A stretch of DNA of 64,000 nucleotides from an uncultured virus (IMG/VR IMGVR_UViG_3300038427_000461) (taxonomy: Duplodnaviria; Heunggongvirae; Uroviricota; Caudoviricetes): IMG/VR virus record IMGVR_UViG_3300038427_000461; one strand, given 5' to 3'. The notes beneath the pieces were generated by a model. That model did not search any database and was not told where the DNA came from. It saw only the letters and a list, made by a program, of their open reading frames with translations. The first letter of the stretch is position 1. Every line of letters begins with the position of its first letter. A program made the translations under genes and the position numbers. This document shows positions 1 through 64,000 of this stretch, piece by piece.

Positions 1-2
1 CC

Positions 3-623
3 CACATCATCGGCAGGGGGCGGTACGCGCGCGAGGTGTACCCTCGGGCCCCGCTGCCTGGGCCGACCGGCGCGTCTGGATCGCACGGGGGGCCGACCGG
101 GCCGCAGGGGAACACGGGGCCGACGGGCCCCACGGGGGCCACCGGCGCGACGGGAGCGACGGGAGCCGCGTCCACGATCACGGGGCCGACGGGGAACACG
201 GGTGGCACCGGGCCGACGGGGCCGACGGGGAACACGGGGCCGACGGGCCCCACGGGGGCCACCGGCGCGACAGGCACATCTGGAGTAGCGAATGGCGTCG
301 TTCAAGAGATTAGATTCGCTATCGGCACGGCGGCTGCCCAGAATTCTACGAATGCAATTCCGAACGGATCGATCGTCATCGACGCCGAGATCAAAGTCAC
401 GACGCCATACACTGCTGATACTACGATCACGGTCGGCAACGCGGGCGCGCCCGCGGCGCTCGTGGACACGGCCGACAACGTGCCGCAATCGACGGGCCTC
501 TATGCGGTGCATCAAGATACGACCTGGGCGGGCCCGGCGCTCATTCTCGTGACGGTCGGGGGCGCGCCCGGGGCGGGCGCGGGCGTGTGCATCGTGCGCT
601 ACGTGGTCAACCCGCAGACGTAA
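3..623 (+). CDS. Collagen-like (Gly-X-Y) tail fibre/whisker protein, 5' end probably outside window
   Basis: [20 protein letters not shown] triplet repeats followed by a globular C-terminal domain; reading frame is open back to position 3. Confidence 0.75.
107..271 (+). repeat. 45-bp direct repeat (107-151 and 227-271) inside the collagen-coding region
   Basis: ggggaacacggggccgacgggccccacgggggccaccggcgcgac occurs twice, 120 bp apart. Confidence 0.9.
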
Positions 624-632
624 GGGGAATGA

Positions 633-2753
633 GTGACAGTGCAGAAAATCAACCTTCGCGGATCGCCGTGCTTTCTGCCGTACTACCCGATCGGCGGGGG
701 CGCGGACGACTGGCCGGCGATGCTCGCGGCGCTCGCGGTGGCGACAACGGTGGGCGTTCCGCTGATGCTCATGGCGACCCTGATAGACGGCGTGACGGCG
801 TCGGCCATCCAGTGCAAGACGGCCCCGACCGGAACGCAGATCCCCAACAACGCGAAGATCGTTTTTGCCGACGGGGCGCACGTCATTTCTTCGCTGGCGC
901 CGGTCGACGGACACACGTCGACGCCGTTTTTTCGGGATGGGAGCAACGGCGCGGTGGTCGTGACGACGCTCGCGAGCGCGGTGGTGCAAGGCACGGAGCT
1001 TCTCTCGCTCGTGACGTCGGTAGGGATCGCGATCGGCAACGACCTCATTTTGTCGGCCAGCGCGGAGCTTTTCGCGGGCTACACGGTCCAGGCGCTCGGC
1101 GTGGGGCTGGTGGGCACGCAAGACTTTACGGCGGCGGGCCTGTACGGCGGGGGCGGGGCGCTCGACGGGGAAAGCCTGATCCTGAACGTCAACGGGGCGG
1201 GGGCCATCAACCTGCCTTTGGCCGGAGGCGGGAACTCAGCGAGCGAAGCGGCCTTGCTCGCGTCGATCCGCGCGACGTGGCCGGCGCTGACGGTGCAAGT
1301 CGGCGGCTCGACCGGAAAAGAGCTTGTGCTCCTCGCGTCCACGTCGATCGTGGTGGGCGCGGGCACGGCCAACGCAAATCTAGGCTTGGCCGCGCCGACG
1401 GTGATCGCCACGGCCACCGTCGAGCGGCCGATCCTCAAGCCGTTTCCTTTCGGCACGTCGGTGGAGGTGTCGCCGGGCTTCCCGCGCAACATCACGATCG
1501 ACGGCGGGGGATCGGGCATCTTGAGCGGGACGGGGGATCGAGGGTTTCAGTTTGTCTTCGCGCAGGACTGCCGCTTGCAGAATCTGCGAATCAATTCTTC
1601 CTTTACCAACTTCACGGCGAGTTTCGATTATGGGGGCCTGCGATGCCTTCATGACAGCATCGTGGTCACGACGGTGACGGGCAACCCCAACGGCCTGGCG
1701 ATGGAGGACGGCGAGGCGGGGATCATCCGGGCGTGTACGGTGTACGGGATCGCGGGCGTCTCGTGCTTCGAGTTTGTCGAATGCGAGCAATGCTCGATGT
1801 CGGACTGTCTCGCGGAGAGCGGGCAAGCGGGCTTCACGCTCACCTATGAGGCGGGGCACGTCGAGGCCAACCACGGGATCTCGCTCTGCCGCTGCCGGGC
1901 GTTCTCGTGCATCGCGGACGGTTTCGATCTTAACTACGGCGCCCAGGTCGTGCTCTCCAACTGCACGGCGCAGTATTGCGGAGGCTACGGGCTTTTCGTG
2001 CTCGATACGCTCGACGTCGAGGACGCGAACGGCCGCTACCTCAACAACGGTCTCGACGGGATCTACTTCAACTCACCGGACGTCTTGCGCATGCAAGGCA
2101 CGGCGACGGCCAACAACGGCACGGCGGGCGGGGTGCATGCGGGCTTGAACCTTCCGCAGAGCGGAGCCACGGCGCTCCTCTCCAACTTCTACTCCGACGA
2201 GCCGAAATACGGGATCAACCCGACGGCCAACAACGTGACGATCTCTGTCAGCGGCTGGCTTCACTTGAGCACGAACGGCACCGGGGCGGCCGCCGCGATG
2301 AATATCAACGTGTCGGGCGGGCGCTTCAACGTGTGCGGCCTTTCCGTGGGCGCGATGGCCGGAGGGGGCAACGTGGGGATCTACGTGACGGCCGCCAGCG
2401 TGCTCTCGATCGATGGATCCAAGTGCCTGACGGGGATCTTTGCGGGGATCTACGTGGACACGGGGGGCACGGCGCGCGTGGGCACGTCGGTGGACGTGAG
2501 CGCGACGGGCAACAAGTTCGATCAGGCGGGCGCGGGCTTTTTCAACTTCGGCACGGTGCAACTGAATGGCGCGGCGGGCGTGGCGCTCGCGTTTCCGGAC
2601 GCCAAGACCACGGACCATTTGCAGATGACGCGCAAGACTGCTGGGGGCACTCCAGGGTTTGCCCCAACCTGGACGGTCACGGCGGGTACAGGCTTCACCG
2701 TCAGCGGCACGGCGCTGGATACCTCGACGTACGACTACCGGATCCTTTCATAA
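633..2753 (+). CDS. Tailspike / depolymerase-like protein with right-handed parallel beta-helix
   Basis: 706 aa, Gly/Ala/Thr/Asn rich; GADD..A.. start motif and beta-helix-type repeats (NITIDGG, CRAFSCIADGF, NCTAQYCGGYG, NNGLDGIY). Confidence 0.65.
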   Translation: MTVQKINLRGSPCFLPYYPIGGGADDWPAMLAALAVATTVGVPLMLMATLIDGVTASAIQCKTAPTGTQIPNNAKIVFADGAHVISSLAPVDGHTSTPFFRDGSNGAVVVTTLASAVVQGTELLSLVTSVGIAIGNDLILSASAELFAGYTVQALGVGLVGTQDFTAAGLYGGGGALDGESLILNVNGAGAINLPLAGGGNSASEAALLASIRATWPALTVQVGGSTGKELVLLASTSIVVGAGTANANLGLAAPTVIATATVERPILKPFPFGTSVEVSPGFPRNITIDGGGSGILSGTGDRGFQFVFAQDCRLQNLRINSSFTNFTASFDYGGLRCLHDSIVVTTVTGNPNGLAMEDGEAGIIRACTVYGIAGVSCFEFVECEQCSMSDCLAESGQAGFTLTYEAGHVEANHGISLCRCRAFSCIADGFDLNYGAQVVLSNCTAQYCGGYGLFVLDTLDVEDANGRYLNNGLDGIYFNSPDVLRMQGTATANNGTAGGVHAGLNLPQSGATALLSNFYSDEPKYGINPTANNVTISVSGWLHLSTNGTGAAAAMNINVSGGRFNVCGLSVGAMAGGGNVGIYVTAASVLSIDGSKCLTGIFAGIYVDTGGTARVGTSVDVSATGNKFDQAGAGFFNFGTVQLNGAAGVALAFPDAKTTDHLQMTRKTAGGTPGFAPTWTVTAGTGFTVSGTALDTSTYDYRILS

Positions 2754-3065
2754 AGCTGTTCGTCCGCAACAGGCGATGCCGGGGCGCTCGGCGCGCAACC
2801 GAAAGGCGCGGCCCGCGGGCGTCGCGGCGCGGCGCCTGGCCGAGGATCGAGCGGCGGGCCGCGGCGAGTCGCCCTCGCCCGGCGTGAGTGCCGAGCGTTG
2901 CCTGGTTAGTCGCGGCGATTGTTACATAAGGTCCGGAGTCCCGAGCGAGCCACGTATCGCATACGATGCAATGCAGCCGGAGTGTGGCAGCATGTCGTGT
3001 ACACATGACAGGTCCGCCCCCGCGCGGCCGGCAACGTGTTCACTCCAGCTAGGTAGAATCCCCCC

Positions 3066-3707
3066 ATGAACCCAATCATCGAAGCCGTCCCCGACTGCTT
3101 CCTCTTCGACACGGACGTGCCCTGCTCGCTCGGCCAGCTCCTCGCGCTCGCCGCCATAGGATTCAAGGGCGGCATCCGCACCGTCACCATGAACCCGGCG
3201 CCCTCCGCCAGCGACATCACGGCGAAGGAGGTCGAGAACTTCATGGCGGCCGGGCTCGGCCTGATGCTCTACCAGCGCGTCCGCAATCCCGGCTGGCTGC
3301 CCTCCGCGACGCTCGGCAAGGCCGACGCCGAGGTCTTCCTCGCGAAGGCGACCGGCGCCGGCTACCTCGCCGGCGGCAGCGCCTGGGACGACCTCGAAGG
3401 GATCGGCGGCAACAGCGGCGCTACGATCGCGTACGCGAACGAGAAGGCGGCCGACCTCAAAGCGACGTACGTCCCCGGCGACTACATCGGCGACGACGTG
3501 CCGCTCACGGGCGACGAGCTGTACCACGACCTCATCGTCGGCAGCTTCTGGAGGAGCGTCTCCCACGTGCCCGACGTCTCCGTGCGCGGCTACCAGCTCG
3601 TTCAGCTCGTGGAGGACGTGTCCGTCGCCGGGATCCTCGTCGACATCAGTCTCGCGCGGGCGGACAAGCTCGGCGGCCGCGCCTCCTGGATGCGCAACGC
3701 TTCTTGA
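3066..3707 (+). CDS. DUF1906 / Rv2525c-like glycoside hydrolase (putative endolysin)
   Basis: DITAKEV..FMAAGLGLMLYQ, G..DA...A...G, DLEG and late VDIS motifs typical of this TIM-barrel family. Confidence 0.65.
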   Translation: MNPIIEAVPDCFLFDTDVPCSLGQLLALAAIGFKGGIRTVTMNPAPSASDITAKEVENFMAAGLGLMLYQRVRNPGWLPSATLGKADAEVFLAKATGAGYLAGGSAWDDLEGIGGNSGATIAYANEKAADLKATYVPGDYIGDDVPLTGDELYHDLIVGSFWRSVSHVPDVSVRGYQLVQLVEDVSVAGILVDISLARADKLGGRASWMRNAS

Positions 3708-3710
3708 CGG

Positions 3711-3728
3711 TGACATGGTAATATGTCA
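3711..3728. promoter_or_regulatory. Palindromic operator TGACAT-N6-ATGTCA upstream of the BrnT cassette
   Basis: Perfect 6-bp inverted repeat just downstream of a TTGACG -35-like hexamer and before the brnT start. Confidence 0.6.
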
Positions 3729-3744
3729 TACCAGCATCAGTCAC

Positions 3745-4053
3745 ATGAACTACACGATCGAGTACGGGGAGTTCGAGTGGGACGAGGAGAAGGCCAAGGA
3801 CAACAAGCGCAAGCACGGCGTGAGCTTCGAGGAGGCGACCACGGCCTTCGACGACACTCGGCACCTCGTCGACCCGGACGCCGCGGACCCCGAGCGCTTC
3901 GTACTCATCGGGATGTCGAACAAGGCGCGCGTGCTCTACGTCGTCCATGCAGAACGCGAGCACCGCAAGCGCATCCGCTACCGCATCATCAGCGCGCGGT
4001 TGGGCAATCGAAGTGACGCAGTGAAGTACGCGCTCGGCGACGTAGAGAAGTGA
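3745..4053 (+). CDS. brnT: BrnT family ribonuclease toxin (DUF497)
   Basis: FEWDEEKA..N.RKHGVSFEEA...F.D, ERF..IG, RIISAR signature. Confidence 0.9.
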   Translation: MNYTIEYGEFEWDEEKAKDNKRKHGVSFEEATTAFDDTRHLVDPDAADPERFVLIGMSNKARVLYVVHAEREHRKRIRYRIISARLGNRSDAVKYALGDVEK

Positions 4054-4062
4054 GAGAGGAAC

Positions 4063-4392
4063 ATGAACAAGCAAAAACTGCCACGCGGGGTGTTCGCCCG
4101 ACCCAAGCGCCGCTACCCGCTCGTGCTCCTGCGGAAGGCGACCGACCGCAGCCAGAAGGACGTCGCCGAGATCGCCGAGATGACGCAGGGGGAGGTCTGC
4201 CGCATCGAGCAGAAGCGCGACGCGCGCATCTCCGCGCTCAGCCGCTACGCGCGCGGCCTCGGGGGGCGCGTCCACGTCTACGTCGAGCTGGGGGGCCACG
4301 AGTACGAGGTCGACCTGGAATCGAGCGAAGAGGGTCTGGAGGCGCCCCCGCTGCGAGTGGCGCGTCGGGTCGAGCGCGCCACCGCAGGATGA
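4063..4392 (+). CDS. XRE-family HTH protein, putative antitoxin for BrnT
   Basis: LRKA...SQKDVAEIAEMTQGEVCRIE...ISALSRYARGLGG. Confidence 0.8.
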   Translation: MNKQKLPRGVFARPKRRYPLVLLRKATDRSQKDVAEIAEMTQGEVCRIEQKRDARISALSRYARGLGGRVHVYVELGGHEYEVDLESSEEGLEAPPLRVARRVERATAG

Positions 4393-4649
4393 TCGCCGCC
4401 AAGGCGGCCGTCTGCGGCTCCACGAGCTGCACGAACAACGCGAACCGCGCCGTGACGGCGTGCTGCTCGAGTTGCGGCAAGTGCGGCGCCTGCACCCTCC
4501 ACGGGGACTGCGCCGCCGGCCGAGGGCTGGTCGACCCCATCGTGGCCACCTGCTCCAGCGACGACTGCCAGAACCAGGCGAACGGCTTGCAGGTGCTCGT
4601 CTGCCTCGTTTGCGGCCGCTGCGGGAGCTGCTCCTTCCACGGGCACTGA
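4389..4649 (+). CDS. Small Cys-rich protein with two internal repeats
   Basis: ATGA-coupled to upstream stop; repeats C....C.N.A......C..CG.C..C..HG. Confidence 0.6.
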   Translation: MIAAKAAVCGSTSCTNNANRAVTACCSSCGKCGACTLHGDCAAGRGLVDPIVATCSSDDCQNQANGLQVLVCLVCGRCGSCSFHGH

Positions 4650-4716
4650 GCCCCTCCCCGCCGCCCGCGGCGCCCGCGTTTGACGAACGGCCGGAGACGC
4701 GTGGTACGCTAGAGGT

Positions 4717-4986
4717 GTGGACGTCGTCGTCGAGGCCCTGACCCGCTACGGACTGCCCGGCGCGATCATTGCACTCATCGCAGTCCTGTACGTCCTGAAG
4801 GACCGCGAGCTGCGGTCCGTGCGGGAGGCCAAGGACCAGGAGCTGAAGGTGGAGCGCGACGCCCGCATCAATGACTCCAAGGAATACCGGGAGCTTGCGC
4901 TCAAGCTCCAGGCTCAGGTGATCGACACGGTCAACACGCTGCGGACCGTCTTCGACGAGGTTCGCAGGTTGCCTGCGCAGAGGTGA
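4717..4986 (+). CDS. Single-TM plus coiled-coil membrane protein (holin-like candidate)
   Basis: N-terminal hydrophobic helix YGLPGAIIALIAVLYVL then charged heptads; near putative endolysin. Confidence 0.5.
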   Translation: MDVVVEALTRYGLPGAIIALIAVLYVLKDRELRSVREAKDQELKVERDARINDSKEYRELALKLQAQVIDTVNTLRTVFDEVRRLPAQR

Positions 4987-5228
4987 ACAAAATGCACTTC
5001 CCGTTCTTGAAGAAGAGGGCGAAGAAGACGACGGACAGCGGCGAGCACCCGGCGGTCGTCGACTACAAGAAGACCCTCGAGTCGATCAAGGCCGACCAGT
5101 GCGCCGACCTCGACCGGGTCAACCGGGAGATCAAGCAGTACCTGAACGAGGTCACGACGCCCGTGCCGCCCGCCCGGACCTCGGACCCCGTGCACGACCC
5201 CGAAGCGACGACGCTCCCAGGGATCTGA
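4983..5228 (+). CDS. Hypothetical protein
   Basis: GTGA overlap with upstream gene, phage-typical codon usage. Confidence 0.55.
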   Translation: MNKMHFPFLKKRAKKTTDSGEHPAVVDYKKTLESIKADQCADLDRVNREIKQYLNEVTTPVPPARTSDPVHDPEATTLPGI

Positions 5229-5240
5229 GCGCCCCCCGAA

Positions 5241-5275
5241 AGAAAAGAGCCGCTCCCGGACCATCCGAGAGCGGC
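5241..5275 (-). terminator. Intrinsic terminator for the leftward TA cassette
   Basis: gccgctc...gagcggc stem followed on minus strand by tcttttct; a second hairpin gtccgcgggcg/cgcccgcggac lies at about 5299-5347. Confidence 0.6.
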
Positions 5276-5350
5276 CCCAGCCGCGCGCGCGTGTAACGGT
5301 CCGCGGGCGAGGCTGCGAAGACGGCGAACGTAAGGCCGCCCGCGGACGGG

Positions 5351-5800
5351 TCAAGTGTCGAGACGTATCGTCCTCGCGAGCCTCGTGGGCGCCCGCGCAG
5401 CGGAGAGCTGGTCGCGAGTGCGCTCGCTGCCTTCCAGGCGATCTCGCACCATCGCGGCCAGCGTGACCCACGCGAGCCGATCGAGCGGCCTCTCTTCGTT
5501 CTCCCACCGCGAGATCGTCTCGGGCGCCACGCTGAAGTCCAGGGCAAGCTCGCGCGCCGTGAGGCCCAGCGCGTGCCGCATGAACCGGAAGGACTTGCTC
5601 GAGACGAGCCCCGCGTCGCCCAGCGTGCGGGCAGTTTCTAGCTCGACGCGGGCAAGCTCGTCCAACGCGACGAGGCTCTCCCCACACGTTCGGCACACCT
5701 CGGCCGCGACTCGCCCGGTGAACCGCCGCCCGTCGAACCGGATCACGTGGTCTTCGCTGCGACGCTCCACCGCCGCAGATCCGCAAGATGCGCACTTCAT
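5351..5800 (-). CDS. MqsA/YgiT-type zinc-ribbon plus HTH antitoxin
   Basis: MKCASCG...C.TCGE zinc ribbon, then FRFMRHALGLTARELA...V.PETISRWENE HTH. Confidence 0.85.
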   Translation of the reverse strand: MKCASCGSAAVERRSEDHVIRFDGRRFTGRVAAEVCRTCGESLVALDELARVELETARTLGDAGLVSSKSFRFMRHALGLTARELALDFSVAPETISRWENEERPLDRLAWVTLAAMVRDRLEGSERTRDQLSAARAPTRLARTIRLDT

Positions 5801-5810
5801 CGGTCTCCTC

Positions 5811-6065
5811 TCAAAATACGGTGATGACGATCACTTCGTCCTCGATGATCACCACGGCGGTCAGCGCGTCCCCGTCGAGGTCGGGTCCAGTGACCTTCCA
5901 GCGCTCGCCGCTGGGTGAGCACGAAGTTGCGTTCTGCAGCGCGCGCATGACGTGCTCGACGCTCGCACCGCGCTCGCCCATCCGTTCGCGAGCGTGGCGC
6001 GTGAACCGCACACGATTTGCTGCCGCGTAGCTGCGTACATGCCGGAGCGCCTCGTCGGAGGTCAC
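5811..6065 (-). CDS. DUF4258 family putative toxin (RelE/MqsR-like fold)
   Basis: FTRHARERM.ERG....V...L, G.DLDG..L.VV, VIVITVF; upstream of MqsA-like gene. Confidence 0.8.
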   Translation of the reverse strand: MTSDEALRHVRSYAAANRVRFTRHARERMGERGASVEHVMRALQNATSCSPSGERWKVTGPDLDGDALTAVVIIEDEVIVITVF

Positions 6066-6072
6066 CGGTAGG

Positions 6073-6102
6073 AAGGTACCACGAGTTGACGATCCGTCAA
6101 CT
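6073..6102 (-). promoter_or_regulatory. Promoter TTGACG-16-TACCTT overlapped by perfect palindrome AGTTGACG-N3-CGTCAACT
   Basis: 8-bp inverted repeat at 6084-6091/6095-6102; -10 hexamer is 7 nt from the GTG start. Confidence 0.7.
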
Positions 6103-6104
6103 GT

Positions 6105-6407
6105 TCACTTCTTCGCTGGGTCCGGCGTGAGGTTCCGCTTCGCGTCTGGCGTGCCGGGCCGCGTGGGGTTCTCGTCGGTCTCGAGCGCCACGGAGTGCGC
6201 GACGTCGCCGGCGCGGTCGAGCGGGATCTGCCAGTGCGTCTCGAAGGCCGCGCGGATCGCCCCGCACCGCTTGCACCATAGGAACCGCGACGCCTCGAAC
6301 TGACCGCTCCGCGACCCGGTGCGGGAAGCAGCCTCCACGCTGCCGGCGGGACGGTGGTTGACCGACGACCCACACGCGCACGTGTCGGCGAGCGGGACGT
6401 CAGCCAA
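6105..6407 (-). CDS. Hypothetical zinc-finger protein
   Basis: CACG...H and WCKRCGA motifs. Confidence 0.5.
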   Translation of the reverse strand: MADVPLADTCACGSSVNHRPAGSVEAASRTGSRSGQFEASRFLWCKRCGAIRAAFETHWQIPLDRAGDVAHSVALETDENPTRPGTPDAKRNLTPDPAKK

Positions 6408-6434
6408 GGAGCACCACCTCTCTGAGGTGGAAGG

Positions 6435-7205
6435 CTAGGGCGCGCGCTTGCCGTCCGCAAGGAACGGGTGCGCCTTGAGCGCGCGCTGCGCGAAGTTCCA
6501 CCGCTCGTCGGCCAGTGGGTGGGGGCCGGTCCACTCGCCCGTGTAGCCCGAGAGGCTACCGGTGCGCTTCATGCTCCGGTGCGCGATCTCCAGTGCGCAC
6601 GCGGCAGCGTCCGAACGTGACTGCGTGATGACTTTCTGGTTGCACACGCCGTAGAGCGGCGCGTCCCGGTCGATGATGGGGTGGATCTGCCAGATCGTGA
6701 ACGCCTCCCCGGCGGCCTCCCCCGCGTGACGATCGCAGTTGCCCCAGCGCGTCAACCGTTGGCCCTCCGCCGACTTGACCCACTCGGGGTCGTTGCATCG
6801 AAGCTGATCGACGTACTCCGCGTACCTCGCGCCCTCCCAGTACCCGAGCCCCGCGAGCAGCACCGCGTCGCGGTAGCGTTCCTGCGCGTTGGTGTTCCCC
6901 GCCGTGGCGATGACGATGTCTTCGGCCACATCCCGGTACGGGACTGCAGGCACCGCAGGGAGCGCCGGTGGCCAGTCCAGCATCACCGCGAGCAGGCGGT
7001 CTACGAGCTGGTCGTCGTGCGCGATGACGGACTGCGGTGCGGGGACGGGGACCGGGGGTGGATCGCCAGGTCCCGTCAGCTCGCTCTGGAGTGCTGGAAG
7101 CGGCGCGGGCGCCGACGTGTCGGCGCGCACGGAGTGCGAGAACGGGATCGCCACGGTCACGAAGCACAACGACGCGAGGCAGAGGGACAGGATGGTCTTC
7201 AGCAT
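6435..7205 (-). CDS. Secreted protein with lysozyme/transglycosylase-like domain
   Basis: Signal peptide MLKTILSLCLASLCFVTVA, Pro linker, LLAGLGYWEG (putative catalytic Glu), GEAFTIWQIH resembling the GxMQ motif. Confidence 0.45.
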   Translation of the reverse strand: MLKTILSLCLASLCFVTVAIPFSHSVRADTSAPAPLPALQSELTGPGDPPPVPVPAPQSVIAHDDQLVDRLLAVMLDWPPALPAVPAVPYRDVAEDIVIATAGNTNAQERYRDAVLLAGLGYWEGARYAEYVDQLRCNDPEWVKSAEGQRLTRWGNCDRHAGEAAGEAFTIWQIHPIIDRDAPLYGVCNQKVITQSRSDAAACALEIAHRSMKRTGSLSGYTGEWTGPHPLADERWNFAQRALKAHPFLADGKRAP

Positions 7206-7301
7206 CCGGGGAGCCTGCCCCGGGCTTGCACGCCGGGTCAAGCTTTGTTGAACTACGGGCCGGCGCACACGCGAGCACACCCGCGCCGAAGACGAGTCCA
7301 C

Positions 7302-7685
7302 ATGAAGATCCTCATCGTCGAAGACGAGCCGGCCGCTCGTCAGCTCCTCACCACGTTTCTCGAGGAGGAGGGGCACGCCGTGTGCTGCACGTCCACCTGC
7401 GCGGGAGCGGCGCGGCTGCTCGCCGGCGAGTCGCCGGAGCTGGTGCTGCTCGACATCGACCTCGGCGAGATGGAGCTGAGCGGCCTGGATGTCGCGCGGC
7501 TGATGAAGAACGACCCCGACTGGAGTCAGATCCCGATCGTCGTCACGAGCGCCATGCCCTCGGCAGAGATCCGGTCGCGAGCCAGCGAGAACGTCTTCGA
7601 GGGGCTGCACTGCATCATGCTCGGCAAGCCGATCGACCTCGACAAGCTGCTCGACCTGATCCACCGCCACGAGAGGGTCCGGTGA
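7302..7685 (+). CDS. Stand-alone response regulator receiver domain (CheY-like)
   Basis: MKILIVEDE, PELVLLDIDL (phospho-Asp), SGLDV, IPIVVTSA, KPID. Confidence 0.92.
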   Translation: MKILIVEDEPAARQLLTTFLEEEGHAVCCTSTCAGAARLLAGESPELVLLDIDLGEMELSGLDVARLMKNDPDWSQIPIVVTSAMPSAEIRSRASENVFEGLHCIMLGKPIDLDKLLDLIHRHERVR

Positions 7686-7773
7686 AGCGGCTGCTCCTCA
7701 CCGTCCTCGCGCTCGTCGCCGCTCTGTTCGTCGGCGGTGGCGCGGCGTTCGTCTGCGTCCGGCTCGGGATCCG

Positions 7774-8166
7774 CTAACCGCGAAGCTCCAGGGCCTGCAC
7801 GAGCCAGGTGATGAGCGTGTCGGTCCGCTCCCCATTCTCTGATCGCGCCTGCATCTCCGTCATCGCGCTCCATCGTCGCTCTACGGAGGCACCACAACTC
7901 CCGCCGTTGGCCTCCAAGAACGTAGAGAGCGCCGCCCAGCCACTGCGCTTGTTGCCGTCCATGAAGACGTGCCCCTGGACGATGTACACGGCGTAGGCTG
8001 CCGCGATCTCAGGCACCGACTCGTAGTACGAGTTGTTGACGGACTGCACGGCAGCCTCTACCCCCTCGTAATTGGCTCCACGGTGACCGCCGCCCTCTTC
8101 GCCACCCCACTTCTCCAGAAGCACTTCGTGCATGCGGACCACGAGGGCCGCAGACAGGAACATCAT
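7774..8166 (-). CDS. doc: Doc/Fic family toxin
   Basis: HVFMDGNKRSG Fic/Doc motif. Confidence 0.9.
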   Translation of the reverse strand: MMFLSAALVVRMHEVLLEKWGGEEGGGHRGANYEGVEAAVQSVNNSYYESVPEIAAAYAVYIVQGHVFMDGNKRSGWAALSTFLEANGGSCGASVERRWSAMTEMQARSENGERTDTLITWLVQALELRG

Positions 8167-8447
8167 CGGCGCCTACGGCTGGGCGACGACGCGTCGTGCC
8201 CGCGGCCCTCGTCGTAATCCGCGAGCGCCTTGAATACGGGCGCCTCGCGCCGCAGTACGGCGGCGAAGGCTCGTTGAAAGACCTGCTCGCTCATGGTGCT
8301 GTCCGTCGGCTCGATCACGAGCTGCCGCCCTACGATGGACAACCGGATGGGCGTACCGCTCTGCACCCCCATCGCCTCCGCGATGTCCCGGGGGATGAGC
8401 ACGCCGAGGCTCCCCCCGATCTTGGTGACGTGTCGCTCGATGGTCAT
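8163..8447 (-). CDS. AbrB/MazE-type antitoxin
   Basis: VTKIGGSLGVLIPRDIAEAMGV..G..I.L......LVIEP; ATGA overlap with doc; TATAAT 7 nt upstream. Confidence 0.88.
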   Translation of the reverse strand: MTIERHVTKIGGSLGVLIPRDIAEAMGVQSGTPIRLSIVGRQLVIEPTDSTMSEQVFQRAFAAVLRREAPVFKALADYDEGRGHDASSPSRRRR

Positions 8448-8543
8448 GCCGTAGATTATACGTGCGTAGTATCTCGACGCCAGCACAAGATTCCTTCCCA
8501 TCCCGCAACCTGGCCCCGCGTTCCGGTGGTACGCTCTCCTCCC

Positions 8544-8768
8544 GTGGAAACGATCTCCCGCGGCGGCCGAACAGTCCGTGGCTTCGCGCTCGGCGATGCG
8601 GGCGAGACGGGTGGGGGCAGCGGCACCGTGGCGCTGGCGGCGGCGATGACCGGCGCCGCCGTGGGCCTGCTCACGCACGCGCTCAAGGTCCCGCTATGGG
8701 GGAGCGTCCTGGCGGGAGCGGGGGCCGTGCTGGTCACGAAGGTCGGCATCGACCGAGCGGCCGCATGA
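8544..8768 (+). CDS. Small two-helix membrane protein
   Basis: Hydrophobic Gly/Ala-rich segments; TGgTACGCT -10 upstream; ATGA-coupled to next gene. Confidence 0.5.
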   Translation: METISRGGRTVRGFALGDAGETGGGSGTVALAAAMTGAAVGLLTHALKVPLWGSVLAGAGAVLVTKVGIDRAAA

Positions 8769-9106
8769 CGAAGGAGACGACGATGATCACCCGCCGTGAC
8801 GCACTCCTCGCATCTGCTGCGCTGCCGCTCGCGGCCGCCGTCATCGACGCACCGCTGACCCAGGACGAGTTGCGGGTCCTGGCCATGACCGCCACACCGA
8901 GTGAGGTGTGGGAGGATCGAGAGCACGAATACTACGAGAACCGCATCGCTGCCCCCGGCACGGAACCGCATCGAATCGTCCGTGACCTGGAGACGAGGGG
9001 GCTGGTCATGCGGACAGAGACTCCGTGGCGGAGCGATATGCAGTGGGTTGCTGAGGCGACGCCGGCCGGGATCGAAGCGCTTCGCAGGGCCGGCATCGAA
9101 GTATGA
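8765..9106 (+). CDS. Hypothetical protein, possible winged-HTH C-terminus
   Basis: LETRGLV...ATPAGIEAL pattern; coupled overlaps on both sides. Confidence 0.45.
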   Translation: MTKETTMITRRDALLASAALPLAAAVIDAPLTQDELRVLAMTATPSEVWEDREHEYYENRIAAPGTEPHRIVRDLETRGLVMRTETPWRSDMQWVAEATPAGIEALRRAGIEV

Positions 9107-9516
9107 GCGGCTTCTCCTACCTCCTCTCCGACGGTCGACTCGCGCAGGGCAGCGCCCCGCCTCCGGGCATCCGCCTGCCGTTCGACGTCATCGTGCTCGC
9201 GGCCGAGGAGTACCAGCACCCCCGCTTGCCCGGCTACGAGGTCCTGCGCGTGCCGCTCGACGACAGCGGGCCGCCGCCGTCGGTGGCCGACCGCGCGCTC
9301 ATCCGCGAGAGCGCGCGCCGGATCGCGCGCCGGGTGCGCGCGGGCAAGAGAGTTCTCGTCACGTGCTGGCAGGGCCGCAACCGTTCCGGCGTCCTCGCGG
9401 GACTCGCGCTCGTCGAGCTGGGGGTGCCGCGGAATCAGGCGGTTCGACGCATCCAGCAACTGCGGGACGGCCTGACGAACGCGTACTTCCGCGCGATGGT
9501 CCGGGGGACACTCTGA
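9103..9516 (+). CDS. Dual-specificity / tyrosine phosphatase family protein
   Basis: CX5R P-loop VLVTCWQGRNRSG and upstream PLDD acid loop. Confidence 0.85.
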   Translation: MSGFSYLLSDGRLAQGSAPPPGIRLPFDVIVLAAEEYQHPRLPGYEVLRVPLDDSGPPPSVADRALIRESARRIARRVRAGKRVLVTCWQGRNRSGVLAGLALVELGVPRNQAVRRIQQLRDGLTNAYFRAMVRGTL

Positions 9517-9609
9517 ACCCCCTCCGGCTGCTCGCCTGGCTGCTCGTCCTCGTCGCGGAGTGCTGAGCGACTTGACCGACACCTCTTGTGCGACTACATT
9601 TTCAGGACC

Positions 9610-9819
9610 ATGCGGCTCACCGTCACGATCGATCGAGAAGAGGACGGCCGGTACATCGGCGAGGTCACCGAGCTGTCCGGTTGCCTCGTCTACGGAGCGA
9701 CCCGAGCCGAGGCAGACGCGCGCGCCCGCGCGCTCGCTCTCCACATCCTGGCGGACGAGGTGGAGTACGGCGAGCGGAGCGCGCGGTCCGTCTCGGACCT
9801 GTACTTCGAGGCGGCGTGA
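9610..9819 (+). CDS. hicB: HicB family antitoxin
   Basis: REEDGRYIGEVTELSGCLVYGATRAEA; promoter TTGACC-17-TACATT upstream. Confidence 0.88.
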   Translation: MRLTVTIDREEDGRYIGEVTELSGCLVYGATRAEADARARALALHILADEVEYGERSARSVSDLYFEAA

Positions 9820-10028
9820 GCCACTGGGCGGCCACGCGCGCGCCGCGCGTGCTCGCAGCGCTCTTGCATATCGGCTGGGTCGTCACCAGGCAGCGGGGAT
9901 CGCACCGACGACTGGAGCGGGATGGCTGGGCCCCTACGAGCTTCTCGTTCCACGACAAGGAAGAGATCGGCCCGAAGATGCTGGCGAAGATCGCCAAGGA
10001 GACCGGACTCAAGCCGGAGGATCTCTGA
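9816..10028 (+). CDS. hicA: HicA family mRNA interferase toxin
   Basis: LLHIGW...RQRGSHRRL, FHDKEEIGPKMLAKIAK.TGL. Confidence 0.9.
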   Translation: MSHWAATRAPRVLAALLHIGWVVTRQRGSHRRLERDGWAPTSFSFHDKEEIGPKMLAKIAKETGLKPEDL

Positions 10029-10231
10029 TGGCTGCGCCGCGATCGATGTCCCTGCGCGAGGCCAAGGCGCGCCTGAGCGAAGCGGTCGACGCGGCGCAGG
10101 GGGCGTTCGTGCTGATCACCCGGCACGGTCGACCGGCGGCCGTCCTGCTGGGGGTCGAGGGGCGCGACGTCCTCGACGTGATGAGGGAGTTCGAGAAGCC
10201 GCCGAAGCCCCGCCGTCGCAGAGCCGCCTGA
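10028..10231 (+). CDS. Phd/YefM family antitoxin (orphan)
   Basis: SLREAKARLSEAVD......VLITRHGRPAAVL; no cognate toxin downstream. Confidence 0.85.
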   Translation: MAAPRSMSLREAKARLSEAVDAAQGAFVLITRHGRPAAVLLGVEGRDVLDVMREFEKPPKPRRRRAA

Positions 10232-10257
10232 CAAGATCTCGCGCGGCCCCAAATGAA

Positions 10258-10295
10258 CGAGACCCCGCCCGGCCGCTCGGCCGGACGGGGTCTCG
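10258..10295. terminator. Strong GC hairpin between convergent genes
   Basis: cgagaccccg...cggggtctcg with inner ccg pairing. Confidence 0.6.
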
Positions 10296-10323
10296 TGGAT
10301 GCCCTGACCTCTACTTCATGGCG

Positions 10324-10560
10324 CTACCCTCGTGGCGCTCGGCCACTATGACTTTCAAGCTCGGAGCCTACCGCGCCTTCCGCGTCCAGGGCAACCAACC
10401 GCTCACCGAGAGCTGCCTCTGCGCGCTGTTCACGCCGCTCTGCGCGCTCCACGTTCCGCCTGTGCCAATCGACGCGGATCGCTGGGTTGCAGAAGCTGCA
10501 AGACGGTCCGCACGGGTAGCGTCGAAATTTCCCGCGCCTTGAGTTTCGAGAACGGCTCAT
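10324..10560 (-). CDS. Small basic protein with C-x3-C-x2-C motif
   Basis: AGGAGG RBS upstream; CGPSCSFC. Confidence 0.55.
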   Translation of the reverse strand: MSRSRNSRRGKFRRYPCGPSCSFCNPAIRVDWHRRNVERAERREQRAEAALGERLVALDAEGAVGSELESHSGRAPRG

Positions 10561-10633
10561 TGTAGTGACCTCCTAGTGGCACTACAGGTGGTCATCCTCC
10601 TTTGCGCGGCTGCTCATGGGCGTACCGTAGCAC

Positions 10634-11020
10634 TCAAGGAGCCCCCATAGTCCACCGCTCGCCCGGCGGCACGCCGACGACCACCGGCGTCTCGTGCCAG
10701 AGGCTCGGCTCGCGCGAGCCGTCCGGTCGCTCGGCGCCCACGACGTCGACCGACGGCGACACCTGCCAGTCGCGCTCCGCGGTGCGCGTGAGGCCCCACG
10801 TCCGCCGGCCGCTCGGACCGGTCTCGAGGTACGGGCCGTTCGGGTTCACCGGCACGCCCACGTAGAACGGCTCGCCGGTGTCCGCGCGACGCACCCAGGT
10901 CCAGAGCTGCCACCACGCGCGGCCCTCCCCGTCGCGGGCACCGCGGACCGTGCACTCGCCGAGCGCGAGGTCGCCGATCCGGTCCACGGGGCGGTAGACG
11001 AGGACGCTCACGCTTGTCAC
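10634..11020 (-). CDS. Hypothetical protein, weak DUF6527-like resemblance
   Basis: CAGGAG RBS then GTG; W.L......W.VSPSV....WH pattern. Confidence 0.4.
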   Translation of the reverse strand: MTSVSVLVYRPVDRIGDLALGECTVRGARDGEGRAWWQLWTWVRRADTGEPFYVGVPVNPNGPYLETGPSGRRTWGLTRTAERDWQVSPSVDVVGAERPDGSREPSLWHETPVVVGVPPGERWTMGAP

Positions 11021-11071
11021 CAGCTCCTGGAGGTGTAGCCTAGAGCCTCCTCCTGCTTTCCTGGTGCAGGG

Positions 11072-11107
11072 CCGAGGCCGCCTGTCATGGGGCGGCTTCG
11101 GTTTTTT
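11072..11107 (+). terminator. Intrinsic terminator immediately upstream of the acidic array
   Basis: ccgaggccgcc-loop-ggcggcttcgg followed by a T-run. Confidence 0.75.
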
Positions 11108-11170
11108 GTGGCCCTTGCGCGGCGCCCCGGGGGGTGCGATGCTGGCCTCGACAAGATAAGGAGACGTCGA

Positions 11171-11569
11171 ATGGCCACCCGCAATCGGGTCGTCGAGGTC
11201 GCGCGCAAACGTCCTGCACCGGAGGTGCAAGAGATCCGCGTGCGCGTCATGCCCGACGAGGACCCGGACACGTCGTTCCTGGACCAGGACGAGTTCGCAG
11301 ACCGCAAGGAGGCGTACGACCGCGGGGACTTCGCCTTCGTCGGTGTGCGCGCGGAGGCCGACGTGGTCATCGAGGGCCTCGTCCAGACGCTCACGAGCGG
11401 GGGGCTCTACGGCATCGAGAGCGACTCGGACGAGGCGTACGTCGAGGACGTGGCCCTCGAAGAGTACGACGCCCTGCGCGACGTCCTGAAGGCGGTCGGG
11501 GTGTCGACGGCGCAGGTGCCGGTGGGCACGCGCGAGACGATCAAGCCGCTCATCAAGTGGGAGGTGTGA
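11171..11569 (+). CDS. Acidic phage protein (array gene 1)
   Basis: AAGGAG RBS; D/E rich; GGLYGIESDSD motif. Confidence 0.75.
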   Translation: MATRNRVVEVARKRPAPEVQEIRVRVMPDEDPDTSFLDQDEFADRKEAYDRGDFAFVGVRAEADVVIEGLVQTLTSGGLYGIESDSDEAYVEDVALEEYDALRDVLKAVGVSTAQVPVGTRETIKPLIKWEV

Positions 11570-11570
11570 G

Positions 11571-12137
11571 GTGGCAATCGAGCAGGATACCGAGAACAGC
11601 AGCATCTTCATCGACACCGAGCCGGTGGCAGCGCCCGAACCAGAAGACGAGGGGGTGCACGTCTACGCATACGCGCGCTTCCGGTCGCTGGAGCACGTCG
11701 CCTACGGCCTCTATCGCACGACCGGCGGCCCGAGGGACGAGGAGATCGACTCCGAAGCGGTCGGCCAGTACGGCATGGAGCCGCTCGCGCCGTACTGGGA
11801 GTTCAAGGACGCGCTGAAAGAAGTCCGGGGCGACTCCAAGTTCGCGTTCGAGGAAGTGCCGTACGTCGAGGTCGCATCAGAAGACGACTACGACGAAGCG
11901 GTGGACGCGATCGACCCCGACTTCGTCGACAGCGGAGAGCCCACCGGCTGGGAGAAGCCCGGCCTCTACGACTTCCGCGACAGCCCGCCGTCGTTCCAGG
12001 GCTCGGTCGAGGACTACGAGCTGGACGAGATGAAGCGCGCGGCCGACGACGCCATCGAGTTCATGTTCCAGGGTGACGAGTGGGAAGACGCGTTCACGTC
12101 GCTGGCTCACTCGGTCGCTGCACCGGAGGAGGACTGA
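11571..12137 (+). CDS. Highly acidic protein (array gene 2)
   Basis: GGAGG RBS; very D/E rich. Confidence 0.75.
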   Translation: MAIEQDTENSSIFIDTEPVAAPEPEDEGVHVYAYARFRSLEHVAYGLYRTTGGPRDEEIDSEAVGQYGMEPLAPYWEFKDALKEVRGDSKFAFEEVPYVEVASEDDYDEAVDAIDPDFVDSGEPTGWEKPGLYDFRDSPPSFQGSVEDYELDEMKRAADDAIEFMFQGDEWEDAFTSLAHSVAAPEED

Positions 12138-12140
12138 GCC

Positions 12141-12827
12141 ATGCCCCGCAAGAAGAAGCTCGAGGTCGACTTCACCGACGAGGACTCGGTGCTCGCCGAG
12201 ATGGCCGGAGCGCTCGACATCGACCCCGACGAGCTGAAGATCAAGGACGACCGGTCCGGCTTCTCCGTCCAGGCGTACGAGGTCACCACCCGCGGCGGGC
12301 GCAAGGAGTGGAGGGTCGTCGAGAACGAGGACGCCGAGCGCGAGCTGGCCCTCGAGATTGTCAAGCAGGACCTCGACGACCAGCCGGAAATGTTCGAGCA
12401 GTCGTTCATCGAGTCGCACATCAACATCGACCGGCTGCGTCGAGACCTCGAGAGCGACGTGCAGTACGGCAACGAGGAGCGGCTGCGCGACGAGCGCCCC
12501 GACGACTTCTGGAAGGAGTACGAACGCGAGGGGTTCGACGCGCCGGAAGAGGACGAGGACGGCAATCGACGCGATCCCGAGGACTCGGAGATCGAGGAAC
12601 TCGCCAGCAGCCAGACTGAGAGCGAACTCGAGGACCCGATGCAGTACCTCGAAGACATCTACGGCAAGGAGGACGCCGTCAAGAAGGCAATCGAGATCGC
12701 CGGATTCGACATCGACGCCGCCGCCGAGGAGGCCGTCGACACGGACGGTGCGTCGCACTTCCTCTCGTCGTACGACGGCAACTCGTACACGACCGACGGG
12801 GGCCTCGTGTACTGGAGGGTGAACTGA
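12141..12827 (+). CDS. Highly acidic protein (array gene 3), DNA-mimic-like composition
   Basis: D/E-rich helices; DGASHFLSSYDG C-terminal motif. Confidence 0.75.
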   Translation: MPRKKKLEVDFTDEDSVLAEMAGALDIDPDELKIKDDRSGFSVQAYEVTTRGGRKEWRVVENEDAERELALEIVKQDLDDQPEMFEQSFIESHINIDRLRRDLESDVQYGNEERLRDERPDDFWKEYEREGFDAPEEDEDGNRRDPEDSEIEELASSQTESELEDPMQYLEDIYGKEDAVKKAIEIAGFDIDAAAEEAVDTDGASHFLSSYDGNSYTTDGGLVYWRVN

Positions 12828-13876
12828 TGGCTTCCCGACGCAGGCAACAGCACCTCCCCGGCATCGAGCCGGGTGACGAGCCGCTCGAGGTCGTCATCCC
12901 GACGATGGAGTGGCAGCAGATCGGCGGGGACATGAGCCCCGAGACGTACGGCGGGACCATCGCCACCGCCGACGGGAACTCCATCGAGCTGATCCGGATC
13001 GACCCGGTGCGCGAGGCCATCGGCGACAGGGAGGCGGCCGAGGTGGGCTTCCCGTTCTGGACGAAGGAGGCGTACTTCGACCTCGCCGACCTCGACCCGA
13101 GCAGCGAAGAGGTCAAGAGCGCCATGCAGACCGTCGGCCTGGAACGGGAGGCGCTCGAGGAGATGGAGCCCACCCAGCGCGCGGTCGCCATCGCGGAGGC
13201 GCTGCTCGACTACGGACGCGGTGACCCGGGCCCCTCCGGGTGGTCGACGGACATCAACATCCCCGAGAAGGTGAAGTGGTGGGGCGACAAGGTCGCCGGG
13301 GCTGAGTACCTCGCGGGCGAGGACGAGGCGTTCCGGGACGACGTGCTCGGCTACGGCGAGATCAAGACGGCGCTCGAGGAGACGATCGAGCGGATGGTCG
13401 ACGAGAGCGCGGCCGAGGGCTGGGGGACGCCGGGCGACCAGCTCGTGAGTGACCTGGAAGACGAGGGGTTCGACCCCGAGTCGATCGTCGTCGAGGCCAA
13501 CTTCGGCGACGCGGTGACGGTCAACGGGGACGTGCTCGTCGGACCCGGCTGGGCGGGCACCCTCGGCGTGAAGTCCACCGACCTCTGGAGCGAGGTCGGC
13601 ACCGACAAGCTCACCGACTGGCTCGACGCGAACGGCTACGAGTACCTCGACAAGTCGGGCGGCCGCGTGCCGACGACCGAGGGCTACGCGCACGCCGAGC
13701 ACGTCATCGACGCGGTCGCGGAGGAACTCGGCCGCGACCGCGAGGACGTCGAGAAAGCGGCCGAGTCGATCGACGGGTGGCAGGAGGAGATCCCCGGCTC
13801 GTCGTCCGGCATGACGTACGTGTGGGCGAAGAAGAAGGCCGGCGTCGAAGAGCGCCGGCACACGAGGAGACGCTGA
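12827..13876 (+). CDS. Acidic multidomain protein (array gene 4)
   Basis: TGATG coupling; ends VEERRHTRRR. Confidence 0.75.
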   Translation: MASRRRQQHLPGIEPGDEPLEVVIPTMEWQQIGGDMSPETYGGTIATADGNSIELIRIDPVREAIGDREAAEVGFPFWTKEAYFDLADLDPSSEEVKSAMQTVGLEREALEEMEPTQRAVAIAEALLDYGRGDPGPSGWSTDINIPEKVKWWGDKVAGAEYLAGEDEAFRDDVLGYGEIKTALEETIERMVDESAAEGWGTPGDQLVSDLEDEGFDPESIVVEANFGDAVTVNGDVLVGPGWAGTLGVKSTDLWSEVGTDKLTDWLDANGYEYLDKSGGRVPTTEGYAHAEHVIDAVAEELGRDREDVEKAAESIDGWQEEIPGSSSGMTYVWAKKKAGVEERRHTRRR

Positions 13877-14352
13877 TGCCGCGCAAAGCAATCACGGACA
13901 TGATCGGGGAGCTGCGCTCGTGGCTCCCGAACTACGACCACGGGCCGGAAGACTTCCCGACGCTCTTCTGGCGCGTCCTGGCGAGCCTCCCCGGCGGCGA
14001 CGAGGCGGCCGACATGGGCTACGAGGCGTTCAATCTCGGCTGGAAGGAAGCCGAGCTGCTGGGGGACACCCTGAACGCCATCCAGGACGCGAGCGACGTC
14101 CAGGACCTCATCGCGGGCCTCCTCCGCGACGAGGAGGAGGTCGAGGAGCGGCGCCGGCGACGACCCGTGCAGGAGGTGCGGCGCAACCCGATGGCGCGGG
14201 CGCCAGCGCGGCCGATCAAGCTCGACTGGGGCGTGCTCCCCGACGAGCGGGGCAACCCGCCCGCCGGCGCGAGGCGACGTCCCGCGCCCCCGCCCCCTCG
14301 CGCACCGAGACGGGCTCCACCCCCTCCCCCCCGCAGCCGACGGGGGCGATGA
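13876..14352 (+). CDS. Acidic domain plus Arg/Pro tail (array gene 5)
   Basis: TGATG coupling; EEVEERRRRR then Pro/Arg-rich tail. Confidence 0.7.
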   Translation: MPRKAITDMIGELRSWLPNYDHGPEDFPTLFWRVLASLPGGDEAADMGYEAFNLGWKEAELLGDTLNAIQDASDVQDLIAGLLRDEEEVEERRRRRPVQEVRRNPMARAPARPIKLDWGVLPDERGNPPAGARRRPAPPPPRAPRRAPPPPPRSRRGR

Positions 14353-15428
14353 TGGCCCGCAAACCGGACGAGGCAGACGCCGGGTTCGCGATCGGCGTCT
14401 ACGACCAGGGGATGATCGAGTCGAACGCGGACGTACAGTTCGGTCTCGGCCGACACGTCGACCCCCGAGACCGCGCGTGGGCCGAAGAAGAAGGGCTCTT
14501 CAACAACGACAGCGGCACCAAGGAGGGGACCATCACTGCCAAGGGATGGGACCTCCTGAACGACGACATCGCGAAGATCGAGAAGAACGCGATGGCGTGG
14601 ATGAAGCGCAAGTTCCTCGACGCGCGCGACGAGGGGCATGGCGGTCACGGCGGCGAAGAGCTGATCGGCACTTTCTGGTTCGACCCGCGCAATGCGGACC
14701 AGGCGCAGCTCGTCGACCTCGCCGCCGACACCGGCCGCCAGGAGCGCATCGACTTCGTGGACACGAGCTTCGGCGACTTCGGCGACACGGCCTTCGACGG
14801 CGTGAGTAAGTTCGGTGGGCTCATCCTGGGCGGCGGGATCACGTTCTTCGACGTGAAGCCCGAGGACATGGAGGTCGTCGAGGACACGCTCTGGCGCGCC
14901 AGCCACGGCGGGCGGCCGCTAGAGCGGGGGCAGCGGGCGCAGGAAGCGTCGCGTCGTCCCCGTGGCGGCTGGTGGGTCCACTGGAACAACCAGACGGAGA
15001 ACGGTCCCTTCGACTCCCGGTCCGAGGCGAAGACGTACGCCGACTACTGGCGCGGACAGAGCCGCGGGAAGCTGACGTTCAAGATCGACCAAGTCCCCGG
15101 ACATGACGAGCGGAGCGGGCCTCGACCGGCAACGGTGTCGGCGCCATCCGCTCGACAGAGCGACTGGGAGGTCGTCGTCGGCAACATCGGATCCGTCTAC
15201 CGAGGGGGGAGAAGCGACGAGGCGGTCTCCACCTACCGGGAGTACGTCAAACAGAGCCAGAGCGGACGGGGACGTGCGGGCGGCGAACCGGTCACGCTCT
15301 TCCGGGACGGCGAGATCTACCGCGAACACATGGGGAGCAACGAAGGCGTCGAGGAGCGTCGCCCCCGCCGCCCACCACCCCCACGACCGACGTCGCGACG
15401 CCGACCGCCGCCGGCGAGGAGACGCTGA
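14349..15428 (+). CDS. Polyvalent multidomain protein (array gene 6)
   Basis: ATGA coupling; includes WEVVVGNIGSVY...GRAGGEPVTLFRDGEI domain and a GPF..R.EA domain. Confidence 0.75.
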   Translation: MMARKPDEADAGFAIGVYDQGMIESNADVQFGLGRHVDPRDRAWAEEEGLFNNDSGTKEGTITAKGWDLLNDDIAKIEKNAMAWMKRKFLDARDEGHGGHGGEELIGTFWFDPRNADQAQLVDLAADTGRQERIDFVDTSFGDFGDTAFDGVSKFGGLILGGGITFFDVKPEDMEVVEDTLWRASHGGRPLERGQRAQEASRRPRGGWWVHWNNQTENGPFDSRSEAKTYADYWRGQSRGKLTFKIDQVPGHDERSGPRPATVSAPSARQSDWEVVVGNIGSVYRGGRSDEAVSTYREYVKQSQSGRGRAGGEPVTLFRDGEIYREHMGSNEGVEERRPRRPPPPRPTSRRRPPPARRR

Positions 15429-16414
15429 TGCCCCGCCAACGACTCGACGCGTTCACCCAGGCGTACATCGGGGCCATGCTCTGGGCCGAGACCGACAACA
15501 GCGACGACCAGGGTGGCGACCCCCTCGACAAGAACTACGGCCCCGAAGACATCGATCCCGAGACGATGGAACTGATCGTCGAGGACTGCGCTGACTTCCA
15601 GAATCGCTACGCCGACCTGCTCAGCGACAGCGGGATCGAGGACGAACAAGCCGGACACGACTTCTGGTTGAGCAGGGGCGGTCACGGAAGCGGCTTCTTC
15701 GATGAAGACTCCATCGACGAGGAGTTCCAGGATCCCCTACAGGAGGCCGCCGAGTCGTACGGCGAGTTCGATCTGACCGTCGATGACGGCGTCATCTACG
15801 GGCCCGGAGCCGACTGGTACCGCAAGCACCACCCTCGCGGCGACGTCAGTGAGGCTCGCCGCCCGGCGTTCCGCCCAGCCACGAGAGCCCGCGAGCCGAA
15901 GTACCGACCGCCGCACGTCCGTCCCGGACCCACCCCACGCGACATGCCGACCGAGAACATCGGCTGGCGCGAGATCCCACCGGGCTCGAAGGTCGAGCTG
16001 GTCGGCCACTCCTACGTCGTGACGCTGCCCGACGGCACGCGAGCGAGCGCGTACTGGATGGGTAACGATGCGGCGGAGGCGCAGCGGAAGCTGAACAGCA
16101 TGGTGCGGACCGGCCAGTCCCCGAGACGGTCAAACCGACCATCGGTGCGAGAAGCGCAGGGATTGCGGAGCTTGCAATTTCACATCCCACCGATCAACCG
16201 GAACCAGACCATAGAGGTCGCGTATGCTCTCACCCCGGAGGGTCTAATCGAGCGCACGTTCGACCAGTCCGATCGCTCGACTTCGTACCGCATCCACGAC
16301 TGGACACGAGCGCTCGAAGGTTTCAACGACCCGTGGAACAGACCACCACCGAAGATGAGCGGGTGGAAAGACATCTCCGCGAAGAATCTCGATGCCCTCG
16401 TGAAAGGACAGTGA
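15428..16414 (+). CDS. Polyvalent multidomain protein (array gene 7)
   Basis: N-terminal AGHDFWLSRGGHGSGFFD domain, then VSEARR and VREAQ linkers. Confidence 0.75.
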   Translation: MPRQRLDAFTQAYIGAMLWAETDNSDDQGGDPLDKNYGPEDIDPETMELIVEDCADFQNRYADLLSDSGIEDEQAGHDFWLSRGGHGSGFFDEDSIDEEFQDPLQEAAESYGEFDLTVDDGVIYGPGADWYRKHHPRGDVSEARRPAFRPATRAREPKYRPPHVRPGPTPRDMPTENIGWREIPPGSKVELVGHSYVVTLPDGTRASAYWMGNDAAEAQRKLNSMVRTGQSPRRSNRPSVREAQGLRSLQFHIPPINRNQTIEVAYALTPEGLIERTFDQSDRSTSYRIHDWTRALEGFNDPWNRPPPKMSGWKDISAKNLDALVKGQ

Positions 16415-17508
16415 CGATGCGATCCCGCTCCCGCCGCCTGCGCGCCACTCGCCGCGTCGTCGCCGACTTCAACACGCTCCCCGAGCTGATCGAGCACGCC
16501 AAGACGGTCGACGGCGCCAGCCACATCCTCATCCTCGGCACGCAGGTGAAGCTCTACTTCCCGCTCGACAACGGGCGGTACGACGTGGGCACGGTCTGGC
16601 AGGAGCACGGCTACTGGCACGCCCCGGCGAAGTCAGCCCGCACCGTCGTGACCCGCCTGCCCGCCGGCGCCGAACCGATCGGGTCGCACACCCAGCGGGT
16701 CGGGCGACGGGCGGGCGAGGCGCGCCGACGCCGCGAGCCCACGGGCCCCAGCATCACCGGCGCGATGCAGCTCGCCGACGAGCTGTCGCAGGAGCTGCAC
16801 GGCTCCAAACCGAAGGAGCTTCCAGGCGGCTTCCGCTGGAGTGAGCACAACGAGGCGGCGCAGTTCACGACCCATAGCCCCGAGTACAGCGCGAAGGTCG
16901 TCGTCGTCGTCTCGATCTTCGAGGACGCCACGGTCGCCGTCGACTTCTTCTCCGACGAGTACCTGTCCGAGACCCAGCGGTACGAGAACATCGCGCACTT
17001 CCTGTACGAGACCACCTCCGACCTCCCGGAGATGCTCAAGGACATCCAGTGGGTGTGGGAGACGGTCGACGGGTACGCGGAGAGCTGGCAGGAGGACGGG
17101 GGCGAAGAGGTGGACGAGGCTCGCAAAAGTAAAGCGAGTCGAACTCCTGCCGCCGGCGACATAACCGACGACACGTCGATCGTCCCCGAGGCCGTGGCAG
17201 ACAGCGTGCTCGATGAGGTGCAGCGATACCTCGGACAGGAGATCCCAAACTCGCGAGACCTCTCGAACTCGTTGGCCGACGATGCACGCAGGATCTACGC
17301 GAACTCGACTCACTACCAAAAGAAGCTTCGCTCGAAGGATGGCCTAGATTGGGCCTACAGTTTCATGCGGCACTGGGTCGCTTCGAGGCTCCAGAAGGAA
17401 TACCCGAACCTGTACGCTCGTCTGCCACGATCATTCGCCAATGGGGAGCCGCTCCCCGAAGCGAGAGCGACCGTTCAGGCGCGCCGACGCACCAGGAGCG
17501 GTCGATGA
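16411..17508 (+). CDS. Polyvalent multidomain protein (array gene 8)
   Basis: GTGA coupling; linkers AGEARRRR, VDEARK, LPEAR. Confidence 0.75.
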   Translation: MTMRSRSRRLRATRRVVADFNTLPELIEHAKTVDGASHILILGTQVKLYFPLDNGRYDVGTVWQEHGYWHAPAKSARTVVTRLPAGAEPIGSHTQRVGRRAGEARRRREPTGPSITGAMQLADELSQELHGSKPKELPGGFRWSEHNEAAQFTTHSPEYSAKVVVVVSIFEDATVAVDFFSDEYLSETQRYENIAHFLYETTSDLPEMLKDIQWVWETVDGYAESWQEDGGEEVDEARKSKASRTPAAGDITDDTSIVPEAVADSVLDEVQRYLGQEIPNSRDLSNSLADDARRIYANSTHYQKKLRSKDGLDWAYSFMRHWVASRLQKEYPNLYARLPRSFANGEPLPEARATVQARRRTRSGR

Positions 17509-18893
17509 GCCGCCCCCGTCGCCACGTCCGCGCCGCGCCGGCCGAGCAGGTCGGCTGGGGGATGCACGTCGGCTGGATGGACGCGTACGTCTACGCGGCC
17601 GATCTGTATTGCGAGGACTGCGGTCGGGCGATCCAGGACGAGCTGAAAGACGATGGCCACGAGGACACCGGAGACAGCGAGGAGTACCCGCAGGGCCCGT
17701 ACCCGGACGGCGGCGGCGAGTCCGACGGCCCGGCGCACTGCGGCGCGGACGCGAAGTGCATCAACGCGATGACGCTCGCCGGCGTCACGATCGGCGCGTG
17801 GCTCGGCAACCCGCTCACCGAGGAGGGCGTCCGGTACCTCCAGGAGATGCTCGACGCGCCGAACCCGAGCCCGTACCAGCGAGCACTGCACGACTTCTGG
17901 CGGCGGGTCTACGCGGACTACCTGCCGAAGGAGGAGGACGGCGGCGAGGTGGACGAGGCGCGGCGAGAGCACCTGTACGTCTGGCAGATCACGTTGCAGG
18001 TGACATCTCCCGAACGCCCCAACCTGCGCCACGATCGCCAGTACCGCGTGCAGGCACTCTCCGGCGATCGAGAGGGAGCCATCGCCAAAGCGAAAGCCAT
18101 CGCAGAACGTGACGGGCTCACGGTCGTTGACGTGACCGGAGCTGCCAGAGGCTACCGCATCCGCACCGAAGAGCTGAACGAGGCGCACACTGGCCAGAAC
18201 CAGGGTATGAGCGCCACCGCGTTCATCGAGCTGCTCTCGTCGCTGACCCCTCCCGACCGGCAGACGCGCGTCCGGTTCCAGCCGAGTATCGGCGGTGAGC
18301 GCGGCGGCGGCAGCGTCTACGTGAACTTCGTCAACCTCCCGACCAGCGCGGGACGAGCGGGCGGAGGAGCCGAGGCCGAGAACAACCGCGCGTCGTTCTG
18401 GGTCGAGGGATTTCAGTACGACCCCGCCGTCCCCGTCGCGACGGTCAAGGTCGACCAGAGTAGCAACGTCTTCCACCGGCCGTGGCTCGGGGCGCCCGGC
18501 GTCCCGTTCCGCGCGAAGACCGGGTCGCCCGACGCGGTCGCCCGGTACCTGGCCGCGTACCTGGAGAAGGTCGTCGCGACGGTGCTGCCACGCTTCACGC
18601 ACACCGCGCGCGAGCGCAGGCGCACGCGCGAAGCACGCCAGATCGTCCAGCGCTTCCTCGTTGACGACTACGTGGTGATGAGTGACGACGCGATCTCGAA
18701 CTACGGCGACCAGTGGCGCGACGTCGTGCTCGTCATTACACACGTCGCCACAAGCCACGACGACCATCCTGGATTCGACCCGAGCAGCGGTAGCGCGCTC
18801 TACGACTTCATCGTGGACAATACCGGCAAGCACGGCGCTATGTCGCTCTACGACTGGGAGCTAGAGCCGGCTCCGCGGAGGAATCGTCGATGA
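17505..18893 (+). CDS. Polyvalent multidomain protein (array gene 9)
   Basis: ATGA coupling; ADLYCEDC...ESDGPAHC domain; linkers VDEARR, LNEAH, TREAR. Confidence 0.75.
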   Translation: MSRPRRHVRAAPAEQVGWGMHVGWMDAYVYAADLYCEDCGRAIQDELKDDGHEDTGDSEEYPQGPYPDGGGESDGPAHCGADAKCINAMTLAGVTIGAWLGNPLTEEGVRYLQEMLDAPNPSPYQRALHDFWRRVYADYLPKEEDGGEVDEARREHLYVWQITLQVTSPERPNLRHDRQYRVQALSGDREGAIAKAKAIAERDGLTVVDVTGAARGYRIRTEELNEAHTGQNQGMSATAFIELLSSLTPPDRQTRVRFQPSIGGERGGGSVYVNFVNLPTSAGRAGGGAEAENNRASFWVEGFQYDPAVPVATVKVDQSSNVFHRPWLGAPGVPFRAKTGSPDAVARYLAAYLEKVVATVLPRFTHTARERRRTREARQIVQRFLVDDYVVMSDDAISNYGDQWRDVVLVITHVATSHDDHPGFDPSSGSALYDFIVDNTGKHGAMSLYDWELEPAPRRNRR

Positions 18894-20467
18894 GCCGTCC
18901 CGAACCGCTGTACCGCTACCTCGCCCTCTCGCAGGAGTCCTACAACTCGATGCTGGCCGGCGAGGAGGACGGTGGCTCGTGGGAGGGCCCGTTCGTGACC
19001 GAGGACGACGCGCGCCAGTTCGTCGAGAGCGAGTACGGCGTGACGGCGATGGTCGTGGACCTCGGCGAGGCGGGGGCGCGAGAGTGGAACCGCCTGACCG
19101 ACGAGGGGTCCACGCCGAGTGAGCTGGCAGACCTGCTGCGCCAGGGCACGGTGCTCGGGGTGCACGTGGCGGATGGCGGGTGGGAGCAAGCGATGGAGGA
19201 AGCCGTGAACCGACGCAAACCGAAGCGCGCGACGAAGCGCGAGCCCACGCCCGAAGAGGAGGGCCAGCAGGTCCTCGTGGACGCCGCAAAAGCCGGCGCC
19301 GACTACGCCAAGGACCAGGTGGGCGGTTCGTATTTCCGCGACTGGGTCTGGGAGCAGATGGTCGAGGGCGAGGCGATGAGGAAGCGCGACCCGGCGAGCG
19401 TCATCCCGCTCGAGACGCCGAGCGACGCGAAGAAGCTCGCCCGCAACATGTTGCAGCAGCTCGAGTGGGACACCAAGCGCGACATGGAGGCGAGCGCGAT
19501 CCTCGAGCTGTCCGGCGCCAAGGGCGTCTTCGACGTCGGCAGCGCCGACTGGGTGCGGGACAAGTACGGCATCACCTACGAGGAGGTGAGTGATAATTTC
19601 TTCGACGCCTTCGTCGAGGAGCTGAAGAACCCGATCACCGTCCACTGGCTGACCGACCTCGTCCTGACGGACCTCGACGAGGTGCGCGGTACCCCGAAGA
19701 GCAAGGTGGTAGCGCGAGAACGTCCGACGGTTCGCGCCGACCGACAGTCCATGCTCAGCACGTCGGCCGACATGAAGTGGCTGCGCGACGTACACCTGCC
19801 CGACCTGGACTTGAAGAAGTACCGCTCGGCCGTCCTGCACGGGAACGAGGACTACCCCACCCGGATCGAGGTCTACACGAGTCGGAATCCGACCGTCGAT
19901 GATCGACCCGTGACGTACGAACCGGACAGCGAGGGGAAGTACCACCCGATCGGTGGCGGCGTGAGCGAGGCCCGACGGCGCCGACCGATAGTGCGCGGCG
20001 ACGCGCACAAAAAACTCGTGTTCGCCGCCAGCTCGCGCGGCGGCAAGTACCGCGTCGAGGTCTACGATGATGGTGACGGCACGTTCAGCTACCGCACGTT
20101 CACTTCGTCGTCGGGGACTGGAGGGGGCGCCAGCCAACCGCTCAGCACGATGCGCGACCGTGCTCGGAAGTTCGTGTCGGGCGAGTGGGATGGTGTGAAG
20201 TACAGCACGGTCGAGCGCGACGACCTCGGGTGGTTGAAGTCAGCCGGACACGCCAGCGAGTCTCGCCGCCCCGTCGTCCGCGACTACGTCGCCGTCGACC
20301 CGCGAGGCCGCAAGGTCGCGGGCCCCTTCACCGACTACGGCGACGCGAAGCGGGAGGCCGACCGCGCGCGCGGCTTCGTCCGGTTCGCGTCCGGGACCCG
20401 CGAGGCCTCGCGGCCGCCGGCGAGGGGACGGGCACGGGTGTCGAGACCGCGGCGGCCGACGCGCTGA
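18890..20467 (+). CDS. Polyvalent multidomain protein (array gene 10)
   Basis: ATGA coupling; linkers MEEAVNRR, VSEARRRR, ASESRR, TREASR. Confidence 0.75.
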   Translation: MSRPEPLYRYLALSQESYNSMLAGEEDGGSWEGPFVTEDDARQFVESEYGVTAMVVDLGEAGAREWNRLTDEGSTPSELADLLRQGTVLGVHVADGGWEQAMEEAVNRRKPKRATKREPTPEEEGQQVLVDAAKAGADYAKDQVGGSYFRDWVWEQMVEGEAMRKRDPASVIPLETPSDAKKLARNMLQQLEWDTKRDMEASAILELSGAKGVFDVGSADWVRDKYGITYEEVSDNFFDAFVEELKNPITVHWLTDLVLTDLDEVRGTPKSKVVARERPTVRADRQSMLSTSADMKWLRDVHLPDLDLKKYRSAVLHGNEDYPTRIEVYTSRNPTVDDRPVTYEPDSEGKYHPIGGGVSEARRRRPIVRGDAHKKLVFAASSRGGKYRVEVYDDGDGTFSYRTFTSSSGTGGGASQPLSTMRDRARKFVSGEWDGVKYSTVERDDLGWLKSAGHASESRRPVVRDYVAVDPRGRKVAGPFTDYGDAKREADRARGFVRFASGTREASRPPARGRARVSRPRRPTR

Positions 20468-20496
20468 GCTTCTCCTGGCGTGGTAACCTGTCCCGC

Positions 20497-20940
20497 ATGG
20501 AACGCCGGTCCCTGCTCAAGTCGCTGCTGCTGTCCCCGCTCGCATTCTTGCGACCGAAGCAGCCAGGCGGCGAGGCGGGTACTCGACTGACGGGTATCCG
20601 GCAGTACGTCGAGCTGAACAATATACAGCTACCCCACGAGGTGCCGTACGGTGCCGACCTCCGCACCGGCGATGGGGAGTGCTTGCCCGAGGTGCGGTGG
20701 GACTCGCTCAGCGAGGAAGAGCAGCGCGTGCTCACCTTCGCGTCGACTGCGTTCGACGGGAATGCAGGAGCCGTGTTCCCGATCACCAGGCAAAACGCCA
20801 GAAGTAGGGCGCAAGACCGGCTGTACCGACTGGGCCTCTTGACCTTCACGTCGAAGGTGCCGGATCACAAGTTCGACTTGTGCGGCTGGTACACCATCTC
20901 GCACTACGGCCGCGGGATCGTGCCGGCGAACGTCGGCTGA
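20497..20940 (+). CDS. Hypothetical protein
   Basis: TGgTAACCT -10 7 nt before ATG; MERRSLLK start. Confidence 0.5.
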   Translation: MERRSLLKSLLLSPLAFLRPKQPGGEAGTRLTGIRQYVELNNIQLPHEVPYGADLRTGDGECLPEVRWDSLSEEEQRVLTFASTAFDGNAGAVFPITRQNARSRAQDRLYRLGLLTFTSKVPDHKFDLCGWYTISHYGRGIVPANVG

Positions 20941-20946
20941 AACGCG

Positions 20947-21174
20947 ATGCGGATCCTCACCGACGAAGAGCGAACGGCCCTCGTCGAGGTCGGCCCTCCC
21001 GGCGATGGGCCCGTGTCCGACGCGACCTTCGCGGAGCTGGCCGCGCTCGGGTGGGGGTACTGGGCCGTCGGCCCGAGCCTCTGGGACCGCCTGACCCGGC
21101 AGCGGTACTGGTACGTCACGGCCGCGGGGCGCGCCGCGCTCGAGTACGACCGGCTCGCGCGACTTACACCGTGA
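20947..21174 (+). CDS. Small winged-HTH-like protein
   Basis: LT.EER.AL...F.ELAALG...YVTAAGRAAL. Confidence 0.45.
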   Translation: MRILTDEERTALVEVGPPGDGPVSDATFAELAALGWGYWAVGPSLWDRLTRQRYWYVTAAGRAALEYDRLARLTP

Positions 21175-21463
21175 CGACGCGACGAACGGTACGAAGATCC
21201 GTGTCCGACTCCGCCAACCGAAGCTCGTAGCTCTGCTGCATGTTGAGCCAGAACTCGGGCGTGGTACCGAAGGCGCGAGCGAGCCGCAGCGCGGTGTCGG
21301 CCGTCACTGCGCGCTCACCGACGACGATTGAACTGACGCGGTTCGCGGGCACGCCGATGGCGTGCGCGAGCGCGTTCGCGCTCATCCCGAGAGGGACGAG
21401 GTACTCCTCGCGGAGGATCTCACCGGGGTGGATGGGGCGCATGGCGTTTCTTGGGGCAGGCAT
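21164..21463 (-). CDS. higA: HigA (VapI) family antitoxin
   Basis: PIHPGEILREEYL.PLGMSANALA.AIGVPANRVS.IV.G.RAVTADTALRLARAFGTTPEFWLNMQ. Confidence 0.93.
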   Translation of the reverse strand: MPAPRNAMRPIHPGEILREEYLVPLGMSANALAHAIGVPANRVSSIVVGERAVTADTALRLARAFGTTPEFWLNMQQSYELRLAESDTDLRTVRRVVTV

Positions 21464-21476
21464 GACGAGACTCCTA

Positions 21477-21590
21477 TCAGTGGTAGTCGACGACCTCGAC
21501 ATCTTCAGGACCCGTAGGGGTCCAGCGAAAGCACACGCGGAACTGGTCGTTGACTCGGATCGAGTGTTGCCCCACCCGATCCTTGCTGAG
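21477..21590 (-). pseudogene. higB: HigB toxin C-terminal remnant
   Basis: Manual translation gives LSKDRVGQHSIRVNDQFRVCFRWTPTGPEDVEVVDYH*; N-terminal half absent; in-frame TGA at 21612-21614. Confidence 0.85.
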
Positions 21591-21611
21591 CGGACGCTGT
21601 CGACCGAGGCG

Positions 21612-21947
21612 TCAGCCGCTCGGGAAGCACGCGCACACGGTCGCGCCCCTGGTCTGGCACGACTGCCCCGCCGGGCACCGCCCGCCGCACACGTGGGCCC
21701 TGTCGAACGCGCAGGAGGCGCCCGCGTCAGGCTCCACGCACGCGCACACCGTGGGGCTCGGGGAGGTGCACTGCTGGGTGCCCGGGCACGTCCCGCCGCA
21801 CGTCCCCGCGTCACTGAAGCCGCACGTGACGGTGGGCGGAGGAGGGGGAGGCTGCGGGGGCGTCGGCGGGCACCCGAGCGCCAGCGCGACGAGGACGAGG
21901 CCGGCCGAGACCCAGCCGACCAGGAAACCGCGGACGTCCGGGTTCAT
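21612..21947 (-). CDS. Cys-rich lipoprotein with DAG motifs (myxobacterial style)
   Basis: Lipobox LALGC, Pro linker, two CGG.CP..Q.C......CAC repeats, SDAG/PDAG. Confidence 0.7.
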   Translation of the reverse strand: MNPDVRGFLVGWVSAGLVLVALALGCPPTPPQPPPPPPTVTCGFSDAGTCGGTCPGTQQCTSPSPTVCACVEPDAGASCAFDRAHVCGGRCPAGQSCQTRGATVCACFPSG

Positions 21948-22249
21948 CGCCGTCTCCCTCGGAGAGGAGGTCGCCCCCGACGAGCTTCGAGGACCGGCCG
22001 CGCCGCGGGCTCCTCGTCGCCCTTGATGATCGTCACGTCGCCGCTCTCGATCGCCCCGAGCACCATCCCGGCGGTCTCGACCGCGTGCTGCGCGTTGCGA
22101 GCCGGGAAGGTCACGCGCATCAGCTCCTGCGCCCACGGCTGCGGCCCGTACGGACCGGCGCTCATCGCGCGCAGCCCGAGCATCCGTTCGAGCCGCTCCA
22201 CGGAGCCCGCGTCGTGTCGGAAGACTGCGTCGACCTGGTAGTGGCGCAT
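21944..22249 (-). CDS. Hypothetical protein
   Basis: Closely packed in operon; ATGA overlap with downstream gene. Confidence 0.45.
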   Translation of the reverse strand: MRHYQVDAVFRHDAGSVERLERMLGLRAMSAGPYGPQPWAQELMRVTFPARNAQHAVETAGMVLGAIESGDVTIIKGDEEPAARPVLEARRGRPPLRGRRR

Positions 22250-22252
22250 CGC

Positions 22253-22501
22253 TCACCTCGCTCCCGCGTCGCAGGGTACCCCGCAGCTCACGACCGTCCC
22301 GCCATTGCCGAGGCACGTCGCCCACGCGGGCGCCGCGTCGCTCGCCAGCTCGGCGGTGACGCTCGCGAGCCCCGAGTCCGAGGCCGCCATGCACCCGCCG
22401 TCGACCAGCGCCCCGTAGGCGTACGCGGCCCCCGAGTGCGCCGGTTGCGGCGGCGTGGTGGTGCAGGCCACCGCGGCGAGCGCGAGCGCGGCGAGCCTCA
22501 C
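22253..22501 (-). CDS. Small lipoprotein
   Basis: GTGA overlap; LAALALAAVAC lipobox; ends CDAGAR. Confidence 0.6.
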   Translation of the reverse strand: MRLAALALAAVACTTTPPQPAHSGAAYAYGALVDGGCMAASDSGLASVTAELASDAAPAWATCLGNGGTVVSCGVPCDAGAR

Positions 22502-23568
22502 GACGCGACCGGACCCAGTCCCGCGACGGCCGCCTGGAGCTGCGGCCCCACGACCGACTTCTCGAGGAGGGCGTCCTGCGGGTCGATGACGGCCGCCACC
22601 GCCGCCTGCACGCCCGTGACCTGCGCGGCCGTCAGCAGGCCCGTCGGCGGGGGCGCGGGGGGCGGGGCCGGCGGGGCGACCTTCGGGGGGAACGTCGCCG
22701 CAAGGGCATTCACGATAGAAGCGTTCCCCCCGAGAGCGACCCACGCCGCCGCCTGATCAGTGATGTGTCGGCCGTGCGAGTCGTACCCGGTGGCCTTGTT
22801 GAACTGCAGCGGGGAGAACGTCACGAAGCACTCCGGATCCACCGAGACGACGAAGGCCGGAGAAACCCAGCACCATCCGCCCCACGTCCAGAGACGGTAG
22901 AAGCCGTTGAGGTTCACTTCGTTGACGATCGTGGTCTCGCCGCCGACGTCCGAGAGGGGGGTGTAGTGACCGTTGTTCGGATCCGGCGTCATCGCGTCGG
23001 CCCACACGGTGCCGGTAGCGAACCCCTGGAGGAACGCATCCGGGACAGACCACGCCATGTGCACGCCGTAGAACTGGTCGTTGCAGTATTGCGCCAGCGG
23101 CGCGTTGGTCACGTCCACGTCGAGGTGATCGACGACGATGTCCGTTGGATCGTTCGCGACGCCGCCGCCCGCCACCGTGGCGATGCCGCCCGACCCCACG
23201 AGCATGTCCTCGTCGGTCCCGTTGTCGCCGCCCGACTTCTGCTCGTACTGCGCGACGAGCGACGCCTGGTTGATCACGATCGCGATGAACCCCGACTTGC
23301 CCTGTCCGTAAGTCCGAATCTGGCTCATGTGGGCCATCATCACCGGCCCGCAGTCTCCTACGGTGTCGTTACCGAGCATCGGGCAGGAGACCGTCGCGTT
23401 GCCCGTGTTGTCGACCGGGAGAATCGTCGCCGGCACCGCTTTGGGCAGCGACGCCTTCGCCATCGGCCGCTTTCGCCGCATGGTGTCGCGGTGGACGAAG
23501 TGAACCCACGTCCCGCCGTTGTGCTTCGGGAGGTGCTTCTTGACGGTCGTGGCTGTCTTCGTGGTCAT
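22498..23568 (-). CDS. Papain-like cysteine peptidase candidate
   Basis: MLGND.VGDC (Cys), DNG, GHY (His), TWG motifs in C1-like order. Confidence 0.55.
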   Translation of the reverse strand: MTTKTATTVKKHLPKHNGGTWVHFVHRDTMRRKRPMAKASLPKAVPATILPVDNTGNATVSCPMLGNDTVGDCGPVMMAHMSQIRTYGQGKSGFIAIVINQASLVAQYEQKSGGDNGTDEDMLVGSGGIATVAGGGVANDPTDIVVDHLDVDVTNAPLAQYCNDQFYGVHMAWSVPDAFLQGFATGTVWADAMTPDPNNGHYTPLSDVGGETTIVNEVNLNGFYRLWTWGGWCWVSPAFVVSVDPECFVTFSPLQFNKATGYDSHGRHITDQAAAWVALGGNASIVNALAATFPPKVAPPAPPPAPPPTGLLTAAQVTGVQAAVAAVIDPQDALLEKSVVGPQLQAAVAGLGPVAS

Positions 23569-23626
23569 GCGGCGACCTCCTCCGATGCGGCGCCCGCGAT
23601 GCGCGAGCACCATGTGATGAACTCTA

Positions 23627-24499
23627 CTAGAGCGACGCGCGGACCGATCGCGCGATCGAGACGGCGCGCGGCGACGGGCGGCCGCCGGCGAACTCGGCGA
23701 CGAGCTTGCCGGCTTCCGGCGACAGCACCCAGCCGGACTTCTTCGAGGCCGCGATCTTCTCGCCGAGCTTCTGCTGCATCGCGAGCGCCGCCGGCTGCGT
23801 CGCGGGCGGGATGGCCCCGACGAGCTGCAGGAAGTTGATCGCGGCCTGGATGATCGAGTCGGCAGCCGCCACGTCCCCCGCGAGGGCCGGGTCGAGCGCC
23901 TCGACGGCCTGCTCGATGGCGGTGAGCGCGACCCCGTTCTCGAGGTCGGTGAGGACGGTCTTCTCGACGGACGTCCAGACCGGCGACCCCCCGCAGCCCG
24001 CCTGCGTGGTCACGAGGCTGCCGAGCCCCCCGAGCAGCAGCACCACGCCGGCCGCCTTGGCCACCGCCTTCGCGGCCTCCGCCAACCGCAGCCGCGTGAG
24101 CTTCGGCTGGACGGTGTGCACGTGCGCGACGACTCCGGCACCGAGACCGGTGAGCGCGAGGAGACCCGCGAGCAAGGCGTTGAACCACCCGGTCGCGTCC
24201 TGCGTGGGCGCAGCCACGATCGACTGGACGAACGCGGTCAGGAAGGACCCGAAGAGCGTCAGGTACGGGAGCCAGGTCTGCGGGACGACCACGATCCCGA
24301 AGAGGGACCCCGTGCTCACGGCCTGCGCGACGTAGCCGGCGAGCACCGAGAGGAGCGCGATCACGACCGTGGTCGGGGTGAGGGCGATCACGACGGAGGC
24401 TGCCGGCGCGGCCGTCGCAGCGAACGCGGTGGCAGCAAAAAGGAGTGTCGCAGTCAGGAGGAGCGCCCGGAGCAGTCTCGTCACGAGGGTTCGTCGCAT
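23627..24499 (-). CDS. Multi-pass membrane protein (holin/spanin-like candidate)
   Basis: Signal peptide plus several hydrophobic helices; promoter TTGACG-18-TAGCCT 6 nt before ATG. Confidence 0.6.
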   Translation of the reverse strand: MRRTLVTRLLRALLLTATLLFAATAFAATAAPAASVVIALTPTTVVIALLSVLAGYVAQAVSTGSLFGIVVVPQTWLPYLTLFGSFLTAFVQSIVAAPTQDATGWFNALLAGLLALTGLGAGVVAHVHTVQPKLTRLRLAEAAKAVAKAAGVVLLLGGLGSLVTTQAGCGGSPVWTSVEKTVLTDLENGVALTAIEQAVEALDPALAGDVAAADSIIQAAINFLQLVGAIPPATQPAALAMQQKLGEKIAASKKSGWVLSPEAGKLVAEFAGGRPSPRAVSIARSVRASL

Positions 24500-24614
24500 G
24501 CCGAGAGGCTATCCGGCCCTACCAATGAACGTCAAGAAGCAGGAAACCAACAGCAAAAAGTAGCACGGCTACGCCTCTAAAGTCCGCAGACGGGGCTTCG
24601 GAAGCTTAGGTCAA

Positions 24615-25700
24615 TCACCCCACGCTCAAGCCGAGCGCTTCAATATTCAACGCTGCGTTCTCGTCCCGATGAAGAACGAGCCCGCAGTCGTCGCACCGAT
24701 GCTCACGCTCCGAAAGATCCTTGACGACGGTTCTTCCGCAGCCCGAGCACCGCTGCGACGTCCCACGCGGGTCCACCGGCACGCACCACCGACCGGCGCT
24801 CTCAGCCTTGTCGCGGAGCGCGCGGAGGAACTGTCCCCACGCAGCGTCATGAATCGATTTCGCGAGGTTGCCGCGCACCATGCGGGCAATCTCCAGGTCC
24901 TCGTGCGCGACGAGGTCGAATCGAGAGAAGAGGTCGCACGCGAGCTTGCGAGCGAAGTTGAGGCGCTGGTTGCGGATGTGCTCGTGTACGCGAGCGACGA
25001 GACGCTTGGCTTCGCGGCGCGAGTTCGACCCGCGGCGCTTGCGGGCGAGCGACCGCTGGCGCCGCGCGAGCACCTCTTCCGACGCGCGTAAGAAACGTGG
25101 GTTCTCGACACGCTCGCCCGTACTGAGTGTAGCGAATACTTCGAGACCTACGTCGACACCAACTGTAGATCGTACAGGGATCTTTGTGAGCGCCTCTCCG
25201 AGGTCGCAGACGAACGAGACATACCAACCGTGCGCCGAGCGGCCGATGCGGACCAACTTCACCGTGCCGCGCAGCTCACGGTACTTGTGGAACTTCACCA
25301 TCCCGAGCTTAGGGACGTTCAGGCGGTCGCCGTCGACTCGTGGAATCCATGATCCGAGTTCAAAGCTGTTGTACCGGTCACGAGACCGAAAACGAGGGTA
25401 TCCAGGTGTCTGTCCATCCTTTACGCGGCGGAAAAACGATTTGAATGACCGATCGATACGTGTCAACGCGCTTCGCTCAACCTCTACCGGGATTGCGGCC
25501 CATTCAGGATCTGAAGCACGAAGCTCAGTGAGTTCCTTCTGTTGACTGATACGCGTGATCGATACACGCCGCTTACTCCATGCGTCGCTACGGTGCTGAA
25601 GTGCGCCGTTGTAAAGCTGCTGGCAGGCACCTAACCACACGTTGAACGTAGCCTCCTGAACCTTCGTCGGTCGCAGTGGATAGCAGAACGTGCGAATCAT
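24615..25700 (-). CDS. tnpB: TnpB RNA-guided endonuclease 1 (IS200/IS605 family), no tnpA in window
   Basis: Y.LRPT..Q, LYN.AL, PGYPRF, RuvC-I GVDVG, RuvC-II HEDL, TSQRCS.CG...C..CG, RuvC-III RDENAA. Confidence 0.93.
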   Translation of the reverse strand: MIRTFCYPLRPTKVQEATFNVWLGACQQLYNGALQHRSDAWSKRRVSITRISQQKELTELRASDPEWAAIPVEVERSALTRIDRSFKSFFRRVKDGQTPGYPRFRSRDRYNSFELGSWIPRVDGDRLNVPKLGMVKFHKYRELRGTVKLVRIGRSAHGWYVSFVCDLGEALTKIPVRSTVGVDVGLEVFATLSTGERVENPRFLRASEEVLARRQRSLARKRRGSNSRREAKRLVARVHEHIRNQRLNFARKLACDLFSRFDLVAHEDLEIARMVRGNLAKSIHDAAWGQFLRALRDKAESAGRWCVPVDPRGTSQRCSGCGRTVVKDLSEREHRCDDCGLVLHRDENAALNIEALGLSVG

Positions 25701-25741
25701 GCTCCAGGCGCCTTCCGGCCGTCCCGCATCGACGCCATCGT

Positions 25742-26056
25742 CTAGCGCAGCTCGTCGGGCGGGAAGTGGACGACGCCATCCTCGGCGTGGCCGGCGGGCT
25801 CGACGCGCGCGTTCAAAAGGAGCGGGGACGGGACCCGCTGGCACGCCTCGATCTCGTCGCGACCGTAGACGAAGAGCACCTTGTCGTCCTTCCCCGCCTC
25901 GTCCCGCGTCGTCACCCGGAACCGGAGCGCCACCACGGGTTCGGACGGCTCCTCCTCCTCTTCCTCCTCTTCCGGCTCCCGCTCCGGGAAACTGGAGGAG
26001 GGGTCCGGACGGATGTACGTGTCGAGCTTGCCCTTGAGCCAACCGATGACCTTCAT
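25742..26056 (-). CDS. Hypothetical protein with poly-Glu tract
   Basis: AAGGAG RBS before MKVIGWLK. Confidence 0.5.
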   Translation of the reverse strand: MKVIGWLKGKLDTYIRPDPSSSFPEREPEEEEEEEEPSEPVVALRFRVTTRDEAGKDDKVLFVYGRDEIEACQRVPSPLLLNARVEPAGHAEDGVVHFPPDELR

Positions 26057-26754
26057 GTCGTCTCCTTGCTGCCATGCGCGGTCCCACCCTCGGCACTCGA
26101 CCGCCCACACTCGCTGCGACGGATCACGCATCGCCGCCTCGCGCAGTGAACGTCCGCTCCCACCCGCACCGGTATTCTTCGGTCGCCACCTGCGCCGGTC
26201 CCGCTCCTCTCGCTCCGTGCACGTACGAGCCCGTGACCTCGTACGACCCGTCCCCCCGACGCTCCAGCGCGACGCACTCGTCGCCCGACGCCATCGGTTT
26301 GCCCGCGCGCGCGGGCCGCAGGATGGAGGGGACGACCGAGTGATCGGGCCGGTGCCGCGAGATGACCATGTCCCCGTTCGGGAGCGGGTACTCGGGATGG
26401 ATCAGGTCCTTGCTGTCGCAGCCCATCGTCAGTGCCCCCCGCACTTCACGCAGTGCGCGCGGTGCTCCTCCCAGCCCTCCGCTTCGTGCTCGAGGGCCAT
26501 CCGGACGACGGCCCCGAAGTCGGCGTCCACGATCCCGTGCGCGATGGCGGTCCGCACGAAGGTCATGCAGTACGCCAGCGTGCGCACCATCGCGGTCGTG
26601 CCGGGTTCGGGGCTGCCCCGCTCGCGGTCGACGAGCGCGTCGTAGGTGTAGAGCGCCCGCATCGCCTCGCCGATGCGAACGAGCAGCCTGGCACGAGCGG
26701 GCGGCGACGTGTGCTTCGGCATCTCCCCTCCAAGGTACTCACCGGAGTCACCCG

Positions 26755-26784
26755 TTGTCAATCAACGTACGGTGGTGCTACGAT
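26755..26784 (+). promoter_or_regulatory. Back-to-back promoters sharing TTGTCAA/TTGACAA
   Basis: Plus TTGTCA-18-TACGAT; minus TTGACA-18-TACCTT; same ccgttgtcaa core recurs at 46221-46230. Confidence 0.55.
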
Positions 26785-26974
26785 GCCTGAGCACATGGAG
26801 CGGACGGACGGAGGCGAGCAGATGCAGCAGCATCAGATCCGGATGAACGACGAACTCAAGGAGCGGATCACCGCGTACCAGAAGAAGCTGACCCACGACA
26901 CGGGGGCCCGGGTCAGCTTCTCGGAGGCCGTCCGCGCGCTCCTCGAGAAGTCCCTGAAGGCGGCCCGGTTGTGA
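26783..26974 (+). CDS. Ribbon-helix-helix-like DNA-binding protein (start may be 26795)
   Basis: QIRMNDELKERI...SFSEAVRALLEKSL. Confidence 0.6.
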   Translation: MPEHMERTDGGEQMQQHQIRMNDELKERITAYQKKLTHDTGARVSFSEAVRALLEKSLKAARL

Positions 26975-29112
26975 ACCGGCCGACCGAGCCCGCCCCCCAC
27001 GACAGCTTCATCATCCGTGTCGACGGCAAGGCGAGCCCCTGCGAGGACTGCGGCGGTCGCCTGTTTCACAAGCTCCCGCCCAGGGAGGGACTCGACCGCT
27101 ACGCGTGCAACGGTTGCGGCGCGGCGTACACCCTCCGGGGCGCCGAACCGCCGAAGCTCCTGGAGAACTGATGGTCATCCTCTCCGTCGAGGCCGAGCAC
27201 ACCGATCGAGCGGCCGCGTTCTGTCAGCGCCACCGCCACTTCACGACGTCCGAGGCGATGGACGACCTCGCCGCGGAGTTCGAGCGGGTGGCGAGAGAGG
27301 CGCGCGCCCAGGCGCTGAAGGACGCCGCCGAGTGGGTCGAGACCACCGGCCGCCACTTCTCGAGCCGCGAGCGACAGAGCGTCGCGTTCGAGTGCGTGAA
27401 CATCATCCGAACCCGTGCGACGGACCGACCCGCATGAGACCGAGCACGATCGCTCGTAAGCTCGCCTCCCGGTTCGACAGGCCGGGCTACCCGCTACTCG
27501 CCCGGTTCTTCGACTGGCTGACCGGCCGACTCGTGGAGTGCGGGCGATGAAGAGGTTGCTCCGCCACTTCGTCGACCAGGTCGGCCTTCGGCTTCCGGCG
27601 CTGGTGTTCCTGGTGTGGTGGCTCTGGATGGCGGTCGCCAACCGGAAGTGGTGGGAAATTGTCGCGACGGCCTGCTTCGGCGTCCTCGTCACCCACGCGT
27701 TCCGCGGTCGAGTCCGACTGGCCCCCTCACGCACCCGGGTCGAGTCGCGCTGGTACCACCAGGCCACGATCAAGCTCGACGGCTACTGCTTCTCCGGGTG
27801 CCAGTTCGACGCCTGCACGCTCTGGTACGAGACCCCGGACTACGAGCTGACGGAGTGCGCGTTCGTCAATGGCTCGACGATCCGAGGCGCGGACCCGAGC
27901 TATAAAGGACCGTCATGAAGACGAACCCGCGCTGCGACCACGTAGACGGCGACCGCCGGTGCCCCGACTCGGCGGGCTGGCGGATCCGCTACCCAAGCTC
28001 GTTCCTGAGCCCTCCGTCCGTGATGCGGCGATCGGGGGCACGACTGAAGCCGGGCCGCTTCTGCGGCCGCCACGCCCAGCCTGCCGCCGACCGCGTGCCG
28101 CTCGCGCGGCTGCCGCCGGAGGACCGGTGAGCCGCGTCACCGACGCCATCGACTCGCTGCTCGGCACGACGTCGCTGCACGGCGACGTCGTGCGCCGGGT
28201 GAGCGGGTCGGGGGTGCACACCAACCGCGACGACGCGCTCCTGCCCGATCGAGCCCACGACGTCTATCCGTGCACGCCGCACCGGCACGGCAAGCTCCGT
28301 GGGCAGCAGCGCTGCTTCGGGTGCGGCCGCACGCGTAACGAGATCCTCCTCGACGGGGACACGTGATGGACTCCATCGACTGGTCCCCGTTCGACCAGTG
28401 GCCCGAGAGTACGGTGACCTGTCGGTGCGAGGCGGTGTACCGCTCCCACTCCAAGGTGGTCGCGCTGCCGAGCGGCCTCACCATCGTGACGCGCAAGCCC
28501 TGCCCCGGGTGCGGGCAATCCGAGGGGAACGCCCGGAGCGTGCGCTCCGACCCGGAGACGATGACGATCGAGCGAGGTCGGTCGTGATCGCCGAGCTGAT
28601 CGTCGCCGGGGTCACGTCCACCGTCCTCGGGTCGCTCTGGCTGACTGACCGCATGATGAGGTTGGAGTGGATGTCGGAGGACCCCGAGGTGAATGCGAGG
28701 ATCGAGACGCTCCGGGGAGAGCGAACGAACCACGAGAAGGAAGCCGGTCGCAATCGAATGGAGAAGAGAGGGGCTATCGCAGAGGAGCACGACCGGTACG
28801 CGCGGGAGTGCGAGAGGAAGATGGATCGCCTGCGCCGGCGAGGTCGCTTATGAACGACGAGCGGCTCGCACGCCTCCTGCGTCAGTTCCAGCTCGGCGAG
28901 CGCGTGCGCGCCGCCGAGACCATCGTCTACGGCACCGGCGAGCAGGTCGACGAGGGGACGATCGGTTGGATCCAGAAGACCCACGTGCACGGCTGCCAGC
29001 CGCTCGTCACGGTGGCGTGGGAGGGACGCGGGGGCGCCGGCGAGCCGCCGCACGTCTTCCACCCCGTCTCGGTGGAGAGCCTGGAACCGATGGACAGGAA
29101 GGAGAACTGACG

Positions 29113-29451
29113 GTGACCCTCCCGCTCTTCCCGAAGCAGCCCAAGCTCTTCCCGGAACCGCTGCCGCACACCTGCCACGCGCGCGACTGCGGCAAGCCCG
29201 TCAAGCCGGAGCTGCTCATGTGCGCTCGGCACTGGAGACTCGTCCCCAAAGTCATCCAGCGCGCCGTGTGGGCCGCGTACCGGCCTGGACAGTGCGACGA
29301 CAAGCGGCCCAGTAGAGAATGGCACCGAGCGGCCGACGCCGCGATCGGGTACGTCGCGCGCGCGGAAGGCCGGAAGCTCAAGCTCATCGAGTCGATCGAA
29401 CTGGTCTCGTTCGGGTTCCCACCGCCGGGACCCGGGAAGGGTATCCCATGA
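29113..29451 (+). CDS. Phage Zn-binding hypothetical protein
   Basis: HTCHA..C...V...LLMC..HW..VP..IQ.AVW..YRPGQ. Confidence 0.55.
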   Translation: MTLPLFPKQPKLFPEPLPHTCHARDCGKPVKPELLMCARHWRLVPKVIQRAVWAAYRPGQCDDKRPSREWHRAADAAIGYVARAEGRKLKLIESIELVSFGFPPPGPGKGIP

Positions 29452-29602
29452 AGACGCCGGAGCAGCTCGGGCCGCGGGCCAACCGCCGAGGGGGCGGCGC
29501 GTCCGTCTGGCTGAAGAGGTTGGCCCACCGCATCATGCGCCGCGCGACGAAGCGCGACCCCGAGAACGCGCCGCGCAAGAACCGGTTCTTCGGGTTCTTC
29601 TG

Positions 29603-30022
29603 GTGATGGTCCTCTTCATCGTCAACGGCGAGGACGTGCCCGTCCAGGCGGACCCGGACTTGCCTCTGGCGCTGGCAAAACGGCGCGCGCTCACCCTGAG
29701 CAGGAACACGGGCCGGCCCGATCAGGACTGGGAGCTTCGCCACGAGACCGGTGTCCTCGTGGACGAGGAGGCAGCGTCCTCGACCGTCGATGGACGCCGC
29801 CTGTTCTTGACCCTGAGAGTTGGAGCTGGAGGCTGGCGATCGGCCAGCACCATCCACGACCTGCGCCCCACCGTGTTCGACCGGCCGGACCACTGCGTGG
29901 TCATGCCGCCCGCGTTCGAGTCCCTGTTGCGGCTGACACTCTCGGAGGCTCTTCGCAGCGGCATCGCTCCACGCGTCACCATCCTCCACGGCCGTGACGC
30001 CGACTACTACTCCGACAAGTGA
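29603..30022 (+). CDS. Ubiquitin-like protein (DUF2604-like) with C-terminal extension after Gly-Gly
   Basis: IVNGEDV.V.A....PL......AL..S.NTGRP...WELR...G......LFL.L.VGAGG then about 60 more residues. Confidence 0.7.
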   Translation: MMVLFIVNGEDVPVQADPDLPLALAKRRALTLSRNTGRPDQDWELRHETGVLVDEEAASSTVDGRRLFLTLRVGAGGWRSASTIHDLRPTVFDRPDHCVVMPPAFESLLRLTLSEALRSGIAPRVTILHGRDADYYSDK

Positions 30023-30526
30023 AAGGTACAAGCGATGAAGATCAAAGTCCGAGGAGGAGACCCGTGATGCCTCGCTGGTTCTGGTGGCTCGTCGGCCTGG
30101 CGTCGTCCCTCGACCTCTCCGTCAACGCCTGGGCGTTCGTCCACGACCGCCCGCACTGGCACCCGGGCGTCGCCCTCATGTCCGTGGTCACGATCGTGGT
30201 GGCGCTGGTCCAGCTCGAGAGGAGGAAGACCCCGTGAACCCTATCGGACTGACGAGCGCCGAGCAGGCGCAGGAAGCCCCCACACCGACCACCCAGCGAC
30301 CGGCGCCGCCGGGGGTCGTCTCCTGCCCCATCATCGTGCTGCCCGAGGGCAAGGCGTGCGGGGCGGCCGCCACGGGCTGGATCGTGTGGAACAGCACCGA
30401 CCCCAAGACCCCGGCGTGCGCCGACTGCGCGCAGCGCATGAGCGCGCAAGCCCGGACTGTCGGGGGGAGCATCGGGTTCGAGCCGATGAAGGAGGGCTAA
30501 TCGACATGCCCGTGCGTTTTTAGGTC

Positions 30527-30555
30527 TTGCGCTGTACGTACAGAGCGAGTACATT
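30527..30555 (+). promoter_or_regulatory. Promoter TTGCGC-17-TACATT with 12-bp palindrome CTGTACGTACAG
   Basis: Palindrome at 30532-30543 mostly in the spacer; downstream operon contains an RHH gene. Confidence 0.6.
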
Positions 30556-31097
30556 GATTGGTGTTCGTGGGCGCGGAGCCCCGAGGAGAGGTGCGCAGAT
30601 GGGTGAGCTATTCGTGTCGTGCGGCGGGGTGGGTGGGCTCGGGTGGGGATCGGCGGAGGCGCTGGCGAAGAAGCTGCGCGCCGATGTCGACGCGAGGATC
30701 GCGCTCACCAGTTCCGCGACCGGCTACCCGGTGCTGGCGCTGCCCGCCGAGTACGCCGATGGGTGGCACCGGGACGCGCTGGGGACGATTGACAGGGCCG
30801 TCGCTCTCGCCATCGCGGGCGATCCGAGAGCACGCCCAACTTCTCGCACAACGGCGCGGTCGTGATCGCCGCCATCGGGAGCGACGGCACGCGCCTCGTG
30901 GTGTGGGGCATCGGCGCCACCGAGACAGAGGCCACCGAGGACTCCATCGGCTACGGTGGCCCCGAGGAGCAGCCGGGGCGACTCACGTTCGCCGAGATCA
31001 ACGAGGAGCAGCGCGCGAACATCGTGGCCGGTATGGTGGCCTGCGGGGAGCTTGGCATCCGCGGACTCGACCGGCTCGCGCGCGAGGTCGCGTCACC

Positions 31098-31277
31098 GTG
31101 AGTCGCTCCGGCACCCCCACGACCCCCAACACCAAGCGCACGCGCCCGATGGTGACGTTGACGCTCAGTCCCGAGGCACTCGCCAGGCTGGACGCCCTGC
31201 GGGCCGAGCGCGGGCAGACCCGGAGCGGAGCCGTCGAGCAGCTCGTACGCAACGCGCGCGTCCGAGTGCCGAAGTGA
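31098..31277 (+). CDS. Ribbon-helix-helix (CopG-like) protein
   Basis: VTLTLSPEALARLDAL...GQTRSGAVEQLV. Confidence 0.75.
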   Translation: MSRSGTPTTPNTKRTRPMVTLTLSPEALARLDALRAERGQTRSGAVEQLVRNARVRVPK

Positions 31278-31780
31278 CGCCCGTGTGCGCTTCACCGTCC
31301 TACCCCTCACTCGACGAGTGGCTAGCTCAAAAGCCGCGCGCGTCCGTCGGACTGAGCGAAGGTGGGCGAATCTCAGCCATCATCGTTGAGTTTGACGGTC
31401 GCGTCCTCTTGACGGAGCTGGACTGGCTGCACCGCGTGGCACCTCAATTGTTCATCCGCGTCCTTCCTATCGAAGATGGATGGTCGTTCAATCCACTAGA
31501 AGCGAAGTAGACCCCATGCGAGCACTCCCTCAGATCGACCTTACGACTCCGGCGAAGCGTGGCGAGTACGCGCGCATCCTTGGGGCGATGGTCGAGTTGC
31601 GCAGAAGACTTCGGAAGATGGCGGAGAGGTATCCAATCTTCATCTTGGCTGCCGACAGAACGCACGTGTCGGAGTCGCCGGATGACATCGACACGCTCAT
31701 GGTCGGCATCGAGCTTGAGCTTGCAGAACATCGAGCGCGACAGTGACTACCATGCGCGCGACTCGGCCCGGAGAATCCAA

Positions 31781-32914
31781 TTGAGACGAAACGCGATATT
31801 GACAGGCGACGCTCTGGAGGTCCTGCGTACATTGCCGGACGGAGTGGCTCAGTGCTGTGTCACGTCGCCCCCCTACTGGGGCCTTCGGGATTACGGTGTC
31901 GCGGGTCAGATCGGTCTTGAACCGACGATCGTGGAGTTTCTCGCGTCCCTGGTGCCCGTCTTCCGAGAGGTACGGCGCGTACTGCGCTCGGACGGAGTGT
32001 GCTGGGTCAACATCGGCGACTCCTACGTGACCCGATGGGGAAGCGTACGAAACGAGGGGCGAGCCGGATTCGAGAACAATGCAAGGGGACGCACCGGGGC
32101 GGTGCCTGGAGGATTCAAAGAAAAGGAACTGTTCGGGATGCCCTGGCGCCTGGCCTTCGCGCTCCAGGCGGACGGATGGTGGCTTCGCGACGACGTCATT
32201 TGGGCGAAACCCAACCCGATGCCTGAGAGCGTGAAGGACCGTCCGACGAGGGCGCACGAGTACTTGTTCATGCTTACGAAGTCGCAGGACTACTTCTACG
32301 ACCTGCACGCGATTGCGGAGCCCGTCGTGCGCGGATACGCCGGTTCTTCGTTCACTCGCGGGAAGACGGGCGCGGCTGGGCTTGGCCGTGTGAGCACGGC
32401 GCCACGCGAAGAGACGGCAACGCGCAACGCGCGCTCCGTCTGGACGATCGCATCGAAACCGTACAAGGGCGCCCACTTCGCGGTCTTTCCGCCGGCGTTG
32501 CCTGAGCGCTGCATCCGGGCCAGCACGAGCGAGCGTGGGGCTTGCGACAGGTGCGGGGCCCCGCATAAGCGGCTCGTGTCGAGGCAAGAGAGGCCGGTGG
32601 CTCGAGAGGACGTTCGCAAGAACGAGCGCGACGGCGGCATGACTGCCGAGCACGGCCTAGAGCGGACGGGGCTCAGTCACTTCAAGTACAACGAGTGGCT
32701 CAAGGCCCATCCGCCGAAAACACTTGGGTGGGAACCGTCATGCAACTGCGGCGCCGACATCGCACCATGCTTGGTACTCGACCCGTTCGCAGGTAGTGGG
32801 ACTACATGCTCGGTAGCTCGTTCGCTCGGTCGAGACTACATCGGCATCGAACTAAACCCTGCCTACGTCGAGCTTGCGAGGCACCGGCTGGGCGAAACTG
32901 AGGCGGCCGAATGA
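31781..32914 (+). CDS. DNA N4-cytosine/N6-adenine methyltransferase (beta class)
   Basis: GDALEVL, VTSPPYW, IW.KPN.MPE, HFAVFP, LDPFAGSGTT, IGIELN; start codon uncertain. Confidence 0.92.
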   Translation: MRRNAILTGDALEVLRTLPDGVAQCCVTSPPYWGLRDYGVAGQIGLEPTIVEFLASLVPVFREVRRVLRSDGVCWVNIGDSYVTRWGSVRNEGRAGFENNARGRTGAVPGGFKEKELFGMPWRLAFALQADGWWLRDDVIWAKPNPMPESVKDRPTRAHEYLFMLTKSQDYFYDLHAIAEPVVRGYAGSSFTRGKTGAAGLGRVSTAPREETATRNARSVWTIASKPYKGAHFAVFPPALPERCIRASTSERGACDRCGAPHKRLVSRQERPVAREDVRKNERDGGMTAEHGLERTGLSHFKYNEWLKAHPPKTLGWEPSCNCGADIAPCLVLDPFAGSGTTCSVARSLGRDYIGIELNPAYVELARHRLGETEAAE

Positions 32915-34656
32915 GACGCGCACGCTCGGCCGGAGAACTGCTTCCCATGCGCGCGGCCCAATGGAGGAACAAATGCCGACCTGGGAACTGATAGCGATTC
33001 TCGTTCCTTCCTCCGCGGCCGGAGTTGCGCTCGGATGGGCAATTCATCGCTGGGAAAATCGATACTCAAGCGGACGAGGGACGCGCTAACAAACATGCGC
33101 GCTCTTGGAGAAAAACATGGCTAAGATCGGACTGGCCGCGTCCACCAAGGACAAGAACGGACAAGTAGTTCGCAAAGGAGACCGGGTTACGTTCTACAAG
33201 CCGAGGTGGTTGGGTCTCTTTGGGAATGTCCGCACCGAAGGGACAGTGAGCGGCATCATTGACGTCTACATGACTGTCTGCATCGTCGAGGATGGTGCTG
33301 AGCCAGGGACGTTCGCCTGGGGCCGTCAAGGATTCGAGATTGAGCGCATCTAGGCTCACCACTATGCGCGCCACTCAAACGAGGACACGTCAATGGATGA
33401 TGACGACTACGCAAGAGCAGTACGGGCGAGCGCTAGACGCCGGATAGAATTGCTCGATCCGCGAGGTCGAAAGACGGTAGAGGAGATGATTCTAGAAGAC
33501 GTAAAGGCGGTCGAATGTAGGTGTCACGCTTGCCAGTTCGCGCGCACGCGGAAGTAGCTGACATGCGCGCGACCCGAATCGGAGGAACCATATGAGCGAG
33601 CGAACGCCGGGAATGACCAAGGAGCAACAGGATCTCGTCAACCGGATCTTCAACCTCGTCGAGAGGGTGATTGCGGCTTACGAGTACGACGTCCAGACCC
33701 GGAGGCATGAGGCGTACACCCGTCATCCGGTCACGACCGGAGCCGTAGAACTTCGGACGACGAAGTAACTGAAATGCGCGCGAGGACTCAAAAGCTAGAG
33801 AGCATGAAGTACCCTAACCTTCCGCATTATCCAGGTCGCCACTCGGCCGCACGTCTCGTGCATGCTGCCGGCACGTGCGACCACGACGGGAAGGAGATGA
33901 CCGTGCGAGGACGCGACGGGCAGGAATGCTTTCGATTGTGCTGCCACTGCGGAGCGAGTCAGCAGTGGCTTCCTCAATGGACTGGGCCGAGAGGTAGAGT
34001 CAACCGTGCGCGGTGGAGCGCATGGGCCTATCCGTCATACGTTGCACGGATGCGTGAGCGTGTGTCAGGAGAAACGACGCGCTAACCTGCGCGCGAAGGA
34101 GGACGAGATGCCGGACGAGCAAGTCAAGGTCGAGACGTCGGCGCCGCCGTGCTGCGGTGGAGGCGACTTCTATGGGCATGAGCCTTTCTGCGACTGCGGA
34201 CACGTTCTCGCAGAGGAGGCCACCGCTCCCATCATGGCGTCTGTAGCGAACCTGCTGAGCAATCTCGGTGGCACGTTCGACCGGCCGACCGCGAGCGCCT
34301 CCGATCTTCGGCAGCTTCAACGTGCGTGGGAGCACCGCGAAGCGCTGCGACGGGTAGGGCGGTGAAGTGAACAAACCGCGCGCCATCCTGCGCGCTTCGC
34401 TACAAGAAAGGACCGAACGATGAGTGAAGCTACGAAGCTCTGCGAGGTCTGCCGGGGCGAGGGGACCGACGACCGAGAATGTAGGCCGCGCTTCGCTGGC
34501 GACGTGGACTCTCGCGACGTACCGTACGCCGTGCCCACTCCGAAATGCAGGGCGTGTGACGGGAAGGGCCGCGTACCACTCGGTGCACAACTGCGGCGCT
34601 GAACTTCTGCGCGCGAATGGAGATGAGGCGATGACGACAAACGGCGCGCGTAGGGA

Positions 34657-34881
34657 ATGAACATGGGCACCAAGAACAATCCTGGCAGATACGACTGCTA
34701 CGCCAAAGCCGAGCCCGACGAGCCGATGTTCACGCTGCTCGCTCGCGACCCGACGGCGCCGGCGGCCGTCCGGTTGTGGGCCGCGCAGAAGTGGCAGGAG
34801 GGGGAGAGCCCCGAGAAGATCGCCGAGGCGCGCGCCATCGCCGACGCGATGGAAGCGTGGCGCAAGGAGCACCGAGGGTGA
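34657..34881 (+). CDS. Small phage protein (DEPxFxLxARD motif)
   Basis: DCYAKAEPDEPMFTLLARD..AP..V..WA...KI.EA...A..M. Confidence 0.6.
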   Translation: MNMGTKNNPGRYDCYAKAEPDEPMFTLLARDPTAPAAVRLWAAQKWQEGESPEKIAEARAIADAMEAWRKEHRG

Positions 34882-35044
34882 GCCGCCCGGACCTCCTCAA
34901 GTTCGACGGCATCAGCCGCACGGTGCTCGAGGCGCGCATCACCGTGCTCGTGCGGCTGCTCGACGCGATCGAGGCGCAGCTCAGCCCCGACGACCGGGAG
35001 CGAGTCCACCGCGCCGTCCGCGAGCAGCTCGCTCGCGAGCACCG

Positions 35045-35311
35045 CTAGGTCAGGTCGTTCGGGATATAGGGTCGCATCCACGCCCGCACGGCGCGCAGCG
35101 TGTCCCCCGTCGAGTCCGCGAGCGCCGCGTGCTCGACCGCCTCGTGCGCGTACTCCTGGCAGTCATTCAGCCAGCGCAGCACGCGCCGGTCCTGCAGGAA
35201 CCGCTCGTAGGCCGCCACCGCGCGCGCGGCCCACTTGTACGCGGTCTCCGCCTCGATCTGGCTGCGCGACTTCTGCGCAAGCTCGCGCCGGGCGTCGTCG
35301 AGGATGGCCAC
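35045..35311 (-). CDS. Hypothetical helical protein
   Basis: 88-aa ORF with typical codon usage. Confidence 0.5.
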   Translation of the reverse strand: MAILDDARRELAQKSRSQIEAETAYKWAARAVAAYERFLQDRRVLRWLNDCQEYAHEAVEHAALADSTGDTLRAVRAWMRPYIPNDLT

Positions 35312-35414
35312 GACTCAGTTCTACCAGCGCCTCAGCACCGTGACGAGCACGAAGCTCGCGACGAAGAAGACAGGTGCGAGCAAGAGGTTGTCGAAGCCGA
35401 ACGCCAGGATCACC

Positions 35415-35616
35415 GAACATGCTGATCTGAACGCTCCGAAAGTGCTCAAGCAGAGATACGAAGCCCGTGTGAATCGCTCGGGCAAGCCTGTCGAGGGGAC
35501 CGCGCCCGAGGCGGCCCGACGAAGCAGGAAACGGGTTGAGTTGCGCGTTCCACGTCGTCGCTCTCCTGAAAGCCCCATCCTTCAGGATGGGATTGATTAC
35601 AGTCGAGGTACTTGAG
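35415..35616 (+). ncRNA. Orphan TnpB omega-RNA (reRNA) cassette: tnpB 3' remnant, right-end hairpin and putative guide
   Basis: Homologous to 42505-42674 (HADLNA..KV, gcccgtg.gaatcgctcggg, gaagca.gaaacgggttg, gttccacgtcgt, hairpin then ttgattac); rest of tnpB absent. Confidence 0.8.
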
Positions 35617-35949
35617 TTACCGACCTCCGTACCGCCGCTTCTTGCTGCGGCTGGGCGCCTCCTCCACACCGAGACGATCGATCACCCGCTTCGCGCTGTC
35701 GAGGACCCGATCAAAACTGCTGGCGACCCTCTCGACTCCGACGGCGACCCCCTCCATGAAGTCAGGATTCATGATCTTGGCAGCGATGTCGGCCGCAACA
35801 TCGATCTTCTTCTTCTTGCCCTTGGGCAAGAGGTACGCCTCGACGAGGCGGAGCGCGGCGATGGCGGCCTGGAGCCGCTCCTCTTTGCTCACTGAGCGCT
35901 CGTCGAACGCCAGGTTCGACAGGTCCTTCACTTTTTGCACCACGTCCAT
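35617..35949 (-). CDS. Hypothetical protein
   Basis: GGGAG RBS; 110 aa. Confidence 0.55.
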   Translation of the reverse strand: MDVVQKVKDLSNLAFDERSVSKEERLQAAIAALRLVEAYLLPKGKKKKIDVAADIAAKIMNPDFMEGVAVGVERVASSFDRVLDSAKRVIDRLGVEEAPSRSKKRRYGGR

Positions 35950-36956
35950 GATCGTCTCCCTTCAACCTGACTCGGTCGCCGACGCCCCGCCGACCGTGAC
36001 CACGTGGTAGCAGAGCCCGTCGGCAGGGTACCCGACCGGCCGGCACTTGGCGCAGACCCACCCGTTCGACCGCGTGCCGTTTCGCGAGTCCCTCGCGACG
36101 CTCCGCTGGATGAGCCGCCGCTCCGCCTCACTCGGCCGGCGGCCGCACTCTTGGCAGCACCGAGCGAGGCCCACCCGCTACTCCTCACCCTTCCGGAGGG
36201 TGATCGTGATCTCGACGTCTGCGTACTCCTCGCCCTCGAACCCTTCGAGGTACTTCGAGAAGCGGTGTGCGTCCTCCGCAGAGACGGCGATCGTGTACGG
36301 GTGGCAATCCGCGTCGTCCTGGAGCTGCAGGAACGCCTGCGCGACGCTGGCCGGTGGCTGACCGTGTCCGCCGCGCTTGATGAACTGCACGCCGTTCAGG
36401 AACGCCTTGCCCTTGGCGACGATCGCCTCGCTCACGCCAGGATCCTCGGGAGCTGGTACTCCGGCGCGACGTCATCCACCGGACCGGCCGCTCGCACGCA
36501 GTGGTCCATGTCGACGACCGTGGGCCTCTTGGTCTCCGGCGCGTCGACCGCCTGCAGCCCCACCGCGACGCCGCTCCTCATCGTGCCCGAGGGCTTGACG
36601 TGGACCACGCGGTACCGGTGCCCGTCCCTGGACGTGCCGCGATCCAGGTCGGGCAACGTCACCCGCGCGCCGACCGTGAGCCAGGTGGGGATGGAGTCAC
36701 TCATCGGTCTGTCCCTCGAACAGCTTGTCGTAGCCAGCCAGCGCGACATCGAGCGTCATGCTCGCCGACCGCAGGTGGTCCACCCGGACCGCCGCGATGA
36801 CCTCGCGCGCGGCGACCAGCTCTTCGAGGATGGAGTGGTCCTCCATCTCCTCGAAGAGGAACCCGACGTCGCCGAAGTCCTGGTGGGGGTCGTCGCTGGC
36901 CGCGCGGAACCGCGTGATGAACGCCGCCAGCTCGGCGTCGGTGAGGCGGACGCCCA

Positions 36957-37211
36957 TCAGTCCGTCTCGGGCGGGGTCTCGCCTCCCGCGGCGCCGCGCT
37001 TGCCCCTGCTGCCCCTGCTGCTGCGCCTGGGCCGGCGGTCCGGCTTGAACCGCTCCTTGAACGCTTCCAGCATCACGTCCGCCACCGCCTCGGCCACGTC
37101 GGCGATGTCGTTGGCCAGGTCTTCGGTGTCCTCGCCGTCGAAGTCGGCGGGGACCTCGTAACCGGAGATGGCCGCGCACGCGAACCTCAACCACATCTCG
37201 TCTTCGGTCAT
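36957..37211 (-). CDS. Small helical phage protein (W..FA.AA...AD.ML motif)
   Basis: GAGGAGG RBS; motif shared with 48304-48525 and 48976-49278. Confidence 0.55.
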   Translation of the reverse strand: MTEDEMWLRFACAAISGYEVPADFDGEDTEDLANDIADVAEAVADVMLEAFKERFKPDRRPRRSSRGSRGKRGAAGGETPPETD

Positions 37212-37246
37212 GTGCTTCCTCCTCGTTCGTCCCTCGCCGCGCGCGC

Positions 37247-37429
37247 CTACTTGCGGTGCAGCTTCCCGCCCGGCTCGTGGCTGCGCTTGTTGTGGCCCTT
37301 CTTGCCGCATCCTGGGAAGCCGCACTTGCGCGGCGACCCGGGGACCGACCCGCCACGCATCCCCTTGCGACTCGCCGTCTTGACGGACTTGGTCTTGACG
37401 GACTTCTTCGTCTTCTTCTTTGTCGCCAT
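37247..37429 (-). CDS. Lys-rich histone-like peptide with zinc knuckle
   Basis: MATKKKTKKSVKTKSVK...CGFPGCGKKGHNKRSH; GAGGAGG RBS and TTGACA-18-TAGGGT promoter upstream. Confidence 0.7.
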   Translation of the reverse strand: MATKKKTKKSVKTKSVKTASRKGMRGGSVPGSPRKCGFPGCGKKGHNKRSHEPGGKLHRK

Positions 37430-37630
37430 CTCGGGTCTCCTCCTCGGTGAAAGTCATTCACCCTACCCACGCGAGCTATCGCCTGTCAACGGTTGTGTCC
37501 CGCGAGGTAGCCCGCACCCGCGGCACGCCGGCAAGAGTTCCTTCGCCGATCCGTTGAACCCGCCGCACGAGCACGTCCACCCGGCAGGTCCTCGTCGGTG
37601 TACGGCTTCGCCTCCGCGTACGTCGGGCGA

Positions 37631-38143
37631 TCAGCCATGCTGCCTCCGGAACACCACGCACGGATACATGCCCCCGTCAGCGCCCTTCTTGTGCTCGATG
37701 ACGGCGAGCAGCGTCAGTTCCACCGCGTCTCCTTCGGTCACCTGAACTTGCGCCAGATCACTCCCCGTCGCCGACTCATCTCTCCATGACACGTTCACTG
37801 GCCTAGAGAAGTAGAAGGAGTTGATGGTCGACGCTTTAGCCTCGTGCGGCCCGTCGATCGGGAACTTCTCCGCCAGTCGCGCGACGCACGCGGCGTCGAG
37901 GTCGACGACGTCTTCTCCGAACCGAGCGGCGCAGATGACGAGGTCGGCCAGGTACTTCGCGACCTCGTCATAGCGCAGCCGGCGCTTCTCGTGCGCGGCG
38001 TCGTTCATGGCCGAGGCGATCTTGCCGAGCGCCTTGGTCAGGTGCACGAAGGCGTGGTCAGCGTCGGCCGACGCGTGGCACGGGTTGTCGAGCTGGAGCG
38101 CCCAGCGCCTGTTCACTTCTGCCTGTAGCTTCGAGAGATCCAT
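37631..38143 (-). CDS. MazG-like all-alpha NTP pyrophosphatase domain protein (degenerate)
   Basis: L..LQ.EV...W, HL....GKIA, LADLVI.A, VDLD.A...RL.EK. Confidence 0.5.
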   Translation of the reverse strand: MDLSKLQAEVNRRWALQLDNPCHASADADHAFVHLTKALGKIASAMNDAAHEKRRLRYDEVAKYLADLVICAARFGEDVVDLDAACVARLAEKFPIDGPHEAKASTINSFYFSRPVNVSWRDESATGSDLAQVQVTEGDAVELTLLAVIEHKKGADGGMYPCVVFRRQHG

Positions 38144-38154
38144 CGTCGTCCTCC

Positions 38155-39897
38155 TTACCTGAGCTGCTCCGCGAGCTGGATGTCGGTCTTACCCTCGATG
38201 ACGCCAAGGGTGCGCAGCCGCGAGAGCGCGTTGTTGAAGCCCCCACCGGCCGGCTCGTACGGGGGGTCGCAGCGCGCGGCGAGATCCTCCTTCGTCATCG
38301 CGTGCTCCCGCGCCTTCAGCGCTTGCAGGATCGCGCGGTGCGCGCGGCCGAGGTCGGGGTGCCGCATCCAATCCGCGAAGAGCGCCTCGGGGTCCTCGGG
38401 CAGCGGGTCGAAGCTGCCGAGCGCCAGGAGACCGGCCTCGGTGATGTTCAGGACGTCGCCGCCCGCGACGTGACCGACCGTGCGGAGCGCACCCAGGTAG
38501 TTATTGAACCCCCCGCCGTTAGCGGCGTAGCGAGCGAGGATGGCGAGCTTGTCCTTGCCGCACGCCCCGTAACGCGCGAGCGCGAGTAGGATGCGGCGGT
38601 GGCCGCCGGGCATCGGCTCGCCAGCGCCTACTACGAGCGGGTGATGCGCCGCCGTGACCGGCTTGCGCGCGGGTGCGCCGTTCGTTTTAGATGGCGGCAC
38701 ATAGAGTCTGGTTGCAATGCTTGCAAGCTCCTCAACCCTGGCTGCCGTCTTCAACGCGCCTTCCTTTACGTCCTCGTGGAGACCAACAAGCCTCCGAGCA
38801 TCTTCGGCGACATACCGCGTCTGAGTCTCTAGTTCGCTGATGTGGTCCTGCAGACCGACAACTTCGCGACGTAGCCCGACCAGTACCTGCTCCTGCTCTT
38901 TCGACAGCGCCGGCACCTCGCGCTGGCTCGCAGGCGCGATCTTGATCTGCTGCTCCAATGCCGCGATCCGTCGCTTCAGCTCGCGCGGGTCGTCGGCCTT
39001 CGCCTTCTCGATGGTTGCCGCGATCCGGTCGCGCAGCGCCCCGAGATCCACCTCCGCCGCGTGCTTCGGCGCGGTCACCCGCGCGCCGGCCTTCGGGGTC
39101 GCCGACGAGTCGAACGTCTCACGCAGGTTGATGTGCGTGCGGACGAGCTTCTTCAGCCAGCTCGGGCTCCAGACCCACGCGTCGCCGTCGTCGAGCGTCT
39201 GGAGCGAGGCGAGCACCGCGTCGCTGGTGAACTCTTGCTTGTCGGCGTTGTGCTCGATCCACCGCTCGATGGCGTCGCGGTCCTGCGGGCCGGTCATTCG
39301 GTGCGCGATGAGCGTCTCGACTTGCGTGAGAACATCTTTATTTACGAGCGCCGGCCGCTGGCTGATGAGCGTCACCCCGAGTCCGCGCGCTCGCCCCTTC
39401 CTCACGAGGTCGTTGATGGCACCCACCAGCCGCTCGCCTCCGTGCTCGATGCGTTGCGGACAGAACGTGTCCACCTCATCGAGCATGACGTGCAGCGCGT
39501 CGCGGTTCTTCAGGTAGAGCCGCTCGGCGAAGTCCACCATGAACCGCCGCTGCGCGCCCTTCGAGAAGAGGCCGAGGTCGAGCACGACGGGCTGCCGGTG
39601 CTCGATCACGAAGTCCGCGATGACGACGCCGCCCGTCTCCTCGAGCGGCACGTCCGCGTGCTCGCCGCCGAGGATGATGACCGGCAGGCCCGGCGACTTG
39701 CCATCGCGCGAGTGCCGGAGCCCCCACGTCACTCCGATGGGGTCGACGTACACCACCGGCAGCCCCGCCTTGATGAGCTGCTCGGTGAGTACGCCGGCCG
39801 TGTTCGTCTTGCCGGAACCGCGCTTGCCGAGCACGGCGAACGTCTGCGTCACGGCGTCCATCGGGAGCGTGACGTCGGGAGAGAGGCGGAGCTTCAC
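38155..39897 (-). CDS. HerA/FtsK-like (DUF87) P-loop ATPase with C-terminal coiled coil and winged HTH
   Basis: Walker A GKRGSGKT, Walker B VMLDEVD, RKGRARG, ISQRPA. Confidence 0.85.
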   Translation of the reverse strand: MKLRLSPDVTLPMDAVTQTFAVLGKRGSGKTNTAGVLTEQLIKAGLPVVYVDPIGVTWGLRHSRDGKSPGLPVIILGGEHADVPLEETGGVVIADFVIEHRQPVVLDLGLFSKGAQRRFMVDFAERLYLKNRDALHVMLDEVDTFCPQRIEHGGERLVGAINDLVRKGRARGLGVTLISQRPALVNKDVLTQVETLIAHRMTGPQDRDAIERWIEHNADKQEFTSDAVLASLQTLDDGDAWVWSPSWLKKLVRTHINLRETFDSSATPKAGARVTAPKHAAEVDLGALRDRIAATIEKAKADDPRELKRRIAALEQQIKIAPASQREVPALSKEQEQVLVGLRREVVGLQDHISELETQTRYVAEDARRLVGLHEDVKEGALKTAARVEELASIATRLYVPPSKTNGAPARKPVTAAHHPLVVGAGEPMPGGHRRILLALARYGACGKDKLAILARYAANGGGFNNYLGALRTVGHVAGGDVLNITEAGLLALGSFDPLPEDPEALFADWMRHPDLGRAHRAILQALKAREHAMTKEDLAARCDPPYEPAGGGFNNALSRLRTLGVIEGKTDIQLAEQLR

Positions 39898-41471
39898 GAG
39901 GCACGCCCTTCCATGAAGGGGGTCGTCGCCTCGGTCAGCTCCGCGTCCGTCTCCCGGCACCGTGCCGCGAGGTCGTCGACCGGGAGGCCCGCACGGAGCG
40001 CGTCCCCGTACTCCTCGATCGATCGGCGTCGAGCCTCCACCGCCCGCCGCAGACGAACTCTCGGGTGCATCAACCTCCCCCTTCCAGCACTACTTCTGCG
40101 TCGACCAGTTGCCTACGCTTCTCGGCGTCCGTCAGCTCGAACGGTTTGGGAGTTCCGTCTCGATTGCAACAGCGAAGACACCACCCCCGGTTCAGGAACA
40201 GTCGCCACCAGCTACCGACCTTGCCGTGTCGGTATCCTTCGCAGTCGGGGCAAGTCCACGGCATCACGCTCCCCCTTCCAGCGCCGCGAGCATCTTGTTG
40301 ATCCTGACAAGACAGTTGTCAGCCGACGGATGATCGACCGCCTCGCGTGCCACCCAGTCGCGCGCTTCCTTCAGCAGCTCCACGACTCCGGCCAGCTCGG
40401 GGATCGCCCCGTCGAGCAGCTCCACGTCCGCGTCGAAGGACGGGCCGTGCTCGCTGGGGACCATCGCGAGCAGCTCCGCCGGCATCGAGCCGTCGGTCGA
40501 CCGCACGGCCGCGAAGGCGGCCGCCAGCCGCCGCCACGCCCGCACCACCTGGGAGCGGTCCCGACCGTCGTCGGGCATGAGATCGAGGTGGTCTTCTGGG
40601 TCCTCGCGCCGGATGAGGTAACGGAGCGCCTCGGACGACGAGCGGTACCCGCCCGTCCTGGCGACGCGACGGAGCGCATCGTCCTCGAACTTGTTGAGGA
40701 GGAGCATGAACTGGATGGTGCGGCGGATGTCGGGCATTACGGGTAGTGATCCTTGCTGTACTGGGCCACGATCGCGCGGTGCTTGCGGAGGGCGTCCCAT
40801 ACCCGCGCGCGCACCACGTGCACGCGGATCGTCATCACCCCGTGCTCCAGGGCTTTGCGAGCCGTCGACCTGGAGCACGGGGCCGCCTCCGCGATGATGC
40901 GGGCGATCTGCGCGTTGGTGAGCGGCTCGCTCACGCGACCTTGAGTCGCGTCTCCGACTTCGGCTCCTCATTGAATGTTACCGGCTGGCTATAGGGCACG
41001 ACGAACGCGCGCAACTCGGGACTCGGGGTGGCGACGCGCACGCGGTACGGGATGGGGAGATCGGTGACGGCGTACGGGATCGGTTGGTTGCTGTTCTTGG
41101 TGTTCATGATGGCTTTTCTCCGATGGGTGTGAGGTTCGCCAGACGTTCTTTCTCGAGCTGCTTGCGCCAGTAGTCCGAGTGACCGCCGCCCCGTCGAGCG
41201 ACGGGCTCGGCGTCCGCCGGGTGCTCGCGCAGCGCGAGCCTCTTGGCGCACGTGGGCGAGCAGGTGCGCGCGGTCGGGGCCTGGTACGGCCGGGCGGGGA
41301 CCGGGTGGCCGCAGACCGCGCAGTCGCAGAGCTTGCTCATCGTGTCTCCAGTGCGTGAACCACGGCATTCAGACCGATGAGGAAGCATCGTATCCGCATT
41401 ACTCTACCTATGAGTGTGCTAGAATAAATACTGCTCGGGCAGCCGGTCCACCTCGCACTGGGAGATGAACG

Positions 41472-42659
41472 TTGCGTATCGTGAAGGCATTTCGGTTCCG
41501 CGTCTACCTGGACGACGCGCAGATTGCGCGTCTCGGACGCTGGGACGACGCGCTTCGGTTCCTCTGGAACATCGCCAACGAGCAGCGGTTCATGGGACTC
41601 AATCGACCGCGCGAGGAACGTGTTTACCCCACATCGTTCGATCAGATGAAGGAACTGACCGAGCTTCGTACTGCACTCCCGTGGCTCGCCGACGTGCCGC
41701 GTGACGTTTGTGACCATCTCCTCGTCGAACTCGACCAGGCGTGGCAGCGATGCTTCAAGAAGCTCGCGAGAACCCCTCGCTTCAAACGAAAGGGGCGCGA
41801 CATCCTGTCCTTCTGCGAGCCACATCCGAAGATGTGGCGACTCGACGGCGACAATATTCGATTCCCCAAGCTCGGCACGGTCCGCACTGTCATGCATCGA
41901 CCGATCGATGGGAAGCCGAAGACTTGCACCCTCAAGCGCGATGGAGACCAGTGGTTCGCCAGCATCGTCTGCGAATTGGACGTCAATCCGACCCCGCGCG
42001 ACGAGCCCATCGTGGCAATCGATCGTGGCATCGCCAACTTCTGCGCAACGTCCGATGGCGAAATGATTGCCAATCCACGCCACCTCGAAGCCTCCCTGAA
42101 GAGGCTCGTTCACGCTCAACGCACCGTCAGCCGACGGAAGAAAGGATCGAAAAACCGGGAGAAGGCTAAGACTCGCGTCGCCCGTATCCACCGCAAGGTG
42201 AGGCGGCAGCGCGACTACTTCCTGCACGTCCAGTCGGCACGACTCGCCAAGAGCCACGGCGTCGTCGTGCTGGAGAAACTGAACGTCGCGGGGATGATCC
42301 GAGGTCGGTGTGCTCGTAGCATTGGAAGCGCTGGATGGTCCCGCTTCGCAGAGATGCTCGGTTACAAACTCGCATGGTCCGGAGGCTCGCTCGTCGAGGT
42401 GCCTGCCGCCTACTCGAGCCAGACGTGCAGCGCGTGCGGCTGCGTGGACGCCCTGTCGCGCCCTTCGCAGGCTGTCTTCTGCTGCACCTCGTGCGGCTAC
42501 CGTGACCATGCGGACCTCAACGCTGCGAAGGTTATGCTTGCCCGTGCGAATCGCTCGGGACTGCGTGTGGAGGGCTCGCCGAAGTCAGGCACCCTGAGAA
42601 GCACGAAACGGGTTGGACTGCGTGTTCCACGTCGTTCTCCCGAAAGCACCACCCTTTAG
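41472..42659 (+). CDS. tnpB: TnpB RNA-guided endonuclease 2, no tnpA in window
   Basis: AFRFRVY, RFLWN, PRFKRK, RuvC-I AIDRG, RuvC-II LEKL, SSQTCS.CG...C..CG, RuvC-III ADLNAA. Confidence 0.93.
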   Translation: MRIVKAFRFRVYLDDAQIARLGRWDDALRFLWNIANEQRFMGLNRPREERVYPTSFDQMKELTELRTALPWLADVPRDVCDHLLVELDQAWQRCFKKLARTPRFKRKGRDILSFCEPHPKMWRLDGDNIRFPKLGTVRTVMHRPIDGKPKTCTLKRDGDQWFASIVCELDVNPTPRDEPIVAIDRGIANFCATSDGEMIANPRHLEASLKRLVHAQRTVSRRKKGSKNREKAKTRVARIHRKVRRQRDYFLHVQSARLAKSHGVVVLEKLNVAGMIRGRCARSIGSAGWSRFAEMLGYKLAWSGGSLVEVPAAYSSQTCSACGCVDALSRPSQAVFCCTSCGYRDHADLNAAKVMLARANRSGLRVEGSPKSGTLRSTKRVGLRVPRRSPESTTL

Positions 42660-42696
42660 GGTGGTGTTGATTACGCTTGCTCGACCACGTGTTTGG
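42540..42696 (+). ncRNA. omega-RNA of TnpB-2 with right-end hairpin and putative guide (42675-42696)
   Basis: caccaccc-ttta-gggtggtg hairpin then ttgattac; homology with the 35.5 kb copy stops exactly after ttac. Confidence 0.75.
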
Positions 42697-43212
42697 TTAT
42701 TGTGACTCCTCCAGCGAAGCGGTGACGTCCTTGGACACGTGGAAGAAGCCCAGGCCCCCCTTGAGCGGCGTGAACGGCAGCGTCGTCACGTCGGCGAGCA
42801 CGAACCCCCACTGCTCGCGCATGTGCCAACGCGGGTAGACGCCAGCAGGGTAGGTACCGATCGCGTCGGCAGCGAGGCCGCGCCGCTTGTTCGGCGGGAT
42901 GATGTCCACGAGCCGCGCGCGCCCGACGATGCCGCCGAACCGCGCCCGCGCCTCGAAGTCGCGCCGGAACTCGGCGCGCGCGGCGATGGCCTCGGCCCCG
43001 AACGCGTCCAGGTCGAGCGCGTGGGCGATGAACACCTCCGCCTCCGCGTAGTAGTCTCGTGTCATCCCCTTCGCCGCGTGGATCAAGAACCCGCGCCGGA
43101 GTTCTTCGAGGAGTTCCGGATCAACCGGGCGCCAGCGGCGGTTCTCGATCGTCTTCCCACAGTTGAGCACCGCGTGAGCGTATGGCTGCTTGAGCGAGAG
43201 GGCACGCATCAC
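42697..43212 (-). CDS. ASCH domain protein
   Basis: ALSLKQPYA.A...GKTIENR.W, IHAAK, GGIVG.A.LVD, KG.LGFF. Confidence 0.88.
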   Translation of the reverse strand: MMRALSLKQPYAHAVLNCGKTIENRRWRPVDPELLEELRRGFLIHAAKGMTRDYYAEAEVFIAHALDLDAFGAEAIAARAEFRRDFEARARFGGIVGRARLVDIIPPNKRRGLAADAIGTYPAGVYPRWHMREQWGFVLADVTTLPFTPLKGGLGFFHVSKDVTASLEESQ

Positions 43213-43393
43213 CGCTTCCCCTTGGGAGTCAACTCTTCAACCGCATCCAGGCACGGGATGCACCGACGTGCCGTCTCGGGCTCCGCCACGCGAACGAGTT
43301 TGCCGGGGATGCGGTGCCCGCAGAGCGGAACCTTCGCCCGCCCAGCGAAGGCGTGCGCCTTGGCGTGCTCGGCGCGCTGGGCCTTCCAGACGA

Positions 43394-43672
43394 TCACGCG
43401 CCGCCACCCTCCCTCTTCTTCCGGTTCTCCACGCGCTTACGGGCCCCTTCGCGCCCGATCGCGGCCATGTGCTCGCGGTCCTGGCTCACCCGCTCCCCGC
43501 CCTTCTTGCCGGCCGCGCGCGCCTCCTCGGCGGTGAACTCGTGCGCGCGACCCTTCGCGTGGGCCGCCTTGCCGCCCTTGCTGGCGATCTCGAGCTGCTT
43601 GCTTAGATCCATCGAGGCGAATCCCTGGCTGCCCTTCTTCACGCCGCGTCTCCCTTCGCTCTCTCGCGCCAC
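43394..43672 (-). CDS. KGG-repeat general stress protein
   Basis: GFASMD..KQ.EIASKGGKAAH.KG.AHEFT.EEAR.AGKKGG. Confidence 0.88.
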   Translation of the reverse strand: MARESEGRRGVKKGSQGFASMDLSKQLEIASKGGKAAHAKGRAHEFTAEEARAAGKKGGERVSQDREHMAAIGREGARKRVENRKKREGGGA

Positions 43673-44565
43673 TCCCCCGCCCGGATCCGCTCGGGGATCG
43701 CCTTCGGCGACCCATTCCAGTCCGCGTCGTTCCAGTTCTTCTCGATCCAGTCGGCGATGGAGGCCGCCGCAGCGTCCTCGACGATCTTCTCCGATCGGAG
43801 GATCGATCGGTCGAGGGCGTTCGGTTTCTCCACCCGAGCGCCGCCGCCGGCGCCCCCGCGGACGATCTCGCGGGCCTTGCTCGCGTTCTTGCTGCGCTTC
43901 TTGCCGGGCGTGCGCGGGGCCTGCTCGAGGAGCTTGCCGAGCTTCTTCCGGGCCTCCTCCGGCTCCTCGCGGGAGAGCTTGTACGCGTCGGAGGCGGTGA
44001 TCTTGCCGGCATCCACCGCGTTGCGGACGGCGGCCGGGGCGTCGAGCAACCGGAGCAGGTTCTTGACGGTCGACTCGCTCGTGCCGAACATGATCGCTAC
44101 CTCGCGCTCGTCGTGCCCGAGACTGATGTACCGCTGCGCCTTGTTCGCGCGGTTCATCGGCGAGTCCTCGGTGGCGTGCTCGTTGGCCGTGATCATCATC
44201 GCCATGAGTTGCGAGTCGTTCGCGCGCTTGAGGTGGACCGGTAGACGGATCGGCGGGAGACCCTGCTTCTTGAGTCTCTTCTTCGCTTCACGTGCCGCCA
44301 GTGTGCGCTGCCGGCCGTCGGAAATCTCCACCTTGCCGGTCTCGGGGTTGCGCCAGCCGATGCAGATCTTGAGCACGCCCTGCGGCGTCTTGCCGTCGGG
44401 CGCGTACATCATGCTCTGGACGAGCGACTCCTTGAACTCGTTGTGCACCCGCTCGTCGTAGAGCGCCGACTTCTTGTCGGTGACCAGGACCACGTCGTCC
44501 GGGTCGAAGTAGTAGACGTCGGTCTTACCCTTCGCGTTCAGCGAGTCACGAGATGCTTTCGGCAT
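43639..44565 (-). CDS. ParB/Srx-like protein with HTH
   Basis: DGRQRTLAA, ANE, HTH EVA.MFG.S..TV.NLL.LL. Confidence 0.75.
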   Translation of the reverse strand: MPKASRDSLNAKGKTDVYYFDPDDVVLVTDKKSALYDERVHNEFKESLVQSMMYAPDGKTPQGVLKICIGWRNPETGKVEISDGRQRTLAAREAKKRLKKQGLPPIRLPVHLKRANDSQLMAMMITANEHATEDSPMNRANKAQRYISLGHDEREVAIMFGTSESTVKNLLRLLDAPAAVRNAVDAGKITASDAYKLSREEPEEARKKLGKLLEQAPRTPGKKRSKNASKAREIVRGGAGGGARVEKPNALDRSILRSEKIVEDAAAASIADWIEKNWNDADWNGSPKAIPERIRAGEWRERAKGDAA

Positions 44566-44567
44566 AG

Positions 44568-45032
44568 CTAGACCCCTTCGGTCGGTTGGAAGAGCGCGAA
44601 CCCGCGGTTCGGCGGGAGCGCGGCCTTGTAGAAGTCCGCGTAGAACGCGGGCGCCACCGCGATGAGCTTGGAGTAGTCGCACCAGCCGAGCGGCCGGTCC
44701 GCCGCCGTCGACCTCGCGCGGCCGGTCACTCGCTGCGCGTAGAAGAGGTGCGTCTCGCGCGCGGGAGCGGGCGATCCGTCCCGGAGCCGGAAGCGGACGA
44801 CCGCCGTGTAGAGGAGCCAGAGCGCCTCGATGCCGACGACGAGCCCCGTCTCCTCCGCCAGCTCGCGGACGGCCGTGTGCCGGGGCGACGGGTCCTCGGG
44901 CTCGCCCTTGCCGCCCGGCAGCGTGACGCCGCCGTAGGTGTTCGACCAGAGCGTGAGTGCGCGGTGCTCCGCGTCGAGCACGAGCACCGCCGCCGACAGG
45001 AGCACCGTTCGCGGTTCGACTTCCGGGTTCAT
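44568..45032 (-). CDS. Nudix hydrolase
   Basis: Nudix box PGGKGEPED.SP..TAVRELAEETGL. Confidence 0.9.
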   Translation of the reverse strand: MNPEVEPRTVLLSAAVLVLDAEHRALTLWSNTYGGVTLPGGKGEPEDPSPRHTAVRELAEETGLVVGIEALWLLYTAVVRFRLRDGSPAPARETHLFYAQRVTGRARSTAADRPLGWCDYSKLIAVAPAFYADFYKAALPPNRGFALFQPTEGV

Positions 45033-45452
45033 GTTCCCTCCCGCAACCGGCGCAGCACTGTCATCGCCCGGCAGCCGCCGTCGCTGGCGCAAAGCTCGAC
45101 CGCCTCGACCAGCTCCTTCACGTCGTCCGCGATGACGAGGTAGTGCGTCTCCTTCTGGCTGAGCGCCGCCCGCACGTTGTCGATAGTCTCCGCGAACGCA
45201 TTGGCCTCACGGGCGGCAGCCTTGAATCGTCGCAGCAGCTCCGGCGCATAGACCTCCCGGATGGGCTCCCCTCCGGGAGGTCTATGCTCCCCCTGCGGGC
45301 TCCCAAGCGCGCGCTCTACACGATCTGCGAACGCCTCGTCGGTCATCGCCGGGACGAGCGCCGCCCACTCCGAGTAGGAGCAGCTAAACGCATTGACCTC
45401 GTCGGTCGTCACGCGGCCGCGCTCGACGAGCGCCTGGATCTCCGGACGGATC

Positions 45453-45848
45453 TCACTCATGGTCCGTCGGCTCCCCTCGCGTGATGTGGACCTTCTTGTC
45501 GGTCGCCTCGGCGACGAGCCCGCCGAGCGCGCCCATCATCATCTTCTCGCGCGTGCCCCGGTCCGCCGCGACGAACCGCGCGCGCTTCTCCGGCGGCCAC
45601 GCGAGCTGCGGCTTGCAGCACGCGAAGTCCGGGCAGCACTCGTGCCGGGTGTTCGGGCAGACGGCGTCGCCGGCCGCCCAGCGCTGGAGCTGCTCGTCCG
45701 GCGTCGGCGCCCCGGGCACCTCCCAGGTCCAGAGGCAGCGGATGTCCGGGCACGAACGATCGCCACCGGGGTGGCGCGGGCAACCGGTGGGCTCGGCTGC
45801 GGCGGGTGCGGTCAGCTTCGCCAAGGCTTGGATCGCGCGGCGCCTCAC
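45453..45848 (-). CDS. Cys-rich phage protein (ECCPDF.CC motif)
   Basis: GTGA overlap; QL..W..G...C...ECCPDFACC. Confidence 0.55.
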   Translation of the reverse strand: MRRRAIQALAKLTAPAAAEPTGCPRHPGGDRSCPDIRCLWTWEVPGAPTPDEQLQRWAAGDAVCPNTRHECCPDFACCKPQLAWPPEKRARFVAADRGTREKMMMGALGGLVAEATDKKVHITRGEPTDHE

Positions 45849-46192
45849 GAAGGCGGCTCCATCGCACTCTCTTCTGCCGTGTCGAGCGCCTCGACCCACG
45901 CGACCGCCACCTGCGCCACTTGCACAAGCTCCGCTCGCAGTCGTTGCCGGAAGTACCGCACGCGGTGCGGCGGCATCTGGAGGAGCATCGGGTCGCGCGC
46001 GTACTGCACGACCGAGACCGAGTGCTCCACCACCTCGCGCGCGACCTCGCCCAGCTCCTCGGTCAGGACCGCGAGCTTGTCCGCGTAGGGCACGCTCGGG
46101 TCGGAGCACGAGAAGGCGTGCTTGCCGTCCCGGACCTGCTGCTCGACGCGGATGCGCTCGCGCAAGATGTCCGACCAGATGCGAACGCTCAA
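45845..46192 (-). CDS. MazG-like NTP pyrophosphohydrolase
   Basis: ER.R.., VLTEELGEVARE, LRAELVQVA.VAVAW.E. Confidence 0.75.
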   Translation of the reverse strand: MSVRIWSDILRERIRVEQQVRDGKHAFSCSDPSVPYADKLAVLTEELGEVAREVVEHSVSVVQYARDPMLLQMPPHRVRYFRQRLRAELVQVAQVAVAWVEALDTAEESAMEPPS

Positions 46193-46261
46193 GGTGAGAG
46201 GACCCTAGAGCCTCACGAAACCGTTGTCAACGGCGAAACCAAAGACTAGGATGTCAACTTG

Positions 46262-46432
46262 ATGAACGGAGCCGACATCCAGATCGCCGCGCGCATCAGC
46301 AGGTCGCTTCACGCGCGCATCGTGAAACAGCAACAGGAAGCCAAGCGGCTGACCGGCATGGAGCCGAGCATCAGCGATGTCGTGCGGATGCTCCTGGAGC
46401 GCGGCTTGGAAAAGAACGGCAAGCGCCGATGA
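46262..46432 (+). CDS. RHH-like DNA-binding protein (not in ORF track)
   Basis: Manual translation MNGADIQIAARISRSLHARIVKQQQEAKRLTGMEPSISDVVRMLLERGLEKNGKRR; promoter TTGTCA-17-TAGGAT. Confidence 0.7.
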   Translation: MNGADIQIAARISRSLHARIVKQQQEAKRLTGMEPSISDVVRMLLERGLEKNGKRR

Positions 46433-46866
46433 ACCCTACGGCAGTGTCGTATTTTATCCAGAAAGGTACAGACGGTCCTATCAAGATCGGGAAAACGAAA
46501 GGGAGACCGCTGGTGCGACTCGCGCAGCTACAGACTAAATCAGTTGAAAGGCTGCGACTTTTGGGTTGTGTTCGAGCAAAAGAGAAGAATCTGCATCTAC
46601 TCTTCCACAGGCACCTCATCTCAGGCGAGTGGTTTGAGCCACATCGCGACATCCTACGCTACGTTCGCACTCATTCGATTCCGGCGCCAATCGGCACAAA
46701 TAATGACAAGATGATGGGTGTTCGTGTCTCAAATAGTCTCTATATTGATCTCTTGTCAGAGCAACAAACTATTGTTGATCTTTCTGGTATCAGACCAAGC
46801 CTAAACAAGGTTGTTGAAATGCTTTTAGGAATCGGTCTCAAGACTAGAAGGAGCCGGCGCCGATGA
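46429..46866 (+). CDS. GIY-YIG (T5orf172-like) nuclease fused to RHH-like domain, low GC
   Basis: YFIQ.....IKIG.T...RL..LQ, E..LH..F....GEWF. Confidence 0.8.
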   Translation: MNPTAVSYFIQKGTDGPIKIGKTKGRPLVRLAQLQTKSVERLRLLGCVRAKEKNLHLLFHRHLISGEWFEPHRDILRYVRTHSIPAPIGTNNDKMMGVRVSNSLYIDLLSEQQTIVDLSGIRPSLNKVVEMLLGIGLKTRRSRRR

Positions 46867-47848
46867 TCGCCGCCACCTGCTGCCGCTGCGAGCGCGAGCT
46901 GGACAAGAAGGGCGGGGTCCTCCTGCGGGCCCCCGAGGGGGCGGAGAGGCGGGTCGACGGCCTGCTCGGCGACGACGTGGTCAAGCACCACCTCTGCGCC
47001 GCGTGCATGGCCGGGATCCTGGAGTGGCTGAAGGTGAACCCGAACGACGTTCCCGCTCCCGCGCCGGCTACGTCTGAGAAGTGCGCCACCTGCAACGGTT
47101 CAGGGTCCGTCACCGTCGGCAACGAGCGGACGACGCACACGCAGCCGTGCCCGACCTGCACGAACCCGTTCGTGGTCCCCTCTATCCCATCGACGAAAGA
47201 CGGTGACTGGGCCACGGTCGAGGCTGCGCGCGCTCTCGCGGAGGTCGTCAGTCACCTAGAGCCACCACCGCTCACACCCATCAAAGTGCAGCTCGTCGTC
47301 ATCGACGCGATTGCCGCTCAGTTCCGGACGGCGTTCGAGCGCGGGTGCGCACAACCAACGACCAGAGATGCAGCGAATCGGGGTCGCCTCACCAAGATCG
47401 CAGACCTCGCCTGGCGGCTGCGACTTTGGGCCGAAGAGAGTATGCGCGCACGCGCGAACCTCGGACCCGAAGAGCGCGAGAGTGCGGCGGCAGAACTGGG
47501 TAAGGCGGGCGCATACGGTGAGGCAGCCAACGAGGTTGAAGACGTCGGCCGCCTGTGCTGGGCCGACTTCCGACCCAAGACCACCGGTCACCAAGAGAAT
47601 CCCCCGGCGCCGCCGACTCCCGCTGGCCACACCACGACCCACGTCCTCTTCGAGGGCCACCCGCTCTGCGGCTTCATGGCGGGGACGCTCCCGAGCGGCT
47701 GGCCGGACGGGCACAACTGGGTGTCGATCGTCGAAGTCGTCGAGCACGAACCCGGCGTCCTCTCCATCCCCACAAACGAGACCTGCAGGCCGTGCGTCCG
47801 GTGCGTCAGCCTCGCCTCGGCGTCCACCCTCAGCCGGAGCCACGCCTG

Positions 47849-48307
47849 ATGGCGATCGACCGGGACCTCGCCGCCCTCTCGGCCGCCGACCGCAACATCG
47901 TGACGCGGTTGACCGAGGAGTTCTCCGACGAGGAGCGGGCCGCCCTCTTCCTGGACAGCCAGCGTCGCTGGGTAGTAGAGACGGTCGCGGGAAGGGGGAG
48001 CGTCCTCGGGCCGCTCGAACCCGGGCACGTGATGGCGAAGAAGTGGACCTTCACGGCCAAGCGATGGGAGCCGATCTCATTTCTCTTCCGCGTCGTGGCG
48101 CTCGAGGGGTGCGGCGAGGTGATCGTGTCGAGCGTGTACGCGACCCACGAGGGGCGAGGCTATTTCCGGGACCTCATCACGGGGATCGAACGGACGGGCC
48201 TGCGCGTCGTCGTCCCGAGCCCGCTCGCGCACATGACGGACATCCTCGTCCACTACGGGTTCGAGTTCACCGAGGAGCACGGAGTCGACGTGTGGAGGCG
48301 ACCGTGA
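47849..48307 (+). CDS. Possible GNAT-like protein
   Basis: IVSSVYA..EGRGYF..L motif-A-like stretch and terminal HYGF. Confidence 0.35.
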   Translation: MAIDRDLAALSAADRNIVTRLTEEFSDEERAALFLDSQRRWVVETVAGRGSVLGPLEPGHVMAKKWTFTAKRWEPISFLFRVVALEGCGEVIVSSVYATHEGRGYFRDLITGIERTGLRVVVPSPLAHMTDILVHYGFEFTEEHGVDVWRRP

Positions 48308-48539
48308 GGCGCCGCGCCAGCCTGGAAGAACGCATCGCCTGGGACCAGTACGCGGCCGCCTGGAGTGTCACACGCGGCTCGCACCCGAAAGATGGCGAGG
48401 ACGATTCCGCGACGGCCGCCGCGTACGCCGACGACATGCTGAAGGAGCGCAGGAAGCGCTTCGGCAACCAGGGACCCAGGCGAGCGAGGAAACGCAAGCG
48501 CGACCTCGCGAGGCTCAATTCGTGAAGGAGAGAACGACC

Positions 48540-48749
48540 ATGAACAAGGAATTTGAAGTCCACATGCTCAACGCGGACGGCAAGTCGAGGGCGGCGACGA
48601 TCGCCAACATCTTCGACACCTGCCTTTCGACCCTGTTGAACATCCTCCCCGAGCCATCCCGAGAGATGTCCCTGGTCAGGACCAAGCTCGAAGAGGCGTG
48701 CTTCTTCGCCAAGAAGGCGATGGCAAACAAGCCCGAGAACACCGCGTAA
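48540..48749 (+). CDS. Acb2/Tad1-like helical hairpin protein (candidate immune-signal sponge)
   Basis: SREMSLVRTKLEEACFFAKKAMA matches the RE.SLA.TKLEEA..W hairpin pattern. Confidence 0.6.
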   Translation: MNKEFEVHMLNADGKSRAATIANIFDTCLSTLLNILPEPSREMSLVRTKLEEACFFAKKAMANKPENTA

Positions 48750-50261
48750 GGAAGGACGCCATGAAAGTCATCCAGGACGCGAGCAAGGTGCCGTGGTGTC
48801 ATAGGTCGAACTGCAAGTCCTGCGGCTCCACGCTGGAAGTTGAGAAGGACGACCTGACGTTCGTTCCGGACTCGCGCGATGGTGACGCGTTCACGTTCGA
48901 GTGCCCGATCTGCTGGACCAAGAACTGGATCAGCGCGAGCTTGGTGCCCAAGAGTGCGCAGAAATTAGAGAGACCATGAGTAATAAGGATCGAGCCGTGC
49001 AGCGCAATAATGGCTGGCGCCAGGCCATGCCCGACATGCGCGAGCGCGCCGAAACGCTGATCGCGGCGCTCGACGCGAAGGGCGCTTCGCAGGACGGCGA
49101 CGTCGTGAGGCGCCTCCTCCACCTGCTCGACTCGCGCGACTCGAACCTGTCGGGCGAGGAGCGCGCCGCCTGGGACGAGTACATGGCCGCCGAGCTGGGG
49201 CGGAACGGCGTGCCGGACCAAAGTGCAGCCGTCGCGGACGCGGCTCTGGAGCTTCGTCGAAAACGATTCCAGCGATGAAGATCGACCCCCTCACCCCCGT
49301 CCAGATCGCGCTCCTGGCGATGGCCCACGAAGCGTTCGAGCGCGGCCCGAGCGAGTCGGTGGCGGTGTGGGGCTCCTGGGAGAGGGCCGCGCGCGCACTC
49401 GCAGAGCAGTCGCTGCTCTCCTGGCTCGGGACCGCGCGCGGGACCCGCGCGATGGAGTACACGACGCTGCACGGCCGGCACCGGCGCGGCAAGAAGGGGC
49501 GCCTCGTGCACCTCTACCGGCTGGCGGGCCACCAGCAGCTCGCGGCGCGCTGCGCGTGGGCCGTCGCGCACAAGCCGGCGGGCCGGAGCCACGTCACCTG
49601 GAAGGACGTCCCGGCCGAGGTCCCGCGCTCCGCGTGGCCGGACGGGCGCCGCTGCAGCGCGTGCGGCTGCACGCCGGGCAAGCCGTGCGCCGTCGACCTC
49701 CCCGGGGGCTGCGGGGAGGCGAGCTGCGTGCCGGCCGGCACGTACGGGCTCGATCGGTGCTCGGCGTGCCAGCTCCGGAGGGCCGCGTGAAGCTGAAGCA
49801 GGTCCTCCGCAGGGCGCGGCTGGAGCTGCGCCGGGATCGCGCGGCCGCCATGCGGTGCCCCGGCTGCGCGAAGCGCAACGTGATCGTCGTGGACGATCGC
49901 GGGAAAGCTCGATGCGCGAACTGCGGGCACGAGCCCGCCATCGACCTGCTCAAGTGAGTGGACCCATGACCGAACCGCTGACCTGCCGCGCGAACCGGCA
50001 CCCGCAACCGAGCACCAAGCAGAGCGTGGGCACCTGGCTCTTCGACACGCTCCAGCACCTGATCAGCTACGAGCCCTGCGGCGAGCCCGCGACGCACACG
50101 AGCTACGACGGCTTCAAGCCACTCTGCGACGCGCACGCCGCGGAGCTGCGCGCGGCGCTCCGTAGTCCGAACACGCTCGGCAACGTCATCTTCGGCCGAC
50201 CACGGACCGAGGAGGAGATCGCCCTCATGGTGCGGCCCACCAGGAAGAGAGGGCCGGCGCC

Positions 50262-50999
50262 GTGAGTGATCCCATCGAGAAGTCCGAGTTGCCGCCCGAG
50301 TTCCGGGTCGAGATCCGCGTCCGGAACAACCGCATCATCCGCGCGCGCGAGCGACTCGGGCACAAGTCCGCCAAGGCGGCGGCCGCCGCGCTCGGTCTCC
50401 AGTACGGGCATTTCTGCAGCTACGAAGCGATGACCGAGACGCCGCTGAAGAAGGACGGCATCGAGTGGAAGGAGTCCGCGCTCCAGATCGCCGACGCGCT
50501 CTTCGCGGCGCCGGAAGACCTCTGGCCAGAAGCGTCGCGGAAGATCGAGAAGGTCCGCGCCACGTTCGAGGCGACGAGCGAGCAGCTCCGCGAGTTCGCA
50601 GGCAACGCGGAGCGGCGCATCATCCTGGAAGAGGACAAGGCCGGCGTGCGGCGCGCCCTAGGCGCGATCGATCCCCGGCGGAGGAGAGCACTCCTCCAGC
50701 GCTTCGAGGACGACGCAGCCCTCGAAGAGATCGGCAAAAAGCTCGATGTGTCACGATCGCGAGCCGGCCAGATCGTCTCGGACGGTCTCTCGAACGTCCG
50801 AGAACAGATCAAAAAGCTGGATAGGGTGCCAGAGCCGCCGGCGCCGACGGGACCGCCGAAGCCGCTGAGGCAGGCGAGCTGCTGCGTGTGTGGCGGCCAC
50901 GAGCAGCTCAGTTCCAGCACGATCGGCGGAGTGTTCGAGTACGCCTGCCACGAGCACTACGGCGAGCTACTGCTGCGTCGGGAGAAGGAGTCCAAATGA
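50262..50999 (+). CDS. HTH plus sigma70 region-4-like transcription regulator
   Basis: AL..I.PR.R..L..RF....LEEIG..LDVSRSRA.QI...L..VR. Confidence 0.7.
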   Translation: MSDPIEKSELPPEFRVEIRVRNNRIIRARERLGHKSAKAAAAALGLQYGHFCSYEAMTETPLKKDGIEWKESALQIADALFAAPEDLWPEASRKIEKVRATFEATSEQLREFAGNAERRIILEEDKAGVRRALGAIDPRRRRALLQRFEDDAALEEIGKKLDVSRSRAGQIVSDGLSNVREQIKKLDRVPEPPAPTGPPKPLRQASCCVCGGHEQLSSSTIGGVFEYACHEHYGELLLRREKESK

Positions 51000-51045
51000 T
51001 CTACGACGAGATCCGCCCCAACCTATACGAAGTGGAGGCCGTACG

Positions 51046-51711
51046 ATGATCCGATTTGTGTGCTTCAAGGATCGCCTCGACTGCCTCGCGCTCTTCGCGC
51101 GCGACGGCGACCCACCGGTCTCCATCGCGCTCGAGCCGCCGTTCACGCGTGAGCGCATCCGCGAGGCGGCGCGCGCCGCGAACCTCGACGTGCGCATCGT
51201 CGAGACGGCCTACGTCGGGCGACTCAAGCCAGTCTTCGACCGTATGGCCGCCGACGAACGCGCCGAACGCAAGCAGCAGCAAGACCTGCGGACGGCCACG
51301 TTCGCTGCGGTGATGCGGACCTCGAACAATCCGATCGAGCGCTCGCGCGCGCAGCTCGTGCAAGAGAAGACGGACGTGGACAATGAGCTACGCAGCGTCA
51401 AGACGAAGATCGGAGAAGCCCGATCGAACGCATCTTCCCGCGGCGTCTACCTGCCACCGGCAGACTTCCGCAGACTGGAAAAACGGTTGGACGCACTCAA
51501 GAACCGATCCCTCGCCATCCAAGCTGAACTCGGTCAGTTACGCGCCCAGCGCAGGCAGGAGAACGTCGCCGCCAACGCCAGCTCCGATCGACTGTTCCGG
51601 GAGGTCGCCCACGAGTGCCTGTCCCCGGAGCAGTTCATGCAGATCGTGCACGAGGCCGACCGGAGATCGGGGGCGGCCAGCGCGTCGACCGAGGACGCGA
51701 CCAGTGGCTAG
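51046..51711 (+). CDS. Coiled-coil hypothetical protein
   Basis: GGAGG RBS; long heptad helix. Confidence 0.5.
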   Translation: MIRFVCFKDRLDCLALFARDGDPPVSIALEPPFTRERIREAARAANLDVRIVETAYVGRLKPVFDRMAADERAERKQQQDLRTATFAAVMRTSNNPIERSRAQLVQEKTDVDNELRSVKTKIGEARSNASSRGVYLPPADFRRLEKRLDALKNRSLAIQAELGQLRAQRRQENVAANASSDRLFREVAHECLSPEQFMQIVHEADRRSGAASASTEDATSG

Positions 51712-51890
51712 CCTCATCGACGGCCTCACCAAGTGCGAGCGGGCGTGCCTGCTCGCGATGGAGTTCGCGAAGGGTGCGGTGCGCGTCGACCAGTTGATGA
51801 GACTCACCGGCTACGACCAGCCCGAAGTCGAGGCGGCGATCGAGTCTCTCGTGCAGAAGAAACTATTGCTCCGACCACAAGGAACCGGCC

Positions 51891-52325
51891 ATGCCTGAAC
51901 CGACCATCCGCCTCGGAAATTGGAAACACTACAAGGGTGGGGTCTACGCGGTGCTGGGTCTCGTCTACCACCACGAGACGCGCGCGCCGTACGTGCACTA
52001 CATCAGCCACGCGACCGGCGAGCCGTCGATGCGCCCGCTCAAGCCCGTGCTCGGCGACCCGGACGCGTGGGACGACTGGGTGGAGTACGAGGGGAAGCGG
52101 GTGCGGCGGTTCGCTTTCCTGGGACCGGGAACGAGTCACGTCACACCGACACCCGGCGAGCCCTTGTGCCTGTGCGGCCATCCGCAGGCGCATCACACGA
52201 CCGCCGCCGAGATCAGTGCCGATCATCCCTTTGGCAAGCTGGGCCCTGTCTGCACTGGTGTCGTCCGTAGTGGGCCTCGATCTCTCGCCTGCTCGTGCCA
52301 GGCGTTCGAGGCGCGACCCACGTGA
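51891..52325 (+). CDS. DUF1653 domain protein with C-terminal Cys/His cluster
   Basis: G.WKHYKGG.Y.V.....H.ET....V.Y......RP. Confidence 0.75.
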   Translation: MPEPTIRLGNWKHYKGGVYAVLGLVYHHETRAPYVHYISHATGEPSMRPLKPVLGDPDAWDDWVEYEGKRVRRFAFLGPGTSHVTPTPGEPLCLCGHPQAHHTTAAEISADHPFGKLGPVCTGVVRSGPRSLACSCQAFEARPT

Positions 52326-52956
52326 CCGACCAGCTCTCCCTCTCCCCCGGCGGACCGCCGCCTCCGTCCGACCTCCCCGCCGTCGTCGCCGACATCCTGC
52401 ACACCGCTCGGGCGGCGGTGTTCTCCGCCCGCATCGTGCGCGGCTGCTGGGGCGTGGGCCTCGGTCCGAAGCGCCGGTGGGTGCTCACGGGCGACTGCTG
52501 CTGCGCGCTCGGCGCCGCGCTCGTCGCCCAGGGAGCCGTCGCCGAACCGCACGAGCAGTCCCCGCGCGCGACCGCGATGCGCCTCTTCGGGCTCACGGGC
52601 GACCAGCTCGACTCGTTCCTCCACGGGTTCGACGACCACTGGTGGTTAGAGGACGAGTCGGCGTGGTACGGGTACGGGGAGCGGGTGGCGAAGGAACTGC
52701 TATGACCGACCGACTCCGCAACCGGATGGTGGAGGGGGTCGAGGTCGCCCCCGCGGGCTGCATCGTCTGCCACAAGCCCAAGCCGGACACCGCGAACGAA
52801 CCGGGGTGGACGTACCTCGCGAACTCCGTCCCCGTCGGCACGATCACGTGCTCGGAGCGGTGCCTGAAGACGGCGATCAAGCGCTGGAAGCGTTGCGGCC
52901 GGACCGACACGCCCGCGATGCGGGCGCTGGAGGTCCAGTGACGAAGGAGGCAGTCG

Positions 52957-53769
52957 ATGGATAAAGGACACGCGAAGATTGGGCAGACCCTCAAGACGGC
53001 GATGGAGACTCCGCGAGGGAAGCTCCCGCTCCGCCGCCACCACGATGACGACTACTGGGACTGCATCACGGTCCAAGCCAGGGACGTGTCGCTGCGGGCG
53101 ACCATCGTCCCCCGGTACAAGACGAGCGGCCTCTCCGGCGACGAGTGGCGGATCTCGGCTCGGCTCCAGGTCTTCGCCGGTCAAGCCGGCCAAGCCCTGG
53201 TGCTGGAGCGGACGTTCCACCGGATGCGCAGGCTCACCGAGCACGCCCCCATCTTCTTGTGGCGCGAGGCGCGGACCCTGCTCGGCGTGCCGGACGCGAC
53301 CCTCGTGGCCACGCGCAAGGGCGTCGTCCTCACCACCCGCGCGTTCCCGACGTTCGGGGAAGCTGCGCTCGGCATGGGCTGGCACATCGTCACCGCGAAC
53401 GAGGGCGAGGATGGCGTCGAGTGGCACCACCTGTCGGACGAGGAGGAGCGCGCGCACTGCCAGCAGGTCGGGTGCTCGGACCCGCCGGTCAACGTCTACC
53501 ACCTGAAGAAGCTCCTCTACGGCGACCACCCGCCCGACACGTTCTACGCCCCGAAGTACGACTTCGAGGGGCAGTACGTCTGGTACTGCGCCAGGCACAC
53601 GACCCGCGGCGACTGCGGCTTCGAGGACGCCGACAAGAACCTGGAGCTGGTCCAGGGCAGCGGCGTCGCCAGGCAGCACGCCGCCGACGAGTCGCCGTCG
53701 GCCTTCGGCGGGACCATTGAAGTGACGCTACCACCGAAGGAGCCACCGAAGGAGCGATCCCATGAGTGA
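52957..53769 (+). CDS. Hypothetical protein
   Basis: AAGGAGG RBS; 270 aa with Cys cluster. Confidence 0.6.
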   Translation: MDKGHAKIGQTLKTAMETPRGKLPLRRHHDDDYWDCITVQARDVSLRATIVPRYKTSGLSGDEWRISARLQVFAGQAGQALVLERTFHRMRRLTEHAPIFLWREARTLLGVPDATLVATRKGVVLTTRAFPTFGEAALGMGWHIVTANEGEDGVEWHHLSDEEERAHCQQVGCSDPPVNVYHLKKLLYGDHPPDTFYAPKYDFEGQYVWYCARHTTRGDCGFEDADKNLELVQGSGVARQHAADESPSAFGGTIEVTLPPKEPPKERSHE

Positions 53770-54663
53770 CCAAACCGAAGTAGACACGTTCGTGAACGCC
53801 CTCTCCGCCGAGCAGCGGCGGATCGACGCCGACCGCGAGGCGATGGCCGACGAGATCCTCGCCGGCCAGCACGTCACCTCGCTCGACGAGGCGCTGCGGT
53901 TCGCGCGGAGCTGGATCGTCACGGCCGCCCAGTACGCCGCGAACGCGGACTACTACCGGGACGAGAGGGACAAGCTCCTGCGCGTCCTCGAGACCGCGAA
54001 CAACCAGCTCTTCGACTCCACCGTGGACGACGTCGAGCACCAGATCGACAGCCACGCAGACACGTTGCCGCAAGCGTTCCGGCGTGTCGCGGCCGGGCAC
54101 GCGGCCGCCCTCGAGACGCTCCAGGCGGTCATCCACGAGCGGCTAGAGCCGTCGCCGCCGACCCTACGAGGCTCCCTCTCCGAGAACCTCGCCCACCACG
54201 AGGACTAAGCAGGTCCTTCATCCTCGTTCCTCAGCGCTCGCTGTGTGTTCCTCCGCGAGCGATTGCAGGTGACTCACCGCGTCCATCTTCGCGCCCACGT
54301 CCGCGCCCCGCATGACGGCGCCGGTGTCGAACACCGAGGACTCGAACGCGGACCAGATCCGTTCTGACTCCGTCATCGCTGCCTTGCTCTTGACCATATA
54401 TTGCCTCCCTCACGGCGTCGGTATCCAGCGACCACACCGCTCGCCGTCAATCCCTTCCCCGACGCAGCGCACGTACATCGGCCGGTGCGCCGAGCGCGGA
54501 ACGCGCGTGCTGGAGCCGCACGCCGGGCAGGTGCACGTCCAGCCGGTTCCCTGCGCGTCCACCCACCACACGTGCGGCTTGCCACCGCTCGGGTCAGGGA
54601 CGACGACCGCCGGTACCACCCGGCGCGACTCGGGGACCCCCTCGAAGAAGGTCCGGCGGCGTC

Positions 54664-55494
54664 TCAAGCTGCCCACGGCACGAGCCTCCCGTCTTTGAAA
54701 ACCGGTTTCGACTTCTTCGACCAGCACCGAGCCAATAGAGGCTCAACACGCGCCGGCACGTCAGGTAGAAACTCGTTTGCCCCGAGCACCATCAAACGAC
54801 CCAACTCGATGGCCTTGTCGTGGGCTCGCAAATCGTCGTCGACTTCGAGAATCAGCTCGTCGTGGATCATGTTGCAGCTTCTTGACCCGTAAAGCACACT
54901 CGCTGGCTCCGCGTAGCAGGCCCTCGCCACGAGGTACGCAGCGCGCTTCGCGGCATCCGCGCCCAATCCCTGGAAGTACGTGTTGCACGCTGCGGTGTAG
55001 TGACACCCGCCGCGCCAGCGCTTCGAGAACAACTGCTCGACGACCGCCTCGCCCGTGTCCTCGTTCACCAGCTCGCCGACGTGGTGGAAGAACAGCCGCA
55101 TCTCCGACCACCGCGTGAGCCACGCGTCCTTCAGTTCGCGCGCGCGGGCCTCGGTCAGGAGCACGCCGTAGGTCTTGCGCGCGAAGAGGCAGAGCTTCTC
55201 CGGGCCGAGGCCGCCCGGGAACCCGAAGTTCGCGACCTTCGCCGTCTGCCGTGCGTTGTCGACCGCCTCGTCCCCGGCCTTCTTCCTCTTCACGGCCTCG
55301 TCGTACGAGATGCCGAGGATGTCCGCCGCGAACGCCGTGTGCGGGTCGAGACCGGCGTTCAGCACCTCGGCGAGGTGCGACTGCCCGAAGAGCGTGACGC
55401 AGCACTGGGCCAGTGTGTGCAACTCGAGACCTGAGAAGTCCGCCTGCGCGAACACCTTGCCGGCACGTGGGACGAAGCACTCCCGGATACCCAT
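54664..55494 (-). CDS. polA: DNA polymerase family A, C-terminal polymerase fragment
   Basis: Motif A ADFSGLE, motif B RQTAKVANFG, FQG..AD, motif C IHDE. Confidence 0.93.
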   Translation of the reverse strand: MGIRECFVPRAGKVFAQADFSGLELHTLAQCCVTLFGQSHLAEVLNAGLDPHTAFAADILGISYDEAVKRKKAGDEAVDNARQTAKVANFGFPGGLGPEKLCLFARKTYGVLLTEARARELKDAWLTRWSEMRLFFHHVGELVNEDTGEAVVEQLFSKRWRGGCHYTAACNTYFQGLGADAAKRAAYLVARACYAEPASVLYGSRSCNMIHDELILEVDDDLRAHDKAIELGRLMVLGANEFLPDVPARVEPLLARCWSKKSKPVFKDGRLVPWAA

Positions 55495-56108
55495 TAGCCC
55501 ACCAGTCTCTTCAAGAATCGCTCTCGACGGATCTTCTCGAGCCCTTCTACCAACCGTTTCAGCTCTTCCAGACTGGAATTGCCCTTGATGTTGTTGGCGC
55601 GCCAGGAGATGACCCAGACGTTGCCCTTCACGTAACCGAACGAGGAATCGAGGCGATCGAGTGAAGGGGCGCTGTCGGCCTGAACGCCAGGCTTACGTTC
55701 CAGCACAATACCTAGCAACGGGCACGTCTCAGGAATGAAGATGTCCGACAGTTCTAGGTTGAAGTCCAAACCGAGTTTCTTGGCACGTTGCTTGGCACGA
55801 CCTAGCATTCCGCGTTCGACATTCGCGGCGCACCACTCCCGATCCTTGTTTCGAGCGCGTTCAAGATTTCGCTCGCGCCAAGCTCTCTGCGACTGTCGCG
55901 TCAATTCGCGCACACGAGGGGTCTTCTTGTACGCCTGTATCTTCTCCTTGTTGACTTCGCGATGCCGATTGACCTGCTCTTTGAAACGCTCTGGATCGGC
56001 AGCGTACCGCTGCCGTGCTCGTTCCCTAGTGCACACTACGCACCTACTTTGCCTGCTGTCGTAGCGCTCAAAAGAGCCGCAGACCTTGCACGGTTTATCT
56101 GAAATCAT
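55494..56108 (-). CDS. HNH-type homing endonuclease inserted in polA, low GC
   Basis: AKQRAKK.GL.FNL, CPLLG, PSLDR.DS..GY.KGNV..IS..AN..K. Confidence 0.88.
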   Translation of the reverse strand: MISDKPCKVCGSFERYDSRQSRCVVCTRERARQRYAADPERFKEQVNRHREVNKEKIQAYKKTPRVRELTRQSQRAWRERNLERARNKDREWCAANVERGMLGRAKQRAKKLGLDFNLELSDIFIPETCPLLGIVLERKPGVQADSAPSLDRLDSSFGYVKGNVWVISWRANNIKGNSSLEELKRLVEGLEKIRRERFLKRLVG

Positions 56109-57208
56109 CTGCGCCTGAAGTTCTGAACGTTCGGTTTGCTCGACGTGCTCCGGCCCGAAGCCGCCATCCCAAACGACGTATGCACAGGATACACGGTACC
56201 CGCACGCAGTATAGGGATGTCCTTGGCCAGAACCGCCTTTAGGGCCGCAAGCTCGGCGTAGTCCTCGAGCAGGTCGTACTCAGACGCCTCGCACGCGTCC
56301 GAGTCGAGCGACACCTGCCCCTTGGCCGTGAGCCGCACCGGCTTGCCGAGCTGCTCGCAGACCTGCACCATGAGCGCCCGCGCCGCCTTCACGTTGCGCG
56401 ACCCGTCCTCGCGCACGAGCCCCGCGACTCTGAGGTCCCCCTCGATCTCCGCGAGCGCCTTGACGGTCTCGGCTTCGAGCTTGTTGACGCCCGGCTCGTG
56501 CGTCCGCAACCCCCACACGCTCGTCAGGTGCAGCGCCCACGCCGCCCGCGCCTGCCGGAACTGGTCCGGGATGTACTGCGCGTGCTCCTCCTGCTTGAGG
56601 AACACGTCGAGCGTCGCGCGGGCGTCCCCCAGGGGGTACGTGCGGGCCCCCTCCGGCCACTCGGCGACCGGCGTGTGGAGGAACTCCCCGTACCGCAGCC
56701 GCCACGTGTCCTTGTCGAGGCGCTGGCCGCTCGCGCGGTAGTACACGGCGTCGAGGTCGTAGTTGTACGGGACCCAGCGCGCGCTCTTCTTGACGGTCGC
56801 TGACCCGCACTTCTCGGGGTCGCAGTCCTCGTGGGCCTCGCACACCGCCTTGTCGAACTTGCGGAGGTAACCTCGAAATTCTCCCGCGGCGATGTCGAGC
56901 AATTGCTGTCTGATCTTCGTGCACGCGATCCGGTCCGCGTCGTACGCCTGGAAGACGAGTGGCGTGAGCTGCGGCCACTTCGCGCACAAGACGGCGAGGT
57001 CGTAGGCCACGTGGTGCCCGGCGAGCACCTCGGTGCCGGTGAGCCAGGACGTCACGAGCGGCAGCGCCGCGGGGTCGTCCGCGTGCACGATGCCCGGCTC
57101 CTCGCCCGGTGCCTGGTAGGTGACGCACACCAGCTCGGGCGCCATCACGCCCGGCCGGAAGAGGCACGTCTCGGTGTCGAGGACCCGGACGGTCATCGTA
57201 AAAACCAT
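56105..57208 (-). CDS. polA: DNA polymerase family A, N-terminal fragment (3'-5' exonuclease plus thumb)
   Basis: Exo I DTET, Exo II HHVAYD, Exo III Y...DA; ends SGRSTSSKPNVQN. Confidence 0.88.
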   Translation of the reverse strand: MVFTMTVRVLDTETCLFRPGVMAPELVCVTYQAPGEEPGIVHADDPAALPLVTSWLTGTEVLAGHHVAYDLAVLCAKWPQLTPLVFQAYDADRIACTKIRQQLLDIAAGEFRGYLRKFDKAVCEAHEDCDPEKCGSATVKKSARWVPYNYDLDAVYYRASGQRLDKDTWRLRYGEFLHTPVAEWPEGARTYPLGDARATLDVFLKQEEHAQYIPDQFRQARAAWALHLTSVWGLRTHEPGVNKLEAETVKALAEIEGDLRVAGLVREDGSRNVKAARALMVQVCEQLGKPVRLTAKGQVSLDSDACEASEYDLLEDYAELAALKAVLAKDIPILRAGTVYPVHTSFGMAASGRSTSSKPNVQNFRRR

Positions 57209-57669
57209 CTCGACAGAGCGGACTCCGCCGCCGCTCTGTCCGTGTTCATGTGCGGATGAATCTCCTCGTGGCAGTCACGGCACAAGAGTACGAGGTCGGA
57301 CAGAAGCTCGTCACCCATTCGTTCGTAGGTCTTGTGGTGAACGTGGTCGCCAGGCTGCTGTAGACATTCTTGACACATGCCGCGGTCTCTCTCCCTCACC
57401 CGACGGCAAAGTTCGCGCCACTTGTCGCTGCGCAGATGATTCTCGTAGCGACTGCGCCACTCGCGACTGCGCGTCTCCCAGTTGCGTCGCCGCGTCTCGA
57501 CTTCAGCCTCCACGTCAAATGGCGTGGCACGCTGCCCGTCTAAACACGACTTCTTCAACCACGTGCCGACCCGGAGGTGACACTCCCCGCACTGGTAAAT
57601 GTACATATGCTGCGCGGCAGCGTTGATCTTGAAACGTAAGACCTTGGACGGGTGAGCACAATCGATCAT
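57193..57669 (-). CDS. HNH endonuclease
   Basis: S.KW...R..V.ERD...CQ.C.....VHH.TY...G.E...DL..LC..CH. Confidence 0.88.
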   Translation of the reverse strand: MIDCAHPSKVLRFKINAAAQHMYIYQCGECHLRVGTWLKKSCLDGQRATPFDVEAEVETRRRNWETRSREWRSRYENHLRSDKWRELCRRVRERDRGMCQECLQQPGDHVHHKTYERMGDELLSDLVLLCRDCHEEIHPHMNTDRAAAESALSRWFLR

Positions 57670-58028
57670 CTCGCCCTCTTCGTGCTCCTCGCCAAGATCT
57701 CTCTGACCCGCTCTGCTGTCCACGGCCTCTCCACGACCCAGACGATGGCTTTGCGGTTGCGGCGCGTCGGGCGCCTCGCCCCCGAGTCGACGATGAGCTG
57801 CGGGAGTCGGGGGTTGCCGCCGTTGAGGTCCCAGAGGCGGGCGCTGATGGTCTCGTGGATGCGCCCGAACTCCACCTCGAGTTCGTCGCAGGTGCGGCCG
57901 TGCGCCCCCGCTTGCCGGATGCAGTGGTAGACCCGCATCCGGATGTCCGCGACGTCGGACACCGAGTCGGCGGCTCGGCGCGAGGTCTCCCGGCGCGCGA
58001 ACGGCACCCCCTCGTGCGAGATGGGCAC
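57666..58028 (-). CDS. Winged-HTH protein
   Basis: TS..AA, G.TCDEL.......TISARL.DL, I.DSG.RR. Confidence 0.7.
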   Translation of the reverse strand: MPISHEGVPFARRETSRRAADSVSDVADIRMRVYHCIRQAGAHGRTCDELEVEFGRIHETISARLWDLNGGNPRLPQLIVDSGARRPTRRNRKAIVWVVERPWTAERVREILARSTKRAR

Positions 58029-58849
58029 TACGGCGCCCCCCTCTTCGCGGCGTCGGCCTTCGCCCGGACCCCCGCCGTGTGCTCGTCCACGCGCTGCCTG
58101 TCCGCGGCCTGCTCCGCCTGGCTCGCGAGCCAGCGGTCCAGGCGCGTCTGGTCGCGGTCGCTCGGGAGCGGCGACCCCGGCGTGGCCCCCGCCAGCCGCG
58201 CGTTGGCGAACTCCGCCCACTTCGGGTCGACCTCGAGCCCCACGAACTGCCTATCAAGAAGTTTGCACGCGAGTCCGGTCGTGCCGCTCCCCGAGCAGGG
58301 GTCGAACACGGTCTCGCCGGGGTCGGAGAAGTAGCTGACGAGGTCGAGGAGCTGGTCGAGCGGCTTCTCGGTCTTGTGCTTGCCCTCTCCGCGCAGGCAG
58401 GTGTGCGTGAGCGACAGCAAGTTCCCCGGCCCGTTCCAGTGCTTCCTCCCCTTCCCGGACCCGTAGGCGATGACGAGCATCTCACAACCTGTAGTCGGTC
58501 GGTCCCCACTCAATTGAGGCATCGACCAGCGTACCCACGGGATCGCGCGGATGTACGTCGCCCCGGCCGCCTGCAGGGACAGCCGCCACCACGTCATCGA
58601 CTCCAGGTCCGTGTAGATGACCGACCACCGCTTGGTCAGCGCCGCGAACCGCGCGATGCGCCGCCGGAGCGCGACCGACAGGTGGTCGAACCCGAGTTCG
58701 CGCGACCTGGATCCCCCGCCGATCGACTGAGACACGGCGCTCTTGTGGACGTGCGGGGCGTACGGTGGGTCGACGAGCATCACGTCCGGCGGGTCTGCCG
58801 CGACGGTGGCGAGGTCGACGTCGAGCGCGGACGTGTTCAGGACGAGCAC
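58028..58849 (-). CDS. DNA adenine methyltransferase (beta class)
   Basis: DPPY, H.TEKP, VFDPCSGSGTT, FVGLEVD. Confidence 0.88.
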   Translation of the reverse strand: MLVLNTSALDVDLATVAADPPDVMLVDPPYAPHVHKSAVSQSIGGGSRSRELGFDHLSVALRRRIARFAALTKRWSVIYTDLESMTWWRLSLQAAGATYIRAIPWVRWSMPQLSGDRPTTGCEMLVIAYGSGKGRKHWNGPGNLLSLTHTCLRGEGKHKTEKPLDQLLDLVSYFSDPGETVFDPCSGSGTTGLACKLLDRQFVGLEVDPKWAEFANARLAGATPGSPLPSDRDQTRLDRWLASQAEQAADRQRVDEHTAGVRAKADAAKRGAP

Positions 58850-59280
58850 GGCAGCACCCCCGCTTCCCGCAGGACCGCGCGCGCCCGGTCGTAGGCGCCA
58901 GGCACGTTCCACGCGCGCGACAGCCCGCTCGGGTGGGGGAGGATGACGCGCTTCGGCACGAGGTCCGTGCCGGGCAAGATCGCGAAGGGCTCGAACCGCG
59001 ACGCGCACACCCGCGCCACCTTCGCCCCGAGGCACACGACCGTCTGACCGCACGCGCGCGCCTCGACGAGGAGGACCGCGGCCCTGCTCTGCGCCTGGAG
59101 GAGACTCCACTCGCGCGGGCAGAGGTTCGCCCGGTCGAACGCCTCCAGGTACCGGTCGGGGTCCATCTGGAAGACGAGCCGGCAGAGCCTCTCCCCCGAA
59201 CAGCCCCGCGGTGACGGGTAGAGCGCGAACCCCGGGTCGCCGCCGTACGGGTTGGCCTCCCCGACGAGGAGGGGTCTCAC
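58837..59280 (-). CDS. Uracil-DNA glycosylase-like superfamily protein
   Basis: LLVGEA, SG.RL, NL, VV.LG..VA, LPHPSG..R.WN. Confidence 0.75.
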   Translation of the reverse strand: MRPLLVGEANPYGGDPGFALYPSPRGCSGERLCRLVFQMDPDRYLEAFDRANLCPREWSLLQAQSRAAVLLVEARACGQTVVCLGAKVARVCASRFEPFAILPGTDLVPKRVILPHPSGLSRAWNVPGAYDRARAVLREAGVLPCSS

Positions 59281-59635
59281 GACAGGTGCCTCGTGTGGCT
59301 GCAGTTTTCGCACCGGCCATCGGCCTCCTCTTTCCACTTCACCCGTTCCTCCTCCGTGCAGTCGCAATAGAGCGTGGGCGCCCCGTGCTCCTCGGCCAGC
59401 CACACGACCGTCGTGACCACGTTGGCCGAGTTGCCCTTCGCGTAGACGTGGTCCGTGTCGAACACCTCGTGCGTCACCCCCGAGACGACCCCGCAGAACG
59501 GGTGGTCCTTGTTCGGGCATACGCGCGGGTGCCAGAGCACGAACGACTCGCCGACGCGCGGCAGGTAGTCGGACTCGTACGTGCCGAGGTCCTCGCCCTC
59601 GTCGTTGTTCGGGACCTTGATGGTGAAGCTGGGCA

Positions 59636-60205
59636 TCACGCGCCTCCTCGCATCGCCGCGAGCGCGCGCTGGTGCGCGCCCAGGTTGCTGGAACCGAGCA
59701 ACCACTCCGCACACACCTTCGCGTGCTCGACGGACTCCAGGATGTCGGCGCGGGCTCGGTGCGCCTCCGCCTTCGGGACCTTCTCCATGCCGAGCGACCG
59801 GCAGAAGAGCTTCACCGCCGAGACGTCGTAGTGCCGGTGCGAGAGCCGCTTCGCGAGCTTCGGCATGTGCGCGCGCAGGAACCCGTGGTCGAAATGAATG
59901 CTGGAACCGGCGAGCGTCGGCTTGTCGTCGCCGGTGACCTCGGGCACGAGCGTCAGCAGGTGCTCCTCGAACTCGGCGAGGGACGTCATCGATCGGGCGC
60001 ACTCGGCGAGCAAATTATTTTTCGAGTGCATGTCCAGGATGTATGGGGTGAGGGTGGCAACGTCCGCGAACCGGAACACCGGGTTCCTGACGAGGCCGAT
60101 GTCGAACGGGCGCTCGAGGTCGGCCTCGGCGATGGCCAGCTCGAGGATGGTGTCTTTGGTCGGGTCCAAGCCCGTCGTCTCCAGGTCGAGCCATAGGATC
60201 TTCAT
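59636..60205 (-). CDS. orn: Oligoribonuclease (DEDDh)
   Basis: WLDLETTGLDP..D.ILE.A, MH..N.L, LAG.SIHFD..FL...MP.L...L.HR..DVS, HRA..DI.ES. Confidence 0.88.
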   Translation of the reverse strand: MKILWLDLETTGLDPTKDTILELAIAEADLERPFDIGLVRNPVFRFADVATLTPYILDMHSKNNLLAECARSMTSLAEFEEHLLTLVPEVTGDDKPTLAGSSIHFDHGFLRAHMPKLAKRLSHRHYDVSAVKLFCRSLGMEKVPKAEAHRARADILESVEHAKVCAEWLLGSSNLGAHQRALAAMRGGA

Positions 60206-60435
60206 TCGCAGTCTCCGATGTCGGTGGTCTTGCAGGCGTGCTCCAGCTTGCGTGACAGCTCCTCGACCGCGTCCTTCGCGGTCGCGTCGGGGCCCGTCGT
60301 GATCCGGACGGTCATCAAGAACTCGTCGGAGGGGCCCTCCTTCAGCGGGTCTTCAGGCATCTCCCGCACGAAGACGGGCAGGTCGATCTCGAAAATTCGG
60401 ATGCTCATGGACCGAATAGCCTTTCTCCGAAGGGA

Positions 60436-60463
60436 CCCGGGGGGCGCTCTCGCGCCCCCCGGG
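60436..60463 (-). terminator. 12-bp GC hairpin downstream of the SSB-like gene
   Basis: cccggggggcgc-tctc-gcgccccccggg. Confidence 0.6.
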
Positions 60464-60477
60464 ACTTCCGGGCTCGT

Positions 60478-61020
60478 TTACTGCTGCGCCGCCGCTGCCG
60501 CGCCCTTCTCCTCGATGATCTGCCCCCACTTGTGGAGACTGAAGTCGGTGTCCTTCTTCGTCTTGACCTGGACGACCTCCACGGGGATGAGCATCCCGTT
60601 GATGACGCCCTCGTTGACGACCGAGTTCATGAAGCCCTCGACGGCCTCGATGAACTCCGGCTCTTCCGGCTTCTGCCCGAGGATGCTCGCGGCGAAGGAC
60701 TTCAGCGCGCCGAAGCCGATGTCGAGGTCCTGCAGCGACTGGTACCACGACGCCGTCGAACCCGTCTGGTTGGGCAACGTCTTCTCGAGGTCCTGGAGAC
60801 TGAAGGGGTTGGAGCCGAACGCCGCGATGGCCTTCTTCTTCTCGGCCTCGTACGCCGACTTCTCGACCATGACCTCCAGGATGAAGGCGTCGCCCTTGGT
60901 GCGGGTCTTCTTGAAGATCGCGCGCTTCACGCGCACCTCGTAGTTCCCCGGCTTGAGGAACGTACCGCGTTCGAAGGTCTTCGCCGCCTTCAGGCCGGCG
61001 AACAGGTTGCTGGTATTCAT
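60478..61020 (-). CDS. Putative ssDNA-binding / OB-fold protein (own RBS, also in frame with upstream endonuclease)
   Basis: AAGGAG RBS before ATG at 61020; F.KPG.Y.V.V pattern; position in helicase-SSB-polA module; followed by hairpin. Confidence 0.55.
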   Translation of the reverse strand: MNTSNLFAGLKAAKTFERGTFLKPGNYEVRVKRAIFKKTRTKGDAFILEVMVEKSAYEAEKKKAIAAFGSNPFSLQDLEKTLPNQTGSTASWYQSLQDLDIGFGALKSFAASILGQKPEEPEFIEAVEGFMNSVVNEGVINGMLIPVEVVQVKTKKDTDFSLHKWGQIIEEKGAAAAAQQ

Positions 61021-61497
61021 TGACGTCTCACTCCTTTTCTCGAATCGTTGTAGATATATGATTGCCCGTTTCAATATCTTGATGCTGTCCTTGAAATAAC
61101 CCAAGCCTACATTACAAGAATGACAGAGGAGTCCTCTGACACACTTGCCACAAGAACGATCGCCAGAACAACACCCGTGATCGTGGTCCACCGAAAAAGA
61201 CTTTTCGCACTCGGTGTAATGCACGCCGCACATGGAGCACACACCACCCTGCTCCAGCAACATTTCAGAAAACTGTCCCGGAGTAACTCCGTATCGTTGT
61301 TCTCGAAATAGATCGGCCCGATACTGTCGTATCTCCGGCCTAGAATAATATTCTCTATTTTGTTCGCTCTGTTTACGCCGCCGCTCTGGATCTGCTGCGT
61401 ACTTCTCTCGGCGTCGAGCAGCAGCGCGTTGCAACTGAGCCTCTACCTTGTCTGGATTAGCCCTTCGCCAAGCTCGCTGATATTCCTTGGAACTCAT
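61021..61497 (-). CDS. Endonuclease VII-like domain, low GC, no stop before the downstream gene
   Basis: YG.T...F..ML..QGG.C..C, VDHDH, VRGLLC..CN.GLG.F.D. Confidence 0.88.
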
Positions 61498-63269
61498 TGC
61501 CAGAGTGGCCCTTTTCTACCGGAAATGTCGGGCATACAGATGTCACTGATCAGGAGCTTTTGATCGTGCCCGAGCGTGTCGGCAGTGGCCCTGGCGCCGT
61601 GGAGTGCCCGGTCGAAGGCGTCGCGGTGCTCCCGGCAGCCGAGCAGGACGTCGACCGTGACCTCGTCGGCCTCCTGACCGTCGCGGTGCGTCCGCCCGAT
61701 GAGCTGCTCCACCGTCGCCGCACCCGGCGGGCACGACGTGATGAGGTTCGTCGAGAACATCTGGAGGTTGCGCCCGGTCGCGTTCGCCTGGACGCTGGCG
61801 ATGATCGCCTTCCCGGGCTCCACGAGCGTGATGCTCTCGCCGCGCTCGCTCAGGCCGTTCGCGCCGTAGTACGTCGCCCCCGTGACCTCGGCGAGCTTCC
61901 TGGCGAAGAAGACGTGCTCGCACCAGACGATGCCCCGCTCCTTCTCCATCCACGCCGCGCACGCCCCGATCGCGGCGTCGTCGTGCCAGACGTCCCTCGG
62001 CTGGATCTTGAACGTGCCGCGCACCGCGCGCCACGCCTCGAGCGTCTCCGAGGGCAGCCGACCGGCGTCCACGGCGTTCACCACTTGCAGCTCGGTGTCG
62101 AGCGTGCGGGAGAACTCCAGGGTCTCGCGCACGAAGGCCGCCCAGTCGCGCCGGGCCGCGACCCACTTCGGCGGCGGTCGCGGGTCCCACACCGAGTGGA
62201 AGCCGAGTGCGAGCTGCCGCAGGTACATCCGGAACTCGATCGGTTCCGAGAAGGCCCAGCCGTCCGGCGTCGTCCACGGCCGGACCACGTACGCCCCGTG
62301 CGCGTCCTTCACGCCGTGCCGCATGTTGCCGATGTGCTGCTCGGTGACCGCCGAGGGCTTATACTCCAGCGCGGCGATGCGCAGGCTGCACGTCACGCCG
62401 TCGGTCCGCGAGGAGGCGACGACGCCCCGGGTCTCGAGCAGCCGCGCCTGGAACGCCCGCCGCGCGCGCGTCACGTCGTCCAGCTCGTGCGCGGCGAGGA
62501 GCTGCGCCAGCTCGCGACCTCGGTCGTCCGGCGCCCCCAGCTCGAACAGCACCTCCGGCCGTCGCCGGGCGAGCGGGTTGACTCGCTCGTCGAGCGCGTC
62601 GGCCCACACCGCGACCTCGTCCTCGGTCTCGGGGATCGGCGCCTGGTCCTTCAGCGCCCAGCGCAAGAGGTGCGCGAAGTCCCTCACCGACCCCTTCATC
62701 ACCGTGCCGGAGACGCCCACGAAGCGCGTCTCGGGGTGCTCGTGCATGTAGCGCTTGACGCGCTTCGTGCGGCCGGCGCGATGGTTCTTGAGGAAATGCG
62801 CCTCGTCCGCGACGATGAGGTCCGGTCGGATGTAGTCCAGTCTCCGCGCGCTCTGCACCAGGCCGAGCAGCTCGTAGGAGATGAGCTGCAGGTTCGTCGC
62901 GATGCGCCAGTGCTCTCTCAGTGCCTTGAAATCGAGGGCGGTCTTCTCGATGAGCGCCGCCGGCAAGAGCAGGATCGGTCGCTTGGCCTCGAGCACGACC
63001 GGCAGCACGGCCGTCACCAGAGTTTTTCCACTGCCGACGCGCATCGGGCCGAAGATCCCGCCCACCTCCATCGCCTCGTAGAGGGCGACGGCCTGCACCG
63101 GGCGGAGCTTCATCGTCCCGCCGGGAGTCTTCAGCTCCCGCGTCATCATCTCCGCCAGCGTCGCCGCCGCCGCGTCGGACCACGTGCGTCGCGGCAGGGC
63201 CGCGATGCGGGCGATCTCGGGGGTGCGGGGGACGACCTGGCTGCCGAACGGGGACGGACTGCTGGTCAC
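61494..63269 (-). CDS. SNF2-like superfamily 2 helicase
   Basis: LRPVQ, VGSGKT, DEAH, SGT, TG.NLQ, EQLIGRTHR.GQ. Confidence 0.88.
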   Translation of the reverse strand: MTSSPSPFGSQVVPRTPEIARIAALPRRTWSDAAAATLAEMMTRELKTPGGTMKLRPVQAVALYEAMEVGGIFGPMRVGSGKTLVTAVLPVVLEAKRPILLLPAALIEKTALDFKALREHWRIATNLQLISYELLGLVQSARRLDYIRPDLIVADEAHFLKNHRAGRTKRVKRYMHEHPETRFVGVSGTVMKGSVRDFAHLLRWALKDQAPIPETEDEVAVWADALDERVNPLARRRPEVLFELGAPDDRGRELAQLLAAHELDDVTRARRAFQARLLETRGVVASSRTDGVTCSLRIAALEYKPSAVTEQHIGNMRHGVKDAHGAYVVRPWTTPDGWAFSEPIEFRMYLRQLALGFHSVWDPRPPPKWVAARRDWAAFVRETLEFSRTLDTELQVVNAVDAGRLPSETLEAWRAVRGTFKIQPRDVWHDDAAIGACAAWMEKERGIVWCEHVFFARKLAEVTGATYYGANGLSERGESITLVEPGKAIIASVQANATGRNLQMFSTNLITSCPPGAATVEQLIGRTHRDGQEADEVTVDVLLGCREHRDAFDRALHGARATADTLGHDQKLLISDICMPDISGRKGPLWQ

Positions 63270-63400
63270 CGACCGACCAATGACGACATCCGCTGCAAAC
63301 GCTCGCAGTACGGACCGCACCAACCGCCGTGGATCGAGATTAGCGACCCGTCCGGCCTGATTCGGACGCGCTCCAAGTACCACTTGCCGTGCGGGCTCAT
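63266..63400 (-). CDS. 44-aa hypothetical protein coupled on both sides
   Basis: ATGA and GTGA overlaps; MSPHGKWYLERVRIRPDG... Confidence 0.4.
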   Translation of the reverse strand: MSPHGKWYLERVRIRPDGSLISIHGGWCGPYCERLQRMSSLVGR

Positions 63401-64000
63401 CGCACCACCAGCCCGGCGCGCGCCACGAACTCGACCGCGATGATCGACCCCTCCGGCGTCGTCGTGTCGAGCCGCAGCGCCGGCAGGACGCCCTCGAGCG
63501 CGTCCAGCTCCGCGGCGGCCGCGACGGCGAGCATCCCCGGGCCGTGACCGAACTCGGCGAACCGGTAGTCCGCGAGTCCCTCGGCCGCGACGCGCTTCTT
63601 GGCCAGCACGATGAAGTGCGTCGCGTCGGCGACGGGCGCGCCCACCGGTCCGCAGTCGAGGTACAGCGTCTCGATCTTCACCGCGAGCCCCGTCGCGGGC
63701 ACGGTGGCCTTCTTCGGCCGCCCGCGCCCCCGAGTCGCGTCGGCAGCCGCTGCGGGTGCGGCCGCTGCGGGAGCGGGTGCGGCCGCTGCGGGAGCGGGTG
63801 CGGCCGCTGCGGGGGAGGGGGCGGTGGCGGGCGGCACCGCTTGCGCGGCCTCGGCGATGAGCCGTTGCGCGGCGTGCGCCACCGGACCCGTCAGCGTCTG
63901 CCCGGACGCGATGGCGGCGAGGACCTCGTCCCTCGTCGGCGCCGCAGCGGGCGGCGCGGGCGGCGGCTGGTGCTCCGGCGGGTTGATCGCGGGGCCCGCT
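63397..64000 (-). CDS. C-terminal part of a protein with Ala/Pro linker and AT-hook; 5' end outside window
   Basis: RGRGRPKK AT-hook, (PAAAAPA)n linker. Confidence 0.6.
   Translation of the reverse strand, partial: AGPAINPPEHQPPPAPPAAAPTRDEVLAAIASGQTLTGPVAHAAQRLIAEAAQAVPPATAPSPAAAAPAPAAAAPAPAAAAPAAAADATRGRGRPKKATVPATGLAVKIETLYLDCGPVGAPVADATHFIVLAKKRVAAEGLADYRFAEFGHGPGMLAVAAAAELDALEGVLPALRLDTTTPEGSIIAVEFVARAGLVVR
63752..63813. repeat. 21-bp tandem repeat, about 3 copies (coding)
   Basis: gcgggtgcggccgctgcggga repeated. Confidence 0.85.

Follow-up and report, generated by a model that had tools for sequence, protein, structure and literature searches.

The window analyzed here, 64,000 nucleotides of phage-like DNA from an uncultivated peat phage of ~123 kb, carries an array of ten genes (g1 to g10; Table 1) at positions 11171 to 20467. 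Reading of the open reading frames (ORFs) on the plus strand confirmed the preliminary description of ten co-oriented genes, which are tightly coupled and have a high GC3. The last eight genes had been described as joined by overlaps, and this holds for six junctions, where a TGATG stop-start (g3/g4, g4/g5, and g6/g7) or an ATGA overlap (g5/g6, g8/g9, and g9/g10) is found; g7 and g8 are separated by a 2-nt gap and overlap (GTGA) only if the alternative GTG start at 16411 is used. The gaps at g1/g2 and g2/g3 are 1 nt and 3 nt, respectively. Together, the ten genes make up a single, translationally coupled operon for accessory proteins; it lies in an accessory region behind a toxin-antitoxin island, and head genes are not recognizable around it.

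The acidity ascribed to the array is strong in g1 to g4 (pI 4.05 to 4.36) and weaker in g6 to g10 (pI 4.88 to 6.29), but g5 is basic (pI 9.37). The very acidic g1 to g4 agree with the suggestion of ArdA/Ocr-type mimics, but the Pfam scan (E ≤ 0.1) gave no ArdA row. Pfam includes an ArdA model. No Pfam family was assigned to any of the ten array proteins at E ≤ 0.1, the 18 separate modules had no Pfam match at E ≤ 5 apart from chance-level rows, and NCBIfam gave no family for any module. None of the modules could be placed in a known anti-defense family, ArdA and the effector domains of the polyvalent proteins of Iyer et al. included.

Table 1. Genes of the array and occurrences of the tag (positions in the window)
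Feature	Coordinates	Strand	Description
g1	11171..11569	+	132 aa, pI 4.36; untagged; kept in relatives
g2	11571..12137	+	188 aa, pI 4.05; untagged; L001 and L002 have a different acidic gene instead
g3	12141..12827	+	228 aa, pI 4.13; untagged; retained more widely than any other array gene (32 metagenome loci)
g4	12827..13876	+	349 aa; single acidic module and C-terminal tag
g5	13876..14352	+	158 aa, pI 9.37; one module (~1-87) and 70-aa Arg/Pro tail
g6	14349..15428	+	359 aa; about three modules (our own parse)
g7	15428..16414	+	328 aa; N-terminal phrog_1915 module, then two further modules
g8	16417..17508	+	363 aa; roughly three modules, with fusions to different ones in L001, L002, and L042
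g9	17505..18893	+	462 aa; basic 24-aa extension and four modules (A to D)
g10	18890..20467	+	525 aa; five modules
Tag VEERRH (g4)	13844..13861	+	Stop seven residues past Glu
Tag EVEERRRRR (g5)	14137..14163	+	
Tag AQEASRR (g6)	14937..14957	+	
Tag GVEERRPRR (g6)	15345..15371	+	Pro/Arg tail up to stop
Tag DVSEARRP (g7)	15842..15865	+	Directly past end of phrog_1915 module
Weak tag SVREAQ (g7)	16142..16159	+	
Tag AGEARRRR (g8)	16711..16734	+	
Tag EVDEARK (g8)	17107..17127	+	34-nt DNA repeat with g9 tag, 82% identity
Weak tag LPEAR (g8)	17452..17466	+	Basic tail next
Tag EVDEARR (g9)	17946..17966	+	Seam of modules A/B; pLDDT <50
Weak tag LNEAH (g9)	18174..18188	+	Seam of modules B/C; block pLDDT 51
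Tag TREAR (g9, 374-378)	18624..18638	+	Seam of modules C/D; helix in model, pLDDT ~74
Weak tag MEEAVNRR (g10)	19193..19216	+	Occupancy jump at 105/106; block pLDDT 53-61
Tag GVSEARRRR (g10)	19958..19984	+	pLDDT <50
Tag ASESRR (g10)	20252..20269	+	Precedes small VRDY..GPF module; pLDDT <50
Tag TREASR (g10)	20396..20413	+	Start of basic C-terminal tail; pLDDT <50
101-aa ORF outside operon	21944..22249	-	C-terminal end is the same tag (..PVLEARRGRPPLRGRRR)

Modular architecture

The proteins encoded by g4 to g10 each consist of between one and five small modules, mostly acidic, that fold separately, in keeping with the earlier account of unrelated small domains joined in chains. A motif lies between the modules or makes up the tail. 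About 20 modules are present in g4 to g10, according to a parse that is backed by independent data only for g9 and g10. In g9, the basic extension stands before the ancestral start methionine of module A (residues 25 to 145), which is followed by modules B (151 to 223), C (231 to 370), and D (380 to 458; phrog_34111), and a helical module of g10 (111 to 270) is common to 46 homologues. Residues 1 to 121 of g7 correspond to phrog_1915 (E = 8e-23), which stands alone as a gene in 56 cultured-phage records; the modules are also found as free-standing small phage genes or in different combinations. Among the relatives, g6 is missing from L001 and L002, and its first part is related to a protein of L042.

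A recurrent tag

From g4 on, the proteins carry, at almost all of their seams, a tag of the form [A/V]-x-E-[A/S]-R-R with a stretch of 5 to 30 residues rich in Arg/Pro behind it. All 16 motif strings quoted in the preliminary description were found in the array proteins, each exactly once. The motif is commoner than chance: the word E[ASE]RR occurs 8 times in the array, compared with a mean of 0.8 (maximum, 4) in 300 shuffles and with 2 occurrences in 87 candidate ORFs (16,802 aa) outside it. The control words D[AS]RR, [AS]ERR, and RR[AS]E were not enriched in the array, and the only 4-mers occurring at least four times in the ten proteins were PPPP, ARRR, RRRP, EARR, and RRRR. Position -2 from the Glu, which was not part of the search pattern, is A or V in 39 of 68 contexts (background, 0.171; non-array control matches, 7 of 27), Glu being fixed in all contexts. 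With A or S at +1, the tag has the shape of the short small/hydrophobic-x-Glu site that had been proposed, a resemblance in sequence only. The best-conserved positions are +1 to +3 (A, R, R), on the primed side, a pattern that suits a binding tag no less than a cut site.

The basic stretches reported at module borders were recovered as well, with a net charge of +54 over 217 aa in the tag flanks and linkers versus -160 over 2257 aa in the remaining sequence. The hydrophobic fraction in the 15 aa past the Glu was 0.147 versus 0.272 overall (0 of 2000 random sets as low), and 11 of 21 array ORFs versus 11 of 176 other ORFs had at least four R/K among their last 8 aa. Such basic C-termini could act as a conjugative type IV secretion signal, or R-R-x-hydrophobic-hydrophobic as a twin-arginine (Tat) signal, since stretches like SRRPVVR resemble the Tat consensus. 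We consider an export or transfer signal highly improbable: most tags are internal, Pfam scans of 83 window ORFs and 128 ORFs of the relative G001 turned up no relaxase or type IV secretion family, and a tblastn search with g3 against 72,556 plasmids gave no match. The residues past the Glu are so poor in hydrophobic ones that there is no h-region, and a twin-arginine signal was rejected on this ground and because the tags are internal or C-terminal. An N-terminal targeting leader was likewise rejected, as the N-termini (MPRK.. and MSRP..) share no x-x-E.

Position of the tag at module borders

Homology breakpoints lay within 15 aa of the motif in 33 of 84 internal cases, compared with 10.6 (SD, 3.0; maximum, 20) in 1000 random placements. 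The four g9 modules, which are defined by unrelated homologues, join at motif sites, and alignment occupancy in g10 jumps where the motif sites lie. Of the 7 sites in the AlphaFold models for g9 and g10, none was inside a core of pLDDT ≥80 and 4 were in segments of pLDDT <50; low pLDDT is not specific to linkers, because poorly modeled modules (g9 A and D and the g10 start) are also low. One of the seven (g9 374 to 378) is modeled as a helix at a pLDDT of ~74. Breakpoints, independent homologues, and models agree in placing the motif at domain borders, where the preliminary description had put it.

The distance from the Glu to the next module varies (5 to 9 aa in 15 of 21 proteins). The tag looks alike at seams where the reading frame runs on into the next module, at those with an ATGA/TGATG stop-start in between, and where no module comes after it, as in g4, g6, g8, g10, and many homologues, and relatives alternate between fused and split versions of one seam.

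Selection on the peptide

The 21 instances of E[ASE]RR are encoded by 20 different 12-nt codon strings, so that the DNA varies freely while the amino acids are retained: judged by its codons, the peptide itself is under selection. The motif is also still present in a relative with just 53% identity in g3. Both observations speak against a by-product of gene joining, in which the cassette would persist for its ribosome-binding site and stop-start overlap, its DNA homologies would aid the shuffling of modules, and the peptide would be functionless. This explanation draws on repeats in the junction DNA (25 nt at 92% in g4/g5 and g6/g7; 23 nt at 83% in g8/g9 and g9/g10) and at the tags (34 nt at 82% and 26 nt at 81%), on the last Arg codons of the g4 tag (AGG AGA), which double as the Shine-Dalgarno sequence of g5, and on the gain and loss of modules at seams. 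In addition, G001 encodes a Sak4-like annealing protein, and phage recombinases tolerate diverged sequences, according to the available part of PMC2327257. However, the Glu lies 7 to 20 codons upstream of the stop, beyond any ribosome-binding site, and we regard a functionless peptide as improbable.

The tag in relatives

The tag recurs outside the operon, in the 101-aa ORF and in an Arg-repeat protein of the relatives (550 to 1130 aa), where ARRRP(R/K) units stand beside membrane helices in what looks like a nucleic-acid-binding region. The tag is a property of the lineage, not of the domains. A transglutaminase-core gene, whose product has invariant Cys, His, and Asp, adjoins the Arg-repeat protein gene and is two genes away in G001; tag and transglutaminase-like gene co-occur in 5 records, a count confounded by kinship. 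We found no description of a junction motif of this kind in the literature searched.

Discussion

We tentatively favor the reading that the tag serves processing or loading/targeting. The Arg-rich arm would tether the acidic cargo to nucleic acid or to the particle during its assembly, and an endopeptidase would cut after the Glu and free single modules; cutting, virion loading, and any anti-host role are what we infer here. The enrichment of the motif and its placement at borders, the position of the sites outside confident cores in g9 and g10 with few hydrophobic residues after the Glu, the selection at the peptide level, the variable spacing, and the recurrence outside the operon all argue for this reading, and the bias at -2 gives the site the shape of those of T4 gp21 and SPN3US gp245. 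Where no module follows the tag, a spacer is needless, and a removable or binding tail is needed; alternation of fused and split seams is what one would expect of products that become separate in either case.

Several findings weigh against it. Neither the window nor either of two complete relatives contained a recognizable S77-type protease, HK97-type capsid protein (PF05065), portal, or classical terminase, and the prohead protease model PF03420, which divergent proteases can escape, had no match at E ≤ 1 in G001 and G002. The array sits in an accessory region and not among recognizable head genes, g1 to g3 are untagged, and no Glu-ending N-terminal leader like that of T4 internal proteins is present. 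Conservation peaks at +1 to +3, unlike T4-type sites, whose determinants, in the portion of the source available, are at P3 to P1 with a mild P1' preference. The helix at g9 374 to 378, the low pLDDT of poorly modeled modules, and the kinship behind the link to the transglutaminase-like gene further weaken the case.

Some of this evidence would also suit beads on a string that are never cut, with the tag retained in the mature protein as a flexible, strongly basic spacer or tail that binds DNA or RNA or offsets the charge of the acidic modules and with the E-A-R-R core as a motif for one common partner. We regard this as a serious, if doubtful, possibility. The best-kept residues lie beyond the Glu, the linkers are basic against an acidic remainder, and N-termini are basic too, including the g9 extension before the ancestral Met; the Arg-repeat protein appears to be nucleic-acid-binding, and known head-maturation protease families were not found in G001 and G002. 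A plain spacer, however, explains neither the invariant Glu with A/V two residues upstream, nor tags with just 7 to 11 residues before the stop, nor the free interchange of fused and split forms.

A broader form of the processing and targeting reading, which we think unlikely, is that [A/V]-x-E|A-R-R plus an Arg/Pro arm is a portable code that lets any small domain join a cargo polyprotein, with DNA-borne delivery and release by a protease. In a virus lineage with unrecognizable capsid genes, the arm would enter both particle and cell on the DNA. The modules would then be set free by a Glu-specific protease, perhaps the conserved transglutaminase-like cysteine enzyme, which would also cut the large Arg-repeat protein into protamine-like peptides. 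If true, this would be a bacterial-virus counterpart of the processing of eukaryotic viral polyproteins and core proteins, readable from sequence.

Should the tag prove to be a cut-and-load signal, it would offer a sequence rule listing the proteins that these soil and peat viruses process and perhaps inject, it would make some 20 modules of unknown function testable individually, and it might be a handle for loading foreign proteins, as the T4 targeting sequence is. Even if never cut, it is a lineage-wide linker grammar in which the peptide is kept while modules shuffle, fuse, and split, a case that bears on the evolution of phage accessory genes.

The close parallels include virion proteins processed after Glu. 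The T4 internal proteins (IPI to IPIII and Alt) and core proteins are, in the available sections of PMC9026906, small proteins with a short targeting peptide cut after the Glu of a hydrophobic-x-E site (L/I-x-E for gp21, with gp22 cut at a Glu-Ala bond), and IPI is listed there as a restriction-enzyme inhibitor. Unlike the array, T4 has tags that are N-terminal leaders of ~10 residues (also C-terminal in Alt) on single-domain genes, whereas those described here are internal or C-terminal, Arg-rich, and best kept after the Glu, and no gp21-type protease was found in G001 and G002.

The ejection and inner-body proteins of phiKZ and SPN3US, which are cut by gp175/gp245, also share features with the array. 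According to the available part of PMC10052503, the gp245 site is A-x-E, with A at P3, V favored at P4, and S at P1', which recalls the A/V at -2 and A/S at +1 of the array; many packaged proteins of giant phages are cut after Glu, and long propeptides are cut several times. However, in these substrates it is N-terminal propeptides that are removed, and the proteins are not built as chains of exchangeable modules; their site lacks an Arg run, and the present lineage is ~110 to 125 kb and has no recognizable T4-like head genes.

The polyvalent proteins of Iyer et al. (2017; PMC5512222) likewise combine several unrelated modules in one mobile-element polypeptide, with rapid domain shuffling and proposed processing by peptidases before or after delivery, as far as the accessible text goes. 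The earlier assignment of the array to this class stands for its multidomain build (four modules in g9 and five in g10) but not for its content, as no effector domain was recognized. In that text, the set is defined by known enzymatic effectors (metallopeptidase, ART, methylase, helicase, ParB-like, and others), frequently accompanied by a zincin-like peptidase on the same polypeptide, whereas none of the 18 array modules matches Pfam. The word "linker" does not appear in the accessible text of PMC5512222, whereas the main feature of the array is the junction peptide that its proteins share.

Genome context of the array

The window (64 kb, G+C ~67%) carries a phage-like gene set, and peat metagenome runs contain DNA near-identical to it; none of the 12 runs listed was an RNA run. 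The contig that carries the sequence cluster of g10 itself, the last of the ten array genes (g1 to g10), is 122,965 bp long. Two related IMG/VR records, G001 (124,600 bp, with terminal repeats) and G002 (117,665 bp), were both rated complete by CheckV; in their shared parts, which are rearranged, nucleotide identity is ~70 to 83%. The array lies immediately downstream of a dense toxin-antitoxin/signalling island. Elsewhere in the window, the family-A DNA polymerase is split over two ORFs with ~600 nt between them, a second DNA methylase sits within a lower-G+C stretch, and there is a sole tRNA gene. Coordinates are collected in the table.

Features of the window and of related loci
Feature	Record	Position	Strand	Remarks
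Beta-helix protein	window	633-2753		K1-lyase C-terminal domain
Glycoside-hydrolase-like protein	window	3066-3707		
Toxin-antitoxin pairs, several	window	3.7-10.2 kb		
Toxin-antitoxin/signalling island	window	3715-10231		BrnT + HTH protein; MqsA-like antitoxin; receiver-domain protein; Fic/Doc + MazE-like protein; dual-specificity-phosphatase-like protein; HicB-like (weak) + HicA pair; Phd/YefM-like antitoxin
Array, g1 to g10	window	11171-20467	+	
ORF directly after g10	window	~20503-20940	+	
101-aa ORF	window	21944-22249	-	
Second N6/N4 DNA methylase	window	31559-32914	+	
HerA/FtsK-like ATPase, 600 aa	window	38155-39960	-	PF05872, PF01935, phrog_2666
tRNA-Ala(GGC)	window	40470-40558	-	
Family-A DNA polymerase, two ORFs	window	54664-55494 and 56105-57208	-	
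ParB, NUDIX, sigma factor, methylases, helicases	window			
Arg-repeat protein	L009	1411-4422	-	
Arg-repeat protein	L014	4856-8242	+	
Arg-repeat protein	L062	1297-2958	+	
GHKL ATPase protein, 599 aa	L002	10933-12732	+	PF13589, 1.4e-6

None of 50,697 phage records matched the array by megablast. By tblastn against phages, g10, g3 and module C of g9 (modules A to D in order) had no match, and module A had one, in an Erythrobacter phage. There was no match for g3 among plasmids, and no relative of g9 was confirmed among viral contigs; the sole match of g4 in genome contigs, 26 residues in a Spirochaetaceae MAG, was taken as chance. No site was predicted in a scan for sigma-70 promoters, terminator-like sites showed no excess (4 versus 4.5 expected), and Rfam gave no match on window positions 10000 to 22500.

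Array genes and their junctions

The preliminary description of ten plus-strand genes and their junctions stands after small corrections: six junctions overlap (three TGATG and three ATGA) and three are gapped by 1 to 3 nt each, one of which would become a GTGA overlap with a start at GTG 16411. Its portrayal of the array as acidic fits g1 to g4, which are strongly so (pI 4.05 to 4.36), whereas g5 is basic (9.37) and g6 to g10 are mildly acidic (4.88 to 6.29). The ORF directly after g10 begins with MERRSLLKSLLLSPLAFL, which by eye resembles a twin-arginine or lipoprotein-type signal; no Pfam family matches it, and G002 has a homologue of its C-terminal portion.

A comparison of contigs from four runs showed that relatives differ at the module level. 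Genes are fused or split between genomes, and a seam that one genome forms as a stop-start overlap can be read through as an in-frame linker elsewhere: g8 is fused to g9 modules in the related locus L002, g7-like and g8-like parts share one protein in L042, and g9 module C is joined to the g10 core in the homologues P0023 and P0032. Only two of the 15 similarity joints listed end at tags (13854 to 13921 and 18616 to 19214), and the others fall inside modules; joints at 85% likeness are ends of similarity, and we therefore draw no conclusion from them.

Enrichment and composition of the motif

From g4 onward, the proteins carry a tag of the form [A/V]-x-E-[A/S]-R-R followed by an Arg/Pro-rich stretch, and all 16 motif strings quoted in the preliminary description were present. 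The frequency of the motif is far beyond chance. The array ORFs contain 8 copies of E[ASE]RR, whereas 300 shuffles averaged 0.8 and never exceeded 4, and 87 other candidate ORFs of the window (16,802 aa) contain 2, the other-ORF sets being chosen by a GC3 filter and including some spurious frames; the counts elsewhere were 4 versus 0.3 in G001 and 5 versus 0.6 in G002. Control words, with Asp replacing Glu or with the order permuted, were not enriched. When no prior motif was given, the only 4-mers occurring at least four times in the ten proteins were PPPP, ARRR, RRRP, EARR, and RRRR.

We built a logo from 68 distinct contexts taken from 39 array proteins and 46 g10 homologues. The residue at −2 from the Glu, a position that had not been searched for, was A or V in 39 of the 68 (background, 0.171; binomial P value ~1e-13, with contexts partly orthologous) and in 7 of 27 motif matches from nonarray ORFs; E-[A/S]-R-R was followed by R or P. 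The Glu stands at variable distances from the module that follows. Upstream of the small VRDY..GPF module, x-x-E followed by basic residues lies 5 to 9 aa away in 15 of 21 proteins. Linkers and tails together have a net charge of +54 over 217 aa, versus −160 over the remaining 2257 aa, and basic C termini were found in 11/21 array ORFs versus 11/176 other ORFs of three genomes. The hydrophobic fraction in the 15 residues past the Glu was 0.147 versus 0.272, and none of 2000 random sets fell that far. That the tag serves as an export signal seems to us very improbable, and its Tat and type IV secretion readings were dropped.

At the DNA level, the terminal Arg codons (AGG AGA) also serve as the ribosome-binding site of the next gene, and the junctions have short repeats in common (23 to 34 nt, 81 to 92% identity). 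The tag might thus be considered a by-product of translational coupling and recombination, which we regard as improbable; against it, codon choice at the tag is free. The signal is maintained at the peptide level, as 21 E[ASE]RR instances from five genomes use 20 different codon strings. Internal translation starts behind the tags were also considered and dropped, as no start codon stands at the proper distance (by eye).

Position of the tags at module borders

The motif had been proposed to mark domain borders, and breakpoints, g9 homologues, g10 occupancy, and AlphaFold models agree that it does. For the breakpoints, 39 array proteins (from the window and the related loci L001, L002, L033, and L042) were compared all against all by blastp, leaving out same-genome pairs; HSPs of at least 35 aa were used, and a breakpoint was counted where both partners extended at least 20 aa further. 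Of 88 breakpoints, 84 were in motif-bearing proteins, and 33 of these 84 lay within 15 aa of a motif, compared with 10.6 under random placement (sd, 3.0; maximum, 20 in 1000).

Searching 1.84 billion representatives with g9 yielded 1192 matches. Among the 150 listed, the matches fell into blocks at residues 25-145, 151-223, 231-370, and 380-458, and many block-A matches were free-standing, starting at their own residue 1. The three block borders are EVDEARR, LNEAH, and RERRRTREAR. Residue 25 of g9 is the ancestral start Met of module A, and the basic 24-residue head is therefore an addition. Occupancy among the 46 g10 homologues jumps at 105/106, ~280, ~455, and ~505, which are tag sites; at 280 the window has a degenerate copy, where homologues read ..GEARRP.. 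or ..HEARRH...

The AlphaFold model of g9 (100-row alignment, mean pLDDT 67) is confident in modules B and C, falls below 50 at 138-154, has a block mean of 51 at 221-230, and shows a helix of ~74 at 365-386. The model of g10 (47 rows, mean pLDDT 73) has confident domains at 111-270, 285-355, and 465-500 and falls below 50 at 271-283, 357-373, 434-463, and 504-518. None of the seven sites named in the preliminary description for g9 and g10 lies in a core with a pLDDT of at least 80, but one is in the helix of ~74; of the others, four are below 50 and two are in blocks of 51 and 61. Low pLDDT also covers some badly modelled modules, and the models therefore support the borders without proving disorder.

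Distribution of the tag

The tag is not a property of the domain families: among representatives of g9 modules from the wider phage world, only 21 of 147 carry it, and these are mostly long, multimodule proteins with Arg-rich ends. Tags with nothing behind them end g4, g6, g8, g10, and many homologues. A 101-aa minus-strand ORF, with no homologue in G001 or G002, also closes with this tag (PVLEARRGRPPLRGRRR), and, outside the array of G002, the tag links a small extra module to the C terminus of a membrane protein.

The tag format is also found in G001, G002, L021, L033, and L042, as well as in G003 (a complete record of 111 kb), where g3 identity is just 53%; the 46 g10 homologues hold 2.3 motifs per 1000 aa. 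In 17 related loci, a g3 homologue is followed by at least 1.5 kb of sequence. The strict motif occurs at least once in nine of these, two of them near-identical and one with a single match that is possibly chance, and is absent from the other eight, which include the 194-kb record G004 and loci whose g3 is 63 to 64% identical. Within the wider family, the format thus has a patchy distribution.

Searches for module function

Searches of the proteins and modules against Pfam, PHROGs, and NCBIfam gave significant matches only to phrog_1915, phrog_20867, and phrog_34111, all of unknown function; neither the ten proteins nor 18 separate modules matched a Pfam or NCBIfam family. The first of these PHROGs corresponds to the N-terminal module of g7; it forms a gene of its own in 56 phage records, most of them from phages of Caulobacter, Brevundimonas, and enterobacteria.

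Sequence searches of the PDB, run with g9, a profile of g10, and three putative structural proteins from G001, returned nothing below an E value of 0.29. The g9 and g10 models had no Foldseek match in the PDB at an E value of ≤0.001, g10 had a single row in BFVD (6.4e-4, TM 0.11), and the wide VIA-align search gave best Z scores of 7.1 (g10) and 7.4 (g9), within the stated noise range. Two leads also lie within that range: g10 284-344 with a Thermus phage protein (2zdj_A; Z 6.5, rmsd 1.9, 57 aligned) and g9 236-357 with the TriTu immunity protein (7zhm_D; Z 6.4, rmsd 3.3, 86 aligned). As judged from these models, neither protein has a convincing fold match. In the ESM Atlas, g3 and the N terminus of the Arg-repeat protein, a large tag-bearing protein of relatives, met viral clusters only, none of them named. 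The anti-defence role proposed earlier is therefore a guess from context, namely, an accessory operon, small acidic proteins, and fast shuffling.

Readings of the tag and candidate partners

Our tentative reading, to which we give somewhat less than an even chance, is that the tag is a processing and loading signal. Its A/V-x-E followed by A/S matches the sites of Glu-specific head proteases, and like those it would be cut after the Glu. In the accessible portions of two sources (PMC9026906, PMC10052503), the T4 gp21 site is L/I-x-E, with a Glu-Ala bond in gp22, and the SPN3US gp245 site is A-x-E, with a preference for V at P4 and for S at P1'. A removable tail would account both for tags with nothing behind them and for the indifference to fusion and fission. 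Several observations count against it: nothing recognisable as an S77 protease, an HK97 capsid protein, a portal, or a classical terminase was encoded in the window, G001, or G002 (PF05065 and PF03420 had no match in G001 and G002), the array is located in an accessory region, and N-terminal leaders are absent. Conservation also peaks past the Glu, and the tag may instead be an uncleaved basic linker or binding motif, an explanation we find somewhat less likely than processing and loading.

Structural hints were limited to a baseplate-like protein (phrog_20556, 7e-10), the beta-helix spike, and the HerA-type ATPase, which is the sole packaging-type match. In G001, the presumed structural cluster covers ~113 to 124.6 kb and 0.5 to 9 kb. 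The Arg-repeat protein of relatives (550 to 1130 aa) has tandem units ..ARRRP(R/K)..RE(T/A).. ahead of several predicted membrane helices (by eye), and its C-terminal half is rich in His and Pro; it has no homologue within the window's 64 kb. Its gene adjoins a transglutaminase-core gene in relatives (two genes away in G001, where the transglutaminase-core gene lies at L003 3198-3971 on the minus strand); Cys, His, and Asp of the latter are invariant across three homologues. Of 5 records searched, 4 encode the two genes, whereas the tag-free G004 lacks both; with so few records, and with kinship as a confounder, this comparison has little weight. In L002, and in L018 and L020 (G002-type relatives), a GHKL ATPase protein closes the array, with an ATGA overlap with the last array gene and an HExxH motif near its C terminus (by eye). 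It is missing from the window and G001 and therefore cannot be the common protease.

Comparison with known systems

No description of a shared junction peptide of such kind was found in the accessible portions of the literature searched. The array system lacks defining features of both the internal proteins of T4 and giant phages and the polyvalent proteins. Its architecture is nevertheless nearest to the polyvalent proteins of Iyer et al. (PMC5512222), as set out in the accessible portions of that paper, and in its working it would most resemble the internal proteins that T4 and giant phages tag and mature with a protease.
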